From the NCBI GenBank assembly GCA_963700145.1, contig OY969474.1, positions 2,464,001-2,528,000 on the forward strand: a stretch of 64,000 nt of DNA, read 5' to 3'. Position numbers and translations under genes: made by a program. A model generated the notes under the pieces. That model made no database searches, had not been told where the DNA came from, and worked only from the letters and a program-made list of their open reading frames with translations. Positions 1 to 64,000 of the stretch are shown piece by piece. The DNA comes from an uncultured Acidobacteriota bacterium (GTDB lineage Bacteria > Acidobacteriota > Thermoanaerobaculia > Multivoradales > UBA5704). Numbering within the stretch: the first letter of the stretch is position 1; every line of letters begins with the position of its first letter.

Positions 1-43
1 TGCGGCTCCTCGGCGGCGAGCCCCAGCACCTGCCTCCGGTTCA

Positions 44-1948
44 TCATGGCTCGCGCTCCTCCTCCTGGTCCTCCTGGAAGCTCGAGGCGGCGGGCCGCGA
101 CTCGAGGTGCGGCGGCGCCGCTTCGGTGCCGTAGACCGCCGAGGCCGGCCGCGAGCCCACGAAGCCCTGGCCGGGCTCGACGATGTCCCAGCGCACCATC
201 ATCGAGTGGTCCTCGTGCACCACGTTGTGGCAGTGCATGACGTACTTGCCGAGGAAGTCGGTCCAGCGCATCACCACCTTGATCTCGTCGCCGGGCAGCA
301 GCGTCGCCACGTCGCGCCGCTTGCCGCCCATGAAGCGCTTGATCGGCTTGGGCTTGGGCCCGCCGTCGAAGTAAGGGACGTGGACCTCCTCCCCCTCGTG
401 CCAGTCCTGCACCCAGCTGCGGTCGAAGGGCACGCCGTTGACCTCGAGGATCAGGAACTCGGTGAAGTGGCTGTGGATGGGGTGCGACCAGGAGTTGCCG
501 CCGTTGCGGAAGATCCACACCTCCGCCGTCCCCTGCTCGATGCCGGCGTCGATGCGGTTGGGGTCGAAGACCTTGCCGTTGACCGTCCACAGGCCGCCGT
601 CGTAGTCGAACTCCCACACCCGCTCGCGGCGGATCTCGCCCGGGTCGATGCGCGGCCACTCGCGGAGCTTGTCGGGGATGCGGCTGGGGTCGGGGCCGGT
701 GGCCTCGACGACCCGGAACTGGATGAGCGGATCGCCGGGGTCGAGCATGCGCCCCGAGGGGCCCTTGCCGTTGGTCTGTTCGAGGCGGTTGACGATCTCC
801 ACCCTGTCCCCGACCCGGTACTTCGAGAAGTCGAGGATGACGTCGACGCGCTGGGCGACCGAGAGGAAGATGCTCTCGGCTTCCAGCGGCCGCGGCAGGA
901 TGTTGCCGTCGCCGCTGATGACGGTGAAGGGACGGCCGTTCGAGAGGAAGATCTGGTAGAAGCGCGACGGCCCGCCGTTCAGGATGCGGAAGCGGTACTT
1001 GCGCCGCTCGACCTCGAAGTGAGGCTGGATGCGGCGGTTGACGGTGTAGCGGTCGCCCAGGATGCCGTCGGTGTTGAACGGGTTCCAGCGCACCTGGCCG
1101 TTCGCGTCGAACATCACGTCGTGGAGGATCAACGGCACGTCGTACTTGCCGCTCGGCAGGCCCCAGGCGGGTGGCGGGTCGTTCTCGTTGCCGGTGTCCT
1201 GCTCGTCGAAGAGGCAGTAGAAGCCGTCGAGCCCGGCGTAGACGTTGGCGGCGGTGAAGTCCAGGCGGTGGTCGTGGTACCAGAGGGTGGTGAGCTTCTC
1301 GCGCGGGTCGAAGTTGGACGGGAAGTTGGGGTAGTGGTGGTCCCAGAACTCGCCGGTGTCGATCCAGTCCTGCGGCGAGCCGTCGCTCTCAGAAGCGGTG
1401 TGGCCGTTGTGCAGGTGGCTGGTCGTCGAGGGCAGCGCGAAGGTGGCCTTGCTCACGCCGACCGGCGGCAGGTCGTTGTAGCGCCGCACCAGGATCGGCT
1501 CGCCGTAGCGTGCGTGGTAGGTGGGGCCGGGGGTCGAGCCGTTGAAGCCCCACGACCCGCTGCCGGTTTTCCACGGCGGGCCGTCGGTGGCCCACGTCGG
1601 GCTGCCGTCGCCGTAGGGCGGGTCCGGGTGGTAGGACCAGACGAACTCCTGCTCGTGGATCTCGTAGAGCTTCTGCGGCGGGAACTCCGCGTAGCGCTGG
1701 TGGGCGCGCGGATCGGGCGGCGGGTCGAGCTTCGCGACCGGCTGCATGATCGGCGGCACGAAGAGCGGTGCCTTGAAGGGCGTCGCCGGCGGGCTCGGGG
1801 TGGCGAGGTCGGGCGGCTCGCCGTCGGGCGGGCAGAGGAACTTGAGCAGATCGCTCGGGTCGGCGGCCGCGGCGCGCCGGGCGAGGAGCCCGGAACCGCC
1901 GGCCACCAACCCGAGCTTGAGGACCTCCCTCCGTCGGATCATCGTCAC
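44..1948 (-). CDS. Multicopper oxidase (CotA/bilirubin oxidase-like), Tat-exported
   Basis: RRREVLK twin-arginine signal; Cu motifs HLHNG, WYHDH, HPIHSH, HCHNVVHEDHSMM. Confidence 0.93.
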   Translation of the reverse strand: MTMIRRREVLKLGLVAGGSGLLARRAAAADPSDLLKFLCPPDGEPPDLATPSPPATPFKAPLFVPPIMQPVAKLDPPPDPRAHQRYAEFPPQKLYEIHEQEFVWSYHPDPPYGDGSPTWATDGPPWKTGSGSWGFNGSTPGPTYHARYGEPILVRRYNDLPPVGVSKATFALPSTTSHLHNGHTASESDGSPQDWIDTGEFWDHHYPNFPSNFDPREKLTTLWYHDHRLDFTAANVYAGLDGFYCLFDEQDTGNENDPPPAWGLPSGKYDVPLILHDVMFDANGQVRWNPFNTDGILGDRYTVNRRIQPHFEVERRKYRFRILNGGPSRFYQIFLSNGRPFTVISGDGNILPRPLEAESIFLSVAQRVDVILDFSKYRVGDRVEIVNRLEQTNGKGPSGRMLDPGDPLIQFRVVEATGPDPSRIPDKLREWPRIDPGEIRRERVWEFDYDGGLWTVNGKVFDPNRIDAGIEQGTAEVWIFRNGGNSWSHPIHSHFTEFLILEVNGVPFDRSWVQDWHEGEEVHVPYFDGGPKPKPIKRFMGGKRRDVATLLPGDEIKVVMRWTDFLGKYVMHCHNVVHEDHSMMVRWDIVEPGQGFVGSRPASAVYGTEAAPPHLESRPAASSFQEDQEEEREP

Positions 1949-1984
1949 CTCCGAAGAGCGGCTGCTGGGTCGATCTACCCTACT

Positions 1985-3583
1985 TCACTGACAGGCGAAC
2001 GCCTCAATGTCCTGCACCGGCTGGTACGCCTTCCCCTCCCGGTTGAAGTAGCGCCGCGTGTGACCGGTCTGGGTGTCGGTGACGGTGACCAGCACCTCGA
2101 CGTCGGTCAAGCCGCTGGCGAAGAACCAGAAGTTGTCGTTGATGACGCAGCCGTTGAGGACCTTCACCACCAGCTCGGTGTTGTCCTCGTTGAAGAACCA
2201 GAAGCGGCCGGAGTCGGCGGTGTCCGCGACGGCGAAGCCGTGGCCGCCGACGCCGCCGGTCTCCCACAGCGCCTCGACCTTGAAGCGTCCCCCCTGCAGG
2301 CAGAGGTTGGCGATGCCGGGCACGCAGGGCCCGATCGCGCCGAGCGGCCCGAGCTGGCCGAAGAAGACCAGGTCGCCCAGGTCCCGCCCGGTCTGCAGCC
2401 CGACCTGGTTGTCGTACTGCCAGTGGATGCCGCCGTAGATGCGGCTCTGCCCGGCCTCCGCGGCCGCCTGCGAGAAGCTGGTGAACGAGCGCGTGACGCC
2501 AGGCAGGCCGTCGGAGACAGTGCTGAAGGAGAAGTTGTCGGTGCCGAAGAACTGTCCGAGGACGCGCGCGGCGGCGCTGCTGAACGTGCTGTGCCCGGAG
2601 GTGTAGGCCGGGAAGGGGGGCGTGACGATGAGCGGCGTCCAGGCGGGGTCGGCAACGGTGTTCGGATTGCCGTCCTTGTCGGCGTTAGGGATGCCGGTGA
2701 AGGGCCGCCAGTGGTTGTAGGCGTACTTGTGGTCCCAGGAGACGATCGCCGCGTCGGCCTCGGCGATCGAAACCAGTGCCAGCAGGCGCGACTTGTCGAG
2801 CAGCGACAGCCCCTCCTCCTCGGCGATGCCCTGCGCGATCACCAGCCAGTGCCCGGGCGGGGTGGCCGTGCCCCCGCCGTCGGCCCAGAAGAGAGCGATC
2901 TGGGTCTGCTCGGCGGTGCGCTCGCTGCTGTCCACCCGGCCCAGCCGCTTCACCTCGTTGAAGGCGATCGTGTACTGGACGCTGGTGAGCGAGGGGGGCG
3001 GCCCCTCCCGGAGCTGCGAGCCGGTCTGCAGCGCCCAGGGCGTGACCAGCGGCCACTGCGGCAGCAGCGCGGCGGCGAAGGCGGGCCCGGTCGGGATCCA
3101 CCAGTTGGCGCCGTCGATGGTGTTGTAGGCGACGACCCGATCGTGGCCGTCGTCGGCGCGCAGGGCGAGGATCTGGTCGGCCACCTCCTGCCCCCAGTCG
3201 ACGCCGATGGCCGCCGCGTTGCCGTCGAGGATGGTCGCCAGCGAGGCCGCGAGAGCGGCGTCGAAGGCCGCCTGCTGCGCCGGGAAGAGCGCCGAGAGCG
3301 CGCGGTGCGCCGCGGCGGCCGCCGCTGCCTCCGGCGAGGCGCCGGCCGGGGCGTCGTCGGTGACGTGATACGGCGTGTAGCCGCCGAGGATGCCGACCAC
3401 GGCGTCGAAGATCGAGACGTGGACGATCGCCATGGCGCGGCTGGCGCGCGGCGGCGAGGTCCGGTCGGTGCGGACGGCGTCGAGCAGCTCCTCGTTCCAG
3501 TCCGAGACCACGTCGGCGCGCGCGGCGCCGGCGGCGCCGAGCAGCCCGGCACACAGCATGAGGACGAACAGCTTCCGGGACAT
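1985..3583 (-). CDS. Vanadium-dependent haloperoxidase/PAP2-family protein with ~110-aa C-terminal accessory domain
   Basis: Signal peptide; KYAYNHWRP, PPFPAYTSGHS and SRIYGGIH motifs; C-terminal LCLxGGRF..FWFF..VKVLNGC..FWFFASGLT domain. Confidence 0.88.
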   Translation of the reverse strand: MSRKLFVLMLCAGLLGAAGAARADVVSDWNEELLDAVRTDRTSPPRASRAMAIVHVSIFDAVVGILGGYTPYHVTDDAPAGASPEAAAAAAAHRALSALFPAQQAAFDAALAASLATILDGNAAAIGVDWGQEVADQILALRADDGHDRVVAYNTIDGANWWIPTGPAFAAALLPQWPLVTPWALQTGSQLREGPPPSLTSVQYTIAFNEVKRLGRVDSSERTAEQTQIALFWADGGGTATPPGHWLVIAQGIAEEEGLSLLDKSRLLALVSIAEADAAIVSWDHKYAYNHWRPFTGIPNADKDGNPNTVADPAWTPLIVTPPFPAYTSGHSTFSSAAARVLGQFFGTDNFSFSTVSDGLPGVTRSFTSFSQAAAEAGQSRIYGGIHWQYDNQVGLQTGRDLGDLVFFGQLGPLGAIGPCVPGIANLCLQGGRFKVEALWETGGVGGHGFAVADTADSGRFWFFNEDNTELVVKVLNGCVINDNFWFFASGLTDVEVLVTVTDTQTGHTRRYFNREGKAYQPVQDIEAFACQ

Positions 3584-3729
3584 AAGGCCTCCTTCAAGCC
3601 ACAGATCCGACGAGCGCCGCCCTCCAAGGGCGGCCGCGATACGCGATGACTGGGAGGGAATTTACAGGAACCGGCGCCGGAGTCGAGCCCGTCGCAGAGA
3701 GTATGAGCTGCGCATAACTCCTACGAGCG

Positions 3730-5184
3730 TCAGTAGCGCGGGACCGCCGGGTCGACCCGGGTGCTCCAGGCGTCGATGCCGCCGGCGAGGTTCCTGGCGC
3801 GGTCGTAGCCCATGCGGCGGAGGAAAGAGACCGCCTGCGCCGAGCGCATGCCGTGGTGGCAGTGGGCGACGATCGTGGCCGCCGGGTCGAGCTCGCCCAG
3901 CCGGTCGCGCAGCTCCTGGAGCGGGATGAGCCGCGCCCCTTCGATGCGCGCGATGTCGTGCTCCTGCGGCGACCGCACGTCGAGCACCACCACGTCGCGG
4001 CCCTCGTCGAGCCAGCGCTTCAGGTCCTCCGGCTGCACGTCGAAGTCGTCCGCCATCGCCTCCTCCGGCTGCGGCGCCACGCCGCAGAACTGCTCGTAGT
4101 CGATCAGGCCGCGCTGCGTCGGGTGCTCGGAGCAGACCGGGCAGGCGGGGTCCTTGCGCAGCTTGAGCTCGCGGAAGCGCATCTTGAGGGCGTCGAAGAG
4201 GACGAGGCGCCCGATCAGCGGCTCCCCCACCCCGACGACCAGCTTCACCACCTCGTTGGCCTGCAGCGCGCCGATGATCCCGGGCAGCACGCCGAGCACC
4301 CCGCCCTCGGCGCAGGAGGGCACCAGCCCGGGCGGCGGCGGCTCGGGGAAGAGGCAGCGGTAGCAGGGGCCGCGCGCCCCCCAGAAGATCGAGACCTGCC
4401 CCTCGAAGCGGAAGATCGAGCCGTAGACGTTGGGCTTCCCGGCCAGGACGCAAGCGTCGTTGACGAGATACCGGGTGGGGAAGTTGTCGGTGCCGTCCAC
4501 CACGATGTCGTAGCCGGCGAAGAGCTCGAGGGCGTTCTGCGAGGTGAGGCGCGTCTCGTGCGGCACGAGAGTCACGTGCGGGTTGACGTCGTGCAGGCGC
4601 TCGAGCGCCGCCTGGATCTTCGGGCGGCCGACGTCCGAGCGGCCGTAGAGCACCTGGCGGTGGAGGTTCGACTCGTCGACGACGTCGAAGTCGACCAGCC
4701 CGAGCTTGCCGACCCCGGCCGCCGCCAGGTAGAGGCCGAGGGGCGACCCCAGCCCGCCGGCGCCGATGAGCAAGACGCGCGAGGCCTTGAGCTTCCGCTG
4801 CCCCGCCATCCCCACCTCCGGCATGATGAGGTGGCGGCTGTAGTGGCGGATCTCGGAGGGCTCCAGCTCGGGCAGATCGGCGGCGGCCGCCGCCGGCGGC
4901 TCGGCCGCCACGCCGCCGGCGATGGACGGCACGATCGAGAGCGCGTCCCCGGCCGCCACCGGCGAGCGCTCGCGGTCGGCGAGGTAGCGCACGTCCTCGT
5001 CGTTGACGAAGACGTTGACGAAGCTGCGCAGGCGCCCGTCGTCGGTGTAGAGGTGGCGCTCGAGCCCTGGGTGGCGGCGGACGAGGTCGCGCAGCGCCTC
5101 CTCGACCGTCGCCCCCTCGACCGCGATCTCCCCCTGCTCGCCGGTGAAGCGGCGGAGCGGGGTCGGGACGTGGATGGTCGGCAT
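3730..5184 (-). CDS. moeB: ThiS/MoaD-like sulfur carrier fused to MoeB/ThiF adenylyltransferase and rhodanese
   Basis: N-terminal ubiquitin-like domain ending SIAGG; GAGGLGS, SNLHRQ, CYRC and CPVC motifs; C-terminal rhodanese CHHGMRS. Confidence 0.93.
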   Translation of the reverse strand: MPTIHVPTPLRRFTGEQGEIAVEGATVEEALRDLVRRHPGLERHLYTDDGRLRSFVNVFVNDEDVRYLADRERSPVAAGDALSIVPSIAGGVAAEPPAAAAADLPELEPSEIRHYSRHLIMPEVGMAGQRKLKASRVLLIGAGGLGSPLGLYLAAAGVGKLGLVDFDVVDESNLHRQVLYGRSDVGRPKIQAALERLHDVNPHVTLVPHETRLTSQNALELFAGYDIVVDGTDNFPTRYLVNDACVLAGKPNVYGSIFRFEGQVSIFWGARGPCYRCLFPEPPPPGLVPSCAEGGVLGVLPGIIGALQANEVVKLVVGVGEPLIGRLVLFDALKMRFRELKLRKDPACPVCSEHPTQRGLIDYEQFCGVAPQPEEAMADDFDVQPEDLKRWLDEGRDVVVLDVRSPQEHDIARIEGARLIPLQELRDRLGELDPAATIVAHCHHGMRSAQAVSFLRRMGYDRARNLAGGIDAWSTRVDPAVPRY

Positions 5185-5205
5185 GGGTGTCTCCTACTCC
5201 TATTC

Positions 5206-5688
5206 CTAGGGAGCGCTCTCGCTCCGCTCGGGGACCGGCGGGCCGGCCGCGGCCCTCTCCTCCGACTGGCGCTCGATCGGCTCTTCGACGAAGCCGGAGC
5301 GGTCGTCGGCGAGGCGCCAGCTCCGCACCTCGGAGGGCTTGCCGTCGGTCACCGCCACGATCAGGTACGACACCCCCGGCCAGGCGTTCTCGCGGTCGAA
5401 CTCGCTCGGCTGCGCCGGGTGGTCGGGGTGCGAGTGGTAGTAGCCGACGATCTCGAGTCCCGCCTCGCGCGCCGCGCGCTGCGCCGCGAGCACCGTCTCC
5501 GGGCCGATGACGAAGCGGTTGGCGCGGCTCTCCTCCCGCTCGTTGTCGGCCGGCACGATCCGCTGCACCAGCAGACGCTCGCCCTCGGCCTTGCCGAGGA
5601 GGATGCCGCAGCACTCCTCGGGGTAGGCCGCGGCGGCGTGCCGCTCGATGGCGGCCAGGTCGGAAGGCACGAGGACGAGGGCGGTCAT
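5206..5688 (-). CDS. mec: JAB/MPN+ (Mov34, M67) metallopeptidase, Mec-like
   Basis: YPEECCG and YHSHPDHPAQPSEFD JAMM motif; ATG overlaps cysM stop (ATGA). Confidence 0.9.
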   Translation of the reverse strand: MTALVLVPSDLAAIERHAAAAYPEECCGILLGKAEGERLLVQRIVPADNEREESRANRFVIGPETVLAAQRAAREAGLEIVGYYHSHPDHPAQPSEFDRENAWPGVSYLIVAVTDGKPSEVRSWRLADDRSGFVEEPIERQSEERAAAGPPVPERSESAP

Positions 5689-6671
5689 GACGGGCTCGCG
5701 GGCTCCTCCCAGAAGCGCTCGGACAGGTACTTGTCGGCGCCGTCGCAGAGGACCGTGACCAGCGTAGCACCCTCGCCGCCGCCGTCTTCTCCGTCGGCGG
5801 CGAGCCGCGCCGCCAGGCGGAGCGCCGCCGCCACGTTGGCGCCCGACGAGATCCCGGCCAGCACGCCGGCCTCGCGCGCCAGCCGGCGCACCATGGCGTG
5901 CGCCTCCTCGGTCGTCACCTCCCAGGCCTCGTCGGCCAGCGCCGGGTCGTAGATCGGCGGCACGATGGCCGAGGCCATGTGCTTCATCCCCTCGAGGCCG
6001 TGGAAGGCGCTGTCGGGTTCGACCGAGATCAGTCGCACGCCGGGCGCCCGCTCGCGGAGACACCGCCCCACCCCCATGAACGTGCCGCTGGTCCCCAGGC
6101 CGGCGATGAAGTGAGTGAGGCGGCCGCCGGTCTGCGCCCAGATCTCGGGGCCGGTCGAGCGGTAGTGGGCGCCCCAGTTCTCGGGGTTGGAGTACTGGTC
6201 GAGGTAGGCGTAGCGCGCGGGGTCGGCGGCGGCCAGGCGGCGGGCCTCGAGGATGGCGCCGTCGCTGCCGGTCAGCGGGTCGGTGAGGAGCAGCTCGACG
6301 CCGTAGGCGGCGAGGATGCGCTTCCGTTCCGGGCTGGCGTTGGCCGGCAGGCAGAGGGTCACCGGGATGCCGAGCGCGGCACCGATCATGGCGTAGGCGA
6401 TCCCCGTGTTGCCGGAGGTGGAGTCGAGGAGGCGGCGCGGGGCGCCCGGCGCGAGGAGCCCGCGGCGGACCGCGTCCTCGACCATGGCGAGCGCCGGGCG
6501 GTCCTTGACCGAGCCGCCGGGGTTGGCGAGCTCGGCCTTGGCGTAGAGGCGGACGCGCGGCGTCCCGGTCAGCTGCGAGAGGTCGAGGAGCGGGGTGCGG
6601 CCGATGAGGTCGAGCAGCCGGCGCGGCCCGTGGCCACCGGCGGGCGAGGTCTCGTCCTCAACCTGCGTCAT
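5685..6671 (-). CDS. cysM: PLP-dependent cysteine synthase (CysM-like)
   Basis: NPGGSVKDR, STSGNTG, GLGTSGT, GISSGAN motifs; start taken at ATG 6671. Confidence 0.9.
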   Translation of the reverse strand: MTQVEDETSPAGGHGPRRLLDLIGRTPLLDLSQLTGTPRVRLYAKAELANPGGSVKDRPALAMVEDAVRRGLLAPGAPRRLLDSTSGNTGIAYAMIGAALGIPVTLCLPANASPERKRILAAYGVELLLTDPLTGSDGAILEARRLAAADPARYAYLDQYSNPENWGAHYRSTGPEIWAQTGGRLTHFIAGLGTSGTFMGVGRCLRERAPGVRLISVEPDSAFHGLEGMKHMASAIVPPIYDPALADEAWEVTTEEAHAMVRRLAREAGVLAGISSGANVAAALRLAARLAADGEDGGGEGATLVTVLCDGADKYLSERFWEEPASPS

Positions 6672-6873
6672 CGAGAAGAGAGGAACCGGAGAGAGGGAGC
6701 TTCCACCTCCCAAGCTAACAGAGGTCGGCCCGAAGGGCAAGTGACTCGGGGGCCCACCGCCAATTGCCTGGCCGCCCGCGCAGGAAATGTGCGCCCTCTA
6801 CGCATGTTCAAATATCGAGACCCATCTTCTCTTCTTTTAGTGTACGATGATTCTTTCACCTAAAGGAGCCGCT

Positions 6874-7983
6874 ATGACCAAGTCGCGTTTGGTGCAGGCG
6901 CTTGCCGTCGTCCTGTTCTCCGCAACTGGAATCAGTGCCCAAGAGGTTCAGTTCACGCAACGATCGTTAGAGCGGATCGAGGGGAGCTTGCCCGAGAATG
7001 GAGTCGAGTTCTCATCGGTGCTGAAGCTGCCGGCACTTGCGGTCGTTGAGGTTCGACTCCCCACCGGGACGCTCGTTCGCGCCGAGATCGACTACGTGTC
7101 AGGGGATGTATTGGTGCAGAGCCTTGCGGGCGAGTCCGATGAACTGGTGCCTCTCGACTCCGACGATCCTTCCCTACTCGCGGCGCTGCTCGATGCCGTG
7201 GGTGATCCTCTGAGCCCGCGCGAGGAGACGCTGGCTCGCATGCTCGCCTTCGTCACAGCCTACCCATCGGGTGCCGTGATCGATGTCAACTCTGCCAGTG
7301 TGAAACAGGGACCGCGCGAGAAGGTAGTTAGCTCCCTCTGTGCGACTACCGGAAGCCAGCGTTCGGGCACCTTCGATGTCGGGACGAAGACCTATCGCCA
7401 GACGGCAAAGCTTGGACCCTGCTATAACCGCCAAAATCAGTGCATGGGGCGCTGTGGTCCTGGATGCAACGCGCCACCGAACCCCACGTTCCAGGTTTTT
7501 ACGCAGGACTGCCTGAACCATGATCTTTGTACCCTCAAGACCGGAACGATCTTCGGTGAATGCACGGACGAATGGCACGCTGCCGCCGACGATTTCCTGA
7601 GGGGGCGGGATTGCGGCGATCTCGATGGTACTTGGAAGGACAACTTCAATTACGTCTGGAAGCTGGTCCAGGGGCCCATTATCACAGGTACCGTTCAGGG
7701 AGCCGGTAGGGAGGCTCACTGCCGGCCTTGGAATGTCTCAGGGCTCCACACTGGAGACGACGTCTCCCTGGATGGCAACCGGCTCTTTCAGAAGGAGGGC
7801 TGCTGCCGGGCTTTTTCACTCAAGGGCGACATCACGACCTGCAGCAAAGCGAGCGGGACGTGGACAAATGTCTGCAGGGGAAGCGGAACGTGGACTCTGT
7901 CGCGCCAGGGCACCAGTGCCAAGCTTCAGTTCTTTGGGGACGACGGCGAGCCAAGCGCCGGCCCAGGGGCAGTGGAGGAATAG
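6874..7983 (+). CDS. Secreted Cys-rich hypothetical protein with a phospholipase A2-like motif; lower-GC insertion
   Basis: AAGGAG RBS, signal peptide, CMGRCGPGC..DCLNHDLC motif; less GC-biased codons than neighbours. Confidence 0.7.
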   Translation: MTKSRLVQALAVVLFSATGISAQEVQFTQRSLERIEGSLPENGVEFSSVLKLPALAVVEVRLPTGTLVRAEIDYVSGDVLVQSLAGESDELVPLDSDDPSLLAALLDAVGDPLSPREETLARMLAFVTAYPSGAVIDVNSASVKQGPREKVVSSLCATTGSQRSGTFDVGTKTYRQTAKLGPCYNRQNQCMGRCGPGCNAPPNPTFQVFTQDCLNHDLCTLKTGTIFGECTDEWHAAADDFLRGRDCGDLDGTWKDNFNYVWKLVQGPIITGTVQGAGREAHCRPWNVSGLHTGDDVSLDGNRLFQKEGCCRAFSLKGDITTCSKASGTWTNVCRGSGTWTLSRQGTSAKLQFFGDDGEPSAGPGAVEE

Positions 7984-7999
7984 CAGCGCGAAGAACGGC

Positions 8000-8500
8000 T
8001 CAGCCCGTCTTCTTCTCGCCCAGCTCGATCAGCGTCTCCGGCCGCGGCAGCGGCGCCACCAGCGCGGCCTCGACCGCCTCCTCCTCGAGCCCCTGCCGGT
8101 CGGAGGAGAGCCGCCAGGCGCGCGTCTCCACGACCTGCCCGGCCGAGATCGCGGTGAGCAGGTAGCTCATGCCCGGGCGCAGCGTCTCGAGCTCCAGCTC
8201 GCTCGGCGTCGCCGTCCCGCCGGCGCGCGCCAGGTAGTAGCCGACGACCTCCATCCCCAGCGACTGCGCCTCGTGCGCCGCGGCGGCGTGGGTCTCGGCC
8301 GGCACCGGGTCGGCGCCCTGACCTTCGCCGCCGCCGTCGGCCGGCTGCACCGCCAGGATCCGCTCGACGAAGATCTTCTCCAGGCCGTTGCGGTGCGGTC
8401 TGCCGATGAGGACGCCGCAGCACTCGCCGGGGTACGTCATGGCGGCGTGGCGCCCGATGGCGTGGAGGTGAGTGGGCGAGATCACGAGATGGCAGTTCAT
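8000..8500 (-). CDS. Catalytically degenerate JAB/MPN paralog
   Basis: YPGECCGVLIG retained, but YYLARAGGTATPSELE replaces YHSHP..PS..D; otherwise colinear with 5206..5688. Confidence 0.75.
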   Translation of the reverse strand: MNCHLVISPTHLHAIGRHAAMTYPGECCGVLIGRPHRNGLEKIFVERILAVQPADGGGEGQGADPVPAETHAAAAHEAQSLGMEVVGYYLARAGGTATPSELELETLRPGMSYLLTAISAGQVVETRAWRLSSDRQGLEEEAVEAALVAPLPRPETLIELGEKKTG

Positions 8501-8616
8501 ACCCGGTTGCAACCCCTCTCTCGGAGCGTCGTGGCCGGTCGGGCCACGCGATTACGCGTCGCCCCGGCCGCACTGCAAGAGCAGGGCCAGAGGCGTTTTC
8601 CTCTATCCTGCGCGGC

Positions 8617-9273
8617 ATGGACGACAGCGTCCGCACCGGGGGCGAGCGGGTGCCGCCCGGCCAGTACGTCACCGAGAAGTGGCCGGTCCTCACCTACGGC
8701 CCGGAGCCGCACGTCGATCCAAGCGAGTGGACGCTGCGCCTCTCCGGCCTGGTCGAGGAGGAGCTGGCGTGGAGGTGGGAGGAGTTCCAAGCGCTGCCGC
8801 GGGTGCGCGTCACGGCGGACTTCCACTGCGTCACCCGCTTCTCCACCCTCGACAACGCCTGGGAGGGTGTCGCCACCCGCGAGCTGCTGCGCCGGGCGCG
8901 CGTGCGGCCCGAGGCATCGCACGTCCTCGTCCACTGCCACGGCGGCTACACCACCAACCTCCCGCTCGAGGACTTCCTCTCCGAGCGCGCGCTGGTGGCC
9001 GACACCTGGCGCGGCCAGCCGCTAGCGGTCGAGCACGGCGGCCCGGCGCGGCTCGTCGTCCCCCACCTCTACGCCTGGAAGAGCGCCAAGTGGGTCAGCG
9101 GCTTCGAGCTCCTCGACGCCGACCGCCGCGGCTTCTGGGAGGAGAACGGCTACCACACCTACGGCGACCCCTGGCGCGAGGAGCGCTTCAGCTTCCAGGA
9201 AGTCAAAGAGGCCTACCAGGTCCGGCGGCGGGCGAAGGAGCTGGGGTTGGTGCCGGGCCGACCTCCTCAATGA
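8617..9273 (+). CDS. Sulfite oxidase-like molybdopterin oxidoreductase
   Basis: PPGQY, DFHCVTRFS, EHGGPARLVVP, WKSAKW, GFWEENGYH motifs. Confidence 0.9.
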   Translation: MDDSVRTGGERVPPGQYVTEKWPVLTYGPEPHVDPSEWTLRLSGLVEEELAWRWEEFQALPRVRVTADFHCVTRFSTLDNAWEGVATRELLRRARVRPEASHVLVHCHGGYTTNLPLEDFLSERALVADTWRGQPLAVEHGGPARLVVPHLYAWKSAKWVSGFELLDADRRGFWEENGYHTYGDPWREERFSFQEVKEAYQVRRRAKELGLVPGRPPQ

Positions 9274-9484
9274 CGTCGCTCTCCGCCGGCGCGAGGGTGA
9301 TCGTCAGCGGCCGGCCCACGGCCGCGGCTTCCTTCAAGAGGCGCAAGGACACCTCGAAGGACGGGCGTGCTCTCGGCAGGCGGTAGAAGCGGGCCGACTC
9401 GTAGAACATGACCTCGACGTGATCCGCCCCCGGCGGCTCGCGAACGTGAGCCACCGTCATCTCGCGCCGACTCATCCGCTCCAT
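9203..9484 (-). CDS. Small protein resembling the pro-domain of protein-glutaminase
   Basis: ATG one base after the glutaminase stop; VEVMFYESARFYRL..LLKEAAAVGRPLTITL pattern parallels the upstream gene's N-terminus. Confidence 0.6.
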   Translation of the reverse strand: MERMSRREMTVAHVREPPGADHVEVMFYESARFYRLPRARPSFEVSLRLLKEAAAVGRPLTITLAPAESDVIEEVGPAPTPAPSPAAGPGRPL

Positions 9485-9485
9485 C

Positions 9486-10442
9486 CTACGGGCAGGTGAC
9501 CCCGTTCTTGTACCCGATCAGCGTGCCGTTCGTCGCCGTGTACGACGGATCCGTGGTGAACGTCGTGGTCGAGCCGAAGGCCGGCGTGTAGGCCGAGCCC
9601 GACTGGATCGAGTACTTCGACACTCTGGCGTGCGGATGGCAGGCGGGGTTCTCCTGCGCGGCCAGCCAACTGGTCAGCAGCACCGGCTTGTCGAACATGC
9701 CGGGATCGATGACCATCGCCAGCTCGGCGCTGATGCCCAGCTTTCTGATGTTGATGCGCACCCGCACGAGGGGGGCGACGTGGTACCACCAGGTCACGCA
9801 GCAGCCGCCCCATTTGTTCGCCTGCACCGAGAGCCGGTCGAGGTTGTCGACGGCAAAGCTGAACACCTTCTCGCAGCAGTAGCCGTACTGGGTGGTGATG
9901 ATCCGGCGCATCTCGTGAGCGCGCGCGTAGCAACCGTCGATCACGTACTGGAACGGGATGCAGTTCGGCACGCCGAACGGCCCCGGCAGGTGGCACGACT
10001 GTTGAGCGCAGAAGTCGAAGATCGCCTTGGCCGTCGCGTAGTTCGGGACGACGCGCTTGCAGAGCAGGAAGACCGGGATCTTCAGATAGTGCTCGACGAT
10101 GTTGAAGGTCATCGGATCGATCTTCGAGAGGTCGATGTCATAGATCTTCTCGGGTTTCTCGACGTAGGTCCGGCGGCGTTGGAACTCCTCCAGCTCCTCG
10201 CCGCGGAGGACGTCGATACGCCCGATGAAGCCCCGCCCCTCGTCGAGCTGGGCCTTCACCGGAGCGCCCTTCTCGAAGGCCTCCCCGAGCCGGGCCGCCG
10301 AGGCCTCGGCGGTCCTGGCGGTGGCCGACCGGAAGGTGTAGATCCGCTGCTTCTCGTTGAAGAGATACTCGGTCTCCTGCTCGCCCCTGCCCCGGCGAAT
10401 GGCGGCGATCGTCAGGAACTCCTCGCGCGGTTCCCTGGTCAT
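9486..10442 (-). CDS. Protein-glutamine glutaminase (protein deamidase) family with pro-domain
   Basis: CIPFQYVIDGCYARAHEM, CCVTWWYHVAP and VIDP match the Chryseobacterium protein-glutaminase Cys-His-Asp motifs; no clear signal peptide. Confidence 0.85.
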   Translation of the reverse strand: MTREPREEFLTIAAIRRGRGEQETEYLFNEKQRIYTFRSATARTAEASAARLGEAFEKGAPVKAQLDEGRGFIGRIDVLRGEELEEFQRRRTYVEKPEKIYDIDLSKIDPMTFNIVEHYLKIPVFLLCKRVVPNYATAKAIFDFCAQQSCHLPGPFGVPNCIPFQYVIDGCYARAHEMRRIITTQYGYCCEKVFSFAVDNLDRLSVQANKWGGCCVTWWYHVAPLVRVRINIRKLGISAELAMVIDPGMFDKPVLLTSWLAAQENPACHPHARVSKYSIQSGSAYTPAFGSTTTFTTDPSYTATNGTLIGYKNGVTCP

Positions 10443-10640
10443 CTCGAGCCTCCTCTTGCCATGATCCTATGGCGTCCGGACGGCAGGCTGCGTTACGCAC
10501 GCTCAGCCGCTTGACCAGGTGACCACTCTCCTAGGGTTTCGGGCACGACAGGCTCCTTTCGTTCGTTGGGAATTGAGGGTGCGACGCTCCGCAACGCCCG
10601 CCGAGCGGCGGCGACCGGCCGCCGCGCGGCGCCCAATGAC

Positions 10641-10940
10641 CTCCGGGAGGCGTGGAACTGCCTGCGGCGGCTTCGGAACCCTTTCCCGGAGCGTGGGAAT
10701 GGGTTGCGCGGGCCGGGGAACAGGTTGCGGAGCGCCGGGAACCTATTCCGAGCGGCTCGGAGGAGGTTCCGCAGCGCGCGCAACCCGTTCCCGGCGTCGC
10801 GCAATCGATTCCCGGCGCCGCGCAGGAGGTTCCGGAGGGCGCGCAGGAGGTTCCGAGGTCCCGGGAGGACATTGGGAGGCTCCACCGGGGCGTCTGGAGG
10901 TCGCGCGGGGACATTCCGGGGCTTCCGGCGGGCGTTACGC
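10641..10940. repeat. Degenerate 21-bp tandem array (~14 units)
   Basis: Units in register from 10683, e.g. ttcccggagcgtgggaatggg / ttgcgcgggccggggaacagg / ttcccggcgccgcgcaggagg / ttccggagggcgcgcaggagg. Confidence 0.75.
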
Positions 10941-11009
10941 CACCTTCTCCAGGGCCGCGGCGAGCTCCAGCTCCGGTGTAGGCTAGCCAAACAGGCAGGA
11001 GCCTGAACT

Positions 11010-11276
11010 ATGGAGATTTCCTTCCAAGTCCCCGATTCCGTCGCCGATCGGCTGAGAGCGTCGTGGCAGGACCTTCCCCGCCACGCGCTGGAGGCTCTCG
11101 CGGCCGACGCTTACCGGCAGGGCCTCCTGACGTCGGCCGAGGTGCAGGAGGTTCTCGGGATCGCTTCCCGACACGAGCTCGACGGCTTTCTCAAGCGGGC
11201 TGGAGCGTTCCTCCAATACACCGCCCAAGACCTCGAGGAGGACGTCCGGCGCTTCCGCGAAACGACCGCTCGGTGA
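11010..11276 (+). CDS. UPF0175-family putative antitoxin
   Basis: 88 aa; ALEALAADAYRQGLLTSAEVQEVLGIASRHELDGFLK..Y..DLEED pattern; AGGAG RBS. Confidence 0.8.
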   Translation: MEISFQVPDSVADRLRASWQDLPRHALEALAADAYRQGLLTSAEVQEVLGIASRHELDGFLKRAGAFLQYTAQDLEEDVRRFRETTAR

Positions 11277-11340
11277 TCGCGGCCTTCCGACACCTCACTC
11301 CGCAGCTCGACTCTCATCCTGCGTGGCTTCATCGGAGCAG
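11273..11340 (+). pseudogene. 5' remnant of a DUF3368/PIN-type toxin
   Basis: GTGA overlap with antitoxin stop; reads VIAA-(frameshift)-SDTSLRSSTLILRG, like the MIVVSDTSPL.YLILIG start of UPF0175 partners. Confidence 0.45.
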
Positions 11341-11392
11341 CGCGCCGGACACCAGTTCTCTGCCAGCCGCGTCTGCTTCGTTGAGAGCCACG

Positions 11393-12190
11393 ATGCCACC
11401 GACCCGTCACGACCGCCTCGTCCATGGCGTCCTGGTCTTCATCCTCGCCTGCGCCGCCGGACTCGCCGGCGGCATTGCCGCGCCGCTCGCCGGCGCGGAG
11501 GTGGCGCCGGCCGCCGTCGAGGTGCGCGGCACCGTCGTCGGGCCCGGCGGCGAGCCGGCGGCGGGGGCGGTGGTCGCCGTCGTCGCCACGCGGCGCAGCG
11601 AGCCGTCGGCGGTGGTGGTCGCCGGCGCCGACGGGGGGTTCGCGGCGACGGTCCCCGCCGGCACCTACGCTTTGACCGCCACTCACCCCCAGTGGGCGGC
11701 CGCCTACTCGCCGCCGGCGGAGGCGAGCGGCAAGGTGGTGCGCGACCTGCGCCTCCTGGCGCCGGCCGAGGGGGTTCTCCTCGAAGGCGGCGTCCGCGAC
11801 TCGACGGGGGCCGCCCTCGCCGGCGCGGAGGTGCACTGCATGCGCACCATCTCCCAGGGCGACCTCTTCGTCGGCCGTGCCGACGGCGCCGGACGCTACG
11901 CGCTGCGCCTGCCCTCCTCGCCCTACTACGGCTGCCACGCGGCGGCCGACGGGCTGCGCTCGCCGCTCGTCGAGATCGACGTCGCCGCCGGCGGGGTGCG
12001 GCAGCGGCAGGACTTGGTGATCCGCCGGCCGGCGCCCGCGCCGCAGGCGGTGGTCGACTGGATCCGCGCTCAGGCGATCCCGCTGCTGATGACGCGCGCC
12101 GGGCCGCTGCAACACCACCAACTGCTAGTCGTCTGTCCATCCCCACGAGTGAGGAGGCTCACATGGTCGACCTCGATGCCCCCGCAGTAG
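11393..12190 (+). pseudogene. Truncated duplicate of the esterase 5' half (signal peptide plus two carboxypeptidase-regulatory-like domains)
   Basis: 11409..12104 near-identical to 21386..22075; homology stops before the esterase domain. Confidence 0.8.
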
Positions 12191-13386
12191 CCTTCGTTGC
12201 GCAGCAGCTCCTGGACGTCGTGAGGTCCGGCCGGGTCAGCACGCCGGCGCCCGTGCCGGAGTCGACGGGACTGGAGTCAGGGCTGGAGTTGGGAAAGCTG
12301 GAATCGGCGACGCCGAAGCCCAGCGGCCCGAAGCCGCCCGCCGAGCGAGTCGCGCTCCTCGTGGATGCCATCCAGCGCGGCCGGCAAACCGCGAGGCCGG
12401 AGGACCGACCTGACCCGGACCTGGCGGCGGAGGTCATCAAGGGTGCCCGCTCCGGGCTCGCCAAGGCGCAGGAGTCGAACCCGATGCTCACCCGGCGCGA
12501 GGAGGTCGGCCTCGAGGCCGTCATCCTCACCGACGGCACACGGCCGAGCCTCACCGTACGCGACGGGTTCGTCGACCTCCAGGCGCCCGACATCGGCGAC
12601 TGGGGCATCGCCCTACGGCACTTCGAAGACCCGATCCGCCGGCTGATCGCCTCCGTCGGTCGCGTCAACGTACCGGTCGGTCAGGGTTTCGTGGGCACCT
12701 GTTTCGTCGTCGCCGGCGATCTCGTGGCGACCAATCGACACGTGCTCGAGGAGATCGCCACCGAGGACCCCGAGGGCACCTGGACGCTCAAGTTCCCCGG
12801 CCGAACCACCGTCGATTTCATCGGCGAGGACGGTGCTGCGAGCGCCACGCGGATTCCGGTGAAGGGCGTCGTGTTTGCCGGGCTCAACCCCATCAACCGT
12901 CAGGTCCACTTTCCCAACCTAGACCTTGCCCTGTTGCGGGTGGACGCGAGCCGAGTCGCCGACTTCCCTTCAGCCGTCCAGCTCGAGAAGGACCTCGCAC
13001 CGCTGGGGCCGTCCCGCGAACTCTACGCTGTCGGCTTCCCGGCGCGTCCCCAGACCCACTTCGGTACCTCCACGCCGCCGCCGGGGACCGAGACCGTGGA
13101 GGTGATGAGCTCGGTCTTCGGTTGGAAGTTCGGCATCAAGAAGCTGGCGCCCGGCGCCGCGGTGGCCGTCCCCGGACAGCTGCCGACGGACACGAAGAAA
13201 TGGGTCTTCACACACAACGCCTCGACCCTCGGCGGCAACTCGGGCTCCTGCGTTGTCGACCTCGGCATCGATGGCGGACGCGTCATCGGAATCCACTTCG
13301 CCGGCGAGTCCAGGGCGCAGAATTGGGCGCACTCCTTTGCGGCCGTGAAGGGGAGTATCAATAGCTTCGGGCTAACGTATGTGTAG
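12163..13386 (+). CDS. Trypsin-like serine protease (intact triad)
   Basis: GGAGG RBS; ATNRHV, LDLALL, STLGGNSGS; N-terminal LEAVIL..RPSL motif. Confidence 0.87.
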   Translation: MVDLDAPAVAFVAQQLLDVVRSGRVSTPAPVPESTGLESGLELGKLESATPKPSGPKPPAERVALLVDAIQRGRQTARPEDRPDPDLAAEVIKGARSGLAKAQESNPMLTRREEVGLEAVILTDGTRPSLTVRDGFVDLQAPDIGDWGIALRHFEDPIRRLIASVGRVNVPVGQGFVGTCFVVAGDLVATNRHVLEEIATEDPEGTWTLKFPGRTTVDFIGEDGAASATRIPVKGVVFAGLNPINRQVHFPNLDLALLRVDASRVADFPSAVQLEKDLAPLGPSRELYAVGFPARPQTHFGTSTPPPGTETVEVMSSVFGWKFGIKKLAPGAAVAVPGQLPTDTKKWVFTHNASTLGGNSGSCVVDLGIDGGRVIGIHFAGESRAQNWAHSFAAVKGSINSFGLTYV

Positions 13387-13470
13387 GCGACGCGAGGCTG
13401 AGCCTGCGCCAATCCCGTCGCGGCTTCGGCAGTCGGCGACCCCGGGACGGGCTGCTATTTCTCGGGGGCG

Positions 13471-16212
13471 TCAGCGGGGTGGACGGTGGGCGGCTGTAAT
13501 GTCCAGCCCCACGTGATCGCGCAGCAGCTGGGCCAGGCGGCCGGGTTGGTGCCCGAACTGCCGCGTCAGCAGCTCCACCAGCTCCGGCACTCTCGACGTT
13601 CCGAGGCCTGCCGCGCTCAGCCACTCGCGGATGGCGTGTTGGTCCATAGGACCCAGGCGGAGGCGAGTGACCCGCTTGAACTCCCGATCGGCAAGCTGGG
13701 CAAACTGTAGGTCGCGGGCCGCGAGCACGACGGTGAAGCTTCCGGCGGCCCAGCTGCTACGGGTCAGAAGCGGCAGGAACAACGACCTCAGCCAGTCCAC
13801 CACCCCTGCCGGCGCTTCGTCCAAGCCGTCAAAGAATAGCACCGCTCCGTCTGCGCCTTCTGCTAGCTGGTGGACCAGCTCGAACGTCAAGAGATAGTCG
13901 TTTGCCTCGTTACTCTCTCGCAGATCGACATTGAGACCTACCGCAATTGCTCGCACGGCGTCGAAGACGTTCGTCCCTTCCAGACGCACCCAGCAATACG
14001 GCACTTCGCGGTCATCGCAGAGACGAGTGAAATGGCGCAGCAGGGTGGTCTTCCCAATACCTGCGTCTCCCTCGATCGCGAGCACCTGCAATCCTTTGCC
14101 ATCCAACATCTTCAAGAAGACACCAACCTCAGCTTCACGATCCAGAAAGATCTCTTCTGAGCGAAGCGACGGCGCCGAACGCGACATGAACTCATGAGGC
14201 GAATCGAAGCGGCCGATCTCGTAGTCCAGGCCCTCGTTCGCGGCGCCGGCGTCGACCGCAAAGTAGCCTTCGTGCCGGTCTCCCCACCGGTCCTCCATTT
14301 CGCTCATCCTGGCTGACGAGGCGAGGTGCGTGGCGACCAGGGCAGATGCATCGTTGCGATACAGACCGATGAGGACCTCGTCCTCGCGCAGCTCTCGCGT
14401 GAGGTCGTTGAACGTGCGACCGTGAAGCCGCCGACCGGTCTCCCGTATCCGCTCCGGCGGATTGAAGAAGTTCGATACGGCCCGAGTTCGTGGCGATGCG
14501 GGCTCGCTCAGCATGGGATCTTCGAAAACCCCCGCGCCGGCCAACAGTGGACGATCGACGTGCGACCAGAGCGCAATCGCCGCTCCCAACTTCAGGCCCC
14601 GCGGACCTGGACGGTAGACGCCCCCGTAGTGCACGCCCAAGACCTCGCCGGTCTCCAGGTCGACCACCGGCGCGCCGCCGGTCCCGCCTGTCGTGAAGCA
14701 GTTGTGAGTTAGCTGGTCGCCCTCTACCGGACCGCCGAAGCGTTCCGGCGCCAGGCCCTGCGCGGACATCGGGGTCGATTCAACGGCTACGATTTCCCCG
14801 AGGAGCAGACGGAGGATCCCCAACTCCCCTTCCATCACTCGCGCCAGGACGATCGGATCGATTCTGCTGTCCAACATCGGGTAGCCGAGGAGGTAGACCT
14901 TGCGACCCACCAAGTCCGCGGGTCGTCGTGTGGTGGCACGCAGCGGCCGGACCAGGCTTGTTGCTTGATCTCCTACCTCCAGCACGGCCACGCCACTGCC
15001 ATCAATGGCCGCGTTCGTGACCTCGAAGCGAGGCCTTCCGGCCTCTACTTCCATGAGTTCCTCGCTTTCAACACTTTCTGTGGGCCCCTCCGCCGGCCAC
15101 TGGTTATGTCCGACCGCGAGCTCTACGAAGACCCGGAGCTCGGGCTTCAGCTGCCACTTTCCCTCGTTATCCGCCACCAGGATGGGTCCCACGGTCGGCC
15201 AATGCGTCAGCACCACCGATCTTCCCACGAAGAAGCCAGGGCCGGACCATCGGGTCTTGCCCTCCCCCACGATCCTGAGCAGGCAAACGGCCTGGGCTGT
15301 GCTCGCGATCTGGGCTCGGTGCTGCTCGAGCACCCGCCATTCCGGCGGTGCTGGCCCGAAACTCCTCCCGCTCCACATCGGTAGTGCCGGCGTCATGCGG
15401 AGCCAGTACTCCTGGATCGCGCTGGCGAGCGCCGCCGTCTCGGGGTGATCCCCGGCGGCGGCCTCTAGCACGGCCGGTACTTGGTTGACGACCCAAGCCG
15501 TCTCCAGCACCCGTTGCCAGCGCGCTGCGGGCTGCCTCTCCGCCGCCAAGCCCGCCACGTCGACGCCGGCCTTCTTGGCGATTCGCCGCGTGGCAGCGGC
15601 GGTCGGGTAGAGGCTCACCAAGGCATCCCGCAGCTCGGCGAGCGCGGGTATCTGGTCCGCCAGAAACACCGTACTTGTCTCGGCTTCCTTGACCGCGGCG
15701 GCGCGGCCCGCGAGGTCCCGCCGCATGGCGACGAACCAGCGTTCGGCCATAGGCGCCGGCCCCTCGCCACGCTCGGTTCGAGCGAGCCAGCTCTCCGCCC
15801 GCTGTGGGTCGATGAAGCTCAGTGCCGTCAGCTGCTGGGCCTCGGCGAGACCTGGACGCTCCTGCCATGGCGCGCCGCGCTCGCCGTACTCCCAGAGCAA
15901 CCGAGCCACGTCCCGCACCCTGGCGAGGGTGTACTCCTTGACCAACCGTTGTAACAGCACGTCGCGAAGGTCGGGATCCATGACGTAGAGACCATCGTCG
16001 ACCTCGGAGCAGAGCGGCGAGAGGAGGAGCTGCGCCTCCGCGGTATAAGGGAGGACGACGGGCGGATCGAGGAAGTAGTTGATGCGCAGCAGATGCACCA
16101 GGTCCGGGTTCAGCACGACCGGCAGCGCGGCGTGGCAGGCGAGCATCACTAGCTCCTCTCCACGCTGGTGCGCGAAGACGTTCAGCCGAGCCTCGGCTTC
16201 TTCCCGGCTCAA
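13471..16212 (-). CDS. Multidomain effector of MoxR-vWA system: vWA-associated helical domain, EAD1-like domain, inactive trypsin, unknown domain and STAND/AAA ATPase
   Basis: LACHAALPVVLNPDL..LLLSPLC N-domain; LRDALVSLYP..W..VLE EAD-like segment; trypsin with GGTGGAP instead of GNSGSP; FLDREAE..GDAGIGKTT..FFDGLD. Confidence 0.75.
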   Translation of the reverse strand: MSREEAEARLNVFAHQRGEELVMLACHAALPVVLNPDLVHLLRINYFLDPPVVLPYTAEAQLLLSPLCSEVDDGLYVMDPDLRDVLLQRLVKEYTLARVRDVARLLWEYGERGAPWQERPGLAEAQQLTALSFIDPQRAESWLARTERGEGPAPMAERWFVAMRRDLAGRAAAVKEAETSTVFLADQIPALAELRDALVSLYPTAAATRRIAKKAGVDVAGLAAERQPAARWQRVLETAWVVNQVPAVLEAAAGDHPETAALASAIQEYWLRMTPALPMWSGRSFGPAPPEWRVLEQHRAQIASTAQAVCLLRIVGEGKTRWSGPGFFVGRSVVLTHWPTVGPILVADNEGKWQLKPELRVFVELAVGHNQWPAEGPTESVESEELMEVEAGRPRFEVTNAAIDGSGVAVLEVGDQATSLVRPLRATTRRPADLVGRKVYLLGYPMLDSRIDPIVLARVMEGELGILRLLLGEIVAVESTPMSAQGLAPERFGGPVEGDQLTHNCFTTGGTGGAPVVDLETGEVLGVHYGGVYRPGPRGLKLGAAIALWSHVDRPLLAGAGVFEDPMLSEPASPRTRAVSNFFNPPERIRETGRRLHGRTFNDLTRELREDEVLIGLYRNDASALVATHLASSARMSEMEDRWGDRHEGYFAVDAGAANEGLDYEIGRFDSPHEFMSRSAPSLRSEEIFLDREAEVGVFLKMLDGKGLQVLAIEGDAGIGKTTLLRHFTRLCDDREVPYCWVRLEGTNVFDAVRAIAVGLNVDLRESNEANDYLLTFELVHQLAEGADGAVLFFDGLDEAPAGVVDWLRSLFLPLLTRSSWAAGSFTVVLAARDLQFAQLADREFKRVTRLRLGPMDQHAIREWLSAAGLGTSRVPELVELLTRQFGHQPGRLAQLLRDHVGLDITAAHRPPR

Positions 16213-16231
16213 TACGCCTCCAGCCGTGTCC

Positions 16232-17458
16232 TCAGGCGTTCGCCGCAGTCAACGGCACCGCCGCCGGCAGTGCTTTCTCCACCGGGAACGGTTGTCCCCG
16301 CAGCACGTTCACCGCGCGGTGCATGCCATCGCGTTCCATGGAGAACATCGGCAGGTGCCGGGCCAGCTGGGCAGCCGTGGTCCCCTTCCAGGCCGCCGCC
16401 GGGAGCGGATTCAGCCACACGATCCGGCTGGTGAACGCCCGCAGGCCCTTGAGAAACGCCACTGTATCGAGCAGCCGCAGCAGGTCGTAGCGGCCGCGGG
16501 CGGCGCCGCCGTCGCTGAGGATGACCACCGCTGCGCCCTCGGCATGGCTTGCGAGGACGGCCGCAATCGGCTGCGGGCTGAGCAGCTCCTGGTCCTCGAA
16601 CAGCTCGCCGCGGCCGAGGACCGGCACCTCCGCCAGCACGGGATCGAGGCTGGGGAACAGTGTGCCACTCAACCTTTCCAGCAGCGCGGGGTCGGTTCCC
16701 TCCAGGGGAGCATCGTGGAAGTAATAGAGGCCTACCTGGCGCAACCTGCCAGCCTGGGCAATCGATCGGCAGACCATGTCGACGTAAGAGTGGAATGGCG
16801 CCATCGAGCCCTGCCTGTCCACCAGCATGAGCAGCTCCGCGCGGTTGCGCCGCCGCGGCCGCAGCATCGGCGGCGATGCCACTCCCTGGCGCGACCGCTG
16901 CTGCACGGTTGCCGCGACGTCGAGCTCGGTCGCCGGCCCCTCCCGTATGGGCCAGCGCAGTCGCCGCCAGGCCTGCGCCACGGTCCGGTAGTCGACGGGA
17001 TACTGCGGCAGGAAGGTATGCGCGAAAGGCAGCGCCGGCCGCTCGCCCAAGGTCATGGGCGGTAACCGCCCGGCGGTGGCGGTCGCCGGTGTTGCCGCCG
17101 TTTCGACCTCCTCTGGCTGCACCGGAGGAACGTTGCCGACTTCTAGCGGTATGACTTGCTCGTCGGCGTCCGGGCCCGGCGCCGCATCATCGAACTGCGC
17201 GGTTTGCAAACCGAAGCTCCAGTCGGAGACCACGTGCTGATCGAAGAGGGCCGCCGCCACCGCCCGCTCGTCTAGTGACTTGGCCCACAGCGCGCAGCAA
17301 ACCTCGCGCAGCTCGCGCCGCGACGACCAACCGAACCCGGCCCGCAAGGCGTCGCGCAGCGCTTCGTATTCCTCCGGGCCCAGCGGGAAGCCACGCCGCA
17401 CGAGCTGTTGGAACAAGGTCCAGACGAAGACCTCCGGCCCCTCTTCCGGGTCGCTCAC
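16232..17458 (-). CDS. vWA-domain protein (CoxE-like) of MoxR system
   Basis: ELDVAATV, LVDRQGSMAPF (MIDAS), ILSDGGAARG, WLNPLP; ATG overlaps moxR stop. Confidence 0.88.
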   Translation of the reverse strand: MSDPEEGPEVFVWTLFQQLVRRGFPLGPEEYEALRDALRAGFGWSSRRELREVCCALWAKSLDERAVAAALFDQHVVSDWSFGLQTAQFDDAAPGPDADEQVIPLEVGNVPPVQPEEVETAATPATATAGRLPPMTLGERPALPFAHTFLPQYPVDYRTVAQAWRRLRWPIREGPATELDVAATVQQRSRQGVASPPMLRPRRRNRAELLMLVDRQGSMAPFHSYVDMVCRSIAQAGRLRQVGLYYFHDAPLEGTDPALLERLSGTLFPSLDPVLAEVPVLGRGELFEDQELLSPQPIAAVLASHAEGAAVVILSDGGAARGRYDLLRLLDTVAFLKGLRAFTSRIVWLNPLPAAAWKGTTAAQLARHLPMFSMERDGMHRAVNVLRGQPFPVEKALPAAVPLTAANA

Positions 17459-18465
17459 TCGAGCGCTCTCTCCCGGCGCGCCCGCTCCTGGTCGGCCCGG
17501 TCCTTCAGCACGGCCGCTGTCTCCCGGCGCGCCCGCTCCTGGTCGGCCCGGTCCTTTAGCACGGCCTCGAGGTTGGGCAGCTCTTCGAGCTGCTCGGGCT
17601 TGGTCCCCTTTGCCTGCTCATGGGACACCCAGTCGATCAGCTCGGTTAGGCCTGGCTTCTTGCTCAGGTCCTTCTCGCGCAGCTGGCGGATGAGCTCTAC
17701 CGCCTTCTTCGAGAGCGCCTCTTTGGTGACACCATGCAAGCGGAGGATGCGCTCGAGCTCCTGGCGGCTCCGCGGGAACTCTACGTAGTGGTATACGCAG
17801 CGTCGCAGGAACGCCGGCGGCAGCGGCTTCTCCTCGTTGTGGGTAATGATCACGATGGGGCGCAGGTCGCCGGCGCGGTGGCCCAGCCCAGGAGCCTCGG
17901 GCACCTCGAACTCCATGCGGTCGAGCTCCCAGAGCAGATCGTTGGGGAAGTCGAGGTCGGCCTTGTCGATCTCGTCGATGAGCACTACCGAGCGACGGCC
18001 GTGCTCGGCGCGGGCGATGGCCCGTCCGAGCGGGCCGAGGGTCACGTAGTTGGCAGGCAGGCGCGCCAGCGGCTCCCCGTTCTCACTCTTGGGGCCCTCG
18101 AGCCCCAACTGTCAGTCGTAGAGCCGCCGCACCGCGTCGTAGGAATACAGCAGGTCCTGCGCGCGGCTGGTGGACTTGACGTAGGCCACCTCGAGCGGCA
18201 TCCCGAAGGCGTAGGCCACGGAGTGGGCCAGCCGCGTCTTGCCGCAGCCCGGCTCACCTTGCAGCAGCAGCGGTCTGCCCAGCGCGATGCCGAGGTCCAC
18301 CACCCGAGCCAAGTCCGCGCTCGGCTCATACACCTCGGGGAAGGCCACTCGGCTGGGCCAGTTGGCCGACAGCACCGGTCCAACGCCCGTGGCCTCGATA
18401 TTCCGCTGCGGCGGCACCTTCTTGACCGCCTCTGCATAACTCAACGACAGATCGATGGACCGCAT
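17455..18465 (-). pseudogene. moxR: MoxR-family AAA+ ATPase with one in-frame TGA (18112-18114)
   Basis: GEPGCGKT Walker A, LLYSYDAVRRLYD*QLG, VLIDEIDKAD, FPNDLL, FLRRC; both ORF-track pieces are in the same frame. Confidence 0.85.
17469..17566. repeat. 51-bp-period tandem duplication in the moxR 3' end
   Basis: 17469..17515 and 17520..17566 encode AVLKDRADQERARRE twice. Confidence 0.9.
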
Positions 18466-18467
18466 CG

Positions 18468-19499
18468 TCACCCTCCAGCAAGGTCGAGCTCGTCCAGAGC
18501 CTGCCCCAGCGCGTCCTGGGTACGGTTCGAGGTCAACAGGTCTCGGTGATACTCCAGCCGCTCGTAAAGCTCGTCGACTGGCAAGTCGTCCTCTGCATAG
18601 CCAGTGACGATCATCGCCGCCCAGCGCTGGATGATGGCTTCCTGCCAGTCGAGCTGGCGCGCGATGTCGGTCACCCAGTGGGCGACGTCGATCCGGGTGA
18701 AGGCGGGCGCCGGCAACTGCGTCATGCCCGTCGGCGCCCTTGTCGCGTCCGGCATGCCGAAGATCACCACCAGGTGCCGCGGTGGTGCGTTGGCGAACCC
18801 GGCGGCGATGCCCTGCCAGAGGGCAGCGGCATCCTCCTCTTGCGCTACGTGGGCCGCCCAGATCACGTGCTTTCTCACCAGCAGGTCCCGCACCTTGAGC
18901 GCCTTCTCTGCGGCTAGCGCCGCCGTGGTGTGGAGCGGGTCGACCTCCAGGGGCGGCCGGTTGGGAGCCACCTCGTCGCGGCCCCACGTCCGTAGGTCCG
19001 CGCCTCGGTACCTCACCCGCCTCTCACAAAGGTAGCGCAGCAGCCGTGCGGTCCGGCTCGGCACCACGAACCCGCTCACCGCCGGCTGCACCGGCAACAT
19101 GCTGATGCACATCAGCACCGGGCGGCGGAGATCGAAGAGATGGAGCTGTGCCACCTCCGCGGGGTGGACACGTCTCGGGGTGATGCCGCTCTGCGCGTCC
19201 TCGAGGGCACGGCGAATGGTCAGCAGCTCTCCTTGCAGCTCGGTTCCCCGCACGGTGGGCACTGCGTTCTCGATCAGCTGCAGCAGCCGCCACTCCCCCC
19301 CAGGGCCGAAACTCTCCTCCAGCTGCGCCACCAGGATCATCAGGTCGCCGCGGGCGTTCTGCTCGTTGCGGCTGAAGTAGGCGGCCTGGGGAATGCCGAT
19401 GCAGAGCGCCGTGCGGCCCGACCCCTCCCCTTCGATTCCAACCAACGGCACCCGCATCAGCGCTTCGATCAGGCTGAGACGCAGGTCGTCTGGGATCAT
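18468..19499 (-). CDS. Effector-associated domain (EAD-like) fused to probable inactive STAND (iSTAND-like) domain
   Basis: N-terminal ~100 aa homologous to the N-terminus of 19519..20634; position directly upstream of moxR; C-domain call is tentative. Confidence 0.62.
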   Translation of the reverse strand: MIPDDLRLSLIEALMRVPLVGIEGEGSGRTALCIGIPQAAYFSRNEQNARGDLMILVAQLEESFGPGGEWRLLQLIENAVPTVRGTELQGELLTIRRALEDAQSGITPRRVHPAEVAQLHLFDLRRPVLMCISMLPVQPAVSGFVVPSRTARLLRYLCERRVRYRGADLRTWGRDEVAPNRPPLEVDPLHTTAALAAEKALKVRDLLVRKHVIWAAHVAQEEDAAALWQGIAAGFANAPPRHLVVIFGMPDATRAPTGMTQLPAPAFTRIDVAHWVTDIARQLDWQEAIIQRWAAMIVTGYAEDDLPVDELYERLEYHRDLLTSNRTQDALGQALDELDLAGG

Positions 19500-19518
19500 G
19501 CAGGAAACCGAAACGCTC

Positions 19519-20634
19519 TCACGCCCAACCCTGCGCCCGGGCGATCTCTTCGCGGGCCACTGCCGGCAGGTGGTCGAGGATGTCCTGCATGGCGATCCCC
19601 TCGTTGTGGTACTTCACGACGCCGCTCATGCCCGCCTCGCCCTTGTAGAGCTCCGGCCTCACTTCCTTGAAGCCGTGGTGGAGGGCGACGACCTGCCAGC
19701 TGTCGTCGAGCACCGGCGATCCCGACGAGCCGAGCTCGGTGTCGGTCAGGTAGCGCAGCTGGTATGTCTGGTCGCCGGTGCCGACGTAAAAGTTGTTGCG
19801 GATGGCGAAGCTGAGCGCGCCGCCGCGGGGGCACTGCACGATGTTGAGCCGCGTCCCCACGGAGAGGCTGGTCCGGCCGCGTGAAAGTGGAAGATGTCGC
19901 CGTGGCGCCAGCGTGGGATCGTCTTGCAGCCGCAGCAATGCATAGTCGAGCGTCCTGTCGCTGGCCAGCACCGCCGCCGCCTGGACGTCGACGTGGTCGT
20001 GGCCCTCGCGGTAGTAGTCGAACCAGGCGGCGGTGCTCTCCCCTTGCAGCCGGAAATCGGCGGCGTTTGCCGGCGGCTCGTTGCGGTCCCGCGCCTCGAC
20101 GACGTGATGATTGGTGAGCAGCAGCCGCGGCGCCACCAGCCAGCCGGTGCCGAAGCCGGCGCCGCGCGCCCTGCGCCCATCGACGTAACGCGGTACCAGC
20201 AAGCGCGCCACTCGGCGGCCGGTCTCTTGCGCCTGCTCGATGAAGCTCACGGTCACCCATTCGCCCGTGCCGCCGAAGATGAGCCGCTCCGGCTCGGCGG
20301 GAAGCTCGGGCAGCGGCTGCTCGCCGCCATAGGCCGCTTCGGCTTGCTGTTGGATCTCGGCGAGCTGGCGGCCGAGGTCGGTCCCCCTGGTGATCCGCCA
20401 CGCGTTGTGGACGACGATCACCACCGGACGCTCGCCGTTGTCCAGCCTACCCAGGCCGTCCAGTTGGCCGATCAGATTGGTCAGGTCGACGAACTGATTG
20501 TCGGTGCGATTGAGCGCGCCGCGCACGTTAGCGGGAACACCGTCCAGCAGGGCGCTGCGGCCGGCACGTTCGTCGGTGCCGGGCACATCCATCAGGACGT
20601 CGACCAATCGAGCCTTGAGGAACCTGTCGAGCAT
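19519..20634 (-). CDS. EAD-like domain plus active trypsin-like protease
   Basis: GTGWLV, LLTNHHV, LDYALL, TDTELGSSGSPV, ALHH. Confidence 0.85.
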   Translation of the reverse strand: MLDRFLKARLVDVLMDVPGTDERAGRSALLDGVPANVRGALNRTDNQFVDLTNLIGQLDGLGRLDNGERPVVIVVHNAWRITRGTDLGRQLAEIQQQAEAAYGGEQPLPELPAEPERLIFGGTGEWVTVSFIEQAQETGRRVARLLVPRYVDGRRARGAGFGTGWLVAPRLLLTNHHVVEARDRNEPPANAADFRLQGESTAAWFDYYREGHDHVDVQAAAVLASDRTLDYALLRLQDDPTLAPRRHLPLSRGRTSLSVGTRLNIVQCPRGGALSFAIRNNFYVGTGDQTYQLRYLTDTELGSSGSPVLDDSWQVVALHHGFKEVRPELYKGEAGMSGVVKYHNEGIAMQDILDHLPAVAREEIARAQGWA

Positions 20635-20801
20635 TCGCTAAGGGCGCGCCCAGGGGTGCGGCAATTAAGATCTCTGCAGGCGTGAACAACTCGAATTCTA
20701 CCCCAAGCACAAGTCTATAGGCCCCGCTGCCCTTCGGCGATCTCGAGGAGCGGCCGGGCTCGGCGTGGTCGTAGAGTGGAAATAGCCGCAAAAGCCTGAC
20801 T

Positions 20802-21299
20802 TCAGGAGCGGATCCCTCCGAACGGCCCCGCCACCATCGGCGTCGCCAGCAGGAAGACGGCCGCGAACGCTCCCTTGAGGAGGCGCGACGGTCGCCGCCG
20901 AAAGTAGGCGGGCGTGAACTCGACGGCGCCGATGCAGCTGGCCGTCAGCAAGCCGTCCACCCACGTGTGCTCCAGGTCGATGCGCCGGCGCTGCGAGTCG
21001 GCCGCCCAGTAGCCGCGCACCGCGTCCTCGTCGAGCCAGTCCGCAGGCGCGCGTCCGCCGATAGCTCGGCGAGCCCCTCGAAGTGCGGGATCGCCAGTAT
21101 CAACGCCCGGCCGCGCATCGCCTGCGGCAGCGGCACCGTCGCGCGCAGCCGATAGACGCACGGCGCCGCCGGCAGGCGGTCGTGGAAGTGCGACGGGATG
21201 GCGACGGCGGAGGTCCGGCGGTCGGGCGCGACCAGCACCCAGCTCCGGACGGCGGCTGATCGAGGGTGAGCCCAGGAGGAGCGCAGGGATCACTGTCAC
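20802..21299 (-). pseudogene. Fragmented gene remnant of unknown function
   Basis: Protein-like stretches in two frames (VAIPSHF..YRLRATVPLP..LILAIPHFEGLAEL; DWLDEDAVRGYW..IDLEHTWV). Confidence 0.3.
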
Positions 21300-21360
21300 G
21301 GGAAGGCGCCAATCTACGGCAACTCAAGCCGTCGATATGATGCGGCCGTCCGCGAACTCC

Positions 21361-23243
21361 ATGAAGGCCGTCGTTTACAGCCGCTACGACCGCCTCGTCC
21401 GTCGCGCCCGGGCCTTCGTCCTCGCGTGCGCCGCCGTCATCGCCGGTGCCGTGGCCGCGCCGGTCGGCGCGGAGGTGGCGCCGGCCGCCGAGGTTCGCGG
21501 CACCGTCATCGGGCCCGGGGGCGAGCCGGCGGCGGGGGCGGTGGTCGCCGTCGTCGCCACGCGGCGCAGCGAGCCGTCGGCGGTGGTGGTGGCCGGCGCC
21601 GACGGGGCGTTCGCGGCGACGGTCCCCGCCGGCACCTACGCCCTGACCGCCACCCATCCGCAGTGGACGGCCGCCTGGTCGCCGCCGGCGGAGGCGAGCG
21701 GCAAGGTGGTTCGCGACCTGCGCCTCCTCGCGCCGGCCGAGGGAGTCCTCCTCGAAGGCGACGTCCGCGACTCGACGGGGGCCGCCCTCGCCGGCGCGGA
21801 GGTGCACTGCATGCGCACGATCTCCCAGGGCGACCTCTTCGTCGGCCGCGCCGACGGCGCCGGGCGCTACGCGCTGCGCCTGCCGTCCTCGCCCTACTAC
21901 GGCTGTCACGCGGCAGCCGACGGGCTGCGCTCGCCGCTCGTCGAGATCGACGTCGACGTCGCCGCCGGCGCGGTCCGGCGGGACCTGCTGATCCGCCGGC
22001 CGGCGCCCGCGCCGCAGGCGGTGGTCGACTGGATCCGCGAGCAGGCGATCCCGCTGCTGACGACGCGCGCCGGGCACGCTTCGCCGACCGGGCGCACCTG
22101 CGCGAGGTCGTCGGCGACGCCCGGGTGGTGGCCCTCGGCGAGGCCACGCACGGCACGCGCGAGTTCTTCCACCTCAAGCACCGCCTCTTCGAGTACCTCG
22201 TCTCCGAGCTCGGCTTCAGCGTCTTCGCCATCGAGGCGAGCTGGCCCGAGTCCGAGGCGGTGGACGAGTACGTGCGGACGGGCCGGGGGGGACCCCGCCG
22301 AGGCGCTCGCCGGGCTGTACATCTGGCCCTGGAACACCGAGGAGGTGCTCGACCTCATCCGCTGGATGCGGCAATGGAACGCCGTGCCGGGGCACCGGCA
22401 GGTACGCTTCTACGGCTTCGACGTGAAGGCCGCCGCGGTGTCGGCCGAGCGCCTGGCGGCGCGGCTGCAGGAGATCGACCCGGCGCTCGCGGCGGAGGTG
22501 GGGCCCGCCCTCGTCCGGCTCGCCGCGGCCGAGCGCGCCTCGCCCGAGCTCGCCGACGCCGACGAGGCGGAGTACCAGGCCGCCGTGGCCGGCGTCGCCG
22601 CGGTGCTGCCGCGGATCGCCGCGCGGCTGCCGCCGGCGTCCGCCGCCGACCGGCGGGCGATCGTCGACCGGCACTACGTGCAGGCGCTCGAGCAGTACAC
22701 GCGGCTGCGCGGCCCCGGGGCGGCGGGCCGGTGCGCGACCGCGGCATGGCCGACAACGTCCGCTGGATCGCCTACGTCGCCGAGCCCGGGTCCCGCATCG
22801 TCGTCTGGGCGCACAACTTTCACGTCAACGTCTACGAGGAGGGCTCGCTGCCCTGGATGGGCCACCACCTCGAGGCGGCGCTGGGCAAGGACTACCTGCC
22901 GGTGGGGTTCCTCTTCCACCACGGCTCGTTCCAGGCGATGGATCGCACCGGCGGCCCCCGCGGGCTCAAGGAGTTCACGGTCGGTCCGCCCGCGGCGGGC
23001 ACGCTCGAGGACACCTTCGAGCGCGCCGGCTGGCCGCTCTGCCTCCTCGACCTGCGCCGCCTGCCGGCGGAGGGCCCGGTCGCCGAGTGGCTCCGCGCCC
23101 CTCAGCTGACGCGCGCGGTCGGCTCCTCCTTCAGCGGCGAGGCCGACATGGCGATGGAGCTGGCGCTGCCCGAGGTGTACGAGGCGGTGGTCTACGTCGA
23201 GGCGACGACGCGCGCCCGGCCGAACCCGCCGGTGCAGCCGTAG
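21361..23243 (+). pseudogene. Erythromycin esterase-family protein with N-terminal carboxypeptidase-regulatory-like domains; three apparent frameshifts (~22078, ~22290, ~22730), possibly read errors
   Basis: VALGEATHGTREFF, FAIEASW, WNTEEV, RDRGMADNV and WAHNFHV spread over alternating frames. Confidence 0.85.
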
Positions 23244-23335
23244 GACGGGGCGGAACTCACGTAGCGCGGCTCCGGGGGGTTCCCGGAGAGGCTGGAGACG
23301 CGGTCGGAACGCTGGCGGATAAGGGAGCGCGACAT

Positions 23336-23562
23336 CCGGATACATCCGCGAGCCGCCCGGATACATCCGCGGCGCGTCCGGATAGATCCGCGGGCCGTCC
23401 GGATACATCCGCCGCGCTTCCGGACATATCCGCGCCACTTCCGGATAGATCCGCGAGCCGTCCGGATACATCCGCGGCGCGTCCGGATATGTCCCCGCGC
23501 TTCCGGATACATCCGCCGCGCTTCCGGATACATCCCCAGCCTTCCGGGCACATCTCCAGGCC
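23336..23562. repeat. 20-21-bp tandem array (~11 units) with near-palindromic core CCGGATACATCCG and variable 7-8-bp linkers
   Basis: ccggatacatccgcgagccgc / ccggatacatccgcggcgcgt / ccggatagatccgcgggccgt / ccggatacatccgccgcgctt etc. Confidence 0.9.
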
Positions 23563-23633
23563 TCTGGGGAGACGTCCGGAGGCCCTCCGGCGACCTCCAG
23601 AGAGGACGCGGAGAGGTCCTCCGCCGCCGTGAG

Positions 23634-24463
23634 CTAGCCGACGAGGAGGGAGGCGGCGATCGCGCCGGCGGTGGCGACGAGGCAGATGAGGGCGCCGACC
23701 GCGTGGTCGGTCCGCTCCGGCTTCAGCGGGTCGAGCCAGAGGGCCGCGAGGTAGCCGCCGGCGAAGCCGCCGAGGTGGGCCCAGTTGTCCACCCGCGTCG
23801 CCACCAGGCCGTAGACGAAGAGCATCACGGCGTAGCCCCAGGCCTGGGTGGTGAGGGCGCGGCTGCCGCCGCGGCGGCCGTAGCGCACCAGCGCCCCGAG
23901 CAGGCCGAAGATCGCCGCCGAGGCCCCGACGGTCACCCGCGCCCCGCCGAGGAAGGGGAAGAACGCCGCCACCGCGCTGCTGAGCAGGAACCCGGTGACG
24001 CTGGCGAGGGTGTAGAGGATGACCATGCGGCTGGCGCCGTAGAACTCGGCGGTGAGCGGCGCGAGCTGGCGCAGCCAGAGCAGGTTGAAGAAGAGGTGGA
24101 GGAGGTCGCCGTGCAGCCAGCCGGCCGAGAGCGGGGTCCACCAGCGGCCGAGCTCGAAGACCAGGATCGAGCCGCTCGCCCCGAAGCGGGCGAGGGCCTC
24201 GGTGGTGGGCGGGAAGATGGAGAACGGGCCGCCCGCCGGCCCCGGCCCGCCGCCGGCCACGAGCGTGGCGGCGTAGAGGACGATGCACCCCCCGAGCACG
24301 AGCTGACGAACCCCAGGTCGCCGCCGAAGCGGCGCAGCGCCCCGGCGAAGCCCCACATCCCCGGCCGCAGCCGCCCGCAGTTGAAGCAGCGCTCGTCGGC
24401 CACCCCCACCAACCGCCCGCACGACGGGCAGACGACGGCACCGGTGCGCTGGCGGCGGAACAT
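23634..24463 (-). pseudogene. Rhomboid intramembrane serine protease with N-terminal zinc ribbon; one apparent frameshift ~24305
   Basis: CPSC..CFNC, WLHGDLLHLFFN, VGASAAIFG, DNWAHLGG; adding one C (GTC CAG) joins the frames. Confidence 0.85.
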
Positions 24464-24490
24464 CGGACGCTTGCCTATCGCGCGAGCCGA

Positions 24491-24919
24491 TTACTGCAAG
24501 AAGGGGTTAACGATGCGTACGGTCCCATAGCGGCGATTGTGCTGGAAGTCCTCGCTGAAAAGATCTGACAGCCCGAAGACCTCCGCGTAAGCCCAGAGAT
24601 GAGCGTCCAGCCACGAGAGGCCGTAGGCAGCGGCACCGCGGACCGCTGTGCGCACGACGGTGTCGTTCGGGTAGAGCACCGCGAACTCGTTGAGCAGCTC
24701 CTCCGTCTCGCGTCGGGCCTCCTCCGGGAGCAGGAGTGGCCCTCTGCCCGGAAGCGGACGAGTGACCGCCGAGTAGAACTCGACAATCGCCTGATGAGGA
24801 AGGCGGAGACTGCCATCCACGATCCCACGCAGCAGGAACTCCTCGGCGATCGCTTGCTTCTCTGGAGACTGGATGTCGAAGCGATAGACCAGAACGTTGG
24901 TATCAACGAGGCCGGCCAC
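24491..24919 (-). CDS. vapC: PIN-domain toxin (VapC-like)
   Basis: LVDTNVLVY, QAIVEFY, LSWLDAHLWA, LFSEDFQH..VNPF. Confidence 0.92.
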   Translation of the reverse strand: MAGLVDTNVLVYRFDIQSPEKQAIAEEFLLRGIVDGSLRLPHQAIVEFYSAVTRPLPGRGPLLLPEEARRETEELLNEFAVLYPNDTVVRTAVRGAAAYGLSWLDAHLWAYAEVFGLSDLFSEDFQHNRRYGTVRIVNPFLQ

Positions 24920-25199
24920 GGTCGTAGAGCTCCTCGCGGGTCCAGCCGCGGCCCTCGCCCTCCTTCCTCCTCGCCAACTCCGGCCGCTGCCGCTCTCGCT
25001 CCCGTTGGCGGAGGATCGACTGCTCGAAAAGCCGCAGACGCTCCTCGCTGCTCAGACCCTGCTCCCCTTTGCCTTGGGGCACGACGCGAATCACCTCGCC
25101 CGCAGGCACCCAGTCGATCTCATCCCCGGGCCGGATCCCGTACTGGTCGGCAAGCGCCTTGGGCAGCGTCACCTGCAGCTTGCTGGTTACTTTGGCCAT
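24903..25199 (-). CDS. AbrB/MazE-type antitoxin (VapB-like)
   Basis: MAKVTSKLQVTLPK..YGIRPGDEI; C-terminal WTREELYDR overlapping vapC. Confidence 0.9.
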   Translation of the reverse strand: MAKVTSKLQVTLPKALADQYGIRPGDEIDWVPAGEVIRVVPQGKGEQGLSSEERLRLFEQSILRQRERERQRPELARRKEGEGRGWTREELYDRGRPR

Positions 25200-25233
25200 G
25201 TCCTTACCCTAGCAAGGACAGCTTCCTTGTCAA
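25200..25233 (-). promoter_or_regulatory. Sigma70 promoter with overlapping palindromic operators for the TA operon
   Basis: Minus strand TTGACA-16 bp-TAGGGT with extended TG; inverted repeats CAAGGA/TCCTTG and GTCCTT/AAGGAC; ATG follows 6 bp after the -10. Confidence 0.75.
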
Positions 25234-25317
25234 ACGTCGATCCGCCACGCCGTCAGCCGCCCGCACGACGGGCAGACGACCGAGCCGGTGCGCTGGCGGC
25301 GGAACATGGCGGGAAGA

Positions 25318-28300
25318 CTAGCGCGGCGCGGGCCCCGGCAGGTCGGCGCAGGTCCTGCGGTACGGGACTTCCCTGCCTACGTACTGCTTCCACTCCTCGC
25401 GGGTGAGGTCGCGGTTGGCGATCTCGCAGGCGCGGCGGATCCAGGTGCGGGTGTCGAGGTCCCAGAGGATCGGGGGGCCATGCTCGCCGGCCGAGACCAG
25501 CAGCGGCCGCTGCGGGTGGAACCTCACGGCCGCCCGTTCGCTCGGATTGCCGGCGATGGGCGGGAAGAGTGTGCGGCCCTGCGCGACGTCCCAGATGGCG
25601 AGGTCGCCGTCCTGCTGGTACGCCGCCAGAAGGTCGCCGCCGGACGAGAAGGCAAGGCTCAGGGCGAGAGACTTGCCCGCCAACGCCTCGCCCTTGGGCT
25701 GGCGCGAAGCCAGGTCCCAGAGAAGTACTCTGCCGTCCTCGAGGCCGGTGGCGAGCGTCTCGCCTGACGGGGACCACGCCACGCTTACGACCGGTCCCGG
25801 GGCAGTCAGCGGCGGCCCGGCGGGCGAGCGGGTGTCGAGGCCTACCAGCGGGATCGTCTCCTCGCCGGTGGCGAACGCCACCAGGTTCTGGCGCGGGTGG
25901 ACGGCGAGGCCGATGGCCTGTTCGATCAGGGCAGACTCCGCGCGCGGGCCGTCCGGCCCCTCACCCACGAGGTCAAAAACCACGACCTCTTCCCTGAACC
26001 CGCCCGAGGGGATCAGTTTCATGGACTCGACCTGTGCGACGAGGCGTCGCCCGTCCGGGCTGAATGCGAGTCCCCGGAAGGGCGCCGGCCCCCGCACCAG
26101 CTCCCGCGGCCTCCGGGAGGCGACGTCCCACAGACGCAGGACGCCGAAGTTTTCGAAGTCCTGACCGCTCCGCACGACGTTCCAATCGGTCGCGGCCAAG
26201 GTCCGGCCATCCGGGCTGAACGCCACGGCGGTGACCCGGCCGCCGTATCCGGCGAGCGGCGGCAGCGGCCGCTCTTCCACCACGTCCCAGAGCCTGATCT
26301 CCTCGCCTGCCGCCCAGGCGAGCTGCGTGCCGTCGGGGCGAAGGCTGAGGGAGGCGTCGCCGCCATTGCCGGGCAGACGTCGGCCGAAGGAGCGCGGCTC
26401 CCGCAGGCTCCAGAGGATCACCTTGCCAGCGCCGTCGCCGGCCGCCAGAAAGCTGCCGTCGTGGCTGAACACTGCGTCTCGCACACTGGCAGAGTGACCG
26501 CGTAGCTCCTCGATCAACTCGTTGTCCGGCCTCCAGAGGGCCAGGTCGGCGCTGCCGTCGTGGCTGAACGCTGCGTCCCGCAAACTGGCAGAGTGACCGC
26601 GTAGCTCCTCGATCGCCAGGTCGGCGCGGCCGAGGACGGCGAGCCGGCTACCATCCGGGCTGAAAAGGGCGCGGCGAGTCGACCAGGGCAGGAAACGCGG
26701 GGGCTGGTCCGGGCTGAGCTTCAGGTGCCAAAGCTGAAATCTCGAAATTGGCGCGACGGTGCCCAGCGCGCTCTGGGCCAGCAAGGTGTGCCCTGTCGGG
26801 CTGAAGCTCACGGCAGTGACGGGGCCTTTGACGCTGCCGGCCGGGCGGCCCACGGCCAACCCCTGCGAGTCCCAGAGCACGATCGCGCCGTCCTCGGCGA
26901 CCGAGACCAGCTCGGCTCCATCTGCCCGGAACCCCAGTCCCATGATCGGCGACGGCAGGTCGGACGCGATCGCACCGACGCGGCGCCGGGCCGCCAAGTC
27001 CCAGAGCTGGAGCGACGAACGGTGCCGAGCGCCAGCGGGCGCCCGTCCGGGCTGAAGGCGGCGCTGGTCACTATCTCTCCTTCGAGGAACGGCTCCGCCG
27101 CTGGCTGGGGCGGCGTTATTCGCCAGAGCGTGGCGGCTTCGTTGTCCCTGCGCACCATCAGCGCCGTTTCTGAGCCGAACTCAAATCCCTTCATCCAACC
27201 ATAAAAAGCCGCCGGCCGGCCGATGGGGCGAAGGGCCATGAGGTCCCAGAATGCGATCGCGCCCCGACCCAGGAGAGCCATGGTCCTCTGGCTCGGGCTG
27301 AAGGCCACTTCGGCGATCTCGCCCAGGCCCTCGGTCAGCTGCACCTTGGCGGCGCGGGCCAAGTCCCAGGCGTGGACCTGCCTCTTACCGGTAAGGGGCA
27401 CGTCCGAGGGCTTGCCTTCGAGCTGCCACCCGACCTCCACCAGAGCCTTCCCGCCTGGCCCGAGGACGAGATCGATCGGCGTCTCGGCCCCGCCGGTCAA
27501 CGGCGCACCGAGCGGGCGGCGGTGGCGAGGTCCCAGCGCTGGACGGAACCGCCTTCGAGGCCCGCTCCCAGGACTTTGCCGTCAGGGTCGAGGGCGATCG
27601 AGTTAACGCTCGCGGGGGCGTGCAGAAAGGCGAGGATGCGGCGGCTGCGCTCCAGGCCCTCGGCGAGGGCGCCCCTGGCCTCGAAGGTGTCAGCCGTCTT
27701 CTGTGCCTCGACTCCCAGGAGCAAGGCGAGGTCGAGTTGCTGCGCCATCTCGACCGTGCCCTGGGCCGCGAGCTGGCGGGAGAGGGAGACGCGGCGCTGC
27801 CCTTCGGTCTGCACCCACTGGAAGACCGCAAACACCATGAAGCCGAAAATGACCGTCACGAATGCCTTTAAGGTCCTATTCACTATGCGGTGCTGGTGCT
27901 CGCGCTCCTTGCGCTCGCGCTCCCGCAAAGCGGCGCTGGCGGTAATCAGCTCCTGCTCCTCCGGCCCAAGGTCCCCGCGACGCTCGGCGAGCCAGCGCTC
28001 GGCCTCGACCAGCGGCGCGCCGCGCAGCAGGGTTCCTTCGTCGCCGCCGGTGCGCCGCCACTCGGCGAGGTCGGCGCGCAGCCGCTGCCGCCAGAGCAGG
28101 AACTCGCGGTCTTCCCGCACCCACTGGCGGAGCTGCTCCCAGTGCAGGGGCAGGGTGTCGTGGACCAGCTCGACCGTGGCACCCCGCAGGACCACCAGGC
28201 GCTCGTCGGCCAGCCGCTGGAGGACCCTCTCCAGCCCGCTGTCGTCCCCGACCAGCGAGGACTTGTCCGAGCCGGCGACCGGCGGTCGCCGTAGCAGTCT

Positions 28301-29681
28301 CCTCATCGATCCAGACCAGCCGAGTCAGCAGCCCGCGGGAAACCTTGCGCTCCTCGGTGCCCAGGGCCTTGATCACCCCGTCAGCGTGGAAGCGCAGCGC
28401 TCCTTGGACCCCTTCGATCTCCCTGTAGGCATCCCAGGTGAGCCACCGCCCCCGGCGCTTGCGCCAGAGGAGGTCGAGCGCGTGCTGGAGCAGGGGGAGC
28501 ACCACCTCGCCGCCCTGGCTGGCGTCGTCGCGCACCCGGGCGGCGAGCCCCTTCTCGAAGATCGCCCCCACCTGGGCGGCGGGGGCCTCGATGACCTCGG
28601 CCACCGCTCCCTGGTCGAGGTCCTTGATGTAGAGCTGGTGGTCCACCACCTGCCCGGCCAGGTCGGGGTAGCGCCCCAGCCGGCCGTAGAAGTCGGCGCG
28701 CATCGTGGCCACCACCCGGGCCCGTCCCTCCGGGGCCCGCGCGAGCGCCAGGACGGCGGCGATGAGCTTCTCCTGCTCCGTCTTCCCGTCCGCCTCGGCG
28801 AGGGTGAACAGCTCCTCCAATCGGTCCACCACCAGCGCGAGGCGTCGTCCCGCGGGCAGCAGGAGGGCGAGGAGGGCGGGGAGCTCGCCCGGTGCCTCGT
28901 CGAGCCGCCGCAGCAGGTCGTCGGCAGCGGCCAGCGGATCGCCCGGCCGGAAGCGCGCCAGGGCGCCGGCGAGGGCGTGCAGCGGACGGGGCCCCGGCCG
29001 CACCACCAGCTCCTCCCACTCCGCCGCCGGCAGGCGGGCGAGCAGACCGGCCTGGACCAGGCTGGTCTTGCCGCTCCCCGAAGCGCCCAGGACCGCCAGG
29101 AACGGGTGGTGCGCGAGCCGCTCCTCCATCTCCGCGATCTCGGCGCTGCGGCCGAAGAAGAAGCGCCGGTCCTCGACCCCGAAGGCCGCGAGCCCGCGGT
29201 AGGGGGCCGGCTCGTCCGGCAGGTCAGCGGCGAGGTCGGCGGACGGGGCCTCGCCCTTGACGGCGGCCACCAGACGGGCGAAGGGGTCGGCCTCGTCGAG
29301 GCCGCCCTCGAAGCGGATCCAGGTGTCGACGTTGGCCCAGGTGCCCTGCGGCGGCGGCGTGCCCGGCAGGAAGACGTAGAGGACGTGGAAGCCCGGCCGG
29401 CCGTCGCGCAGCGCGTAGGCCAGGTCCCGCTCCTGGCGCTGCACCGGCCCGAGGCCGCCGGGGCCCCAGACGACGACCGCGGCGGCGCTGCCGTTCATCG
29501 CCTCCTCGATCTCGCCGCGCCAGGAGGCGCCGGGCTGGAGGCGGGCGCGGTCCATCCAGACGGCGAGGCCCGCCTCGCGCGCCAGCCGACCGGCGAGGAC
29601 CTCGACCTCGCGGGCGTCGCGGCGGCTGTAGCTCAGGAAGACGTCGAAGCGGGAGGGGCTCGCAGCCACTCCGCGCAGCAT
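25318..29681 (-). pseudogene. TIR + STAND (nSTAND1-like) NTPase + TM + WD40 repeat protein, split by about three single-base frameshifts (~28280, ~27520, ~27015)
   Basis: FDVFLSYSRRD TIR; PYRGLAAF..FFGR, GASGSGKTS, ATMRADFY, LPLLQHAL; VELVHDTL..W..LRQW; many AFSPDG repeats; C-terminal ACEIANRDLTREEW. Confidence 0.85.
26452..26627. repeat. Internal duplication in the WD40 region (26452..26515 and 26551..26614)
   Basis: IEELRGHSAS[L/V]RDA[A/V]FSHDGS occurs twice; gccaggtcggcgc at both 26540 and 26615. Confidence 0.85.
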
Positions 29682-29694
29682 ACCGCCGGCGGCG

Positions 29695-32600
29695 CTACGG
29701 AGACGGGGCCGCGGGCTGCGGTTGGGAGGCCGGCTCGCCGCCGGCGACCGGCCGCCGGCCGCGGCGGAGGGCGGCGACGACGGCGTCGCGGGCGTCGTCG
29801 AAGAGGGTGTAGAAGACCGGCACGACGAGCAGCGTCAGCATGGTGGCGGTGGTCATGCCGCCGATCAGGGTGAAGCCGAAGCTGGTGTAGGAGAGGCCGA
29901 TCGAGTTGGAGCCGCCGACGGTGAGCGGGACCATGCCGCCGATCGTGGTCAGCGCCGTCATCATGATCGGGCGGAAGCGCCGCTCGGTGGCGAGGAGGAG
30001 GGCCTCGCGGCGCGGGTGCCCCTCTTCGCGCAGCCGGTTCACGCAGTCGATCAGCACGATGCCGTTGTTGACCACGACGCCGATCAGCAGCACGGCGCCG
30101 ACGAAGCCGAGGACGTCGAGGTCGAGGCCGGTCGCGGCGTGCATCCAGACGACGCCGATCGAGGCCAGCGGGATGGTCAGCACGATCGACAGCGGCAGGA
30201 TGAAGCTCTCGAAGAGGAACCCCATCAGCAGGTAGACGAAGACGATCGACAGCAGCCCGGCGAAGAGGAGGTTCTTCATCTCCTCGTCACCGCCGGCGCG
30301 CTCCGGCGGGGCGCCGAGCGAGATCCCCTCCGGCAGGTCGAGCACCGCGGCGAGGGACTCCAGCCGCTCGCGGGCCTCCTTCTCCTTCCCCTCTTGCAGC
30401 TCGACGGTCACCGGCCGGGCGACGCGCTGGTCCTCGCGCTGGATGCGGCGGGCGGCGGGGAGGAAGCGGACGTCGGTGAGGGAGGCGAGCGGGACGACCC
30501 CCGCCGCCGACGGCACCTCGAAGCTCGCCAGCTCGGAGAGGCTCTCGCGGTCCTTCTCCTCGAAGCGCACCCGCACCGGCACCTGGCGGCCGTCGCGCTG
30601 GTAGCGCGGCAGCGCCTGGCCGCGCAGGGCGTAGCCGACGACGCCGGCGATGACCTCGGGGTTGACGCCCTGGCGCTGGGCGCGGGCGCGGTCGACGACC
30701 AGCGCCAGCTCGTCGGGCGGGCGGTCGCCGGCGCGGCGCACCCCGAGCACCCCCGACACCTGCGCGAAGAGCGCCTCCAGCTCCAGCGCCGTCTCCTCCA
30801 GCGCCGCGGCGTTCTCGCCGTAGAGGGTGACGGCGTGCACGCCTTCCTCCTTCGCCTCGTCCTCGGCCTGGTCGCCGGTGAAGAGCTTGAAGCCGGCGCG
30901 CTCCGGCAGCGCCGCCATCACCCGCTCGGTGGCCTCGCGCGAGGTCACGTCGGCGGTCGACGGCTGGGTGAACCAGCCCTCGATCTCGCCGTAGGTGGCG
31001 CGGTGGAAGAGGAACCACCCTTCGAGGCCCAGCTCCTCCTTGAGCCCTTCGACCGTCTTCTCGGCCTGGAGGAACCAGGCCTCGGCCTCCTCCAGCGTGG
31101 TGTTGGCCGGCATCTCGACCTGGATCCCCCAGCCGCGCGCCTCGCTCTCCTGGGTGGGCGAGAACTTGACCCGCTGCTTTGCTATGACGCCGGTTGCGAC
31201 CAGCACCAGGAGGAGCCCGAGCACCACGTCCAGCCGCCGCCCGAGGGCCACCGCCAGGAGCGCCGTGTAGCCGCGGTTCAAGCGCCCGAAGGTGGCCTCG
31301 TAGAGGCGCGCCAGGAGGACCTCGACGCGCCGCCACGCCCGCCGGTGCCCCGGCTCCGGCGCGGCGCCGTTCTCGCGCTGCGCCGGCAGAGTCAGGTAGA
31401 CGGCGAGCGGCACCGCCACCAGCGCCACGAGGAGCGAGGCCAAGAGCGCCACCGACACCGGGATCGAGAGGCGGAGGAGAAAGAACTGCCCTTCGCCTTC
31501 GACCAGCGACACCGGCAGGAAGACGGTGACGCTGGTCAGCGTCGCCAGGGTGATGGCGAGGGCGATCTCCCCCGCCCCTTCGAGACAGGCCTGCCGCCGC
31601 GGCACGCCGGCCAAGTGGAGGCGGTGGATGTTCTCGGCGACGACGATCGAGTTGTCCACCAGCATCCCGACCGAGATCATCAGCCCGAGGAGCGACAGCA
31701 CGTTGAGCGTCTCGCCGGCGAAGTACATGACGGTCAGGGCGAGGAGCAGCGAGAGCGGGATCGAGAGCGTGATGATGAGCGTCATGCGCAGCCGGCGGAG
31801 GAAGAAGAAGAGGACCGCGACGGCGATGGCGCCGCCGAGGAAGCCGCTCTCCACGACCTTGCGCAGCGACTCCAGGATCACGTCGCCCTGGTCGAAGAGC
31901 GGGATCATGCGCACCGAGCGCAGGCGCGGGTCGCGCTCCAGCCGCTCGACCAGGGCGCCGATCGAGCGCGCCACCTCCAGCGTGTTGGCGTCCCCCTCCT
32001 TGAGCACGACGACCGCCACCGCCGGCCGGCTCAGCGCGCGCGCCCGGTAGTTGCGCTCGGCCTCCTCGTAGCGCAGGGTGGCGATGTCGCCCAGCCGCAC
32101 GGTCGGCGAGACCGGCCGGCGGGCGAGCGCCTCCAAGTCGGCGTAGCGGGCGACCGAGCGCAGGAGGAGCTTGTCGCCGCCGGCGCGCACGCTCCCCGAG
32201 GCGAGGGTGAAGTTGTCGGTGGCGAGCTGGCGGCCCAGCTCGTAGATGTTGAGCCCCGCCGCCTCGGTGCGGTCGCGGTCGAGCTCGATCAGGATCTCTT
32301 TCTCTTCCAGGCCGTCGGTCTCGATCGCCGCGACGCCGTCGATCCGCTGCAGCGGCAGGACGATCCCGTTCTGGATCAGGTTCCAGGCGTCGGTCAGCTC
32401 GGGATCGACCGCCAGGCCGAGGACGTAGACCGGCACGCCGCTCTCGTCGTGCTTGCGGATGAAGATGCGGTCGGCGTCGCGCGGCAGGCGGGCGCGCACC
32501 CGCTGCACGCGGTCGCGCACCTCGCGGTAGGCGACGTCCATGTCGCTGCCGGGCTTGAAGGCCAGGCCGACGCGGCCCCAGCCGGGGACCGCGGTCGAGT

Positions 32601-32864
32601 CGAGGCGGTCGAGGCCGCGCACCGTCGCCAGCTCCTCCTCGAGCGGCAGGACGATCTTCTCCAGCACCTCCTCCGGTGGCGCGTCGCGCCAGGGGACGGA
32701 GACGCCGAGGTGGGGGGCGTTGAAGCCGCGCGGCAGCAGCTCCAGCGGGATGGCGAGGGTGGCCACCAGCCCCACCACCACCGTGCTGGCGACGAAGACC
32801 AGGACGGTGATGCGGCGGTCGAGGGAGAGGCGCGGCAGCGCGCTCTCCCAGCGCGAGGGGGTCT

Positions 32865-32868
<4 letters not shown>
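29695..32868 (-). CDS. RND efflux permease (AcrB/MdtC-like)
   Basis: GMLVDNSIVVAENI, GVVVNNGIVLID, RFRPIMMTALTT; GTG overlaps upstream stop. Confidence 0.92.
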
Positions 32869-36637
<3,769 letters not shown>

Positions 36638-36641
<4 letters not shown>

Positions 36642-37744
36642 GCGCCCTTCCCCGCCAGCCGCACCTTGGCGCCCTGCTTGAGCCCGGCCTGGCCGGCCAC
36701 GACCAAGCGGTCGCCGGCGGCCAAGCCGCCGGCCGGCTCGACGTTGGCGCGATCCTCGAGCCTGGCCACCAGGCGCACGCGCTCGACGTGCTTGCCGTCC
36801 GGCCCCAGGCGGTAGACGAAGAGCTGGTCGTGGTCGTAGACCAGCGCCCGCTTGGGGACCAGGAGGGCGTCGGGGTGGACGGCGGTGACCAGCGCCACGT
36901 CCACGTACATGCCGGGGCGGAGCCCCTCCTGCGGCGGCACGTCCACGGTCACCTTCACGGTGCCGCTCTGCGGGTCGACGACCGGCGAGAGGCGCTCGAC
37001 GCGGCCGGCGAACTCGCGCCCGCCCAGGGCCGGCGCCACGATCCGCACCGTCTGGTTCGGGGCCAGCCGCCCCAGCTCCTTCTCCGGCACGTGGACGCGG
37101 GCGACGATCGAGTCGAAGTCCACCAGCTCGAAGAGGGGCTGGTTCAGGTTGACGAAGTCGCCGACGCCGACCAGGCGGCGGGTGACGGTGCCGGAGATCG
37201 GCGCGCGCACCTCGGTGTAGCCGAGCTGCCGCCGCGCCTCCTCGCGCGCCAGCTGGAGCTGCTCGAGCTCGTAGGCGGTCTCGTTGAAGGCCTGCTCGGG
37301 GATGAGCTGGAGGGCGAAGAGCTTCTTCTGCCGCTCGTGCTCGCGCTCGGCCTTGGCGAGCTGGCTCTGCACCTTGGCGAGGGCGGTGCGCTGCTCCTCG
37401 TCCTGGAGGCGTAGGAGCGGCTGCCCGCGCCCGACGCGCCTCCCCTCCTCGACGAAGAGCTGCCGCACCTGGCGGGAGGCCTGGGCGAGGACCTCCACCT
37501 GCTCCTCGGCCTCCAGGTGGGTCGAGTAGCGGAGGACCGCCTCGATCGGCCCGCGGGCCAGCGGCGCCACCTCGACCGGCACCGCCTCGTCCTTGGGCTT
37601 GGCGTCCTTGCCGTCCTCGCCCTTCTCCGCCTCGCGGGCGGCCTTGTCGTCCGTGTCGCGGGCCTCGGCGTCCCTCTCCGAGCACCCCGCCCCGGCCAGC
37701 CCGACGGCCGCCAGCAGCACCAACAGCCAGCATGCGCTTCTCAC
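36638..37744 (-). CDS. RND periplasmic adaptor (MFP) lipoprotein
   Basis: GGAGG RBS, lipobox AGAGC, VRAPISGTV, LRPGMYV. Confidence 0.92.
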
Positions 37745-37947
37745 GACGTTCCTCCTCGGCCGAAAAAGGGACCGCCCCGGTGCGCGCGAAACCGAGCTGG
37801 GGCTCCAGAGCCTGCTACGTCCGGCGGAACGGGGTTGTTTCAGGGCGACCGTAACACTCGCCCCCTTTTTGCGCCTACTGGAGGAAGCGAGGCCGCAAGT
37901 GCGGCGGCGCAAGGTCTCTCAAACCAACCACAAAAGGAGGAAGGACG

Positions 37948-38142
37948 ATGGCGACACAACCAGCACCAGCGGCACCACCGGCACCGGCGGCACGGGCGAG
38001 GAACGTGAGACTGGGGATCTTCGTGGGCTTCGGCGCGCTCGTCGGCTTCGGCATCGGCTTCGGCTTCGGCGGGGTCGTCGGCGGCGTCATCGGCGGCATC
38101 ATCGGCGGCATCATCGGCGGCATCATCGGCAAGTTCGACTGA
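37948..38142 (+). CDS. 64-aa peptide with Pro/Ala leader and Gly-zipper core (GF/GI and GGII repeats)
   Basis: AGGAGG RBS; GC3-biased codons; 12-bp atcggcggcatc repeats at ~38075-38130. Confidence 0.65.
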   Translation: MATQPAPAAPPAPAARARNVRLGIFVGFGALVGFGIGFGFGGVVGGVIGGIIGGIIGGIIGKFD

Positions 38143-38158
38143 CCCAAGGAGAGACACC

Positions 38159-38437
38159 ATGGCCAAGGAGCAACCGAAACCGGGTCAGGTCGACCGGGAG
38201 GTCGTCAAGGCGCTGCTCGACAGCGGCGCCGTCAACTTCGAAGCGATCGGGGCGGCCGTCGCCAAGTTCGGCCCCAGCCTCGCGCTCAACCCCAACGACG
38301 AGTGGGAGAACTTCTGCCTGACGATGAAGATCTTCGTCCGGCTCTACCGGTTCCCCTTCCCGTTCGGCGAGCGCCAGAGGGGGTTGGAGGACCTCGGCGC
38401 GCTGCGCGGGGAAGTGGCGCCCGACGTCAAGGGCTAG
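38159..38437 (+). CDS. Small hypothetical protein (92 aa)
   Basis: AAGGAG RBS, typical codon usage, single Cys in ENFCLTMK. Confidence 0.75.
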   Translation: MAKEQPKPGQVDREVVKALLDSGAVNFEAIGAAVAKFGPSLALNPNDEWENFCLTMKIFVRLYRFPFPFGERQRGLEDLGALRGEVAPDVKG

Positions 38438-38461
38438 CCCTTCCCGCTCGGCGAGGACGAC

Positions 38462-39718
38462 ATGCACCACGGCTGGGACGAGGAGAACCTGCGGGAGCGG
38501 CTCGCCGCCTCCCTGCAGGTGGCGGCACGCGCCGTCACCCTCCTCGCTCCGGCCGGTTATGAAGCCGAGACGCAGGAGGGCCTCCGGCCCGAGAAGGTGC
38601 GGGCCGAAACGGCGCTCTTCCTGCTGGCGAGCCACGCCGTCTGCGCCGCCGACCCGGACCTCGCCGCGCGCCACCGGCAGGTCGCCGAGGCGCTGGTCCC
38701 GTACGCCCGCAGCGAGCGCGTCGCCGCGATGATCGCGCTCGAGCCGGTCGTCGCCCTGGACCACGCCCTGATCCACCTCTGTCTTTCGCGCCTCGGGCTC
38801 GGCGACGAGCGGTTCGACCGCCTCCTCGCCGCGGCCCGGACGAGCCGCGCCGCGGCCGCGCGCGAGCGCCTCCCCCACCGCGACATGGAGCAGGCGTGGC
38901 TCGGACGCCTGACCGGCGCCGCCGGCGAGGAGTCCGGCCGGGGGCGCGGCCTGCCCGCGCGGTCCATCCTCGGGCGCCCGCTGGACGCCCTGTCGGCGAC
39001 GACCGACGACGTCTATGCCTTCACCCACGCCGTGATGTTCGCCACCGACCTGGGCGCGCGGACCCCGCGGCTGCCGCGCTCGGGCGCCGCGATCGCCGCC
39101 GACGCCGAAGCGGCGCTCGCCTGGTGCCTGGACGACCAAGACTACGACCTCGGCGGCGAGGTGCTGCTGACCTGGCCGCTGCTGCGGCGGCGCTGGAGCG
39201 CCGCCGCGACCTTCGGTTTCCACTGCCTCGCTCGCGTCGAGGACGAGGCCGGCTTCCTGCCGGCGCCCGTGATCTCGCTCGAGCGTCTCGCCACTCTTGA
39301 GGGCGAGGCGCGGGCGCGCTACGCCCTCGCGCTGAGCTACCACACGGTCTACGTGATGGGGCTCTTGTGCTCGCTCGCGCTCAGTCCGGGCGGCGCGCCG
39401 CCGCGCTCCGTTCCGCCCTCGCGACGCCCGCGAGGAGCGGCGGCGGCCCTCCTCGAGGTCCCCGACATGGACGCCGAGCCGCGGCACTGGCAGGGTGTCT
39501 TCGCGGCCCTCGACGGGGCGCAGCGCGACGCGCTGGCGCCCCTGCTTCTCGCCATCCGCCTGCGCCGCGCGGCGGCGCGCCGGGACTTGGCGGGCATCCA
39601 GGAGCTGCTCAGGGCGGCCGCGCGGTTCGACCTCCTGGCGGCGCCGGCCCCGCAACAGGCGATCGAGCTCCTCCAGCGCGCGGCCCTCTTGGGCCGGCTG
39701 GGGCTCGCCACCGACTGA
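38462..39718 (+). CDS. DUF6895-like alpha-helical protein, putative modifying enzyme
   Basis: GAGGA RBS; VYAFTHAVMFATDLG, DYDLGGEVL and SYHTVYV motifs (recognised from memory). Confidence 0.6.
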   Translation: MHHGWDEENLRERLAASLQVAARAVTLLAPAGYEAETQEGLRPEKVRAETALFLLASHAVCAADPDLAARHRQVAEALVPYARSERVAAMIALEPVVALDHALIHLCLSRLGLGDERFDRLLAAARTSRAAAARERLPHRDMEQAWLGRLTGAAGEESGRGRGLPARSILGRPLDALSATTDDVYAFTHAVMFATDLGARTPRLPRSGAAIAADAEAALAWCLDDQDYDLGGEVLLTWPLLRRRWSAAATFGFHCLARVEDEAGFLPAPVISLERLATLEGEARARYALALSYHTVYVMGLLCSLALSPGGAPPRSVPPSRRPRGAAAALLEVPDMDAEPRHWQGVFAALDGAQRDALAPLLLAIRLRRAAARRDLAGIQELLRAAARFDLLAAPAPQQAIELLQRAALLGRLGLATD

Positions 39719-40825
39719 CTAGCTGGCCGTCTTCCGGAACGCCCGCGCGCTGCCAAGCACCAAGACGGTGGCGATGGCGAGGAGGGCGGCGACGTGCTGC
39801 CAGAGGTCGAGGAAGCCGGCGCCGCGGATGACGATGCCGCGGGAGATGGCGATGAAGTGGGTGGCGGGCAGGACCTGCGCCACCCACTGCAGCGGCCCAG
39901 GCAGCGACGAGAGCGGGAAGATGTAGCCCGAGAGCATGATCGAGGGGAGCAGCACCATCTGCGCGATCTGCGTCGCCTCCATCTGGGTCTTGGCGCGGGC
40001 CGAGATCAGCAGGCCCAGCGACAAGAGAGCGAAGAGGTAGACCGTGGCGAGCCCGAGGAGGAGCGGCACGCTGCCGTGGATCGGCACGCGGAAGACGGTG
40101 GACATGAGCGCCAGCACCACCAGGAGCTGGAGGAAGGAGAGGGCGAGGTACGGCAGGAGCTTGCCGAAGACCACGGCGATCGGCGAGGCCGGCGTCACCA
40201 TGAGCTGTTCCAGGGTGCCGCGCTCGCGCTCGCGGACGATGGCGTAGGCCGAGAGGAGCGTCGCCGAGAAGGTCAGGAGGATAGCGATCAGCCCTGGGAT
40301 CAGGAGGTTGGCGCTGCGTGAGTCGGGGTTGAAGAGGAGCTGCGGCCGCGCCTCCAGCGGCAGCTCGTCGATTCCCTGCTCGCGCGCCAGCTGCTGCAGC
40401 GACCGCGACAGCGTCAGCCCGTTGGTCGCCGCGAGGGCTTGTGACGAGAGGCTCGAGTCCGAGCCGTCGATCAGCACCAGGACGCGCGCCGCCTCGCCGT
40501 AGAGCCGCCGGCGCGCGAAATCGGGCGGCACCTCGATCCCCACCGACGCCTCCCCGGCCACGATCGCCTCGCGCAGCGCCGCCCGCGACGGCACGTAACG
40601 CTCAACGGCGAAGAGCCCCGTGCTCTGGAAGGCGGCGAGGAGCTCGCGGCTCTCGGCACTGCGGCTCTGGTCGAAGACCGCGGTCGGCACGTCGGTGACG
40701 TTGGTGTCGATCAGACCGAAGAGGACGAGCTGGAAGACCGGCAGGGCCAGGGCGAAGCGCAGGGTGCCGCGGTCGCGCACCATCTGCAGGCCCTCCTTGC
40801 GCAGGACCGCGCCGAAGCCCCTCAC
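39719..40825 (-). CDS. ABC-2 type permease (YbhR/S-like)
   Basis: [31 protein letters not shown]. Confidence 0.92.
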
Positions 40826-41853
40826 CGGGCCGCTCCCGCCGCCGCCGGCGCCACGCCCGCGGCCTTGCCGTCCCCCTGCAGCGCCGTCAGCCGCACGAAG
40901 ACGTCTTCCAGGCTGGGGTCGATCGGGCGGATGCGCACGTCGGAGCGCCCGGCGGCCTCGAGGTCGCGCTCGATCGTGTCGTCCGGCACGCCGGCGTCCA
41001 CCAGCAGGTGGAGAGCGTTGCCGAAGATCGTCACCTCCTGGACGTAGGGGAGCGACCGCGCCCGCCCCATGACCGCCGCGGCGCCGCGGTCGCACTCCGC
41101 CTCGACCCGGCGCTTCCCCGCCGGCGTCACCTCCGGCCGGCGCGTCAGCTCGTCCGGGCGCCCCTCGACGAGCAGGCGAGCCATGTAGAGATAGCCGACC
41201 GTGCCGCAGCGCTCGGCCTCGTCCATGTAGTGGGTGGTGACGAGGAGGGTCACGCCCTCGGCGGCGAGCTCGAAGAGGAGGTTCCAGAGCTCGCGCCGGG
41301 CGACCGGGTCGATGCCGGCGGTCGGCTCGTCGAGGAACAGGACGCGCGGCCGGTGCATGACCGCGGCGGCGAGCGACAGGCGCTGCTTCCAGCCGCCGGA
41401 GAGCTGGCCAGCCAGCCGGTCGAGGTAGGGCCCGATGCCGGTCAGCTCGATCGCCCAGCGCCGCCGCTCGCGCGCCGTCTCGCCGACGAGACCGTAGACC
41501 GAGGCGAAAAAGTCCAGGTTCTCGGCCACCGACAGGTCCTCGTAGAGCGAGAAGCGCTGCGGCACGTAGCCGATGCGCGCCCGCACTTCCTCGCCCTGCG
41601 TCGCGACGTCGAGGCCGTCCACCGCGGCGCGGCCGGCGGTCGGGGCGAGGAGGCCGCAGAGGATGCGGATGAGGGTCGACTTGCCCGAGCCGTTGGGCCC
41701 CAGGAGGCCGTAGATCTCGCCGCGGTGGACGCGCAGCGAGACGCCGTCGAGGGCGCGCACGCGGCCGAAGTCCTTGACGATCTTCTCGGCCTCGATCCCC
41801 CAGCCCCCGGCGGCCGCCGAGGCCGCCACACCGGGTTCACCGGGCTCGCTCAC
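40822..41853 (-). CDS. ABC transporter ATP-binding protein
   Basis: [32 protein letters not shown]. Confidence 0.94.
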
Positions 41854-42785
41854 CGCTCCTCCAGGTGCACCAGCGCCGCCATCCCCGCCTTGAGCTCCGG
41901 CGCCGCCTCCACCTCCACCTTGACGCCGAAGACCTGCTCGGCCCGCTGCTCCAGGGTCTGGACGTTGCGCGGCGTGTACTCGGCCTGGTCGCGGATCTCG
42001 ACGATGCGGCCGCGGAAGCGGCGCTCGGGGAAGCTGTCCACCGTCACCGCCGCCGGCTGGCCGACGCGGACGCGGCCGAGCTCCGGCTCCGGGACGTAGA
42101 CGCGCACCCAGAGCTGCCCGGCCTCGAGCAGCGCGGCCACCGGGCGGTTGGCCGGCACCAGGTCGCCGGGGCGCAGGTCGAGGCTCTCGACCACCCCGGC
42201 CGCCGGCGCCGCGACCAGCGTCTCCTGCCGCTGCCGCTCGAGCAGCGCTAGCCGCGTCTCCTCGCGCGCCAGCGCCGCCCGCGCCCCCGCCACGTCCTCC
42301 TCGCGGCCGCCGCTCTCGGCCTCGCGCAGGGTCTCGCGGGCGGTCGCGGCACGCACCGTCGCGGCGTCGTAGTCGCGGCGCGGGATCACCCCTTGCCGCC
42401 AGAGCGCCTCGAAGCGGCGGCGATCGGTCTCGGCGGCGCGGTACTCGATCTCGGCGCGGCGCACCGCCTCGCTCCTCGGCCCGCGCTCGGTGCGGGCGAG
42501 GGCCGCCCGCGCCTCCTCGATCCGCGCCCGCTGCTCGGCGACCTCCAGGTCGCGCAGGTCGGAGTCGAAGCGGACGATGGGCTGGCCGGCCGCCACTCGG
42601 TCCCCCTCCTCGACGTAGACCTCCAGCACCCGCCCGCCGACCAGCGATCCCACCTCCACGGTCCGCGCCTCCAGCGACCCCGAGAGGACCAGCCCCTCGC
42701 GGTCGCGCCGGGCGGCGAGCCAGAGCCAGACGCCGGCGGCGGCGACGGCGAGGAGGAGGACGGCGACGGCGGCGCGGCGCTTCAT
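41850..42785 (-). CDS. HlyD-family adaptor (YbhG-like)
   Basis: N-terminal TM, lipoyl half-motifs, [10 protein letters not shown]. Confidence 0.9.
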
Positions 42786-42835
42786 CGTGGGGTTTGAGCC
42801 GTCGGCAGTGTATCCCCGGGCAGTCTTCTTGCTTC

Positions 42836-43291
42836 ATGAACCCGCCCCCCAGCTCGCAGTGGGTCCTCCAGCTCGTCTGGCTCTTCGCCCTGGCGCTGCC
42901 GATCGCCTGCGTGGCCTGGACGGTCACCCACGAGGAGGTCTTCAAAGAGCCGCGCGAGTGGAGCGAGCGGAGATCCAAGACGGCGCGCTCGCTCCTCGCC
43001 CGCAAGTTCTTCTACCTCTTCACCTGCGAGTACTGCTTCAGCCACTACGTGACGATCTTCTTCCTCGTCGTGACGCGCTACCGGCTGCTCCTCGACGACT
43101 GGCGCGGCTACCTGATCGCCTTCTTCGCCCTGGTCGCCGTGGCCAACAGCTACATGAGCGCCTTCGGCCGCCTGCGCCAGGAGGTCAAGTCCGAGAAGCT
43201 GGAAGCCGAGACGAGGGAGAAGGTGCTCGAGAAGGTGGAGCTGGAGGTGGAGCGGGCGGAGGAGAAGCGGCGGCCGGCGCGCGCGCGCTAG
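42836..43291 (+). CDS. Hypothetical membrane protein (DUF1360-like CxxC)
   Basis: Three hydrophobic segments; [11 protein letters not shown]. Confidence 0.65.
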
Positions 43292-43770
43292 GGGTCCGTG
43301 CCGGCGGGCACGGCGACCTCGTCCTCCCGCCACTCCTGGCCGCAGCCGCGGCAGCTCCAGCGCCGGTGCAGGACCGGCACCGGGAACCCCAGCAGCAGCC
43401 AGGCGGCGACGAAGGCCTTGAGCGACCAGCGGCGGTAGCGCAGCTCGGCCGAACGGCAGCCGGGGCAGCGCCGCACCGTCACCTCTTCCCCCTCCTCGAC
43501 GAGGTAGATCTCCGGCAACGACTCCTCGCGCGCCAGCTCCGCCGCCGCGGCCTCCAGGTCCTGGCGGCGGACCTGGAGCTTGACGCCGCCGACCGCCTGG
43601 GAGACCGCCCAGACGATGCGCACCGTGTGCTCGTCGGCGACGCTGGCCTCGATCCCCGCCGACTCCAGCCGCGCCTTGCCGAGGAGCGCCTCCCAGGGCG
43701 TGGTGAAGGCCGCAACCGTCACCCGCGGCTCGAGGCCGTAGGCGGGCTGGGGCTCGGGCTCGGCGTTCAC
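43288..43770 (-). CDS. DUF2007-like putative signal-transducing protein with zinc ribbon
   Basis: EALLGKARLESAGI..GGVKLQV; CPGC and CRGC. Confidence 0.75.
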   Translation of the reverse strand: MNAEPEPQPAYGLEPRVTVAAFTTPWEALLGKARLESAGIEASVADEHTVRIVWAVSQAVGGVKLQVRRQDLEAAAAELAREESLPEIYLVEEGEEVTVRRCPGCRSAELRYRRWSLKAFVAAWLLLGFPVPVLHRRWSCRGCGQEWREDEVAVPAGTDP

Positions 43771-43949
43771 GGCGCCACCCCCCCTTCGCTCAGGAGGTTC
43801 CCGATCCACCAAAGGAGGGCGGCGAAGAGGAGGAGCACGGAGAGGGCGGCGCCGGCGGCCACCACCCGGCCGAGCGGCCCGCGCAGCGCGAGGTAGGCGA
43901 GGACCGCGGCGAGCAGCGCGAAGACGCCGAAGACCAGCGTCGCCAGCAC
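43767..43949 (-). CDS. Small two-TM membrane protein
   Basis: Two hydrophobic helices; tightly packed in the operon. Confidence 0.55.
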   Translation of the reverse strand: MLATLVFGVFALLAAVLAYLALRGPLGRVVAAGAALSVLLLFAALLWWIGNLLSEGGVAP

Positions 43950-44183
43950 CTAGCCCGCCCCCTCACCCTCACGCCCCTCGATCCCCTGCACGATCTGCGT
44001 CACCTCGACCTCGGCGCGCCGGATCTTGGCGCGGCAGACCTCGAGCAGCTCGGCCGCCCGGCGCAGCTCCTCGGCCAGGCGGTCGACGTCCACCTCCTCC
44101 CCCTCGATGCGGGCGAGGATGCGCTCCAGCTCGTCGATCGCCTCGCGGAAGCTCGGCGCGGCCTGTTCTTGCGGCTCGCTCAT
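43950..44183 (-). CDS. xseB: Exodeoxyribonuclease VII small subunit
   Basis: SFREAIDELERIL..AAELLEVCRAKI; follows xseA. Confidence 0.92.
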   Translation of the reverse strand: MSEPQEQAAPSFREAIDELERILARIEGEEVDVDRLAEELRRAAELLEVCRAKIRRAEVEVTQIVQGIEGREGEGAG

Positions 44184-45427
44184 CCCTGCTCCCCCCCTAC
44201 GACGCGGCTGCGCAGCGCGCCGGCGGCCAGGCGGGTGACCAGCAGCTCGCCGGCGGCGGCGCGCGCGGCGTCGCGCAGGAGGACTCCGTCCGCCGTGCGG
44301 GTGATCGAGAAGCCGCGCGCCAGGGTGCGCTCGGGGCCGAGCTGCCGGCAGAGGCGCTCGAGGCCCTCGGTGCGCCGGGCGGCGGCGCGTAGGACGCCCT
44401 GCCCGGCGCGGCCGAGCGCGCGGCCGAGCTCCGCCACCCGCGTCCCGCGGCCGGCGAGCCGCAGCCGCGCCAGCCGCACGCCGCGCTCCGCCCGCCCCAG
44501 CGCCTCGCGCCCGGCGCGCAAGGGGGCCGTGCCCTGGCGCAGCAGCGCCTGGCGCAGCTCCACCAGCCGCTGCTCGGCGCGCGCCACCCGCTCGACCAGC
44601 AGCTCCGCCGCCTTGGTCGGGGTCTTCACCGCGGTGTGGGCGACCAGGTCCGCGATGGCGTGGTCGATCTCGTGGCCGAGGCCGGTCAGCACCGGGAAGG
44701 GCGCCCGCGCCACCGCCTCGGCGACGGCGCGGCTGTCAAAGGCGGCGAGGTCGGCGCGGGAGCCGCCGCCGCGCACCAGGACGGCGCAGTCGACCGCCGC
44801 GCGGGCCAGCGCCCCGAGCGCCGAGACCACCTCGCGCTCGGCCTCCCGCCCCTGCACCGAGACGTGGACGAAGACGACGCGGAAGCCGTAGCCGCTCTCG
44901 GCGAGGCCGGAGAGGAAGTCGTGGTAGGCGGCGCTGCCTTTAGAAGTGACGAGGGCCACCCGCAGCGGCAGCTCGGGCAGCGGCAGCGCGCGGTTGCGCT
45001 CGAGGAGGCCGGCGGCGGCGAGGGCGGCGAGGGTCTCGCGCCGGCGCCGCTCGAGCTGCCCGAGGGTGAACGCCGGGTCCACCTCGCGCACGCAGAGCTG
45101 CACCTTGCCGCCGGCGGCGAAGAAGTCGAGGTTGCCGCGCAGCCGCACCTCCTGGCCGTCGGCGAGCTGCTGGCCCGAGCGGGCGAGGAGGCGCGCCACC
45201 CGCTGGTGGTCGGTCTTCCAGAGCACCGCCTCGAGCTTCCCCACCACCTCGTCGTCCGCCCCCTTCTCGACCAGCTCGCAGTAGAGGTGGCCGCGCGGGC
45301 TCGCTTTCACCCGCTGCAGCTCGCCCACCACCCAGACGCTCGGGAAGGCCGAGGCCAGCAGCCCCTTGACCTCCCCGCACAGCTCGGAGACGGTGTAGGT
45401 GGTCTCGAAGAGGGCGAGCGTGCTCAA
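44180..45427 (-). CDS. xseA: Exodeoxyribonuclease VII large subunit
   Basis: YTVSEL, VWVVGE, GHLY, RGGGS, GLGHEID, PTKAAE, LARGFSI; TTG start overlaps upstream stop. Confidence 0.93.
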   Translation of the reverse strand: MSTLALFETTYTVSELCGEVKGLLASAFPSVWVVGELQRVKASPRGHLYCELVEKGADDEVVGKLEAVLWKTDHQRVARLLARSGQQLADGQEVRLRGNLDFFAAGGKVQLCVREVDPAFTLGQLERRRRETLAALAAAGLLERNRALPLPELPLRVALVTSKGSAAYHDFLSGLAESGYGFRVVFVHVSVQGREAEREVVSALGALARAAVDCAVLVRGGGSRADLAAFDSRAVAEAVARAPFPVLTGLGHEIDHAIADLVAHTAVKTPTKAAELLVERVARAEQRLVELRQALLRQGTAPLRAGREALGRAERGVRLARLRLAGRGTRVAELGRALGRAGQGVLRAAARRTEGLERLCRQLGPERTLARGFSITRTADGVLLRDAARAAAGELLVTRLAAGALRSRVVGGEQG

Positions 45428-45972
45428 TGCGGGGACTTGAGCTCCTTCGAGGTCGCCAGCGGGATCGACTCCGCCCACTCGATCGCCTTCTTCTCGCCGG
45501 CGGTCAACTTGGAAAGGAAGTCCACCGCCTCGTCGCGCTCGCGGAAGAGGCGCCAGATGAAGGTGTGGCCGGCGGGGGCGGTGAAGTAGGTGTAGTGCTT
45601 GGAGCCGTTCGAGAGATCGAAGCCCAGGTTGGCCTCGCCGTTGACGCCGACGCAGGCCAGGGCGATCGCCCGGCAGGCCAGGGCCAGCGCCTTGATCTCG
45701 TCCTCGTAGTCCGACAGCTCCTCGCGCGACAGCGGCGAGTGGAAGAGCGAGACCCGCGTCCCGTCCTCCTCGGCGAGCAGGGTGTAGGGGATGTCGTTGC
45801 GGTCCATCGCGTCCTTGGTCTCGGCGGTGGTGACGAAGACGTCCTCGGTGCCGTGGACCTTGTAGGTGATGGCGTAGACGTCCTTGTCGAGCTGGGCGAA
45901 GCTCTCGGCGAGGATCGATTCGTCTTCGATGGTGAAGTAGAAGAGGCGGTTGCGGGTGCGGCGTGCGGTCAT
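45424..45972 (-). CDS. Hypothetical cytoplasmic protein
   Basis: 182-aa ORF with normal composition and GC3 bias; coupled to xseA. Confidence 0.7.
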   Translation of the reverse strand: MTARRTRNRLFYFTIEDESILAESFAQLDKDVYAITYKVHGTEDVFVTTAETKDAMDRNDIPYTLLAEEDGTRVSLFHSPLSREELSDYEDEIKALALACRAIALACVGVNGEANLGFDLSNGSKHYTYFTAPAGHTFIWRLFRERDEAVDFLSKLTAGEKKAIEWAESIPLATSKELKSPH

Positions 45973-46051
45973 GCGGGGGACTCCTGGGGTTGGGATGGGC
46001 GGCCGGCCGGGACCTTCCCGGCCGCCGCGAACACGTCAATATATCAAATGG

Positions 46052-46708
46052 TTAGCCGGCGGTCCTGCGGAGGTACTCGTCGAGCAGGCGCCGCTCGTCG
46101 CGGGTCAGCGTCGCCTCGGGCAGCACCAGGCTCTCGCCGGCGCGCGGCAGCTCGACGACCAGGGTGTTGACCGCCCGCTCGACGCCCGCGCAGTCCACCG
46201 CCAGCCCCGGCACCAGGGCCATCGAGGCGCAGAGGTCGACGAGGCCGTCGCCGACGCCGCTGCGCACGCTCACCGAGACCCGCTTCGGCAGCTGCTCGGG
46301 GGTGATCCGGTAGCCGCCTTCGATGCGCGCCACCTTCGCCCGCCCTTCCAGGGTCTTGGTCTGGCGCGGCATCCGCACCTCGTCCTCCAGCCGCCGCGTC
46401 ACCCCGCCCATCGTCACGTCCGCCACCAGCCAGCCGGTGCCCTCGAAGGTCAGGGTCAGCTCGGCGGCGTGGCTGCCGCCGGCCCCCGGCTCGAGGCGGA
46501 GGAGGTGGTCGCGCACGGTGACGGCGTTGCGCGGCGAGGCCAGGCGGAGGGTCATGTCCCCCTCCTCCAGGACGGCGATCTCGGGCGCCAGGTCGCGGTA
46601 GGTGCGGTTGGCGCGCTCCAGGCGGAGGCGCAGGCCCGGCTCGGGGACCGGGGCCGGCGCCGCGCCGAGGAGCAGCAGGGCGGCGAGCGGCAGGAGCGCG
46701 CGCTTCAC
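46052..46708 (-). CDS. Secreted hypothetical protein
   Basis: Signal peptide; follows the VWA gene. Confidence 0.7.
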   Translation of the reverse strand: MKRALLPLAALLLLGAAPAPVPEPGLRLRLERANRTYRDLAPEIAVLEEGDMTLRLASPRNAVTVRDHLLRLEPGAGGSHAAELTLTFEGTGWLVADVTMGGVTRRLEDEVRMPRQTKTLEGRAKVARIEGGYRITPEQLPKRVSVSVRSGVGDGLVDLCASMALVPGLAVDCAGVERAVNTLVVELPRAGESLVLPEATLTRDERRLLDEYLRRTAG

Positions 46709-46709
46709 G

Positions 46710-49286
46710 CTACGGATAGTAGCCGCGGATCGTCCGCGCCTTCAAACCGCCGCGCACCCGCACCTCGACCTCGCGGAACCCCTCGCCGCCGCCGGTCGGG
46801 GCGTAGGCGAGGTAGTAGCGGCTGCGCAGCTCCTTCTCGATCTCCTCGTAGACCCCGACGAGCTGCCCCGCCTTCTCGACGAAGAAGGCGCGGCCGCCGG
46901 TCTCGTTGGCGAGGCGCGAGAGCTTGCTGCGGATGTCGGCCGAGAGCGGCGAGACGGCGAGGCCGATGGTGTAGATGGCGACGCCGCTGCGCCGCGCGTA
47001 CTCCAGGGCGTTGCGGTACGGGGTGTGGCTGGCGGTGTCGTCGCCGTCGGAGAGCAGCACCAGGGCGCGCTGCCCGCGCACGCCGCGGAAGTAGTAGAGG
47101 CTGGTCACCAGCGCGTCGTGGAGCGCCGTGTAGCCCACCGCCTGCAGCCCCTTGAGCGCCTGGATGACCCCGTCGGCGTCGTCGGTCGGCGGCATCAGGA
47201 CGACGGGCTTGTCGGAGAAGGAGACCGCGAACGAGCGGTCGCGCGGCGTCACCACGTCGCGCACGAAGTCGGCGGCGGCGCGCTGCGCCTCGACCAGCGA
47301 GGACGACATCGAGCCCGAGGTGTCGATCACCAGCCCCACGGAGAGCGGCAGGTCCTCGACCAGCTCGAACTTGGTGATCGTCTGCGGCGTGCCCCCGTCG
47401 AGCACCTCGAAGTCCGCCGCCGTGAGCCCCAGCGCCGGCTGGCCGCCGCGGTCGAAGACCGTGGTGTAGAGCTCGACCAGGGTGACGTTGACGTTGGCGA
47501 GATTGGGCGGCGCGTTGAGGAAGCGCGTGTCCTCGGCGCGGCCGCCGTCGTCGAGGGTCGCCACCACCGTCAAGTAGGTCACGTCGCCGCCGCCCGGCAC
47601 CTCGATCTGCGCCTGCCAGGGGGGCTTGACGAGGGTCGCCACCGTCGCGTCGTTGATCCGGAAGTCGACCGACTCGATCCGCTTCCCCTCCGGCACCGAG
47701 ACCTCGGCGCGCGCCAGCGTCTGCCCGACCACCTTGACGCCGCGGCCGGGGGCGAGGATCGTCACCTGCAGCGCCCCGCGCGGCTGGTTGACCACCACCT
47801 CGTCGGCGGCGACCAGCTCGCCCCGCTCGTCGTAGCCCTCGGCGCGCACCACCTGCTCGACCGGGTACTCGGCGAGGCGCACCTCGGCGCTGAACGGTGC
47901 CTTGGCGCGGGTGAGCTGCACCGCGCCGTCGACGAGGAAGACCACCTTGACGATGCGCCCGCCGGAGACCAGCGCCTCCGCCCGCCAGAGGCCGAGCACC
48001 ACGTCCTCCTCGGGCGGCACCAGGATCAGGCTGTCGCGCCCGGCCGGCCGCTCGAGCCCCAGGTCCTCGCCGAGCGCCACGACGACGTCGTCCGGCACTT
48101 TTGGCTCGGCCACCGCCTCCGGCTCGCGCGGCACCTGGAAGCCGCGGGCCAGGCGGACGCGGGCGCCGCTGACGTCGTCCTTCAGGTCGAAGCGGAGGAG
48201 GAAGGCGCCGGGGCGGAGCGCGCGCTCGAGGGCGAGCGCCACCGGCACCCCTGCGGCCGGGGGCTCCAGCCGGAAGCGGAGCCGGAACTCCTCGAAGGGG
48301 CGCCCGTCCTGCTCCAGCATCCCCTGGAGCGTCAGCCGCAGCTCGGGCTTCTCCTTCTCGGTCGCCGGCGTGGAGGCGCGGACGCTCCCCGGCGGCAGCG
48401 TCAGCAGCGCGCGGGCGAGGAGCCGCTGGCCGCGCCGGTCCGGGTAGAGCATCTGCAGGTCGCCGAGCGCCAGCCGCGGCGCGTCGGCGGTTGCCTTGGC
48501 GGGCAGCGCGGTCTTCGCCGCCGCCGCCGCCCAGGCGCCGAGGTCCTCGGGCGGCGCCAGGAAGCGCTCGAAGTCCGCGCCGGTCGGCCGCCCCTTGCGG
48601 AAACCGAAGAGGCCGTTGACGCCGCTCGCCTTGTCGACGCGCGGCGTCTCCTCGCAGACCTGGAGGTCGAAGCGCACGGCGCGGATCTGCCCGCGCAGCG
48701 CCTCGAAGTCGTCGAGGAGCTTCTCCATGTCGCGGGAGTAGAGAGCGCGCTTGCCCTCGGCCGGCCGCCAGAGCTTGTACGGGGCGGTGGGGAGCGGCCG
48801 GTAGACGAGCAGCTCGCGCCGGCGGTTCTCCGGGTTCGGGTCGCTGCCGACGTCGTAGCCCCAGATCTCGAGCGGCTTGAACGCCTGGCCGCAGTCGATG
48901 ACCAGGCGCTCCGCCGGCTTGCCGTTCAAGAACAGGAGCTGGGCGCGGACGTCGAGCGGCGAGAGGAACTCCTCGGCGGCGAGCTGCTGGCGGCGCGCGA
49001 TGCCCAGCGCCAGCTCGTTCTCCGGCGTCGCCGGCAGCGGGTCGCGGGCGAGGAACTCGGCGATGAAGCGGGTGCGGGCGGCCGCGTCGAGCGCGGCGAA
49101 GGACGCGCGCTCGGACTCGGGGAGGAGGAGGGCGGGGCCGTCCTGCAGGAAGGCGCGCTGCTCCTCGGGCCAGAGGACCGGGTCCTCGGCGGCGCGAACG
49201 GGCGCGGCGGCTAGGGGGGCGAGCGCGCCGGCGAGCGCGAGAGAAAGGACGACGTATCTGGGATGCACGGCAGGCCCGCTTTGCAC
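46710..49286 (-). CDS. Secreted VWA-domain protein with degenerate GWxTD-like and Ig-like domains
   Basis: RDPLPATPENE, DTSGSM MIDAS, TALHDAL, LSDGDD, ETGG. Confidence 0.85.
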   Translation of the reverse strand: MQSGPAVHPRYVVLSLALAGALAPLAAAPVRAAEDPVLWPEEQRAFLQDGPALLLPESERASFAALDAAARTRFIAEFLARDPLPATPENELALGIARRQQLAAEEFLSPLDVRAQLLFLNGKPAERLVIDCGQAFKPLEIWGYDVGSDPNPENRRRELLVYRPLPTAPYKLWRPAEGKRALYSRDMEKLLDDFEALRGQIRAVRFDLQVCEETPRVDKASGVNGLFGFRKGRPTGADFERFLAPPEDLGAWAAAAAKTALPAKATADAPRLALGDLQMLYPDRRGQRLLARALLTLPPGSVRASTPATEKEKPELRLTLQGMLEQDGRPFEEFRLRFRLEPPAAGVPVALALERALRPGAFLLRFDLKDDVSGARVRLARGFQVPREPEAVAEPKVPDDVVVALGEDLGLERPAGRDSLILVPPEEDVVLGLWRAEALVSGGRIVKVVFLVDGAVQLTRAKAPFSAEVRLAEYPVEQVVRAEGYDERGELVAADEVVVNQPRGALQVTILAPGRGVKVVGQTLARAEVSVPEGKRIESVDFRINDATVATLVKPPWQAQIEVPGGGDVTYLTVVATLDDGGRAEDTRFLNAPPNLANVNVTLVELYTTVFDRGGQPALGLTAADFEVLDGGTPQTITKFELVEDLPLSVGLVIDTSGSMSSSLVEAQRAAADFVRDVVTPRDRSFAVSFSDKPVVLMPPTDDADGVIQALKGLQAVGYTALHDALVTSLYYFRGVRGQRALVLLSDGDDTASHTPYRNALEYARRSGVAIYTIGLAVSPLSADIRSKLSRLANETGGRAFFVEKAGQLVGVYEEIEKELRSRYYLAYAPTGGGEGFREVEVRVRGGLKARTIRGYYP

Positions 49287-49320
49287 GGCAGGTGCCAGAC
49301 ACTACACTTGCTCCACCGCT

Positions 49321-50415
49321 ATGGCCAAACCGCTGCGCAACGCGCCGATCCGGACCTGGCAGGCCGGGGACGTCGTCCAGGGCTACGCGCTCCTGACCAA
49401 GAAGGAGCTGCGCCAGGACCGCAACGGCAAGAGCTTCATGGACCTCGAGGTGGTGGACGCCAGCGGCTCGATGGTGGCCAAGGTGTGGAACGACAGCCCG
49501 GCCCTCAACGGGCAGTTCGAGACCCACCGCTTCATCGCCTTCCGCGGCTCGGTCAAGCTCTACCGCGACCAGCTCCAGCTCAGCATCGACGAGTGCCGCG
49601 AGGCGACCGAGGAGGACCGCCGCTTCGGCTTCGACGAGACCCTCCTCGTGCCGTCCACCCGCGAGGACGTGGACGACCTCTGGCGCCGGCTGGAGCGGCT
49701 GCTCGGCGAGGAGGTCGAGCGCCCGGTCCTGCGCCGCCTGGCGCGCGAGACGCTGGAGGCGCACGGCGCGGCGCTGCGCCAGCACCCGGCGGCCAAGTCG
49801 ATGCACCACGCCTACCGCGGCGGTCTGCTCGAGCACGTCGTCTCGATGGCCGAGCTGGCGATGGCGGTCTGCCGCCACTACCGCGACCTCGACCGCGACC
49901 TGCTGCTCCTCGGCGTCCTCTTCCACGACCTCGGGAAGCTCCAGGAGCTGGGCGCGATGCCGGTCAACGACTACACCCTCGTCGGCCGCCTCGTCGGCCA
50001 CGTCGTCCTGGGCCGCGACCTGCTGCGCGAGCGGTGCGCGGCGATCGAAGACTTCCCCGAAGACCTCCAGCTCCTCCTCGAGCACATGGTCCTGGCCCAC
50101 CAGGGCCGGAAGGAGTTCAGCTCCCCGGTCGAGCCCATGACCCCGGAGGCCCTCGCCCTCCACTTCCTCGACGACCTGGATTCCAAGCTCAACCAGCTCC
50201 GTGCCTCGCGCGAAGCGCAGCCCGGCGTGCAGTACCACCGCGGGCTGGGGCGCTTCGTGTACCTGCCGGTCGTCGGCGAGGTGGGCGAGGCCGGCGAGAG
50301 AGTCGAGGCGGTCCCGGTCGAAGTCGAAGTCCGCGAGAGCGTGACCGTCGAGGAGGTCGAAGAGGCCGTCGAGGAAGCGGCCGCCGAGCCGCGGCCGCTG
50401 ACGCTGTTCGAGTAG
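49321..50415 (+). CDS. yhaM: OB-fold + HD-domain 3'-5' exoribonuclease (YhaM-like)
   Basis: PAAKSMHHAYRGGLLEH, FHDLGK, GHV, LAHQG, LHFLDDLDSK. Confidence 0.88.
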   Translation: MAKPLRNAPIRTWQAGDVVQGYALLTKKELRQDRNGKSFMDLEVVDASGSMVAKVWNDSPALNGQFETHRFIAFRGSVKLYRDQLQLSIDECREATEEDRRFGFDETLLVPSTREDVDDLWRRLERLLGEEVERPVLRRLARETLEAHGAALRQHPAAKSMHHAYRGGLLEHVVSMAELAMAVCRHYRDLDRDLLLLGVLFHDLGKLQELGAMPVNDYTLVGRLVGHVVLGRDLLRERCAAIEDFPEDLQLLLEHMVLAHQGRKEFSSPVEPMTPEALALHFLDDLDSKLNQLRASREAQPGVQYHRGLGRFVYLPVVGEVGEAGERVEAVPVEVEVRESVTVEEVEEAVEEAAAEPRPLTLFE

Positions 50416-50442
50416 AGAGGCCGCCCGGGCGATTCTCGAGGT

Positions 50443-51588
50443 TCAGGAGTGGCCCGTGGACCGCCGGCGGCGGGCTAGCTCGGGAAGCAGCGCCGCGGCC
50501 GCCGCCAGCAGCACCATTCCTACCCAGAAATCCACCCGCGGCACCACCGCCACCCGCTGCCGCAACACCGGGCTCTCGTAGGGCTCGGGGTCGGGGCGGG
50601 GGCGCTTGGCGTTGATCTCGCTGCGCTGCGCTTCGGGGAGGCGGTGTTGCGCGTGCGGGGGTTGGAAGGAGCGGAGAGTCAGGAAGGGCGTGTAGTAAAG
50701 CTCCAGGATCCGGTTCTCCTTCCAGGCGTGGAACCAGTCGCCGCGGTGGTAGCTGGTGTTGCGGTGCTCGACGTGCCAGCCGGCGGCGGTGAGGTAGAAG
50801 TCCTCCTTCCCCAGCGGCGCCAGGCCCGACGGCGGGTCGGCGGCCCAGGCGCGCGCCCGCTCGGCCTTGAGCTCGGCCAGGCGCTCGCGCGGGTGGAACG
50901 AGCGGAAGCGGCCGATCTCCGGGTCGGCGATCTCGTAGCCCAGGTGGGCGCGGTCGAAGAAGAGGGCGAAGGCGAGGAGCGCGACGGCGGCGGTGCGGCC
51001 GACGCGCCGCGCCGCCGGCAGGTCGGGCCGCCAGCGGAAGCCGCGCGGCGGCTCCAGCGCGACGCCGAAGAGCAGACCGCACAGCCCGGCGTAGGCGTTG
51101 AGCGCCACGTCGCGCACGTCGCCGGTGCGCACCGGCGTCCACCACTGCACCGCCTCGTCGACGATCCCGACCAGCGCCACCGCCAGCACCGTGAGCGGCA
51201 GGACCGAGGCGTCGCCGTAGCGGCGGAAGGCGCGGTAGAAGAGCAGCCCCAGGGCGCCGTACTCCAGGAAGTGGATGCGCTCGACCGCGTCCACCTGGAG
51301 GTTGCCGGTGCCGAAGCCGACGACTTGCACGCCCAGCAGGACCAGCGCCAGCGCCAGCCCGCCGAGCCGCAGCAGCCGGGTCGACCGGCGCGGCTCGCGA
51401 ACGCGCAGCGCCGCCGCCACGACCAGCCCCGCCACCACGACCGCGAAGCCGGCCGCCAGCGCGACGACGAAGCGGCGGCCGAAGAGGTCGAGGAGGAGGT
51501 CGCGCAGCGTCCCCATGAACGGGGCGGTGGCGACGATGAAGAGGGCGAGGAGGAGCGGCGGGCGGAGGCTCGGGGAGCGCGTCACCAT
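50443..51588 (-). CDS. Membrane protein with VanZ-like domain
   Basis: ERIHFLEYG, DEAVQ..P.RTGDVRDVALN. Confidence 0.75.
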   Translation of the reverse strand: MVTRSPSLRPPLLLALFIVATAPFMGTLRDLLLDLFGRRFVVALAAGFAVVVAGLVVAAALRVREPRRSTRLLRLGGLALALVLLGVQVVGFGTGNLQVDAVERIHFLEYGALGLLFYRAFRRYGDASVLPLTVLAVALVGIVDEAVQWWTPVRTGDVRDVALNAYAGLCGLLFGVALEPPRGFRWRPDLPAARRVGRTAAVALLAFALFFDRAHLGYEIADPEIGRFRSFHPRERLAELKAERARAWAADPPSGLAPLGKEDFYLTAAGWHVEHRNTSYHRGDWFHAWKENRILELYYTPFLTLRSFQPPHAQHRLPEAQRSEINAKRPRPDPEPYESPVLRQRVAVVPRVDFWVGMVLLAAAAALLPELARRRRSTGHS

Positions 51589-52004
51589 TGCATCCGGTAG
51601 AGCATCCAGTAGACGACCACGCCAGTGACTGATACGTAGAGCCAGATCGGCAGCGTCCAGCGGGCGATCCGTTTATGGCGCGGGAAACGGCGGCGGAAGG
51701 CGTGGGTCACCGTGATGATCGCGAGGAACGGCACCGTCGCGGCGAGCACGGTGTGGGTCAGGAGGATCGCCAGGTACGTGGTGCGCGCGGCGCCGCTCCC
51801 GGGGAAGCGCACCGAGCCCACCTGGTAGTGGTAGGTGAGGTAGGAGGTCAGGAAAAGGACCGAGCAGGCCAGGGCGGCCAGCATGACGTTGCGGTGGGCG
51901 GTGATCCGCCGGCGGCGGATGAGGAGCCAGGCGATGACCAGCAGCACCGCCGCGGTCAGGTTGAGCGCCGCGTTGACGGCCGGCAGGTCGCGGACGGTGA
52001 GCAC
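51582..52004 (-). CDS. DUF420 family membrane protein
   Basis: LPAVNAALN, FLTSYLTYH, ILLTHTVLA, WLYVSVTG. Confidence 0.88.
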   Translation of the reverse strand: MLTVRDLPAVNAALNLTAAVLLVIAWLLIRRRRITAHRNVMLAALACSVLFLTSYLTYHYQVGSVRFPGSGAARTTYLAILLTHTVLAATVPFLAIITVTHAFRRRFPRHKRIARWTLPIWLYVSVTGVVVYWMLYRMQW

Positions 52005-52065
52005 TTGGCGGGGGATTCTAGCCGGCCCCGCCTGGTATCCTCGCCGCGTTTGAGCGACCTCAGCA

Positions 52066-54450
52066 ATGACCGCAGCACGGCGTAACGGCCCCCCCGGCTC
52101 CGCCCCGTTCCTCGCGGCTCTCCTGCTCCTCGTCAGCCTGACGCAGGCGCCGCTCCTCCTCGCCGCCGAGGCACGCTACGCCGGCCACAGCCTCGAAGAG
52201 GCCCTCCTCGACCTCCGCGCCCGCGGCCTGCGCCTGGTCTTCACCAGCAACGTCGTGCGCCCGGAGATGCGCGTCGCGGCCGAGCCGGCCGCCGCCGAGC
52301 CGCGCCGCGTCCTCGACGAGATCCTCGCCCCGCACGGCCTCGCCGCCCGCGAGGCCCCGAACGGCATCGTCGTCGTCGTCCGGCGGCCCGCCCCACCGGC
52401 CGCCGCGGCGCCCGCGCCCGGCGCGCCCGGCGCCGCCGCCCCCGCGCCGCCCCCCGCCGCCCCCGAGCCGCCGCTCGAGATCCACGAGGAGATCGTCGTC
52501 ACCCCGAGCAAGATCTCGCTGCTACGCGAGGACCCGGTCGGCCTCCTCGGCTTGAGCCGCGACGAGATCCTCACCCTCCCCCACCTGGGCGACGACTTCT
52601 TCCGCGCTCTCTCGCTGCTCCCCGGCACTTCGGCCAGCGACGTCAGCGCCCGCTTCCACGTCCGCGGCGCGCGCGACGACGAGACCCAGATCGTGCTCGA
52701 CGGCCAGGAGCTGTTCGAGCCCTTCCACCTCCAGGACTTCGAGAGCCCGCTCAGCCTGATCGCCCCCTCCACCCTCAGCGGCGCCGACCTCTCGACCGGC
52801 GGCTTCCCCGCCCGCTACGGCGACCGCATGGGGGGTGTCCTCGACATGACGACGGTGCGGCCGAGCGGCGAGGCGCGCCTGCGGGTCGGCGCCGGCATCC
52901 TCGGCTTCCACCTCGGCGGCGGCGGCACCTTCACCGGCGAGCGCGGCGCCTGGCTGGTCGAGGCGCGGCGCGGCTCGAGCGACCTGCTGGGCCGGCTCCT
53001 GGGGGACGAGGACCCGCGCTACTGGGACGGCTTCGGCAAGGTCGATTACTACCTCACCGCCCGCCACGGCCTGCGCGCCAACTTCCTGCGCTCCTTCGAC
53101 GAGCTGGACTTCGAGGACGTGGGCAGGGAGACCAAGCGCTTCGAGACCGAGTACGACAACGCCTACCAGTGGCTGACCCACCAGGCGCTCCTCGGCACCA
53201 GCCAGTCGCTGGAGTCCGCCGTCGCCGGCGCCCGCGTCGAGCGCGAGCGGCGGGGGCTCGAGGACGAGGAGGACGCGCGCTTCGGCGTCTTCGACCACCG
53301 CGACACCGCGGTTTTCGAGCTGCGCCAGGGCTGGCAGTGGCAGACGCCGCGGCACCTCGTGCAGGCCGGCTGGCAGCGGCGCGAGCTGGAGACCGAGTAC
53401 GACTACGCCGCCGAGCGCGACCTCGACGAGCCGCTGGCGCGCATCCGCCACGACTTCGGGCAGGACACCACGGTCTTCGCCGGCGAGTTCGACGAGCGCG
53501 ACTGGGGCGCCTGGGCCAGCGACCGCTTGCGGCTCGGCGCGCCGCTGACCCTGGAGCTCGGCCTGCGCCACGACCGCCACTCGCAGACCCGCGAGAGCCA
53601 CACCAGCCCGCGCTTCAACCTCGCCTGGGCGCTCGGCGAGCGCAGCGTCGTGCGCGCCGCCTGGGGGCGCTTCCACCAGAGCCAGCGGCCCTACGAGCTG
53701 GAGATCGAGGACGGCGAGACGGCGTTCCACCGCGTCGAGCGCTCGGAGCACCGCGTCCTCGGCTTCGAGACCCTGCTCGGCGCTCCCGGCGGCCGCGACT
53801 GGGAGCTGCGCGTCGAGCTCTACCGCCGCGACGTCGCCAACCCGCGGCAGCGCTTCGAGAACCTCTTCGAGCCGATCAACATCTTTCCCGAGGTCGAGCC
53901 CGACCGCGTGCGCATCGCGCCGGAGGAGAGCGTCGCCGAGGGAGTCGAGCTCTTCCTGCGCGGCGAGGCCGGACCGCGCGCCGCCTGGTGGGTCAACTAC
54001 ACCTACGCCACGACCGAGGACGAGATCGCCGGCCGCCGCGTGCCGCGGCAGTTCGACCAGAGGCACAGCCTGAACCTCGACCTCGACCTGCGCGCTGGCA
54101 CCCACTGGCGGCTCAACTTCGCCTGGCGCTTCCACACCGGCTGGCCGACGACGCCGCTGTCGCTGGTCGAGACGGTGGACGACGAAGGGGAGGTCGAGTT
54201 CCAGCCGGTCCTGGGGCCGCTCAACAGCGCGCGCCTGCCCGACTACCACCGCCTGGACGTGCGCGCCAGCCGCCGCTGGCGGATCGGCGCGGCGTCGCTC
54301 GACCTCTTCTTCGACGTGCAGAACGCTTACAACCGGAAGAACGTCGCCGGCTTCGACATCGAGATCGACGAGGACGAGGGGAGGCTGGTGATCCGCGAGG
54401 AGGGCTGGCCGGGGATCATCCCGTCGGCCGGCATCAGCCTCGAGCTGTGA
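52066..54450 (+). CDS. TonB-dependent receptor with N-terminal STN-like signalling domain
   Basis: Signal peptide, SLEEAL..L domain, EEIVVT TonB box, plug, GGFPARYGDRMGGV, PDYHRLD. Confidence 0.88.
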   Translation: MTAARRNGPPGSAPFLAALLLLVSLTQAPLLLAAEARYAGHSLEEALLDLRARGLRLVFTSNVVRPEMRVAAEPAAAEPRRVLDEILAPHGLAAREAPNGIVVVVRRPAPPAAAAPAPGAPGAAAPAPPPAAPEPPLEIHEEIVVTPSKISLLREDPVGLLGLSRDEILTLPHLGDDFFRALSLLPGTSASDVSARFHVRGARDDETQIVLDGQELFEPFHLQDFESPLSLIAPSTLSGADLSTGGFPARYGDRMGGVLDMTTVRPSGEARLRVGAGILGFHLGGGGTFTGERGAWLVEARRGSSDLLGRLLGDEDPRYWDGFGKVDYYLTARHGLRANFLRSFDELDFEDVGRETKRFETEYDNAYQWLTHQALLGTSQSLESAVAGARVERERRGLEDEEDARFGVFDHRDTAVFELRQGWQWQTPRHLVQAGWQRRELETEYDYAAERDLDEPLARIRHDFGQDTTVFAGEFDERDWGAWASDRLRLGAPLTLELGLRHDRHSQTRESHTSPRFNLAWALGERSVVRAAWGRFHQSQRPYELEIEDGETAFHRVERSEHRVLGFETLLGAPGGRDWELRVELYRRDVANPRQRFENLFEPINIFPEVEPDRVRIAPEESVAEGVELFLRGEAGPRAAWWVNYTYATTEDEIAGRRVPRQFDQRHSLNLDLDLRAGTHWRLNFAWRFHTGWPTTPLSLVETVDDEGEVEFQPVLGPLNSARLPDYHRLDVRASRRWRIGAASLDLFFDVQNAYNRKNVAGFDIEIDEDEGRLVIREEGWPGIIPSAGISLEL

Positions 54451-54459
54451 GCCGGCCGC

Positions 54460-55467
54460 TCAGCCGCCGGCGCGGGTGATGCGCAGCGCGCCGCCTTCGA
54501 GGCGGTAGTCGAGGCCGCTCCCCGGCAGGACGACGGCGACCGAGGCGTCGGGGGCCATTCCCTCGATCGAGCCGTGGAGGCGGATGGTCGAGGCCAGCTC
54601 GGCCAGCGACTCGTCCTCGTACTGCAGCCGCCAAGCGGTCTCGCGCGATACCCAGCGCAGGTAGTCGCGCAGCGTCGCCCCCTCGATGTCGAAGCTCGGC
54701 GCCGCCGCCAGCACCCACTCCCAGGCCGGTCCCTGCGGCTCGACGCGCCCCCGGCCGAGGCTGCCGTCATGCCCCAGCCGCAGCTCGCCGCCGGCGGCGA
54801 CCGGCGCCTCCGGCCCGGCCCGGCGGACGAGGGCGACCGACCCCTCGCGCACCCGCACCCGCAGCGCCACGCCGCCCGCGGGGTCCATGCGCACCTCGAA
54901 CTGGGTGCCGACCTCGCGCACGCTGCCCCACGGGGTGCCGACCGCGAGCCCGCCGCCGCCGGCCGCGCCCGCCGAGTCGACATAGACCGCGCCGCGCTCG
55001 AGCTCCAGCCGGGTGGCGGAGGCGAGGCGGACCCGGGTGCCGGCGTCGAGGCGGACCGACTCGCCGCCCGCCAGGCGGAGGGCGATGAGCCCGCCGCCGC
55101 CGGTCTCGACCGTCGTGCCGGCGGCGAGGACGGCGCCGGGAGCCACCGCGGTCTCCCCCTTGACGAGCTGCACGGTCGCCACCCGCTCCGCCGCGGCCGG
55201 CGCCGCGTCGCGCACCGACCACCACCAGCCGATCCCCAGGGCGAGGAGCAGGGTCGCGGCGAGCGCCAGCGGCATGGTGCGGCGGACGCGCCGCCGGCGC
55301 TCGGCCGCGGCCAGCGCTTCCCACTCGCGCCGCGCCGCCGCGCGGATGGCGGCCAGGTCCTCGGCCGGCACCGCCGGGCGGCGGCCGGCGCTCTCCAGGA
55401 GCTCGCGCACCGCCGCCTCGTCGGCCGGCGACTCCGTCCAGCGCGGGTCGGGCCGGGGGTCGCTCAT
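54460..55467 (-). CDS. fecR: FecR-family anti-sigma factor
   Basis: TM helix; VRLDAGT, LERGAVY, VGTQFEV, VREGSV. Confidence 0.88.
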   Translation of the reverse strand: MSDPRPDPRWTESPADEAAVRELLESAGRRPAVPAEDLAAIRAAARREWEALAAAERRRRVRRTMPLALAATLLLALGIGWWWSVRDAAPAAAERVATVQLVKGETAVAPGAVLAAGTTVETGGGGLIALRLAGGESVRLDAGTRVRLASATRLELERGAVYVDSAGAAGGGGLAVGTPWGSVREVGTQFEVRMDPAGGVALRVRVREGSVALVRRAGPEAPVAAGGELRLGHDGSLGRGRVEPQGPAWEWVLAAAPSFDIEGATLRDYLRWVSRETAWRLQYEDESLAELASTIRLHGSIEGMAPDASVAVVLPGSGLDYRLEGGALRITRAGG

Positions 55468-56117
55468 GACGCCGTCACCTCCCGCCGCCGGCGCTCGAAC
55501 GGGGCGTCCGCGGCCGCCGCTTCCGGCCCGGTGACCCGCCGGAAGGCGTCGCGGAAGGCCTGCCGGGCGCGGGTCAGCAGCGACTCCGCAGCCTTCGTCC
55601 GCACCCCCAGCCGCGCGGCGATCTTCTCGACCGGCAGGCGCTCGACGTACTTCCACTCGAGCGCCAGGCTGTAGTGCGGCGGCAGGCCGTCGAGGACGGC
55701 GTGCACCAGCCCGGCGCGCTCCTTGGCGAGGAGCGCCTGCTCCGGCCCCGGGGGTCCGGGGACGAGGGCCGCGTCGGCCGCGATGTCAGTGCCCGTCAGG
55801 GTCATCTCTTGGTCCCTCCGGCCTTCGCGCCGGAAGTGGGCGGCGATCTCGTTGCGGCAGCAGGCGCAGAGCCAGGTCATCAGCTCCGACTCGCCGCGGA
55901 AGGACGCCAGCTTCGCGATCGCCTTGCACACGGTCGTCTGCACGATCTCCCGCGTCAGCTCGCGGTCGCGGAGCTGGCGTTGGGCGAAGCGGTAGACCGC
56001 CGGGATGTAGGCGTCGGAGAAGACCTCGAAGGCGGCCCGGTCTCCGGCCAGCATCCTCTCGACGAGCGACCGCTCCGCTTCGCCCGCGCCCATCGGCTCC
56101 CGCCAACCCGTTCGCAT
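55464..56117 (-). CDS. ECF RNA polymerase sigma factor
   Basis: GDRAAF..VYRFA, FRGESELMTWL, region-4 IAARLG..SLLTRAR; start may be ATG 56092. Confidence 0.9.
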   Translation of the reverse strand: MRTGWREPMGAGEAERSLVERMLAGDRAAFEVFSDAYIPAVYRFAQRQLRDRELTREIVQTTVCKAIAKLASFRGESELMTWLCACCRNEIAAHFRREGRRDQEMTLTGTDIAADAALVPGPPGPEQALLAKERAGLVHAVLDGLPPHYSLALEWKYVERLPVEKIAARLGVRTKAAESLLTRARQAFRDAFRRVTGPEAAAADAPFERRRREVTAS

Positions 56118-56138
56118 CGTGGGTCCGCAGCCTACCTC

Positions 56139-56870
56139 CTAGGGCACGACGCCGAACGAGACCAGCTCCAGGCTCTCGTCCTTGACGATCCCGACGCCGG
56201 GGCAGAAGACCTTGACGTCCACCGCGTTGGGGTTGCTGGAGAGCGGGTTGGTCTCGTCGATCTGCACGCACTCGGTGAAGATGCCGGCCGGGACCGACAC
56301 CGCGAACCCCATGCGCGCGTTCTCGCCGCGGTCCTCGGCGTCGTCCGGGGCCTGCTCCTGGAAGTAGCGCGCGCCGAGCAGGAAGCTGCCGGGCATGAGG
56401 AGCCCGGGCTGGGCGCCGTCCACGCCGGCGCGCCAGGCGCCCTCGTGGTCGACCAGCACGCCGTCCTCGTAGTTGTCCACCTCTTCGCCGAAGTAGAAGA
56501 TGTTGCTCGTCTGGACGCAGCGGGCGACCCAGTTGCGCGACACCTCGACGATCTCGCCGTCCTCGAACTCCCGCTCCTCCATCACCCGGGTGACGACCGT
56601 CAGCGGCTTGCCCTTGGCGGTGGTGAAGTGGATCGTCTCCAGCTGGTGCAGCATGGTGACCTCCGCCCGGATCTCCGTGCCGTCCTCCTCGCCCTCCAGC
56701 ACCTGCTGGCGGCCGGGACGCAAGCTCATGTAGGGGTTCTCCCGCCCCCAGGCCGACCAGGTGCAGTCCTCGATGCGGAAGTCGGTGGTGAACTCGTCCG
56801 CGCCGAGGGCGGCCTGCGGCAGGGCGAGGGCGGCCGCCAGGGTCAAAGCCAGTCCGATGCTCGTTCTCAT
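56139..56870 (-). CDS. Secreted hypothetical protein
   Basis: GGAGG RBS, signal peptide, NPYMSL..YFGEEVDNY..GAWRAGVDGAQPG. Confidence 0.75.
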   Translation of the reverse strand: MRTSIGLALTLAAALALPQAALGADEFTTDFRIEDCTWSAWGRENPYMSLRPGRQQVLEGEEDGTEIRAEVTMLHQLETIHFTTAKGKPLTVVTRVMEEREFEDGEIVEVSRNWVARCVQTSNIFYFGEEVDNYEDGVLVDHEGAWRAGVDGAQPGLLMPGSFLLGARYFQEQAPDDAEDRGENARMGFAVSVPAGIFTECVQIDETNPLSSNPNAVDVKVFCPGVGIVKDESLELVSFGVVP

Positions 56871-56959
56871 GGGTGGATTCCTCCTCTCTGCGCGGTTGGA
56901 CGCGCGGAGCGGCGGAATCCTTCGCGGGGGCGGAAAACGCCCGGCACGTAGGCCGGGCG

Positions 56960-57796
56960 CTACGGAGCGGGCGTAGGGGCGGCGGCCGGGGCCGCCGGCG
57001 GGGCCGGCGGCTTGGGGGCGGCGCCGGCGAGCCAGGCCTGGTAGCCGGCGGCGTCGTGGACGGTGAAGAAGCCCTTCATCCGGTAGTGGGAGAGGCCGCA
57101 GAGCTGAGCGCAGGCGATCTCCCAGCAGTCCATCGTCTTGGCGCAGCCGCCGGCGAGGGTCGCCTCGGGCGGGGTCACCGTCGTGGGGGTGAAGTGGACG
57201 GGGATCTCGATCCCCGGGACGGCGTCCTGCTTGACCCGCATGGTGGGCAGGAAGAAGCTGTGGATCACGTCCTTCGAGGAGAGGCGGATGTAGGCCGGGC
57301 GGCCGACCTCGAGGTGGAGCTGGTTGATCGTCGTGACGTCGTCGGCCGCCGCCGGGTCGTTCCTGTCGATCCCCAGCGGGTTGGTGCCGGTCGAGATGAG
57401 CTTGACGTCGGTGCGCCCGAAGCGGCCGTCGGCCCCGGGGTAGTGAATGTTCCAGGCGAACTGCTCCCCCACCACCCGCACCTCGATCGCCCGCTGCCGC
57501 TCCTCGGGGCTCAGCGCCGACACCCGCCGCGCCCACATCGGCACCGCGAAGCCGATGAGGAGAGCGATCTCGACGATCGCCACCCCGACCTCGCCGTAGG
57601 TCGAGAAATGCCCCTTGGCGCCGGCGTAGCGCGCCGTCTGCTGCCGCCCGCCGCGGAAGCGGACCAGCGCCACCAGGAAGTAGATGGACCAGCCGACGAA
57701 CAGGATGGCCATCACCCAGTGGACGAGGCCGGTCAGGAAGTCGAGCTCCCCGCCGTGCGCCGAGCCGTTGAACGGCAGGTTGAGATATCTCTCCAT
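56960..57796 (-). CDS. coxB: Cytochrome c oxidase subunit II
   Basis: QFAWNIHYPG, DVIHSF, KQDAVPG, CAQLCGLSHYRM CuA motif. Confidence 0.93.
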   Translation of the reverse strand: MERYLNLPFNGSAHGGELDFLTGLVHWVMAILFVGWSIYFLVALVRFRGGRQQTARYAGAKGHFSTYGEVGVAIVEIALLIGFAVPMWARRVSALSPEERQRAIEVRVVGEQFAWNIHYPGADGRFGRTDVKLISTGTNPLGIDRNDPAAADDVTTINQLHLEVGRPAYIRLSSKDVIHSFFLPTMRVKQDAVPGIEIPVHFTPTTVTPPEATLAGGCAKTMDCWEIACAQLCGLSHYRMKGFFTVHDAAGYQAWLAGAAPKPPAPPAAPAAAPTPAP

Positions 57797-58009
57797 CTAG
57801 GCTTTCCCCCCTTTGAGCAGGCGCAGCCGGGTGGCCGGCCGGGAGACCCGCTTCGAGCGCTGCCAGAAGTCCCAGAAAAGCTTGCCGAAGCCGACCCACA
57901 TCACCGCCACGATGCCGAGCAGGAAGAGGATGGCGTTGTTCATGCCGCCGACGATCGGCGAGTCGGCGGCGCCGAAGCAGGTGGCGCAGGCGGCGGCCCA
58001 GCCGGTCAC
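57797..58009 (-). CDS. Small CxxC membrane protein in the cox operon
   Basis: ACATCFG plus one TM; packed between cox genes. Confidence 0.6.
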   Translation of the reverse strand: MTGWAAACATCFGAADSPIVGGMNNAILFLLGIVAVMWVGFGKLFWDFWQRSKRVSRPATRLRLLKGGKA

Positions 58010-58010
58010 C

Positions 58011-58229
58011 TCACTCCTCCTCCGGCGCGATGCGGCGGAGCTTGTCGCGCACCCGCAGGCCGTAGACGGCGAGCACCGCGGCGACGGCGAAGAAGACGAT
58101 CCCCATCCCCAGCTCCGTGCCGGCGCCCGAGGCGCGCCAGGCGCCGATCCCCCACACCCCCACCCACGCCGACAGCAGCACCGAGGCGGCGATGAAGAAG
58201 AGGTGGAAGGTGCGCAGTGAGAGCGGCAT
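58011..58229 (-). CDS. Small two-TM protein in the cox operon
   Basis: SLRTFHLFFI, two TMs. Confidence 0.65.
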   Translation of the reverse strand: MPLSLRTFHLFFIAASVLLSAWVGVWGIGAWRASGAGTELGMGIVFFAVAAVLAVYGLRVRDKLRRIAPEEE

Positions 58230-58235
58230 CGCGCG

Positions 58236-58553
58236 CTAGCCGCCTCCGGGCCGGACGCCGATGGTGTCCCCTTCGGTGCCCAGGGGGACGATCATCAGGA
58301 CGATGAAGAAGACCACCGTCAGCGCCAGCAGCCAGTAGATGACCCGTCGTTCGTCGAGCAGGTGCATGAAGTAGCCGGCCACCAGAGACCCCTTGACGAC
58401 CGCGATAAGCAAAGCCACCGCAACTGTCATGCCCGGGCCGAGCTGCAGGCGGCTCGCCGCCACCGTCACCACCGTCAGCACCGCCAGCGCCGCGAAGACC
58501 AGCACGTAGGTGCGGGTCTGCCGCCGGATCGCCTCCACGTCGTGTCCGCTCAT
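58236..58553 (-). CDS. coxD: Cytochrome c oxidase subunit IV family
   Basis: YVLVFAALAVLT..IAVVKGSLVAGYFMHL. Confidence 0.85.
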   Translation of the reverse strand: MSGHDVEAIRRQTRTYVLVFAALAVLTVVTVAASRLQLGPGMTVAVALLIAVVKGSLVAGYFMHLLDERRVIYWLLALTVVFFIVLMIVPLGTEGDTIGVRPGGG

Positions 58554-58572
58554 CGCGCCTCCGTCGCCTCCG

Positions 58573-59163
58573 TCAGAGCAAATACAACGTCGGGAACAGA
58601 AAGATCCACACCAAGTCCACGAAGTGCCAGTACAGGCCGGCCACCTCGATGCGGTTGGCGAAGCGCTCGGGATCGCGCTTCCAGAGCTTCGCGCCGGGAC
58701 CCCAGAAGTAGCCGTTGACGATCATCCCGCCGAGCACGTGCAGGCCGTGCAGGCCGGTCAACGTGAAGTAGATGGCGAGGAAGGTGTTGGTCGACGGGTA
58801 GAGGTGGTGCTCGAACTTGGTGCCATACTCGACGGCCTTGACGATCATGAAGCCGAACCCGGCCAGGATCGTCAGCCCCATGTAGAGCCGGTACTTCTTG
58901 AAGTCGCCGAGCTTGAGCGAGGCCCACGACATGACCATCGTCACCGACGAGCCGATGAGGATGAGCGTGTTGAGGGTGGCGAGCCAGACGTTGAGGTACT
59001 CGGAGCCGTGCGGCCAGCTCGCGGCGCCGGTGCGCAGCAGCACGTAGGAGGAGAAGAGGGCGCCGAAGAGCATCACCTCGGAGGCCAGGAAGAGCCAGAT
59101 CCCGAGCTTGGCGTTGTAGAGGCCGGTGTCCGGCCGCGGCTCGACGGTATAGGGGATCTGCAT
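58573..59163 (-). CDS. coxC: Cytochrome c oxidase subunit III
   Basis: WLFLASEVMLF, TGLHGLHV, YWHFVDLVW. Confidence 0.93.
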   Translation of the reverse strand: MQIPYTVEPRPDTGLYNAKLGIWLFLASEVMLFGALFSSYVLLRTGAASWPHGSEYLNVWLATLNTLILIGSSVTMVMSWASLKLGDFKKYRLYMGLTILAGFGFMIVKAVEYGTKFEHHLYPSTNTFLAIYFTLTGLHGLHVLGGMIVNGYFWGPGAKLWKRDPERFANRIEVAGLYWHFVDLVWIFLFPTLYLL

Positions 59164-59166
59164 GGC

Positions 59167-60948
59167 TCAGGCCGCCTCTTCGTCGGCGTCGCCGTTCTGC
59201 GTCAGATAGGCGGCGGGCGCCTCCGGGACGCTGTACTCGTAGGGGCCGCGCACCACCGTCGGCACGTGCGCGAAGTTGCCGTGCGGGATCGGCGGCGAGG
59301 GGGCGGCGGCCCACTCCAGGGTCGTCGCCTCCCAGTGGTTGTCGGCCACGCGCTTGCCCTTCGCCATGCTCCAGAAGAAGTTGATGATGAAGGGGATCTG
59401 CGACAGGCCCAGGCACCAGGCCGAGACCGACATCACCTCGTTGAGCCAGAGCACGTCCTGGGCGTGCGCGTACTGCTGGCCGCCGTCGTAGAGGCGGCGC
59501 GAGACCCCGGCCAGCCCCTGCCAGAACATCGGCATGAAGACGCCGTTGATGAACAGGAACGAGGGCCAGAAGTGGATCTTCCCCAGCAGCTCGTTCATCT
59601 TCTTGCCGGTCACCTTGGGGAACCAGTAGTAGATGCCGGCGAACATGGCGAAGATCGTCCCCGGCGCCACGACGTAGTGGAAGTGGCCGATGACGTAGTA
59701 GGTGTCGTGGAGGTGGATGTCGGCGGCGGCGAGCCCCAGCGGCAGCCCGGTGAGGCCGCCGATGCCGAACATCGGCAGGAAGGCGAGGGCGAAGAGCATC
59801 GGCGTGTTGAAGCGGATCGAGCCCCCCCAGAGCGACAGGAAGAGGGCCGAGAGGATGATCACCGAGGGGATCGAGATGATCATCGTCGTGGTCTGGAAGA
59901 AGGTCGAGATCGCCGTTCCCATGCCGGTCAGGAACATGTGGTGGGACCAGACGATGAACGACATGAAGCCGACGAAAATCAGCGAGTAGACCATCGAGCG
60001 GTAGCCGTAGAGCGGCTTCCGCGTGTTGTTGGTGATGACCTCGGCGACGATGCCGAAGGCGGGGAGGATGAGGACGTAGACCTCGGGGTGGGCGAGGAAC
60101 CAGAAGAGGTGCTGCCAGAGCAGCGGGCTGCCGCCGCCGGCGACCTCGAGGGCCTTGCCCGAGATGACCAGCCCCTCCGGCAGGAAGAAGCTGGTGCCGG
60201 CCACGCGGTCCATGAACTGGAGGATCGCCGCGGCCTGCAGGGCCGGGAAGGCGAGGAGCAGCAGGAACGAGGTCACGAACTGCGCCCAGACGAAGAACGG
60301 CAGCCGGAACCAGGTGAGGCCCGGGGCGCGGAGCTGGATGATGGTGACCAGGAAGTTGGTGGCGCCGAGCAGCGAGGAGAAGATCAGGAAGAGCATGCCG
60401 ACCAGCCACCAGGTCTGGCCGGCGGTGGCGATGTTGGAGAGCGGCGGGTAGGAGGTCCAGCCCGAGTTGGCGGCCCCGCCCGGCGCGAAGAAGCTCGCCA
60501 GCATGACCACCCCGCCCACGAAGTAGAACCAGTAGCTCGCCATGTTGAGCTTGGGGAAGGCCATGTCGGGGGCGCCGATCTGCAGCGGCACGACGTAGTT
60601 GCCGAAGGCGCCGACGGCGAGCGGCACGATGCCCAAGAAGACCATGATCGTGCCGTGCATAGCCCCGAGCTGGTTGTAGAACTCGGGGAGCATGATGCCG
60701 CCGGTGGCCTGGCCCTCGCCGAGCAGCCCGCCGATCAGCGGCAGCGGCTTGCCTGGGTAGGCGAGCTGCCAGCGCATCATCATCATCAGGCTGAAGCCGA
60801 AGAGCAGGAAGGTGAGGGCGGTGAAACCGTACTGGATGCCGATCACCTTGTGGTCCTGCGAGAAGACGTACTTCCGCCAGAAGCTGGGCTCGTCGTGGTG
60901 GGCGGCGTCGTGCGCGTGCCCGCCCCGTTCCTCGACCAGTGCACTCAT
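59167..60948 (-). CDS. coxA: Cytochrome c oxidase subunit I (A-type)
   Basis: DHKVIG, MHGTIM, FWFLAHPEVY, WSHHM, HDTYYVIGHFHY. Confidence 0.96.
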   Translation of the reverse strand: MSALVEERGGHAHDAAHHDEPSFWRKYVFSQDHKVIGIQYGFTALTFLLFGFSLMMMMRWQLAYPGKPLPLIGGLLGEGQATGGIMLPEFYNQLGAMHGTIMVFLGIVPLAVGAFGNYVVPLQIGAPDMAFPKLNMASYWFYFVGGVVMLASFFAPGGAANSGWTSYPPLSNIATAGQTWWLVGMLFLIFSSLLGATNFLVTIIQLRAPGLTWFRLPFFVWAQFVTSFLLLLAFPALQAAAILQFMDRVAGTSFFLPEGLVISGKALEVAGGGSPLLWQHLFWFLAHPEVYVLILPAFGIVAEVITNNTRKPLYGYRSMVYSLIFVGFMSFIVWSHHMFLTGMGTAISTFFQTTTMIISIPSVIILSALFLSLWGGSIRFNTPMLFALAFLPMFGIGGLTGLPLGLAAADIHLHDTYYVIGHFHYVVAPGTIFAMFAGIYYWFPKVTGKKMNELLGKIHFWPSFLFINGVFMPMFWQGLAGVSRRLYDGGQQYAHAQDVLWLNEVMSVSAWCLGLSQIPFIINFFWSMAKGKRVADNHWEATTLEWAAAPSPPIPHGNFAHVPTVVRGPYEYSVPEAPAAYLTQNGDADEEAA

Positions 60949-61283
60949 GCGGCCTTCTCCTCTTGGGGGAGCCTCGAAACCCGCGGGAGTGTATGGGAGG
61001 CGCGGAGGGCGGGGCAAGGGTCTGGGCTGCTGAGCTCCGCAGCGCAGCTGGAGGCCACCAACTCTCCCTTAGCGCCCGAGCGATGCCACCTTCCGCACAG
61101 TTTGCGCACCGCCTCCACCATTCGCTTAAAAAGGCGGCCTCCTGCTATACTGGCCTTAACCTGGCGTCGAGACTCGAGGACGTAGAAACCCGCTGCTCGG
61201 GGGGCATGCATTGTCTGCACTGCCTTTTGCTCCCGGTAAGCCTGCATCGTCGGTGCTGGACGCTAGGTAGATAAGGGATCGCA

Positions 61284-62894
61284 ATGTTGCCAAACCGTGC
61301 CTCTCTCTTTCTAGTTTGTACGCTCGCCTTGCTCGCAGCTCTGACACAGCTCCCTCAGCTAACTTCACGTTTACGCCTGACTCCGACGAGCCCCAGCGTC
61401 CAGGCGACGACCGCCGACACTTGGCGCAAGCTTCGGTGGCTTGATGAGAACGGGCGAATCCAGCCTGCGCTGGTGATGCAAGCCCAGGCCCAGGACTTTA
61501 TGAACCGGAACCGGGCGAGTTCCACACTCGCTACGAGCGGTCGCGGAGTCGCGGGGATCCATCCTGCGTTCTGGCAGCCGCGAGGCCCGTTGTCGATCCC
61601 CGGCATCGCACGCCATCTCTACGTCGATCCTGCCGACCCCAAAAAGCTCCTGGCCTACTTGGGTGGCGCCGGCCTCTTCCGCACCGAGGACATGGGGCAG
61701 GGATGGACATCACCTCAGCGGCTCTCTCTGCCCGGCATCCTCGTCATCGGCATCGCCTATCCGCCGGCACCGGGCTTACCGATGTACGTCACCGGAGGAT
61801 GTTGTCCGGGAGTGGCCAGTCTGCTGCGCTCCGACGACCTCGGGCATACCTTCCGCACGCTTCACACGACTGACTCAGATCTCTATCTAGCGACCGACCC
61901 AGTGGTGACGAGCGATGGCAAGGCGCTCCTTGTGTTCGGCGCTCGCCGCCAAGACCCTTTTCCGGCGCTCCTCCGCAGTACCGACGGCGGGAAAAACTTC
62001 TCGCGCGTCCTTGGGGGAACACTCACCCCAAGGGCCGAGTGGGCCACCCCGCTGGCCGCTCACCCCACAGACCCAGGCCGCGTTGTCGCTCTTCGCCTGA
62101 CTTTTGCCCACGATGCCGAACCGCCCTCGAATTCGCTGCATACTTCGCTCGATGGGGGATTGAATTGGAAGGCCTCCAGCTCGCCCCTTCCGGTCGGTCA
62201 CGCCGTTGCCGCCTTCGCACCTTCAGACTCCAGTTTTCTATACGTCAGCATCGATGAGAGGGTCTATGGCAGCTCCGACGGTGGACTCAGCTTCGAGTAT
62301 CGCGGATCGACGCCGCATTTCAAAGTGCTCGACGGCTGTGTGCTGAATCGTCGCTTCTGGGTTTTCTCTGCCGGCTTGACGAATGTCGAGGTCGAACTGG
62401 TGGTTCACGATAGGACGACGAATGCGTCGAAGCTCTATCGCAGCAGCGGTGGACAACCCTTCCAACCGATTCAGGATACCTTGGCCCTGCCCGGGTGCTC
62501 GGCCCCCACAGAAGACGGGTTCAGTCTCCGGTCGAAAGCTCCTTCGACCAACCTGTCTACCTGTCCCGGCTGTCTACACGATGGGAGATTTAGGCTGTCG
62601 GCGGAGTGGCGCACTTCGGATGGCAAGTTGGGACTAGGTACCTTCATCCCGCTGACCAGCGAGACTGGCTATTTCTGGTTCTTCAGTCCGTCAAATGTCG
62701 AGGCCATCGTCAAGGTTCTGGACGGCTGCGCGCTCAATCGCCGCTTCTGGGTCTTCACCGCCGGACTGACGAACGTCGGCGTAGAACTCACCGTTACGGA
62801 CACCGTGACCGGAAAGACCTGGCGCCACTCAAGTCCCCTGAAGACCGTGTTCCAACCACGCCTTGATACGAGCGCTCTTGCGGTTTGTGAGTAG
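61284..62894 (+). CDS. Secreted BNR/Vps10-like beta-propeller protein with ~1.5 copies of the C-terminal accessory domain; lower GC
   Basis: S.D.G..W/F Asp-box repeats; KVLDGC..NRRFWVF.AGLTNV twice. Confidence 0.72.
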   Translation: MLPNRASLFLVCTLALLAALTQLPQLTSRLRLTPTSPSVQATTADTWRKLRWLDENGRIQPALVMQAQAQDFMNRNRASSTLATSGRGVAGIHPAFWQPRGPLSIPGIARHLYVDPADPKKLLAYLGGAGLFRTEDMGQGWTSPQRLSLPGILVIGIAYPPAPGLPMYVTGGCCPGVASLLRSDDLGHTFRTLHTTDSDLYLATDPVVTSDGKALLVFGARRQDPFPALLRSTDGGKNFSRVLGGTLTPRAEWATPLAAHPTDPGRVVALRLTFAHDAEPPSNSLHTSLDGGLNWKASSSPLPVGHAVAAFAPSDSSFLYVSIDERVYGSSDGGLSFEYRGSTPHFKVLDGCVLNRRFWVFSAGLTNVEVELVVHDRTTNASKLYRSSGGQPFQPIQDTLALPGCSAPTEDGFSLRSKAPSTNLSTCPGCLHDGRFRLSAEWRTSDGKLGLGTFIPLTSETGYFWFFSPSNVEAIVKVLDGCALNRRFWVFTAGLTNVGVELTVTDTVTGKTWRHSSPLKTVFQPRLDTSALAVCE

Positions 62895-63000
62895 CCGATC
62901 TTCGCGCTTCGCGGGCGGCCGAAGTCGGGAAGGGACCGCCTAAGAGCCCGCGCGGCGCCAAAACGGCGCGCAAATCGCTCCGGTACGGAGATGGAAGCTC

Positions 63001-63190
63001 CGTTATGGTGCCGGGCGCTCCGTTACCGTGCCGGGCACTTCGTCACCGTAACGGGCGCTCCGTCACCGTGCCGGGCGCTCCGTTATCGTACCGGGCGCTC
63101 CGTTATCGTACCGGGCGCTCCGTTACCGTAACGGGCGCTCCGTCACCGTAACGGGCCGTCCATCTCCGAGATGGGCGCTCCGTCTCCGTC
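63001..63190. repeat. 20-bp tandem array (~9 units), consensus cgtyaccgtrmcgggcgctc
   Basis: cgttaccgtgccgggcactt / cgtcaccgtaacgggcgctc / cgttatcgtaccgggcgctc x2 etc., in exact 20-bp register. Confidence 0.9.
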
Positions 63191-63355
63191 GCTGGGCTCC
63201 GGCGTCCGTCACCGTGCCTCGGAAACCGCCGCGGGCCGCGCCAAGCCAATCCGGTCGCAAGGACGCCACACCGGCCGGCACGTAAGCAGGGACGTATCAT
63301 CAGCGCACGGCGGGCAACGCGGGGAGCGCGAAGTCGATGAGACTGGAGGTCAGCT

Positions 63356-63670
63356 ATGAGTCAGGCAACCAAGCAACGAGTTGAATCCGAAAGGCCGGTG
63401 CGCGTCCTCGGGCGCGGCCTGCGAGCGCAGCGAGGGGTCCACCTCACGTTGCGCACCCTGCGCGAGGCGGCCGGCAAGACGCAGGTCGAAGTCGCCGAAA
63501 CATCTCAGATCAATCAGGCGGACATCTCCCGGCTCGAGAGCCGGGGGAGCTTCGAAGATTGCCAGCTCTCGACGCTGCAGAGATACGTCGCCGCGCTCGG
63601 TGGACAGCTGGAGCTCGTCGCGGCTTTCGGCAACAAGAAGATCGTTCTCGCGGGGGTCCAGAAGCGATGA
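63356..63670 (+). CDS. XRE-family HTH protein (HigA-like antitoxin, no adjacent toxin seen)
   Basis: GGAGG RBS; LRTLREAAGKTQVEVA..QADISRLE..LSTLQRYVAALGGQLE. Confidence 0.85.
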   Translation: MSQATKQRVESERPVRVLGRGLRAQRGVHLTLRTLREAAGKTQVEVAETSQINQADISRLESRGSFEDCQLSTLQRYVAALGGQLELVAAFGNKKIVLAGVQKR

Positions 63671-64000
63671 AGCGCTCCAAGGCAGCAGGTCTCTTGGCAG
63701 CCGCCGTGGTCCTCGGCGCGTTGGCTCCTCGAACCGGGGCCGAAGAGCCGAAGGATGCGGCGCCGTTCGACGAAGCGAAGGCGATCGAGGGGTTGAAGCT
63801 CCAGATCGCCGGCAAGGAGAAGGAGCCGGCCGGCACCGTCTTCAAGAACGTCCAGGTCTTGGGCGCCGTCCCGGCCGGCAGGCTCCTGGGGATCATGCAG
63901 ATCGGCTACGCGCGGTCGCTGGGGGTGACGTGCACGCACTGTCATGTCGCGGGCGACTGGGCGGCGGACGACAACGCGCACAAGCGCATCGCGCGCCAGA
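63667..64000 (+). CDS. c-type cytochrome (reaction-centre cytochrome c subunit-like family), runs off the window end
   Basis: Not in the ORF track; ATGA overlap; reads MKRSKAAGLLAAAVVLG..FKNVQVL..SLGVTCTHCHV..KRIAR with CxxCH. Confidence 0.82.
   Translation, partial: MKRSKAAGLLAAAVVLGALAPRTGAEEPKDAAPFDEAKAIEGLKLQIAGKEKEPAGTVFKNVQVLGAVPAGRLLGIMQIGYARSLGVTCTHCHVAGDWAADDNAHKRIARQ

Follow-up and report, generated by a model that had tools for sequence, protein, structure and literature searches.

The window, the 64,000-nucleotide stretch of DNA from an uncultured soil member of the Acidobacteriota analysed here, carries two adjacent genes on the minus strand, both of them real open reading frames at exactly the coordinates given in the preliminary description. 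The upstream gene (9486..10442) encodes a protein of 318 amino acids resembling a pro-protein-glutaminase, and ends in a TAG stop codon at 9486-9488. A single base separates this stop codon from the ATG of the downstream gene (9203..9484), which encodes a 93-amino acid, stand-alone paralogue of the pro-domain of the enzyme. An alternative ATG for the small gene lies at 9475 and would give a protein of 90 amino acids; the close homologues P0001-P0003 begin at this position. The C-terminal tail of the small protein, rich in proline and alanine (residues 78-93, 9206..9253, minus strand), is lineage-specific, being missing from most homologues, and was modelled with a pLDDT of ~60. The 3' end of the small gene (9203-9273) overlaps a convergent molybdoenzyme gene on the plus strand (8617-9273), and scans for promoters and terminators between 8900 and 11100 found neither. 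Neighbours of the pair in the window include an antitoxin-like UPF0175 gene and conflict genes of the EAD1/NACHT/trypsin type.

Protein-glutaminase catalytic motifs had been noted earlier in the 318-residue protein, and profile searches confirmed this assignment. The Pfam family PF18626 (Gln_deamidase_2) matched residues 139-262 with a score of 80.2 bits (cut-off 25); it was the only Pfam family found on the protein, and no delivery or secretion-marker domain was detected. The enzyme also matched the solved Chryseobacterium protein-glutaminase (E 3e-22). Cys171, His221 and Asp246, whose codons were read from the DNA at 9930-9932, 9780-9782 and 9705-9707 on the minus strand, align with the catalytic triad of the Chryseobacterium enzyme, which in the numbering of PMC4214742 is Cys156, His197 and Asp217. 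This Cys-His-Asp triad was kept throughout two sets of homologues (120/120 and 60/60). NF040782, the equivalog for the secreted Chryseobacterium-type protein-glutaminase, was not reached: the score was 100.1 bits (cut-off 250), and residues 130-317 alone were matched. We regard the protein as a putative protein-glutamine deamidase of the protein-glutaminase family, an activity for which Cbz-Gln-Gly is the standard substrate (PMC9396377).

An AF2 model of the enzyme (pLDDT 92.7, pTM 0.91) superposed over almost its entire length on the Chryseobacterium pro-enzyme 3A56_B, with residues 2..318 placed on 19..287 (Z 28.9, rmsd 3.1, 265 residues aligned), and on the mature enzyme 2ZK9 (Z 23.2, rmsd 1.7, 172 residues aligned; Foldseek E 1e-13). 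The alignment with 2ZK9 assigns residues 130-318 (9489..10055) to the catalytic domain, and in alignments the first residue of the mature Chryseobacterium enzyme corresponds to approximately residue 128-130 of our protein. An OB-fold pro-domain occupies residues 1-90 (10173..10442), as judged from the strands and helices of the model, from profile alignment and from homology to the small protein. In the model it consists of strands at 7-16, 25-28 and 34-37, a helix at 43-58, strands at 62-67 and 72-78 and a second helix at 81-90, and in profile alignments residues 20-89 correspond to residues 35-103 of the Chryseobacterium pro-enzyme. The model and the alignments leave residues 91-129 (10056..10172) as a linker between the two domains, all three segments lying on the minus strand. 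The pro-domain is predicted to fill the catalytic cleft in cis, docked as in the Chryseobacterium zymogen. The N-terminus is charged, has no hydrophobic stretch and leads directly into the first strand of the model, so that a signal peptide is absent, in line with the earlier remark that none is clear.

The preliminary description had further proposed that the 93-residue protein parallels the N-terminus of the enzyme and resembles the Chryseobacterium pro-peptide, and both likenesses were borne out. BLASTP aligned the two proteins over 67 amino acids with 36% identity (E 3e-4), while hhalign paired residues 2-80 of the small protein with residues 3-81 of the enzyme over 78 columns (probability 97.8%, E 1.1e-12). 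When all PDB sequences were searched with a profile of the small family, residues 33-91 of 3A56 were matched with an E-value of 5e-5. In a model of the small protein (pLDDT 81.8) strands and helix succeed one another just as they do in the model of the enzyme's pro-domain; its best matches in the PDB were 3A56 and 3A54, with 3A56_B at the top of the Foldseek results (E 3.4e-4, rmsd 1.7, 76 columns) and a Z of 11.7 against residues 19..114 of 3A56 by VIA. The OB fold is common, and enterotoxin B subunits reached a Z of ~10 against the small protein, so the fold alone says little about its identity. Fold and sequence matches together identify the small protein as a free-standing paralogue of the enzyme's pro-domain that is also homologous to the Chryseobacterium pro-region.

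The family to which the small protein belongs is unannotated. No Pfam or NCBIfam family and no PADLOC model matched it, and the Protein Atlas returned only unnamed clusters of hypothetical proteins. An exhaustive profile search collected 349 cluster representatives at E<=1e-3. Among the best 150 of these, 147 are 54-128 amino acids long, three are longer and none is fused to another domain. Tandem arrays of the small domain occur in P0199 (six copies) and P0236 (two copies). P0260, of 235 amino acids, looks like a gene-calling artefact in which the end of the enzyme gene is read out of frame. A word-based search among proteins of 176-2000 amino acids, which is weak evidence, yielded no version of the small protein that was longer or fused.

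As the OB fold is a general-purpose binding module, the small protein could in principle act as a substrate adaptor or an independent binder, holding another protein, a peptide, a sugar or a nucleic acid which it presents to the enzyme, or serving a shared pathway with no contact at the active site. The nearest folds outside the protein-glutaminases, namely the sugar-binding toxin B subunits, the metal-binding SilF and the DNA-binding RecO, would suit such a role, as would the strict pairing of both genes described below, which fits any shared pathway. However, the small protein is tied specifically to protein-glutaminase pro-regions by sequence homology and not by fold alone, and among the best 150 representatives there is no fusion to any other domain. 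We consider this role very unlikely.

One loop of both proteins aligns with the loop that, in the Chryseobacterium pro-enzyme, contains Ala47, a residue we take to sit over the catalytic cysteine. Hashizume et al. in 2011 reportedly obtained an enzyme-substrate complex with the A47Q variant, as the titles of the PDB entries also suggest. A comparison of the wild-type sequence in 3A56 with that of A47Q in 3A54 located the site of this substitution, which is occupied by Gln32 in the enzyme and by Ala31 in the small protein. The aligned motifs read FMLTAQFY in the Chryseobacterium pro-enzyme, FNEKQRIY in the enzyme (residues 28-35, 10338..10361, with the Gln32 codon at 10347-10349) and FYESARFY in the small protein (residues 27-34, 9383..9406, with the Ala31 codon at 9392-9394), the latter two on the minus strand.

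This difference extends across the two families. Position 32 of the enzyme was Gln in 98, Glu in 18, His in 2, Ala in 1 and Pro in 1 of 120 homologues, and in the set of 60 it was Gln in 44, Ala in 7, Glu in 6, His in 2 and Pro in 1; Phe28 and Glu30 of the same loop were invariant. The corresponding position of the small protein was Ala in 146/166 sequences and in 57/60, with Phe27 and Ser30 invariant, and Gln was present there in 3/166. The contrast between the loops is thus not absolute, given the seven enzymes of 60 with Ala and the three small proteins of 166 with Gln. Ten positions of the small family are invariant or almost so, and seven of them fall within residues 25-36, around the plug loop, although this conservation could mirror folding and not docking, as the loop is also part of the OB core. 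We also considered the small protein as a glutamine substrate of the enzyme and rejected it, given the Ala at the plug position and an adjacent Arg in 153/166 sequences. Gln beside the plug position, present in 9/166, is likewise not a conserved substrate residue, which adds to the case against the adaptor role.

The preliminary description had suggested examining synteny in homologues, and the gene pair proved to be a conserved unit. In 55/57 genome loci an HMM of the small family matched downstream of the enzyme gene, in the same orientation, and the small gene lay at a distance of -10 to +216 nucleotides in 54/57. At one of the two loci that gave no match the available DNA ends, and at the other a divergent open reading frame is visible by eye. 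All-against-all BLAST of the open reading frames at the 57 loci revealed no third conserved gene, whether protease or other partner; apart from the pair, a family of open reading frames was shared by six loci at most, and the one that reached six consists of ABC-transporter ATPases. Pairwise identities among the enzymes and among the small proteins are correlated (r 0.71), and 0/999 permutations gave a value as high. The two genes therefore form a conserved, self-contained unit.

Over 49 loci, the mean pairwise identity was 65% for the catalytic domain and 36% for the linker, and it was 37% for the small protein compared to 36% for the cis pro-domain, indicating that the two paralogues evolve at an equal rate. 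Such parity might be expected if the small protein were an activator or a folding helper, which either pulls the cis plug away and so switches the enzyme on, by pairing with the OB domain of the enzyme or by competing for its docking site, or acts as an intermolecular chaperone, as pro-domains do for other enzymes. The tandem arrays of P0199 and P0236 suggest that packing between OB units is possible in this family, and pro-domains can serve as folding templates, as stated for subtilisin in PMC13763027. On the other hand, the best-conserved part of the small protein is the plug-aligned loop with its inert Ala, for which an activator has no obvious need, and the enzyme has its own pro-domain available for folding. 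An activating or chaperoning function therefore appears quite improbable to us.

The enzyme clade is large and widely but thinly spread. Clustering at 90% identity gives it no fewer than 1216 protein clusters, and the 57 loci come from 57 species-level genomes of Acidobacteriota, Planctomycetota, Actinomycetota, Cyanobacteriota, Chlorobiota, Nitrospirota, anammox bacteria, Pseudomonadota, Bacteroidota and others. Full-length copies were present in 3/301 sampled genomes of the phylum, with the source genome included among them, and classical secreted protein-glutaminases scoring above the NF040782 cut-off were found in 0/401 sampled genomes of the class of L050. Identity between phyla was 55-80%, which, in view of the patchy distribution, suggests horizontal transfer.

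This pattern, together with the order of the genes (enzyme first, then the small protein after a single base), the autonomy of the unit and the conflict-type genes that adjoin it in the window, could be expected of a toxin and its antidote, as the preliminary description had allowed. The deamidase would then be harmful through its action on an essential protein, and the pair would be a selfish addiction or conflict module. However, a mean identity of 65% makes the catalytic domain very conserved for a toxin, neither protein carries a delivery or secretion-marker domain of Pfam, and the genomic neighbourhood seen in the window is not shared with the other loci. The PADLOC models, which cover systems described by 2023, gave no match at E<=1 to the enzyme or to the small protein. 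The enzyme, moreover, is already blocked in cis.

The likely location of the two proteins also bears on this question. We judged signal peptides by inspection and with a simple script that detects a hydrophobic N-terminal stretch. Signal or lipoprotein peptides were found on both partners at 11 loci and on neither partner at the remaining loci of the 57. From these N-termini the pair is predicted to keep to one compartment, which would be the cytoplasm here and the cell envelope where both partners bear lipoprotein signals. Export of both partners as lipoproteins fits poorly with a cytoplasmic addiction module, and on balance we consider a toxin-antidote unit unlikely. Of the two options in the preliminary description, toxin-immunity is the less fitting and a regulated modifier the better one, given a catalytic domain conserved across phyla, the lack of a delivery domain and the joint export in some lineages.

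The reading we favour, with moderate confidence, is that the unit consists of an auto-inhibited deamidase and a trans-acting, non-reactive plug, in an arrangement like that of SpeB and Spi. The enzyme is built like the inactive Chryseobacterium pro-enzyme, in which an OB pro-domain lays one loop over the Cys-His-Asp site. Protein-glutaminase becomes active only once its propeptide is removed (PMC13763027). The plug that the enzyme itself carries has Gln at the plug position, or Glu, to which Gln is converted by deamidation, and so resembles a substrate or a product. The small protein is a free copy of the OB domain whose loop carries an unreactive Ala, as does the Chryseobacterium pro-peptide; it may dock in trans into the same cleft once the cis pro-domain has been displaced. 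It would then be a tight inhibitor dedicated to this enzyme, or a safety cap, and keep protein deamidation in check in the compartment of the pair. We infer inhibition in trans from three features: conservation in the small protein is highest in the stretch that aligns with the Ala47 loop, this stretch has Ala where the loop of the enzyme has Gln or Glu, and both proteins keep to the same compartment. A prediction of a complex between the full-length enzyme and the small protein, made with alignments for both, gave scores of 0.41, 0.16 and 0.00 (mark 0.32), which speak neither for nor against binding, as the cleft was already filled by the cis pro-domain.

The Gln at position 32 also allows a more elaborate scheme, a switch that would require no protease and which, as a whole, we regard as speculative and rather improbable. 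Here, the cis pro-domain would offer Gln32 to Cys171, and the enzyme would be the natural equivalent of the pro-enzyme engineered with A47Q. If the enzyme deamidates its own Gln32 to Glu, or is trapped as a thioester, this might alter the plug so that the pro-domain swings out and the enzyme is activated once, after which the free, Ala-bearing copy would re-cap the open enzyme. The pair would thus act as a timer that runs for a single turnover and is reset by the inhibitor, and would govern how a conserved target in the cell is deamidated; the 18/120 enzymes that encode Glu could be variants fixed in the fired state.

Several known systems resemble the plugged deamidase that we propose. The pro-enzyme of Chryseobacterium proteolyticum (3A56, its A47Q variant 3A54 and the mature form 2ZK9) and the Flavobacterium enzyme (8Z3I) share its two-domain build of an OB pro-region and a Cys-His-Asp domain; the whole enzyme model superposes on the group of 3A56, 3A54 and 8Z3I with Z of 28.9 and 27.8, and the triad and the plug-loop motif are common to the Chryseobacterium pro-enzyme and the enzyme described here. 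Unlike the Chryseobacterium pro-enzyme, the clade described here mostly has no signal peptide (the exceptions being the 11 loci above), has Gln or Glu in place of Ala47 and is obligatorily followed by a free copy of the pro-domain. It spans many phyla, whereas the classical enzymes are known only from Bacteroidota.

Parallels for the gene arrangement are found among cysteine proteases. PMC2873492 describes inhibitor genes adjacent to and co-transcribed with those of SpeB and staphopain, and presents Spi as a propeptide analogue whose inhibition of SpeB was measured, whereas inhibition by our small protein is putative. SpeB of Streptococcus pyogenes is a Cys-His enzyme of papain-like or transglutaminase-like type with a pro-domain, and it has an adjacent, co-transcribed pro-domain-like gene (PMC2873492). 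It differs from the putative deamidase in being a secreted protease of another enzyme family with another pro-domain fold. For staphopain and staphostatin, and for Bfp and Bfi of Bacteroides fragilis, that source gives a protease gene followed by one for a specific, small, barrel-shaped inhibitor on a single transcript, and notes lipoprotein or export signals on both Bfp and Bfi (PMC2873492), as at the 11 loci above where both partners are exported. Staphostatins have a lipocalin-like structure that bears no relation to the pro-peptide, whereas the small protein is a true pro-domain paralogue. The nearest catalytic fold outside the protein-glutaminases is that of human NTAQ1, the N-terminal glutamine amidohydrolase (Z ~7.4; Foldseek E ~6e-3), described in PMC4214742 as a cytoplasmic glutamine deamidase with a Cys-His-Asp triad. 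NTAQ1 has very low sequence identity to the enzyme, lacks a pro-domain and a partner, and acts on N-terminal Gln only.

We found no description of an enzyme paired with a free pro-domain in the literature searched, which, in the parts available to us, treats protein-glutaminases only as secreted food-processing enzymes of Bacteroidota and names no natural role or substrate for them. The findings described here reveal a much larger protein-glutaminase clade, mostly free of signal peptides and nearly always accompanied by an unannotated small partner. The natural Gln at the position of Ala47 provides a direct and cheap handle for mass spectrometry, and the small protein could be a specific off-switch for industrial protein-glutaminases. 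If the partner is indeed an inhibitor, the logic by which a copy of a pro-peptide serves as an inhibitor would extend from cysteine proteases to a protein-modifying deamidase, and the pair would point to regulated glutamine deamidation within bacterial cells.

The enzyme, a protein-glutaminase homologue of 318 amino acids, is encoded by an open frame at 9486..10442(-), and its TAG is separated by a single base from the ATG of an open frame for a protein of 93 amino acids (the small protein; 9203..9484(-)). An alternative in-frame ATG of the small gene at 9475, with GGAG ahead of it, would give a product of 90 amino acids and is the start point in the closest homologues (P0001-P0003). Over its final 71 bases the small gene runs into the end of a molybdopterin-oxidoreductase gene that converges on it (8617..9273(+)); this part codes for a Pro/Ala-rich tail, which is missing in most homologues and is a low-confidence region of the structural model. 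Each gene is present as a single copy in the genome (5.46 Mb, one contig). The stretch 5206-9273 contains a cysteine-synthase-like PALP gene, two JAB/MPN genes and the molybdopterin oxidoreductase, and a 378-amino acid protein that has many cysteines and an N-terminus resembling a signal (6847-7983(+)) matched no Pfam family at E<=0.1.

The enzyme scored 80.2 bits against Pfam PF18626 (Gln_deamidase_2; cut-off 25) and matched the solved Chryseobacterium protein-glutaminase over residues 130-300 (E 3e-22), but gave only 100 of the 250 bits required by the NCBIfam equivalog NF040782. It therefore belongs to this known and annotated family without being orthologous to the food enzyme. The catalytic Cys156, His197 and Asp217 of the Chryseobacterium enzyme (numbering as in PMC4214742) have their aligned counterparts in Cys171, His221 and Asp246, and the triad was kept in both sets of homologues inspected (60/60 and 120/120). 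An AlphaFold2 model based on a 60-sequence alignment was confident (pLDDT 92.7, pTM 0.91), and its residues 2..318 superposed on residues 19..287 of the Chryseobacterium pro-enzyme (3A56_B; Z 28.9, rmsd 3.1, 265 aligned). The Z score was 27.8 with the Flavobacterium enzyme (8Z3I) and 23.2 for residues 128..318 with the mature Chryseobacterium form (2ZK9), with Foldseek E values of 6e-22 to 1e-13 for these structures. The superposition covers the entire pro-enzyme, beyond the mature part alone; residues 1-90 of the model are thus an OB-type barrel (three strands, a helix and two strands) placed on the catalytic domain in the manner of a zymogen pro-region. Since the N-terminus is charged and strand 1 begins at residue 7, the enzyme appears to have no signal peptide.

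The small protein and its family have no model in Pfam, NCBIfam or PADLOC, and only unnamed clusters were found in Protein Atlas. Sequence similarity to the N-terminal domain of the enzyme was significant and points to homology (BLASTP, E 3e-4). An HMM of 19 small proteins matched enzyme residues about 8-66 (domain E<=0.01; best 4.4e-10) in 35 of 57 genome loci collected from many phyla at 38-95% identity, and profile-profile alignment of the small family with this domain gave a probability of 97.8% (E 1.1e-12, 78 columns). When a profile of 60 small proteins was compared with all PDB sequences, the pro-region of 3A56 (residues 33-91) was found at E 5e-5, and the next, unrelated match was at 0.057. 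In the model of the small protein (pLDDT 81.8), strands and helix follow one another as in enzyme residues 7-78, and 3A56_B ranked first both in Foldseek (E 3.4e-4, rmsd 1.7, 76 columns) and in VIA (chain residues 19..114, Z 11.7). Other OB proteins followed closely in VIA (Z about 10); the fold alone would thus not decide homology, and the claim is carried by the sequence evidence.

Among clusters at 90% identity, at least 1216 relatives of the enzyme were found (E<=1e-3); the top 120 were all 289-334 amino acids long. Exhaustive profile search with the small family returned 349 representative clusters at E<=1e-3 and 229 at E<=1e-10, with 147 of the best 150 representatives being 54-128 amino acids long. 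Two other representatives, P0199 (579 amino acids; six divergent tandem copies of the small-protein domain) and the lipoprotein-like P0236 (215 amino acids; two copies), had no Pfam match; OB units therefore also occur as arrays in chains that lack a deamidase domain.

The small-family HMM matched a downstream, same-strand ORF in 55 of the 57 loci; in 54, the start of this match lay -10 to +216 nt from where the enzyme match ends. The sole exception was a Pyrinomonadaceae locus (L016:4937-7828), where about 2.9 kb (match 2893 nt away) and at least one other ORF lie between the pair. The contig stops at the enzyme gene in L008, and in L054 an ORF below the HMM threshold was seen by eye that is divergent but shows the same pattern and carries a lipoprotein signal. 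In L047, the small gene is present but broken over three frames, and so is the enzyme gene. When the ORFs of the window and of the 57 loci were all compared with one another, no further family proved common to more than six loci, the family found near the pair in six being ABC-transporter ATPases, and no protease or other helper that could release the cis pro-domain was conserved nearby in the 57 loci. Pairwise identities of the enzyme and the small protein across 49 loci were correlated (r 0.71, reached by 0 of 999 permutations), which shows joint inheritance and is not evidence of binding. Mean pairwise identity in these loci was 65% for the catalytic domain, 36% for both the cis pro-domain and the linker, and 37% for the small protein.

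An enzyme match at E<=1e-10 was present in nine of 301 sampled genomes of the same phylum, and the full-length form in three, including the genome studied here; the unit is thus rare and patchily distributed, and has probably spread by horizontal transfer. Among 401 sampled genomes of the class of locus L050, five had protein-glutaminase-like genes, none reaching the equivalog cut-off. An ORF overlapping the stop of a very distant protein-glutaminase-like gene (L065:723-2088 (-)) matched the small family weakly (E 7e-5), and the small partner may therefore extend outside the clade studied here; no small-family match was found at the protein-glutaminase-like genes of L061 and L064.

A patchy, mobile distribution could indicate a toxin and its antidote, as could the neighbouring genes in the window. 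These encode a UPF0175 family protein of 88 amino acids, an antitoxin-like family (11010-11276(+), 60.5 bits), a 687-amino acid ORF with a C-terminal trypsin-like peptidase domain (11323-13386(+)), and a 913-amino acid protein with Effector-associated domain 1, a trypsin-like peptidase and a NACHT/AAA ATPase (13471-16212(-)). The latter two look like conflict-system genes, and the ORF comparison found neither adjoining the pair at other loci. We consider a toxin-antidote unit unlikely, however, because the catalytic domain is highly conserved, a delivery domain is absent, and some lineages export the two partners together. The enzyme gene and the UPF0175 gene diverge from a 570-base gap, which holds a degenerate tandem array with a 21-base period and about 7-8 copies (10687-10863), also present in the close relative L001. 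It yields ORFs with a 7-residue periodicity on both strands that have no Pfam match, and it may be either a regulatory array or a small repeat protein.

Export signals were judged by inspection and a crude script. In 11 loci (L037, L041, L044, L046, L049-L054 and L057; Bacteroidota and two deltaproteobacterial bins), both proteins carry an N-terminal hydrophobic stretch, mostly ending in a lipobox-like Cys. The small protein of L056 also has one, its enzyme being cut off by the contig end. The remaining loci with readable N-termini have the stretch on neither protein, the one flagged in L021 being an apparent out-of-frame artefact. Since the signals are gained and lost together, the partners most likely act in the same place. 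A small protein serving as an adaptor or independent binder seems improbable to us, and is the least favoured of the alternatives.

Within the aligned stretch, wild-type 3A56 and its A47Q mutant (3A54) differ at one residue (FMLTAQFY and FMLTQQFY), which is residue 47 when counted along the chain; the catalytic Cys is then 156. Its aligned counterpart is Gln32 in the enzyme (FNEKQRIY) and Ala31 in the small protein (FYESARFY). Gln predominated in 120 enzymes (Q 98, E 18, H 2, A 1, P 1) and in 60 more diverse ones (Q 44, A 7, E 6, H 2, P 1), whereas Ala predominated in 166 small proteins (A 146, P 8, T 4, Q 3, V 2, E 2, S 1). In putatively exported enzymes the residue was Ala in seven loci, Glu in two and Gln in one. 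This plug loop is the best-conserved region of the small family, with seven of its ten conserved positions; F27 and S30 are invariant, and V25, E29, A31, Y34 and L36 nearly so. Hashizume and colleagues reportedly found in 2011 that, in the zymogen, Ala47 sits directly above Cys156, and that an enzyme-substrate complex and an S-acyl intermediate were obtained with A47Q mutants. If this is right, the enzyme's own plug would naturally bear the substrate residue or its product, and the free copy the inert residue of a true inhibitor.

The best-supported reading, to which we give an even chance, is that the deamidase is auto-inhibited and has, in addition, a dedicated plug acting in trans; deamidase activity, release of the cis pro-domain, binding and inhibition are all putative. 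That the small protein is instead an activator or folding helper is rather doubtful. Protein-glutaminase is described as inactive until its propeptide is removed (PMC13763027). Cysteine proteases offer an exact precedent for the logic proposed for the pair: according to PMC2873492, the co-transcribed inhibitor Spi, encoded adjacent to SpeB, is an analogue of its propeptide, and specific inhibitors believed to shield the producer are likewise encoded next to staphopains and the Bfp proteases of B. fragilis. Full-text search of literature outside subscription journals found no description of the pairing, the signal-less clade or a natural Gln at the Ala47 position. The sole paper found to name PF18626 (PMC10318531) reports type IVb secretion genes near some members, and the available part of its text mentions no partner. 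The preliminary description had proposed a deamidase and its trans-inhibitor; beyond that reading of the sequence, the present analysis adds the contrast in plug residue between the enzyme and the small protein, and the probable sharing of one compartment by the two partners.

Follow-up and report, generated by a model that had tools for sequence, protein, structure and literature searches.

A likely iSTAND2-type MoxR-vWA conflict system, horizontally acquired and probably disabled, in an uncultured Acidobacteriota bacterium

A 64,000-nucleotide stretch of the genome of an uncultured Acidobacteriota bacterium (GCA_963700145.1 OY969474.1:2464001-2528000; hereafter, the window) carries a cluster of protease, MoxR and vWA genes that an initial annotation had read as a conflict system of unusual, possibly undescribed architecture. 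We were interested in whether this locus indeed represents something new or rather a copy of a type already on record. As detailed below, the latter is the case; we think it likely that an iSTAND2-type MoxR-vWA ternary conflict (anti-invader) system has been acquired horizontally here, one operating by the mechanism proposed at the end of this text and probably disabled in this genome.

All six ORFs, here called A to F (Table 1), are present where the initial annotation had placed them. The five minus-strand genes are spaced by 19 nt (A-B), 2 nt (B-C), -4 nt (C-D, a GTGA overlap) and 19 nt (D-E), and all five use TGA as their stop codon, while the ends of the convergent genes E and F are 84 nt apart. 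The proposed five-gene operon with a convergent trypsin gene can thus be retained as far as its ORFs are concerned, but not as an intact operon: the MoxR gene, which had been taken as whole, contains in this assembly an in-frame TGA that had been overlooked.

Table 1. Features of the locus, with positions counted from the first nucleotide of the window.
Feature	Coordinates	Strand	Remarks
Left direct-repeat copy	11404..12104	+	truncated 5' part of CarboxypepD_reg gene
Inserted cassette (island) with F, E, D, C, B, A	12105..21380	.	~9.3 kb
F, stand-alone trypsin-like serine peptidase	12163..13386	+	407 aa; convergent with E
E, effector protein	13471..16212	-	913 aa; vWA-L, EAD1, pseudo-trypsin, small domain, STAND NTPase
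STAND (NACHT-like) NTPase core of E	13474..14148	-	residues 689-913; NACHT 26.9 bits (cut-off 26.7)
Small mobile domain of E	14212..14481	-	residues ~578-667; no Pfam or PDB match
Trypsin-fold domain of E without catalytic His, Asp, Ser	14578..15315	-	residues ~300-545; Trypsin_2 34.5 bits
EAD1 of E	15406..15639	-	residues 192-269; PF19955 29 bits (cut-off 24.2)
vWA-L, helical linker/anchor domain of E	15688..16212	-	residues 1-175; no Pfam model
D, CoxE-type vWA protein	16232..17458	-	408 aa
C, MoxR-type AAA+ ATPase	17455..18465	-	336 codons; interrupted
Tandem duplication in C	17464..17565	-	51 bp, 96% identity; doubles 17 residues of non-conserved MoxR tail
In-frame TGA in C	18112..18114	-	codon 118 of MoxR
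B, third component	18468..19499	-	343 aa; EAD (~1-105), iSTAND2-like core (~108-343)
A, EAD-trypsin protein	19519..20634	-	371 aa; EAD (1-110), active-looking trypsin (~159-320)
Right direct-repeat copy	21381..22075	+	5' part of full CarboxypepD_reg + erythromycin-esterase-like gene

A survey of gene neighborhoods yielded 24 genome loci, 23 of which were informative (L010, a 775-bp contig, was left out), and 18 metagenome loci with 16 informative ones (L038 repeats L006, and L036 starts at vWA-L). The homologues co-occur: the order B-family gene, MoxR, vWA and vWA-L protein was found in all 23 informative genome loci, the B-family core being located 5' of MoxR in each, and vWA lies upstream of vWA-L in 16/16 informative metagenome loci, 14 of which also show MoxR. 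The conserved core therefore consists of four genes in a fixed order; specifically, a third component made up of an adaptor EAD and a STAND-like core lacking the P-loop, MoxR, a CoxE-type vWA protein and a vWA-L protein with a variable tail. The tails of 23 effector proteins span 67 Pfam families, including NACHT (9 proteins), FtsK (8), TIR (5) and FGE-sulfatase (2). The window displays the same succession of MoxR and vWA, a third component 5' of MoxR and a variable effector tail on the vWA side, whereas its core genes are not all intact, owing to the internal TGA in MoxR.

Protein D matches the VWA_CoxE model (E 1.6e-9) and, below the cut-off, SAV_2336_NTERM (E 1.7e-11). The domain at the start of E, whose name vWA-L is taken from PMC8195603, always directly follows vWA. 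The two form a single ORF in 2 of the 23 genome loci (L013 and L018), and their genes are joined by an ATGA overlap in 10/12 loci with clear starts. vWA-L, which shows 43-72% identity across the proteins of related loci, corresponds to the helical vWA-associated domain that had been noticed in E.

At the other end of the operon, A and B have homologous N-termini (34% identity over 106 aa, E 2e-9), which are the only two copies of their shared EAD in the genome and confirm the paired EAD-like domains suggested earlier. The N-terminus of A is weakly EAD2/5/8-like and precedes a trypsin domain (Trypsin_2, E 3.3e-20) in which the catalytic His, Asp and Ser are all kept at the aligned columns. B itself has no Pfam match. 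A neighboring gene that fuses a trypsin to the EAD of the third component is also seen in loci L004, L005, L015, L035 and L039, and the heads of 24 third-component proteins include EAD1 (7), trypsin (6), TIR (2), EAD10 (2) and EAD9 (1). Walker A was found in 0/24 B-family cores.

The effector protein E uses a TTG start, which is supported by its homologues. The second EAD that had been proposed for it is an EAD1; this is the only PF19955 match genome-wide, and no partner for it was found in the genome, such that the "EAD principle" has no pairing to show for EAD1. In the trypsin-fold domain, the catalytic columns read Gly for Ser, Pro for His and Gly for Asp, with the V8 protease motif GGNSGSPV aligned to GGTGGAPV in E. 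The same loss is evident throughout the pseudo-trypsin family (Ser 0/18, His 0/18, Asp 1/18 members). Combined with the complete triads of A and of F (Trypsin_2, E 5.1e-12), this agrees with the earlier count of two live trypsins and a dead one. Similarly, the STAND core does possess the intact Walker A that had been reported (GDAGIGKT) and a Walker B as well (VLFFDG); no repeat sensor follows it. While the three closest relatives of the tail (P0002, P0003 and P0019) carry a TIR domain, E is missing one. No PADLOC model matched E.

The stretch of ~90 residues between pseudo-trypsin and STAND core, left unassigned in the initial annotation, proved to be a real, mobile and TIR-associated domain. 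With the consensus YxNPP...GR.L...GLY.N...VA.HL.S..R..E.E...GYYAV, it was detected at E <= 1e-3 in 69 representative proteins, among which are many stand-alone ones of 83-130 aa. It is also found terminally in large conflict proteins, nearly always TIR-bearing ones. TIR_2 is present in 7/8 large carriers. A convincing Pfam match was seen for 0/37 members, with only two chance-level matches (E ~0.007), and no relative was found in the PDB.

The genes reside in a cassette whose G+C of 0.66-0.68 compares with 0.70-0.75 in its surroundings, and whose edges are two ~700-bp direct-repeat copies. These copies, the left of which matches Pfam CarboxypepD_reg (E 4.1e-16), share blocks of 76-94% identity, and their likeness stops abruptly at 12104/22075. 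To read through the neighboring esterase gene, at least two frame changes are needed. vWA-L was absent from 200 other genomes sampled in the same class as the host, and in a vWA tree the protein from the window falls into a group (99/100 support) that also comprises two sequences from metagenomes and those of two Actinoplanes genomes. Base composition, repeat, absence from the class and vWA tree thus mark the locus as horizontally acquired.

Which type this is can be judged from the work of Kaur, Iyer, Burroughs and Aravind (eLife 2021; PMC8195603), who describe for iSTAND2/TERNS3 a vWA-L with C-terminal effectors in a separate gene beside vWA. For iSTAND2, the same work describes a neighboring gene that fuses a trypsin to the EAD of the third component. 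It defines iSTAND2 via a module fused to bDLD3 upstream of MoxR-vWA, a fusion reported there for iSTAND2 only, and regards this module as an inactive STAND NTPase with eroded NTP motifs and a profile-profile link to iSTAND/STAND. Our locus shares with this description the order of third component, MoxR and vWA, the separate vWA-L effector gene after vWA, and the N-terminal EAD on the third component with the same EAD on the trypsin gene next door; the tails of the family likewise include FtsK, TIR, FGS, receiver and STAND. In addition, an HMM of the B core matches ORFs of Micromonosporaceae that carry bDLD3 and are followed by MoxR (L077, E 5e-46; L066/L078, E 1.2e-37). The claim of an unusual or possibly undescribed architecture finds no support here: the features of the locus singled out as unusual, a live trypsin tied to the third component by a shared EAD and an effector with a dead trypsin, are the printed norm. 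What holds of the initial annotation is its frame, namely an EAD-coupled ternary system of MoxR and vWA in which the effector begins with a helical vWA-associated domain and live signalling trypsins occur next to a pseudo-trypsin. The locus departs from the description in that the EAD of A and B is EAD2/5/8-like, whereas the paper names bDLD3, EAD1 and EAD8; in that a comparison of the B core with a 20-sequence iSTAND profile by hhalign, although the motifs were colinear, stayed at a nonsignificant E of 0.03-0.07 and did not reproduce the kinship with STAND; and in that the class of the host is otherwise free of the system in the 200-genome sample and MoxR is interrupted in this copy.

Other known systems share some of these traits. 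A locus of the Pfam-iSTAND system (L032) has the same four-gene layout, with a MoxR 51% and a vWA-L 35% identical to those of the window, and this system likewise features a CoxE-like vWA, heads of TIR, trypsin or EAD, and tails that include FGS, TIR and caspase. However, PF19995 matches neither B nor its 23 relatives (0/24), and in the vWA tree the sequence from that locus stands apart on a long branch. According to PMC7159879, VMAP ternary systems, too, have EAD or peptidase heads on their third component, which is followed by MoxR and then by a vWA with a variable tail, with a live trypsin on the third-component side and an inactive one in the effector position; in contrast, VMAP-C (PF20028) is missing here, with no match in the genome even at E 10 nor in the B family, and the MoxR N-terminal motifs printed for VMAP systems were not seen by eye in C. 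Finally, E resembles the bacterial NACHT (NLR-related) antiphage proteins described by Kibby et al. (bioRxiv 10.1101/2022.07.19.500537) in its NACHT-like NTPase with intact Walker motifs, and F matches the PADLOC "nacht" model; E differs from them in lacking sensor repeats and a PADLOC match and in being tethered to vWA-L.

Several other readings of the locus have to be weighed. We consider it improbable that B is a member not of iSTAND2 but of TERNS3, compared here by description only, or of a sister class that has no name yet; even then, the locus would count as a MoxR-vWA ternary system whose vWA-L effector has its own gene. PMC8195603 describes the third component of TERNS3 as an alpha+beta domain and direct TIR fusion as its commonest association, and TIR is fused straight to the B-family core in loci L007 and L009; the missing Pfam iSTAND matches and the nonsignificant profile-profile comparison point the same way. 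The bDLD3 fusions of the same core in Micromonosporaceae and the EAD-coupled trypsin in the neighboring gene, both printed there as iSTAND2 patterns, argue for iSTAND2, as do the nearest Atlas clusters, which carry iSTAND (score 0.92, a lead only). That MoxR and vWA form a housekeeping chaperone pair like CoxD/CoxE, serving metal-cluster insertion amid unrelated neighbors, is hardly credible: although D matches VWA_CoxE and conflict systems are derived from CoxD-CoxE according to PMC7159879, every related locus shows the pair in strict linkage with variable partners that bear EAD, TIR, trypsin, NACHT and FtsK domains, the island is missing from the 200 sampled genomes of the class, and a scan of ORFs in the cassette and its flanks showed neither dehydrogenase nor metalloenzyme genes. 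F, in turn, might form a NACHT-plus-protease defence pair of its own with the C-terminal STAND core of E, using vWA-L as an anchor and making F, not A, the executing protease. The 3' end of F faces that of E, where the STAND core is encoded, within the same island, and F matches PADLOC model PDLC03010 ("nacht") over almost its whole length (E 5.6e-38), its residues 91-404 aligning with positions 61-376 of the 378 in the profile. Yet F has no EAD, its other relatives in the phylum sample (6/301 genomes) are trypsin-NucA fusions, and a homologue within 10 kb was found in 0/40 related loci (23 genome and 17 distinct metagenome loci, nine with NACHT tails). We thus see only a small chance for such a pair, and F, which had been counted as part of the system, is not a conserved member of it.

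The state of the iSTAND2-like system hinges on C, an ATPase that matches AAA_5 (E 5.8e-11). Its two halves are well conserved, sharing 50-74% identity with homologues; both Walker A (GEPGCGKT) and Walker B (VVLIDE) are intact, and there is no break besides the TGA, at which 23 homologues read there have A, S, T or V. Given this conservation of both halves and their motifs, the break would be either recent or an error. An error in the assembly or consensus, or a minority allele, would mean that the organism has an intact, functioning system, and the frame changes in the esterase gene may point to local assembly errors. We nevertheless judge this reading to be unlikely, if the most serious of the alternatives. 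Replacement of a sense codon by TGA has the look of a base substitution, not of an indel, and long-read errors are mostly indels. All five operon genes normally end in TGA. Contigs of an independent-looking run, X1, match the cassette at >=99% in 22/23 cases and differ from it by only 2 substitutions and a 3-base gap, an agreement that holds for the cassette overall rather than for positions 18112-18114 in particular. With the TGA in MoxR, an E without TIR and an EAD1 without partner, the system in this genome is probably disabled or decaying.

How might an intact system of this kind work? Our literature search found no bench test of any member of the class, and all mechanistic steps are therefore ones that we infer, from the printed model. 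B would sense the invader and hold trypsin A by EAD-EAD pairing, while the vWA protein would hold E via vWA-L. After a threshold has been passed, MoxR would remodel the complex with ATP, upon which trypsin A might cleave or free the tail of E. The pseudo-trypsin could bind peptides or exert a dominant-negative effect, and the output would be oligomerisation of the STAND core of E.

A more tentative proposal, which we regard as rather unlikely to be correct in full, is that the ~90-residue domain constitutes an undescribed TIR-associated module, perhaps passing a TIR-made nucleotide signal to the STAND switch. If so, the small domain could read or gate such a signal, its stand-alone copies would be regulators or sponges, and E would represent an NLR-like hub that offers its pseudo-protease as bait for the live trypsins.

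The 64-kb window (positions 2,464,001 to 2,528,000) sits on a single 5.46-Mb contig of ∼70% G+C. Five consecutive ORFs occupy the minus strand between positions 13471 and 20634, with gaps of 19, 2, −4 (start and stop overlapping as GTGA) and 19 nt between them. F, the sixth ORF, lies on the plus strand, its end 84 nt from that of E, the last minus-strand ORF. ORF calls and Pfam searches bore out the six ORFs and domains listed in the initial annotation. Beyond Pfam, B, D and E gave no PADLOC match, NCBIfam yielded sub-threshold matches only, a promoter and terminator scan returned 0 sites, and a scan of metagenome contigs with a single protein gave no match.

Genes of the locus, with window coordinates and the Pfam evidence for each product
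Gene	Coordinates	Strand	Product and matches
A (EAD-trypsin)	19519-20634	-	371 aa; Trypsin_2 E 3.3e-20, weak EAD2/EAD5/EAD8-like N-terminus (Pfam)
B (third component)	18468-19499	-	343 aa; no Pfam match even at E 10
C (MoxR-like AAA+ ATPase)	17455-18465	-	AAA_5 E 5.8e-11 (Pfam)
D (vWA)	16232-17458	-	408 aa; VWA_CoxE E 1.6e-9 (Pfam)
E (effector)	13471-16212	-	913 aa; EAD1 29 bits (cut-off 24.2), Trypsin_2 34.5, NACHT 26.9 (cut-off 26.7)
F (convergent trypsin)	12163-13386	+	407 aa; Trypsin_2 E 5.1e-12 (Pfam)

The locus is a real system and an ordinary member of a class that is already in print. Passages of PMC7159879 describe MoxR-vWA ternary conflict systems, with VMAP, iSTAND, FtsH or a beta-propeller as third component, and lay out the principle of coupling through EADs. 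The layout seen here matches that of the iSTAND2 systems in the part of PMC8195603 that deals with them, the N-terminus of E corresponding to vWA-L, that paper's name for a helical linker joining vWA to effectors, and B to the third component. The suggestion of a possibly undescribed architecture is thereby set aside, whereas the assignment to the EAD-coupled MoxR-vWA ternary systems holds, given the gene order, the vWA/vWA-L link and an exclusive EAD pair between A and B.

Among homologues of E, the first ∼175 residues are 43 to 72% identical while the tails beyond are wholly different. This N-terminal domain was found at 24 genome loci, 23 of them informative after exclusion of a 775-bp contig. 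A gene-neighbourhood survey, proposed as the check on homologue co-occurrence, found B, MoxR, vWA and vWA-L linked at all 23, in the order B-family ORF, MoxR, vWA, vWA-L protein. The 18 metagenome loci include one duplicate of a genome locus and one that begins at vWA-L; in the remaining 16, vWA always lies upstream of vWA-L (15 directly, L048 after a gap of ∼750 nt), and MoxR is present in all 14 metagenome loci whose contigs extend far enough. The two genes are joined by an ATGA overlap at 10 of the 12 loci with clear starts, and they form one ORF in Frankia sp. R82 and Dactylosporangium sp. NBC_01737.

The variable parts of the related loci act as in the printed conflict systems. The tails of the 23 vWA-L proteins span 67 Pfam families and include NACHT (9), FtsK (8), TIR (5) and FGE-sulfatase (2); the heads of the 24 B-family proteins carry EAD1 (7), trypsin (6), TIR (2), EAD10 (2) or EAD9 (1). 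Individual domain strings likewise show free swapping of vWA-L tails: vWA-L heads a Pfam-iSTAND domain followed by EAD2 and a weak zincin-like match in protein P0038, and PNP with a C-terminal bDLD3 in protein P0030 and locus L074.

Over their first 110 residues, A and B share 34% identity (E 2e-9), and this EAD occurs in exactly two copies genome-wide, A and B. In the relevant passage of PMC8195603, a trypsin carrying the same EAD is given as the usual form of the linked signalling domain; full-length A homologues with an EAD paired likewise adjoin the core at five other loci (L004, L005, L015, L035 and L039). The vWA tree places the window together with the metagenome locus L035, L037 and two Actinoplanes loci (99/100 support), Actinoplanes being its nearest named relatives; intact sister operons are found in Actinoplanes (L004, L005) and at L035. 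In contrast to this pair, the genome holds a single EAD1, that of E, which is left with nothing to recruit.

Which third component B represents is a finer question. VMAP is ruled out: even at E 10, no VMAP-C match occurs anywhere in the genome, and the 24 B-family proteins gave 0 Pfam matches to VMAP-C or to iSTAND. A PDB profile search with the B family likewise returned nothing meaningful. A profile-profile comparison of the B family with a 20-sequence iSTAND profile reached only E 0.03 to 0.07, with colinear motifs; an Atlas feature search with B placed iSTAND clusters nearest (0.92), as a lead only; and a Pfam-iSTAND locus, L032, shares the four-gene layout, its MoxR and the N-terminus of its downstream protein being 51% and 35% identical to those of the window. 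Walker A is absent from all 24 B-family cores, B included, while the NTPase motifs are intact in MoxR and in the STAND domain of E. PMC8195603, as far as its text on these classes goes, places vWA-L with effectors in a separate gene beside vWA in iSTAND2, in TERNS3 and in a minority of iSTAND systems. TERNS3 remains a rival for B. The same text gives bDLD3, EAD1 or EAD8 as iSTAND2 heads. The most informative test followed that paper's own way of finding iSTAND2: a search of 151 sampled Micromonosporaceae genomes found the B core in bDLD3-bearing ORFs at L077 and L066/L078 (HMM E 5e-46 and 1.2e-37), each followed by MoxR. Because the B core lies in such ORFs, we file B, by its sequence relationships, as a putative EAD-iSTAND2. 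In the literature searched, the terms iSTAND2 and TERNS3 are confined to one paper, and bench evidence on MoxR-vWA systems, going by the portion of the record consulted, comes only from a 2026 preprint on the beta-propeller class; to judge from this literature, iSTAND2 is a class without a bench test.

The same genome harbours a second MoxR-vWA system (L089, G000:C1:1214000-1232000, ∼5213-10362, minus strand), encoding a 450-aa protein headed by a TIR, a MoxR of 303 aa (41% identity to C) and a 965-aa protein that combines VWA_CoxE with an OmpA domain at its C-terminus. Neither the B-core nor the iSTAND HMMs matched it.

As anticipated, the locus has two live trypsins and a dead one. When the trypsin region of E and 17 relatives was aligned alongside A, F and three homologues of A, the family of A together with F kept His, Asp and Ser throughout (5/5), whereas in the family of E, Ser is kept in 0/18, His at the canonical column in 0/18 and Asp in 1/18; GGNSGSPV of V8 protease pairs with GGTGGAPV in E. 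The pseudo-trypsin is a trait of E's family, not a local mutation. The proposed membership of F in the system fared less well. F has no homologue within 10 kb at any of 23 genome loci or 17 distinct metagenome loci and is therefore no conserved part of it. A link between F and the STAND end of E is possible, in that F sits within the island and matches nearly end to end a PADLOC model filed under 'nacht' (E 5.6e-38), yet conservation lends it no support. Relatives of F in the phylum sample (6/301 genomes) are trypsin-NucA fusions. Its nearest paralogue in the genome is a 915-aa Trypsin_2 + Endonuclease_NS (NucA) fusion (L059, G000:C1:4088000-4100000, 4270-7014, minus strand), which adjoins a 1356-aa SLT-domain protein and resembles printed trypsin-NucA conflict systems.

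Relatives of the E tail with a TIR are P0002 (58% identity), P0003 (56%) and P0019; in the aligned P0002 and P0003 the TIR is flanked by the pseudo-trypsin and the pre-STAND region, and E has none. The ∼90-aa pre-STAND stretch flagged earlier within E proved to be a real domain, matched by 69 representative proteins at E <= 1e-3, 17 of them at <= 1e-10; many of the 69 consist of little else, standing alone at 83 to 130 aa. TIR_2 is found in 7 of 8 large carriers, and one carrier, from Polaromonas, bears the name of a vWA N-terminal family, which suggests another ternary-system tail. The 37 members searched gave 0 convincing Pfam matches (only two at chance level), a PDB profile search found no relative, the profile had no match in 201 Micromonosporaceae genomes, and a word-indexed search with E residues 560 to 913 returned only E itself. 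An Atlas model of a stand-alone member reached a pLDDT of 0.55, and its structural neighbours were disregarded. This small TIR-linked domain is now cleanly defined, though still without a family model.

While all five genes of the proposed operon are present, a stop in MoxR had been overlooked. The frame of C contains one internal TGA (18112-18114, RRLYD*QLG). TGA terminates all five minus-strand genes, so that the internal codon is an ordinary stop here; with A, S, T or V at this position in the 23 homologues read there, recoding or selenocysteine is ruled out. As the halves on either side are otherwise conserved (50 to 74% identity to homologues), with Walker A and B intact, the interruption would be either recent or an assembly error. 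Contigs from soil run X1 agree with the cassette at at least 99% in 22 of 23 pieces, an agreement not tied to the TGA codon; within gene B they depart from it by two substitutions (19401-19402, GC>CA) and a gap of 3 bases (19017-19020), reflecting either strain variation or assembly differences. Runs X2 to X4 share only a short conserved MoxR stretch with the window. In the non-conserved C-terminal tail of MoxR, a 51-bp tandem duplication (17464-17565, 96% identity) doubles 17 residues.

The cassette has a lower G+C content than its flanking DNA and lies between two ∼700-bp repeat copies (blocks of 76 to 94% identity), which hold the 5′ portion of a CarboxypepD_reg/erythromycin-esterase-like gene and whose similarity stops sharply at 12104/22075. 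vWA-L was found in 0 of 200 other sampled genomes of the same class, four of the same family among them. Together, these features fit a horizontal acquisition. The esterase-like gene itself (21337-23243) is readable only with at least two frame switches, being either a pseudogene or a site of local assembly errors, and just downstream are ∼10 tandem 21-bp units resembling TCCGGATACATCCGCG (23309-23540). Two neighbours, a 559-aa WD40 beta-propeller protein (25318-26997, minus strand) and a Gln_deamidase_2-domain protein of 318 aa (9486-10442, minus strand), show no visible link to the system.

Gene order, the fusion and coupling of vWA and vWA-L, the exclusive EAD pair and the triads are direct observations, onto which the printed model can be laid. 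B would sense the invader and hold trypsin A through EAD pairing, while vWA would tether E via vWA-L. Past a threshold, MoxR would remodel the complex; trypsin A may then process E, whose pseudo-trypsin could serve as a peptide binder or dominant-negative module and whose STAND core would oligomerise. With MoxR cut, the TIR missing and EAD1 orphaned, we lean toward the copy in the window being inactive, provided that the system is classed correctly.

Few predicted immune or apoptosis-like devices of bacteria are as elaborate as the ternary systems, whose adaptor domains and pseudo-enzymes parallel animal death-domain signalling. The present locus adds no new principle to them; it is a compact six-gene example from outside the usual host groups, and a natural case of apparent decay, with its MoxR nonsense codon, lost TIR and orphan EAD1.
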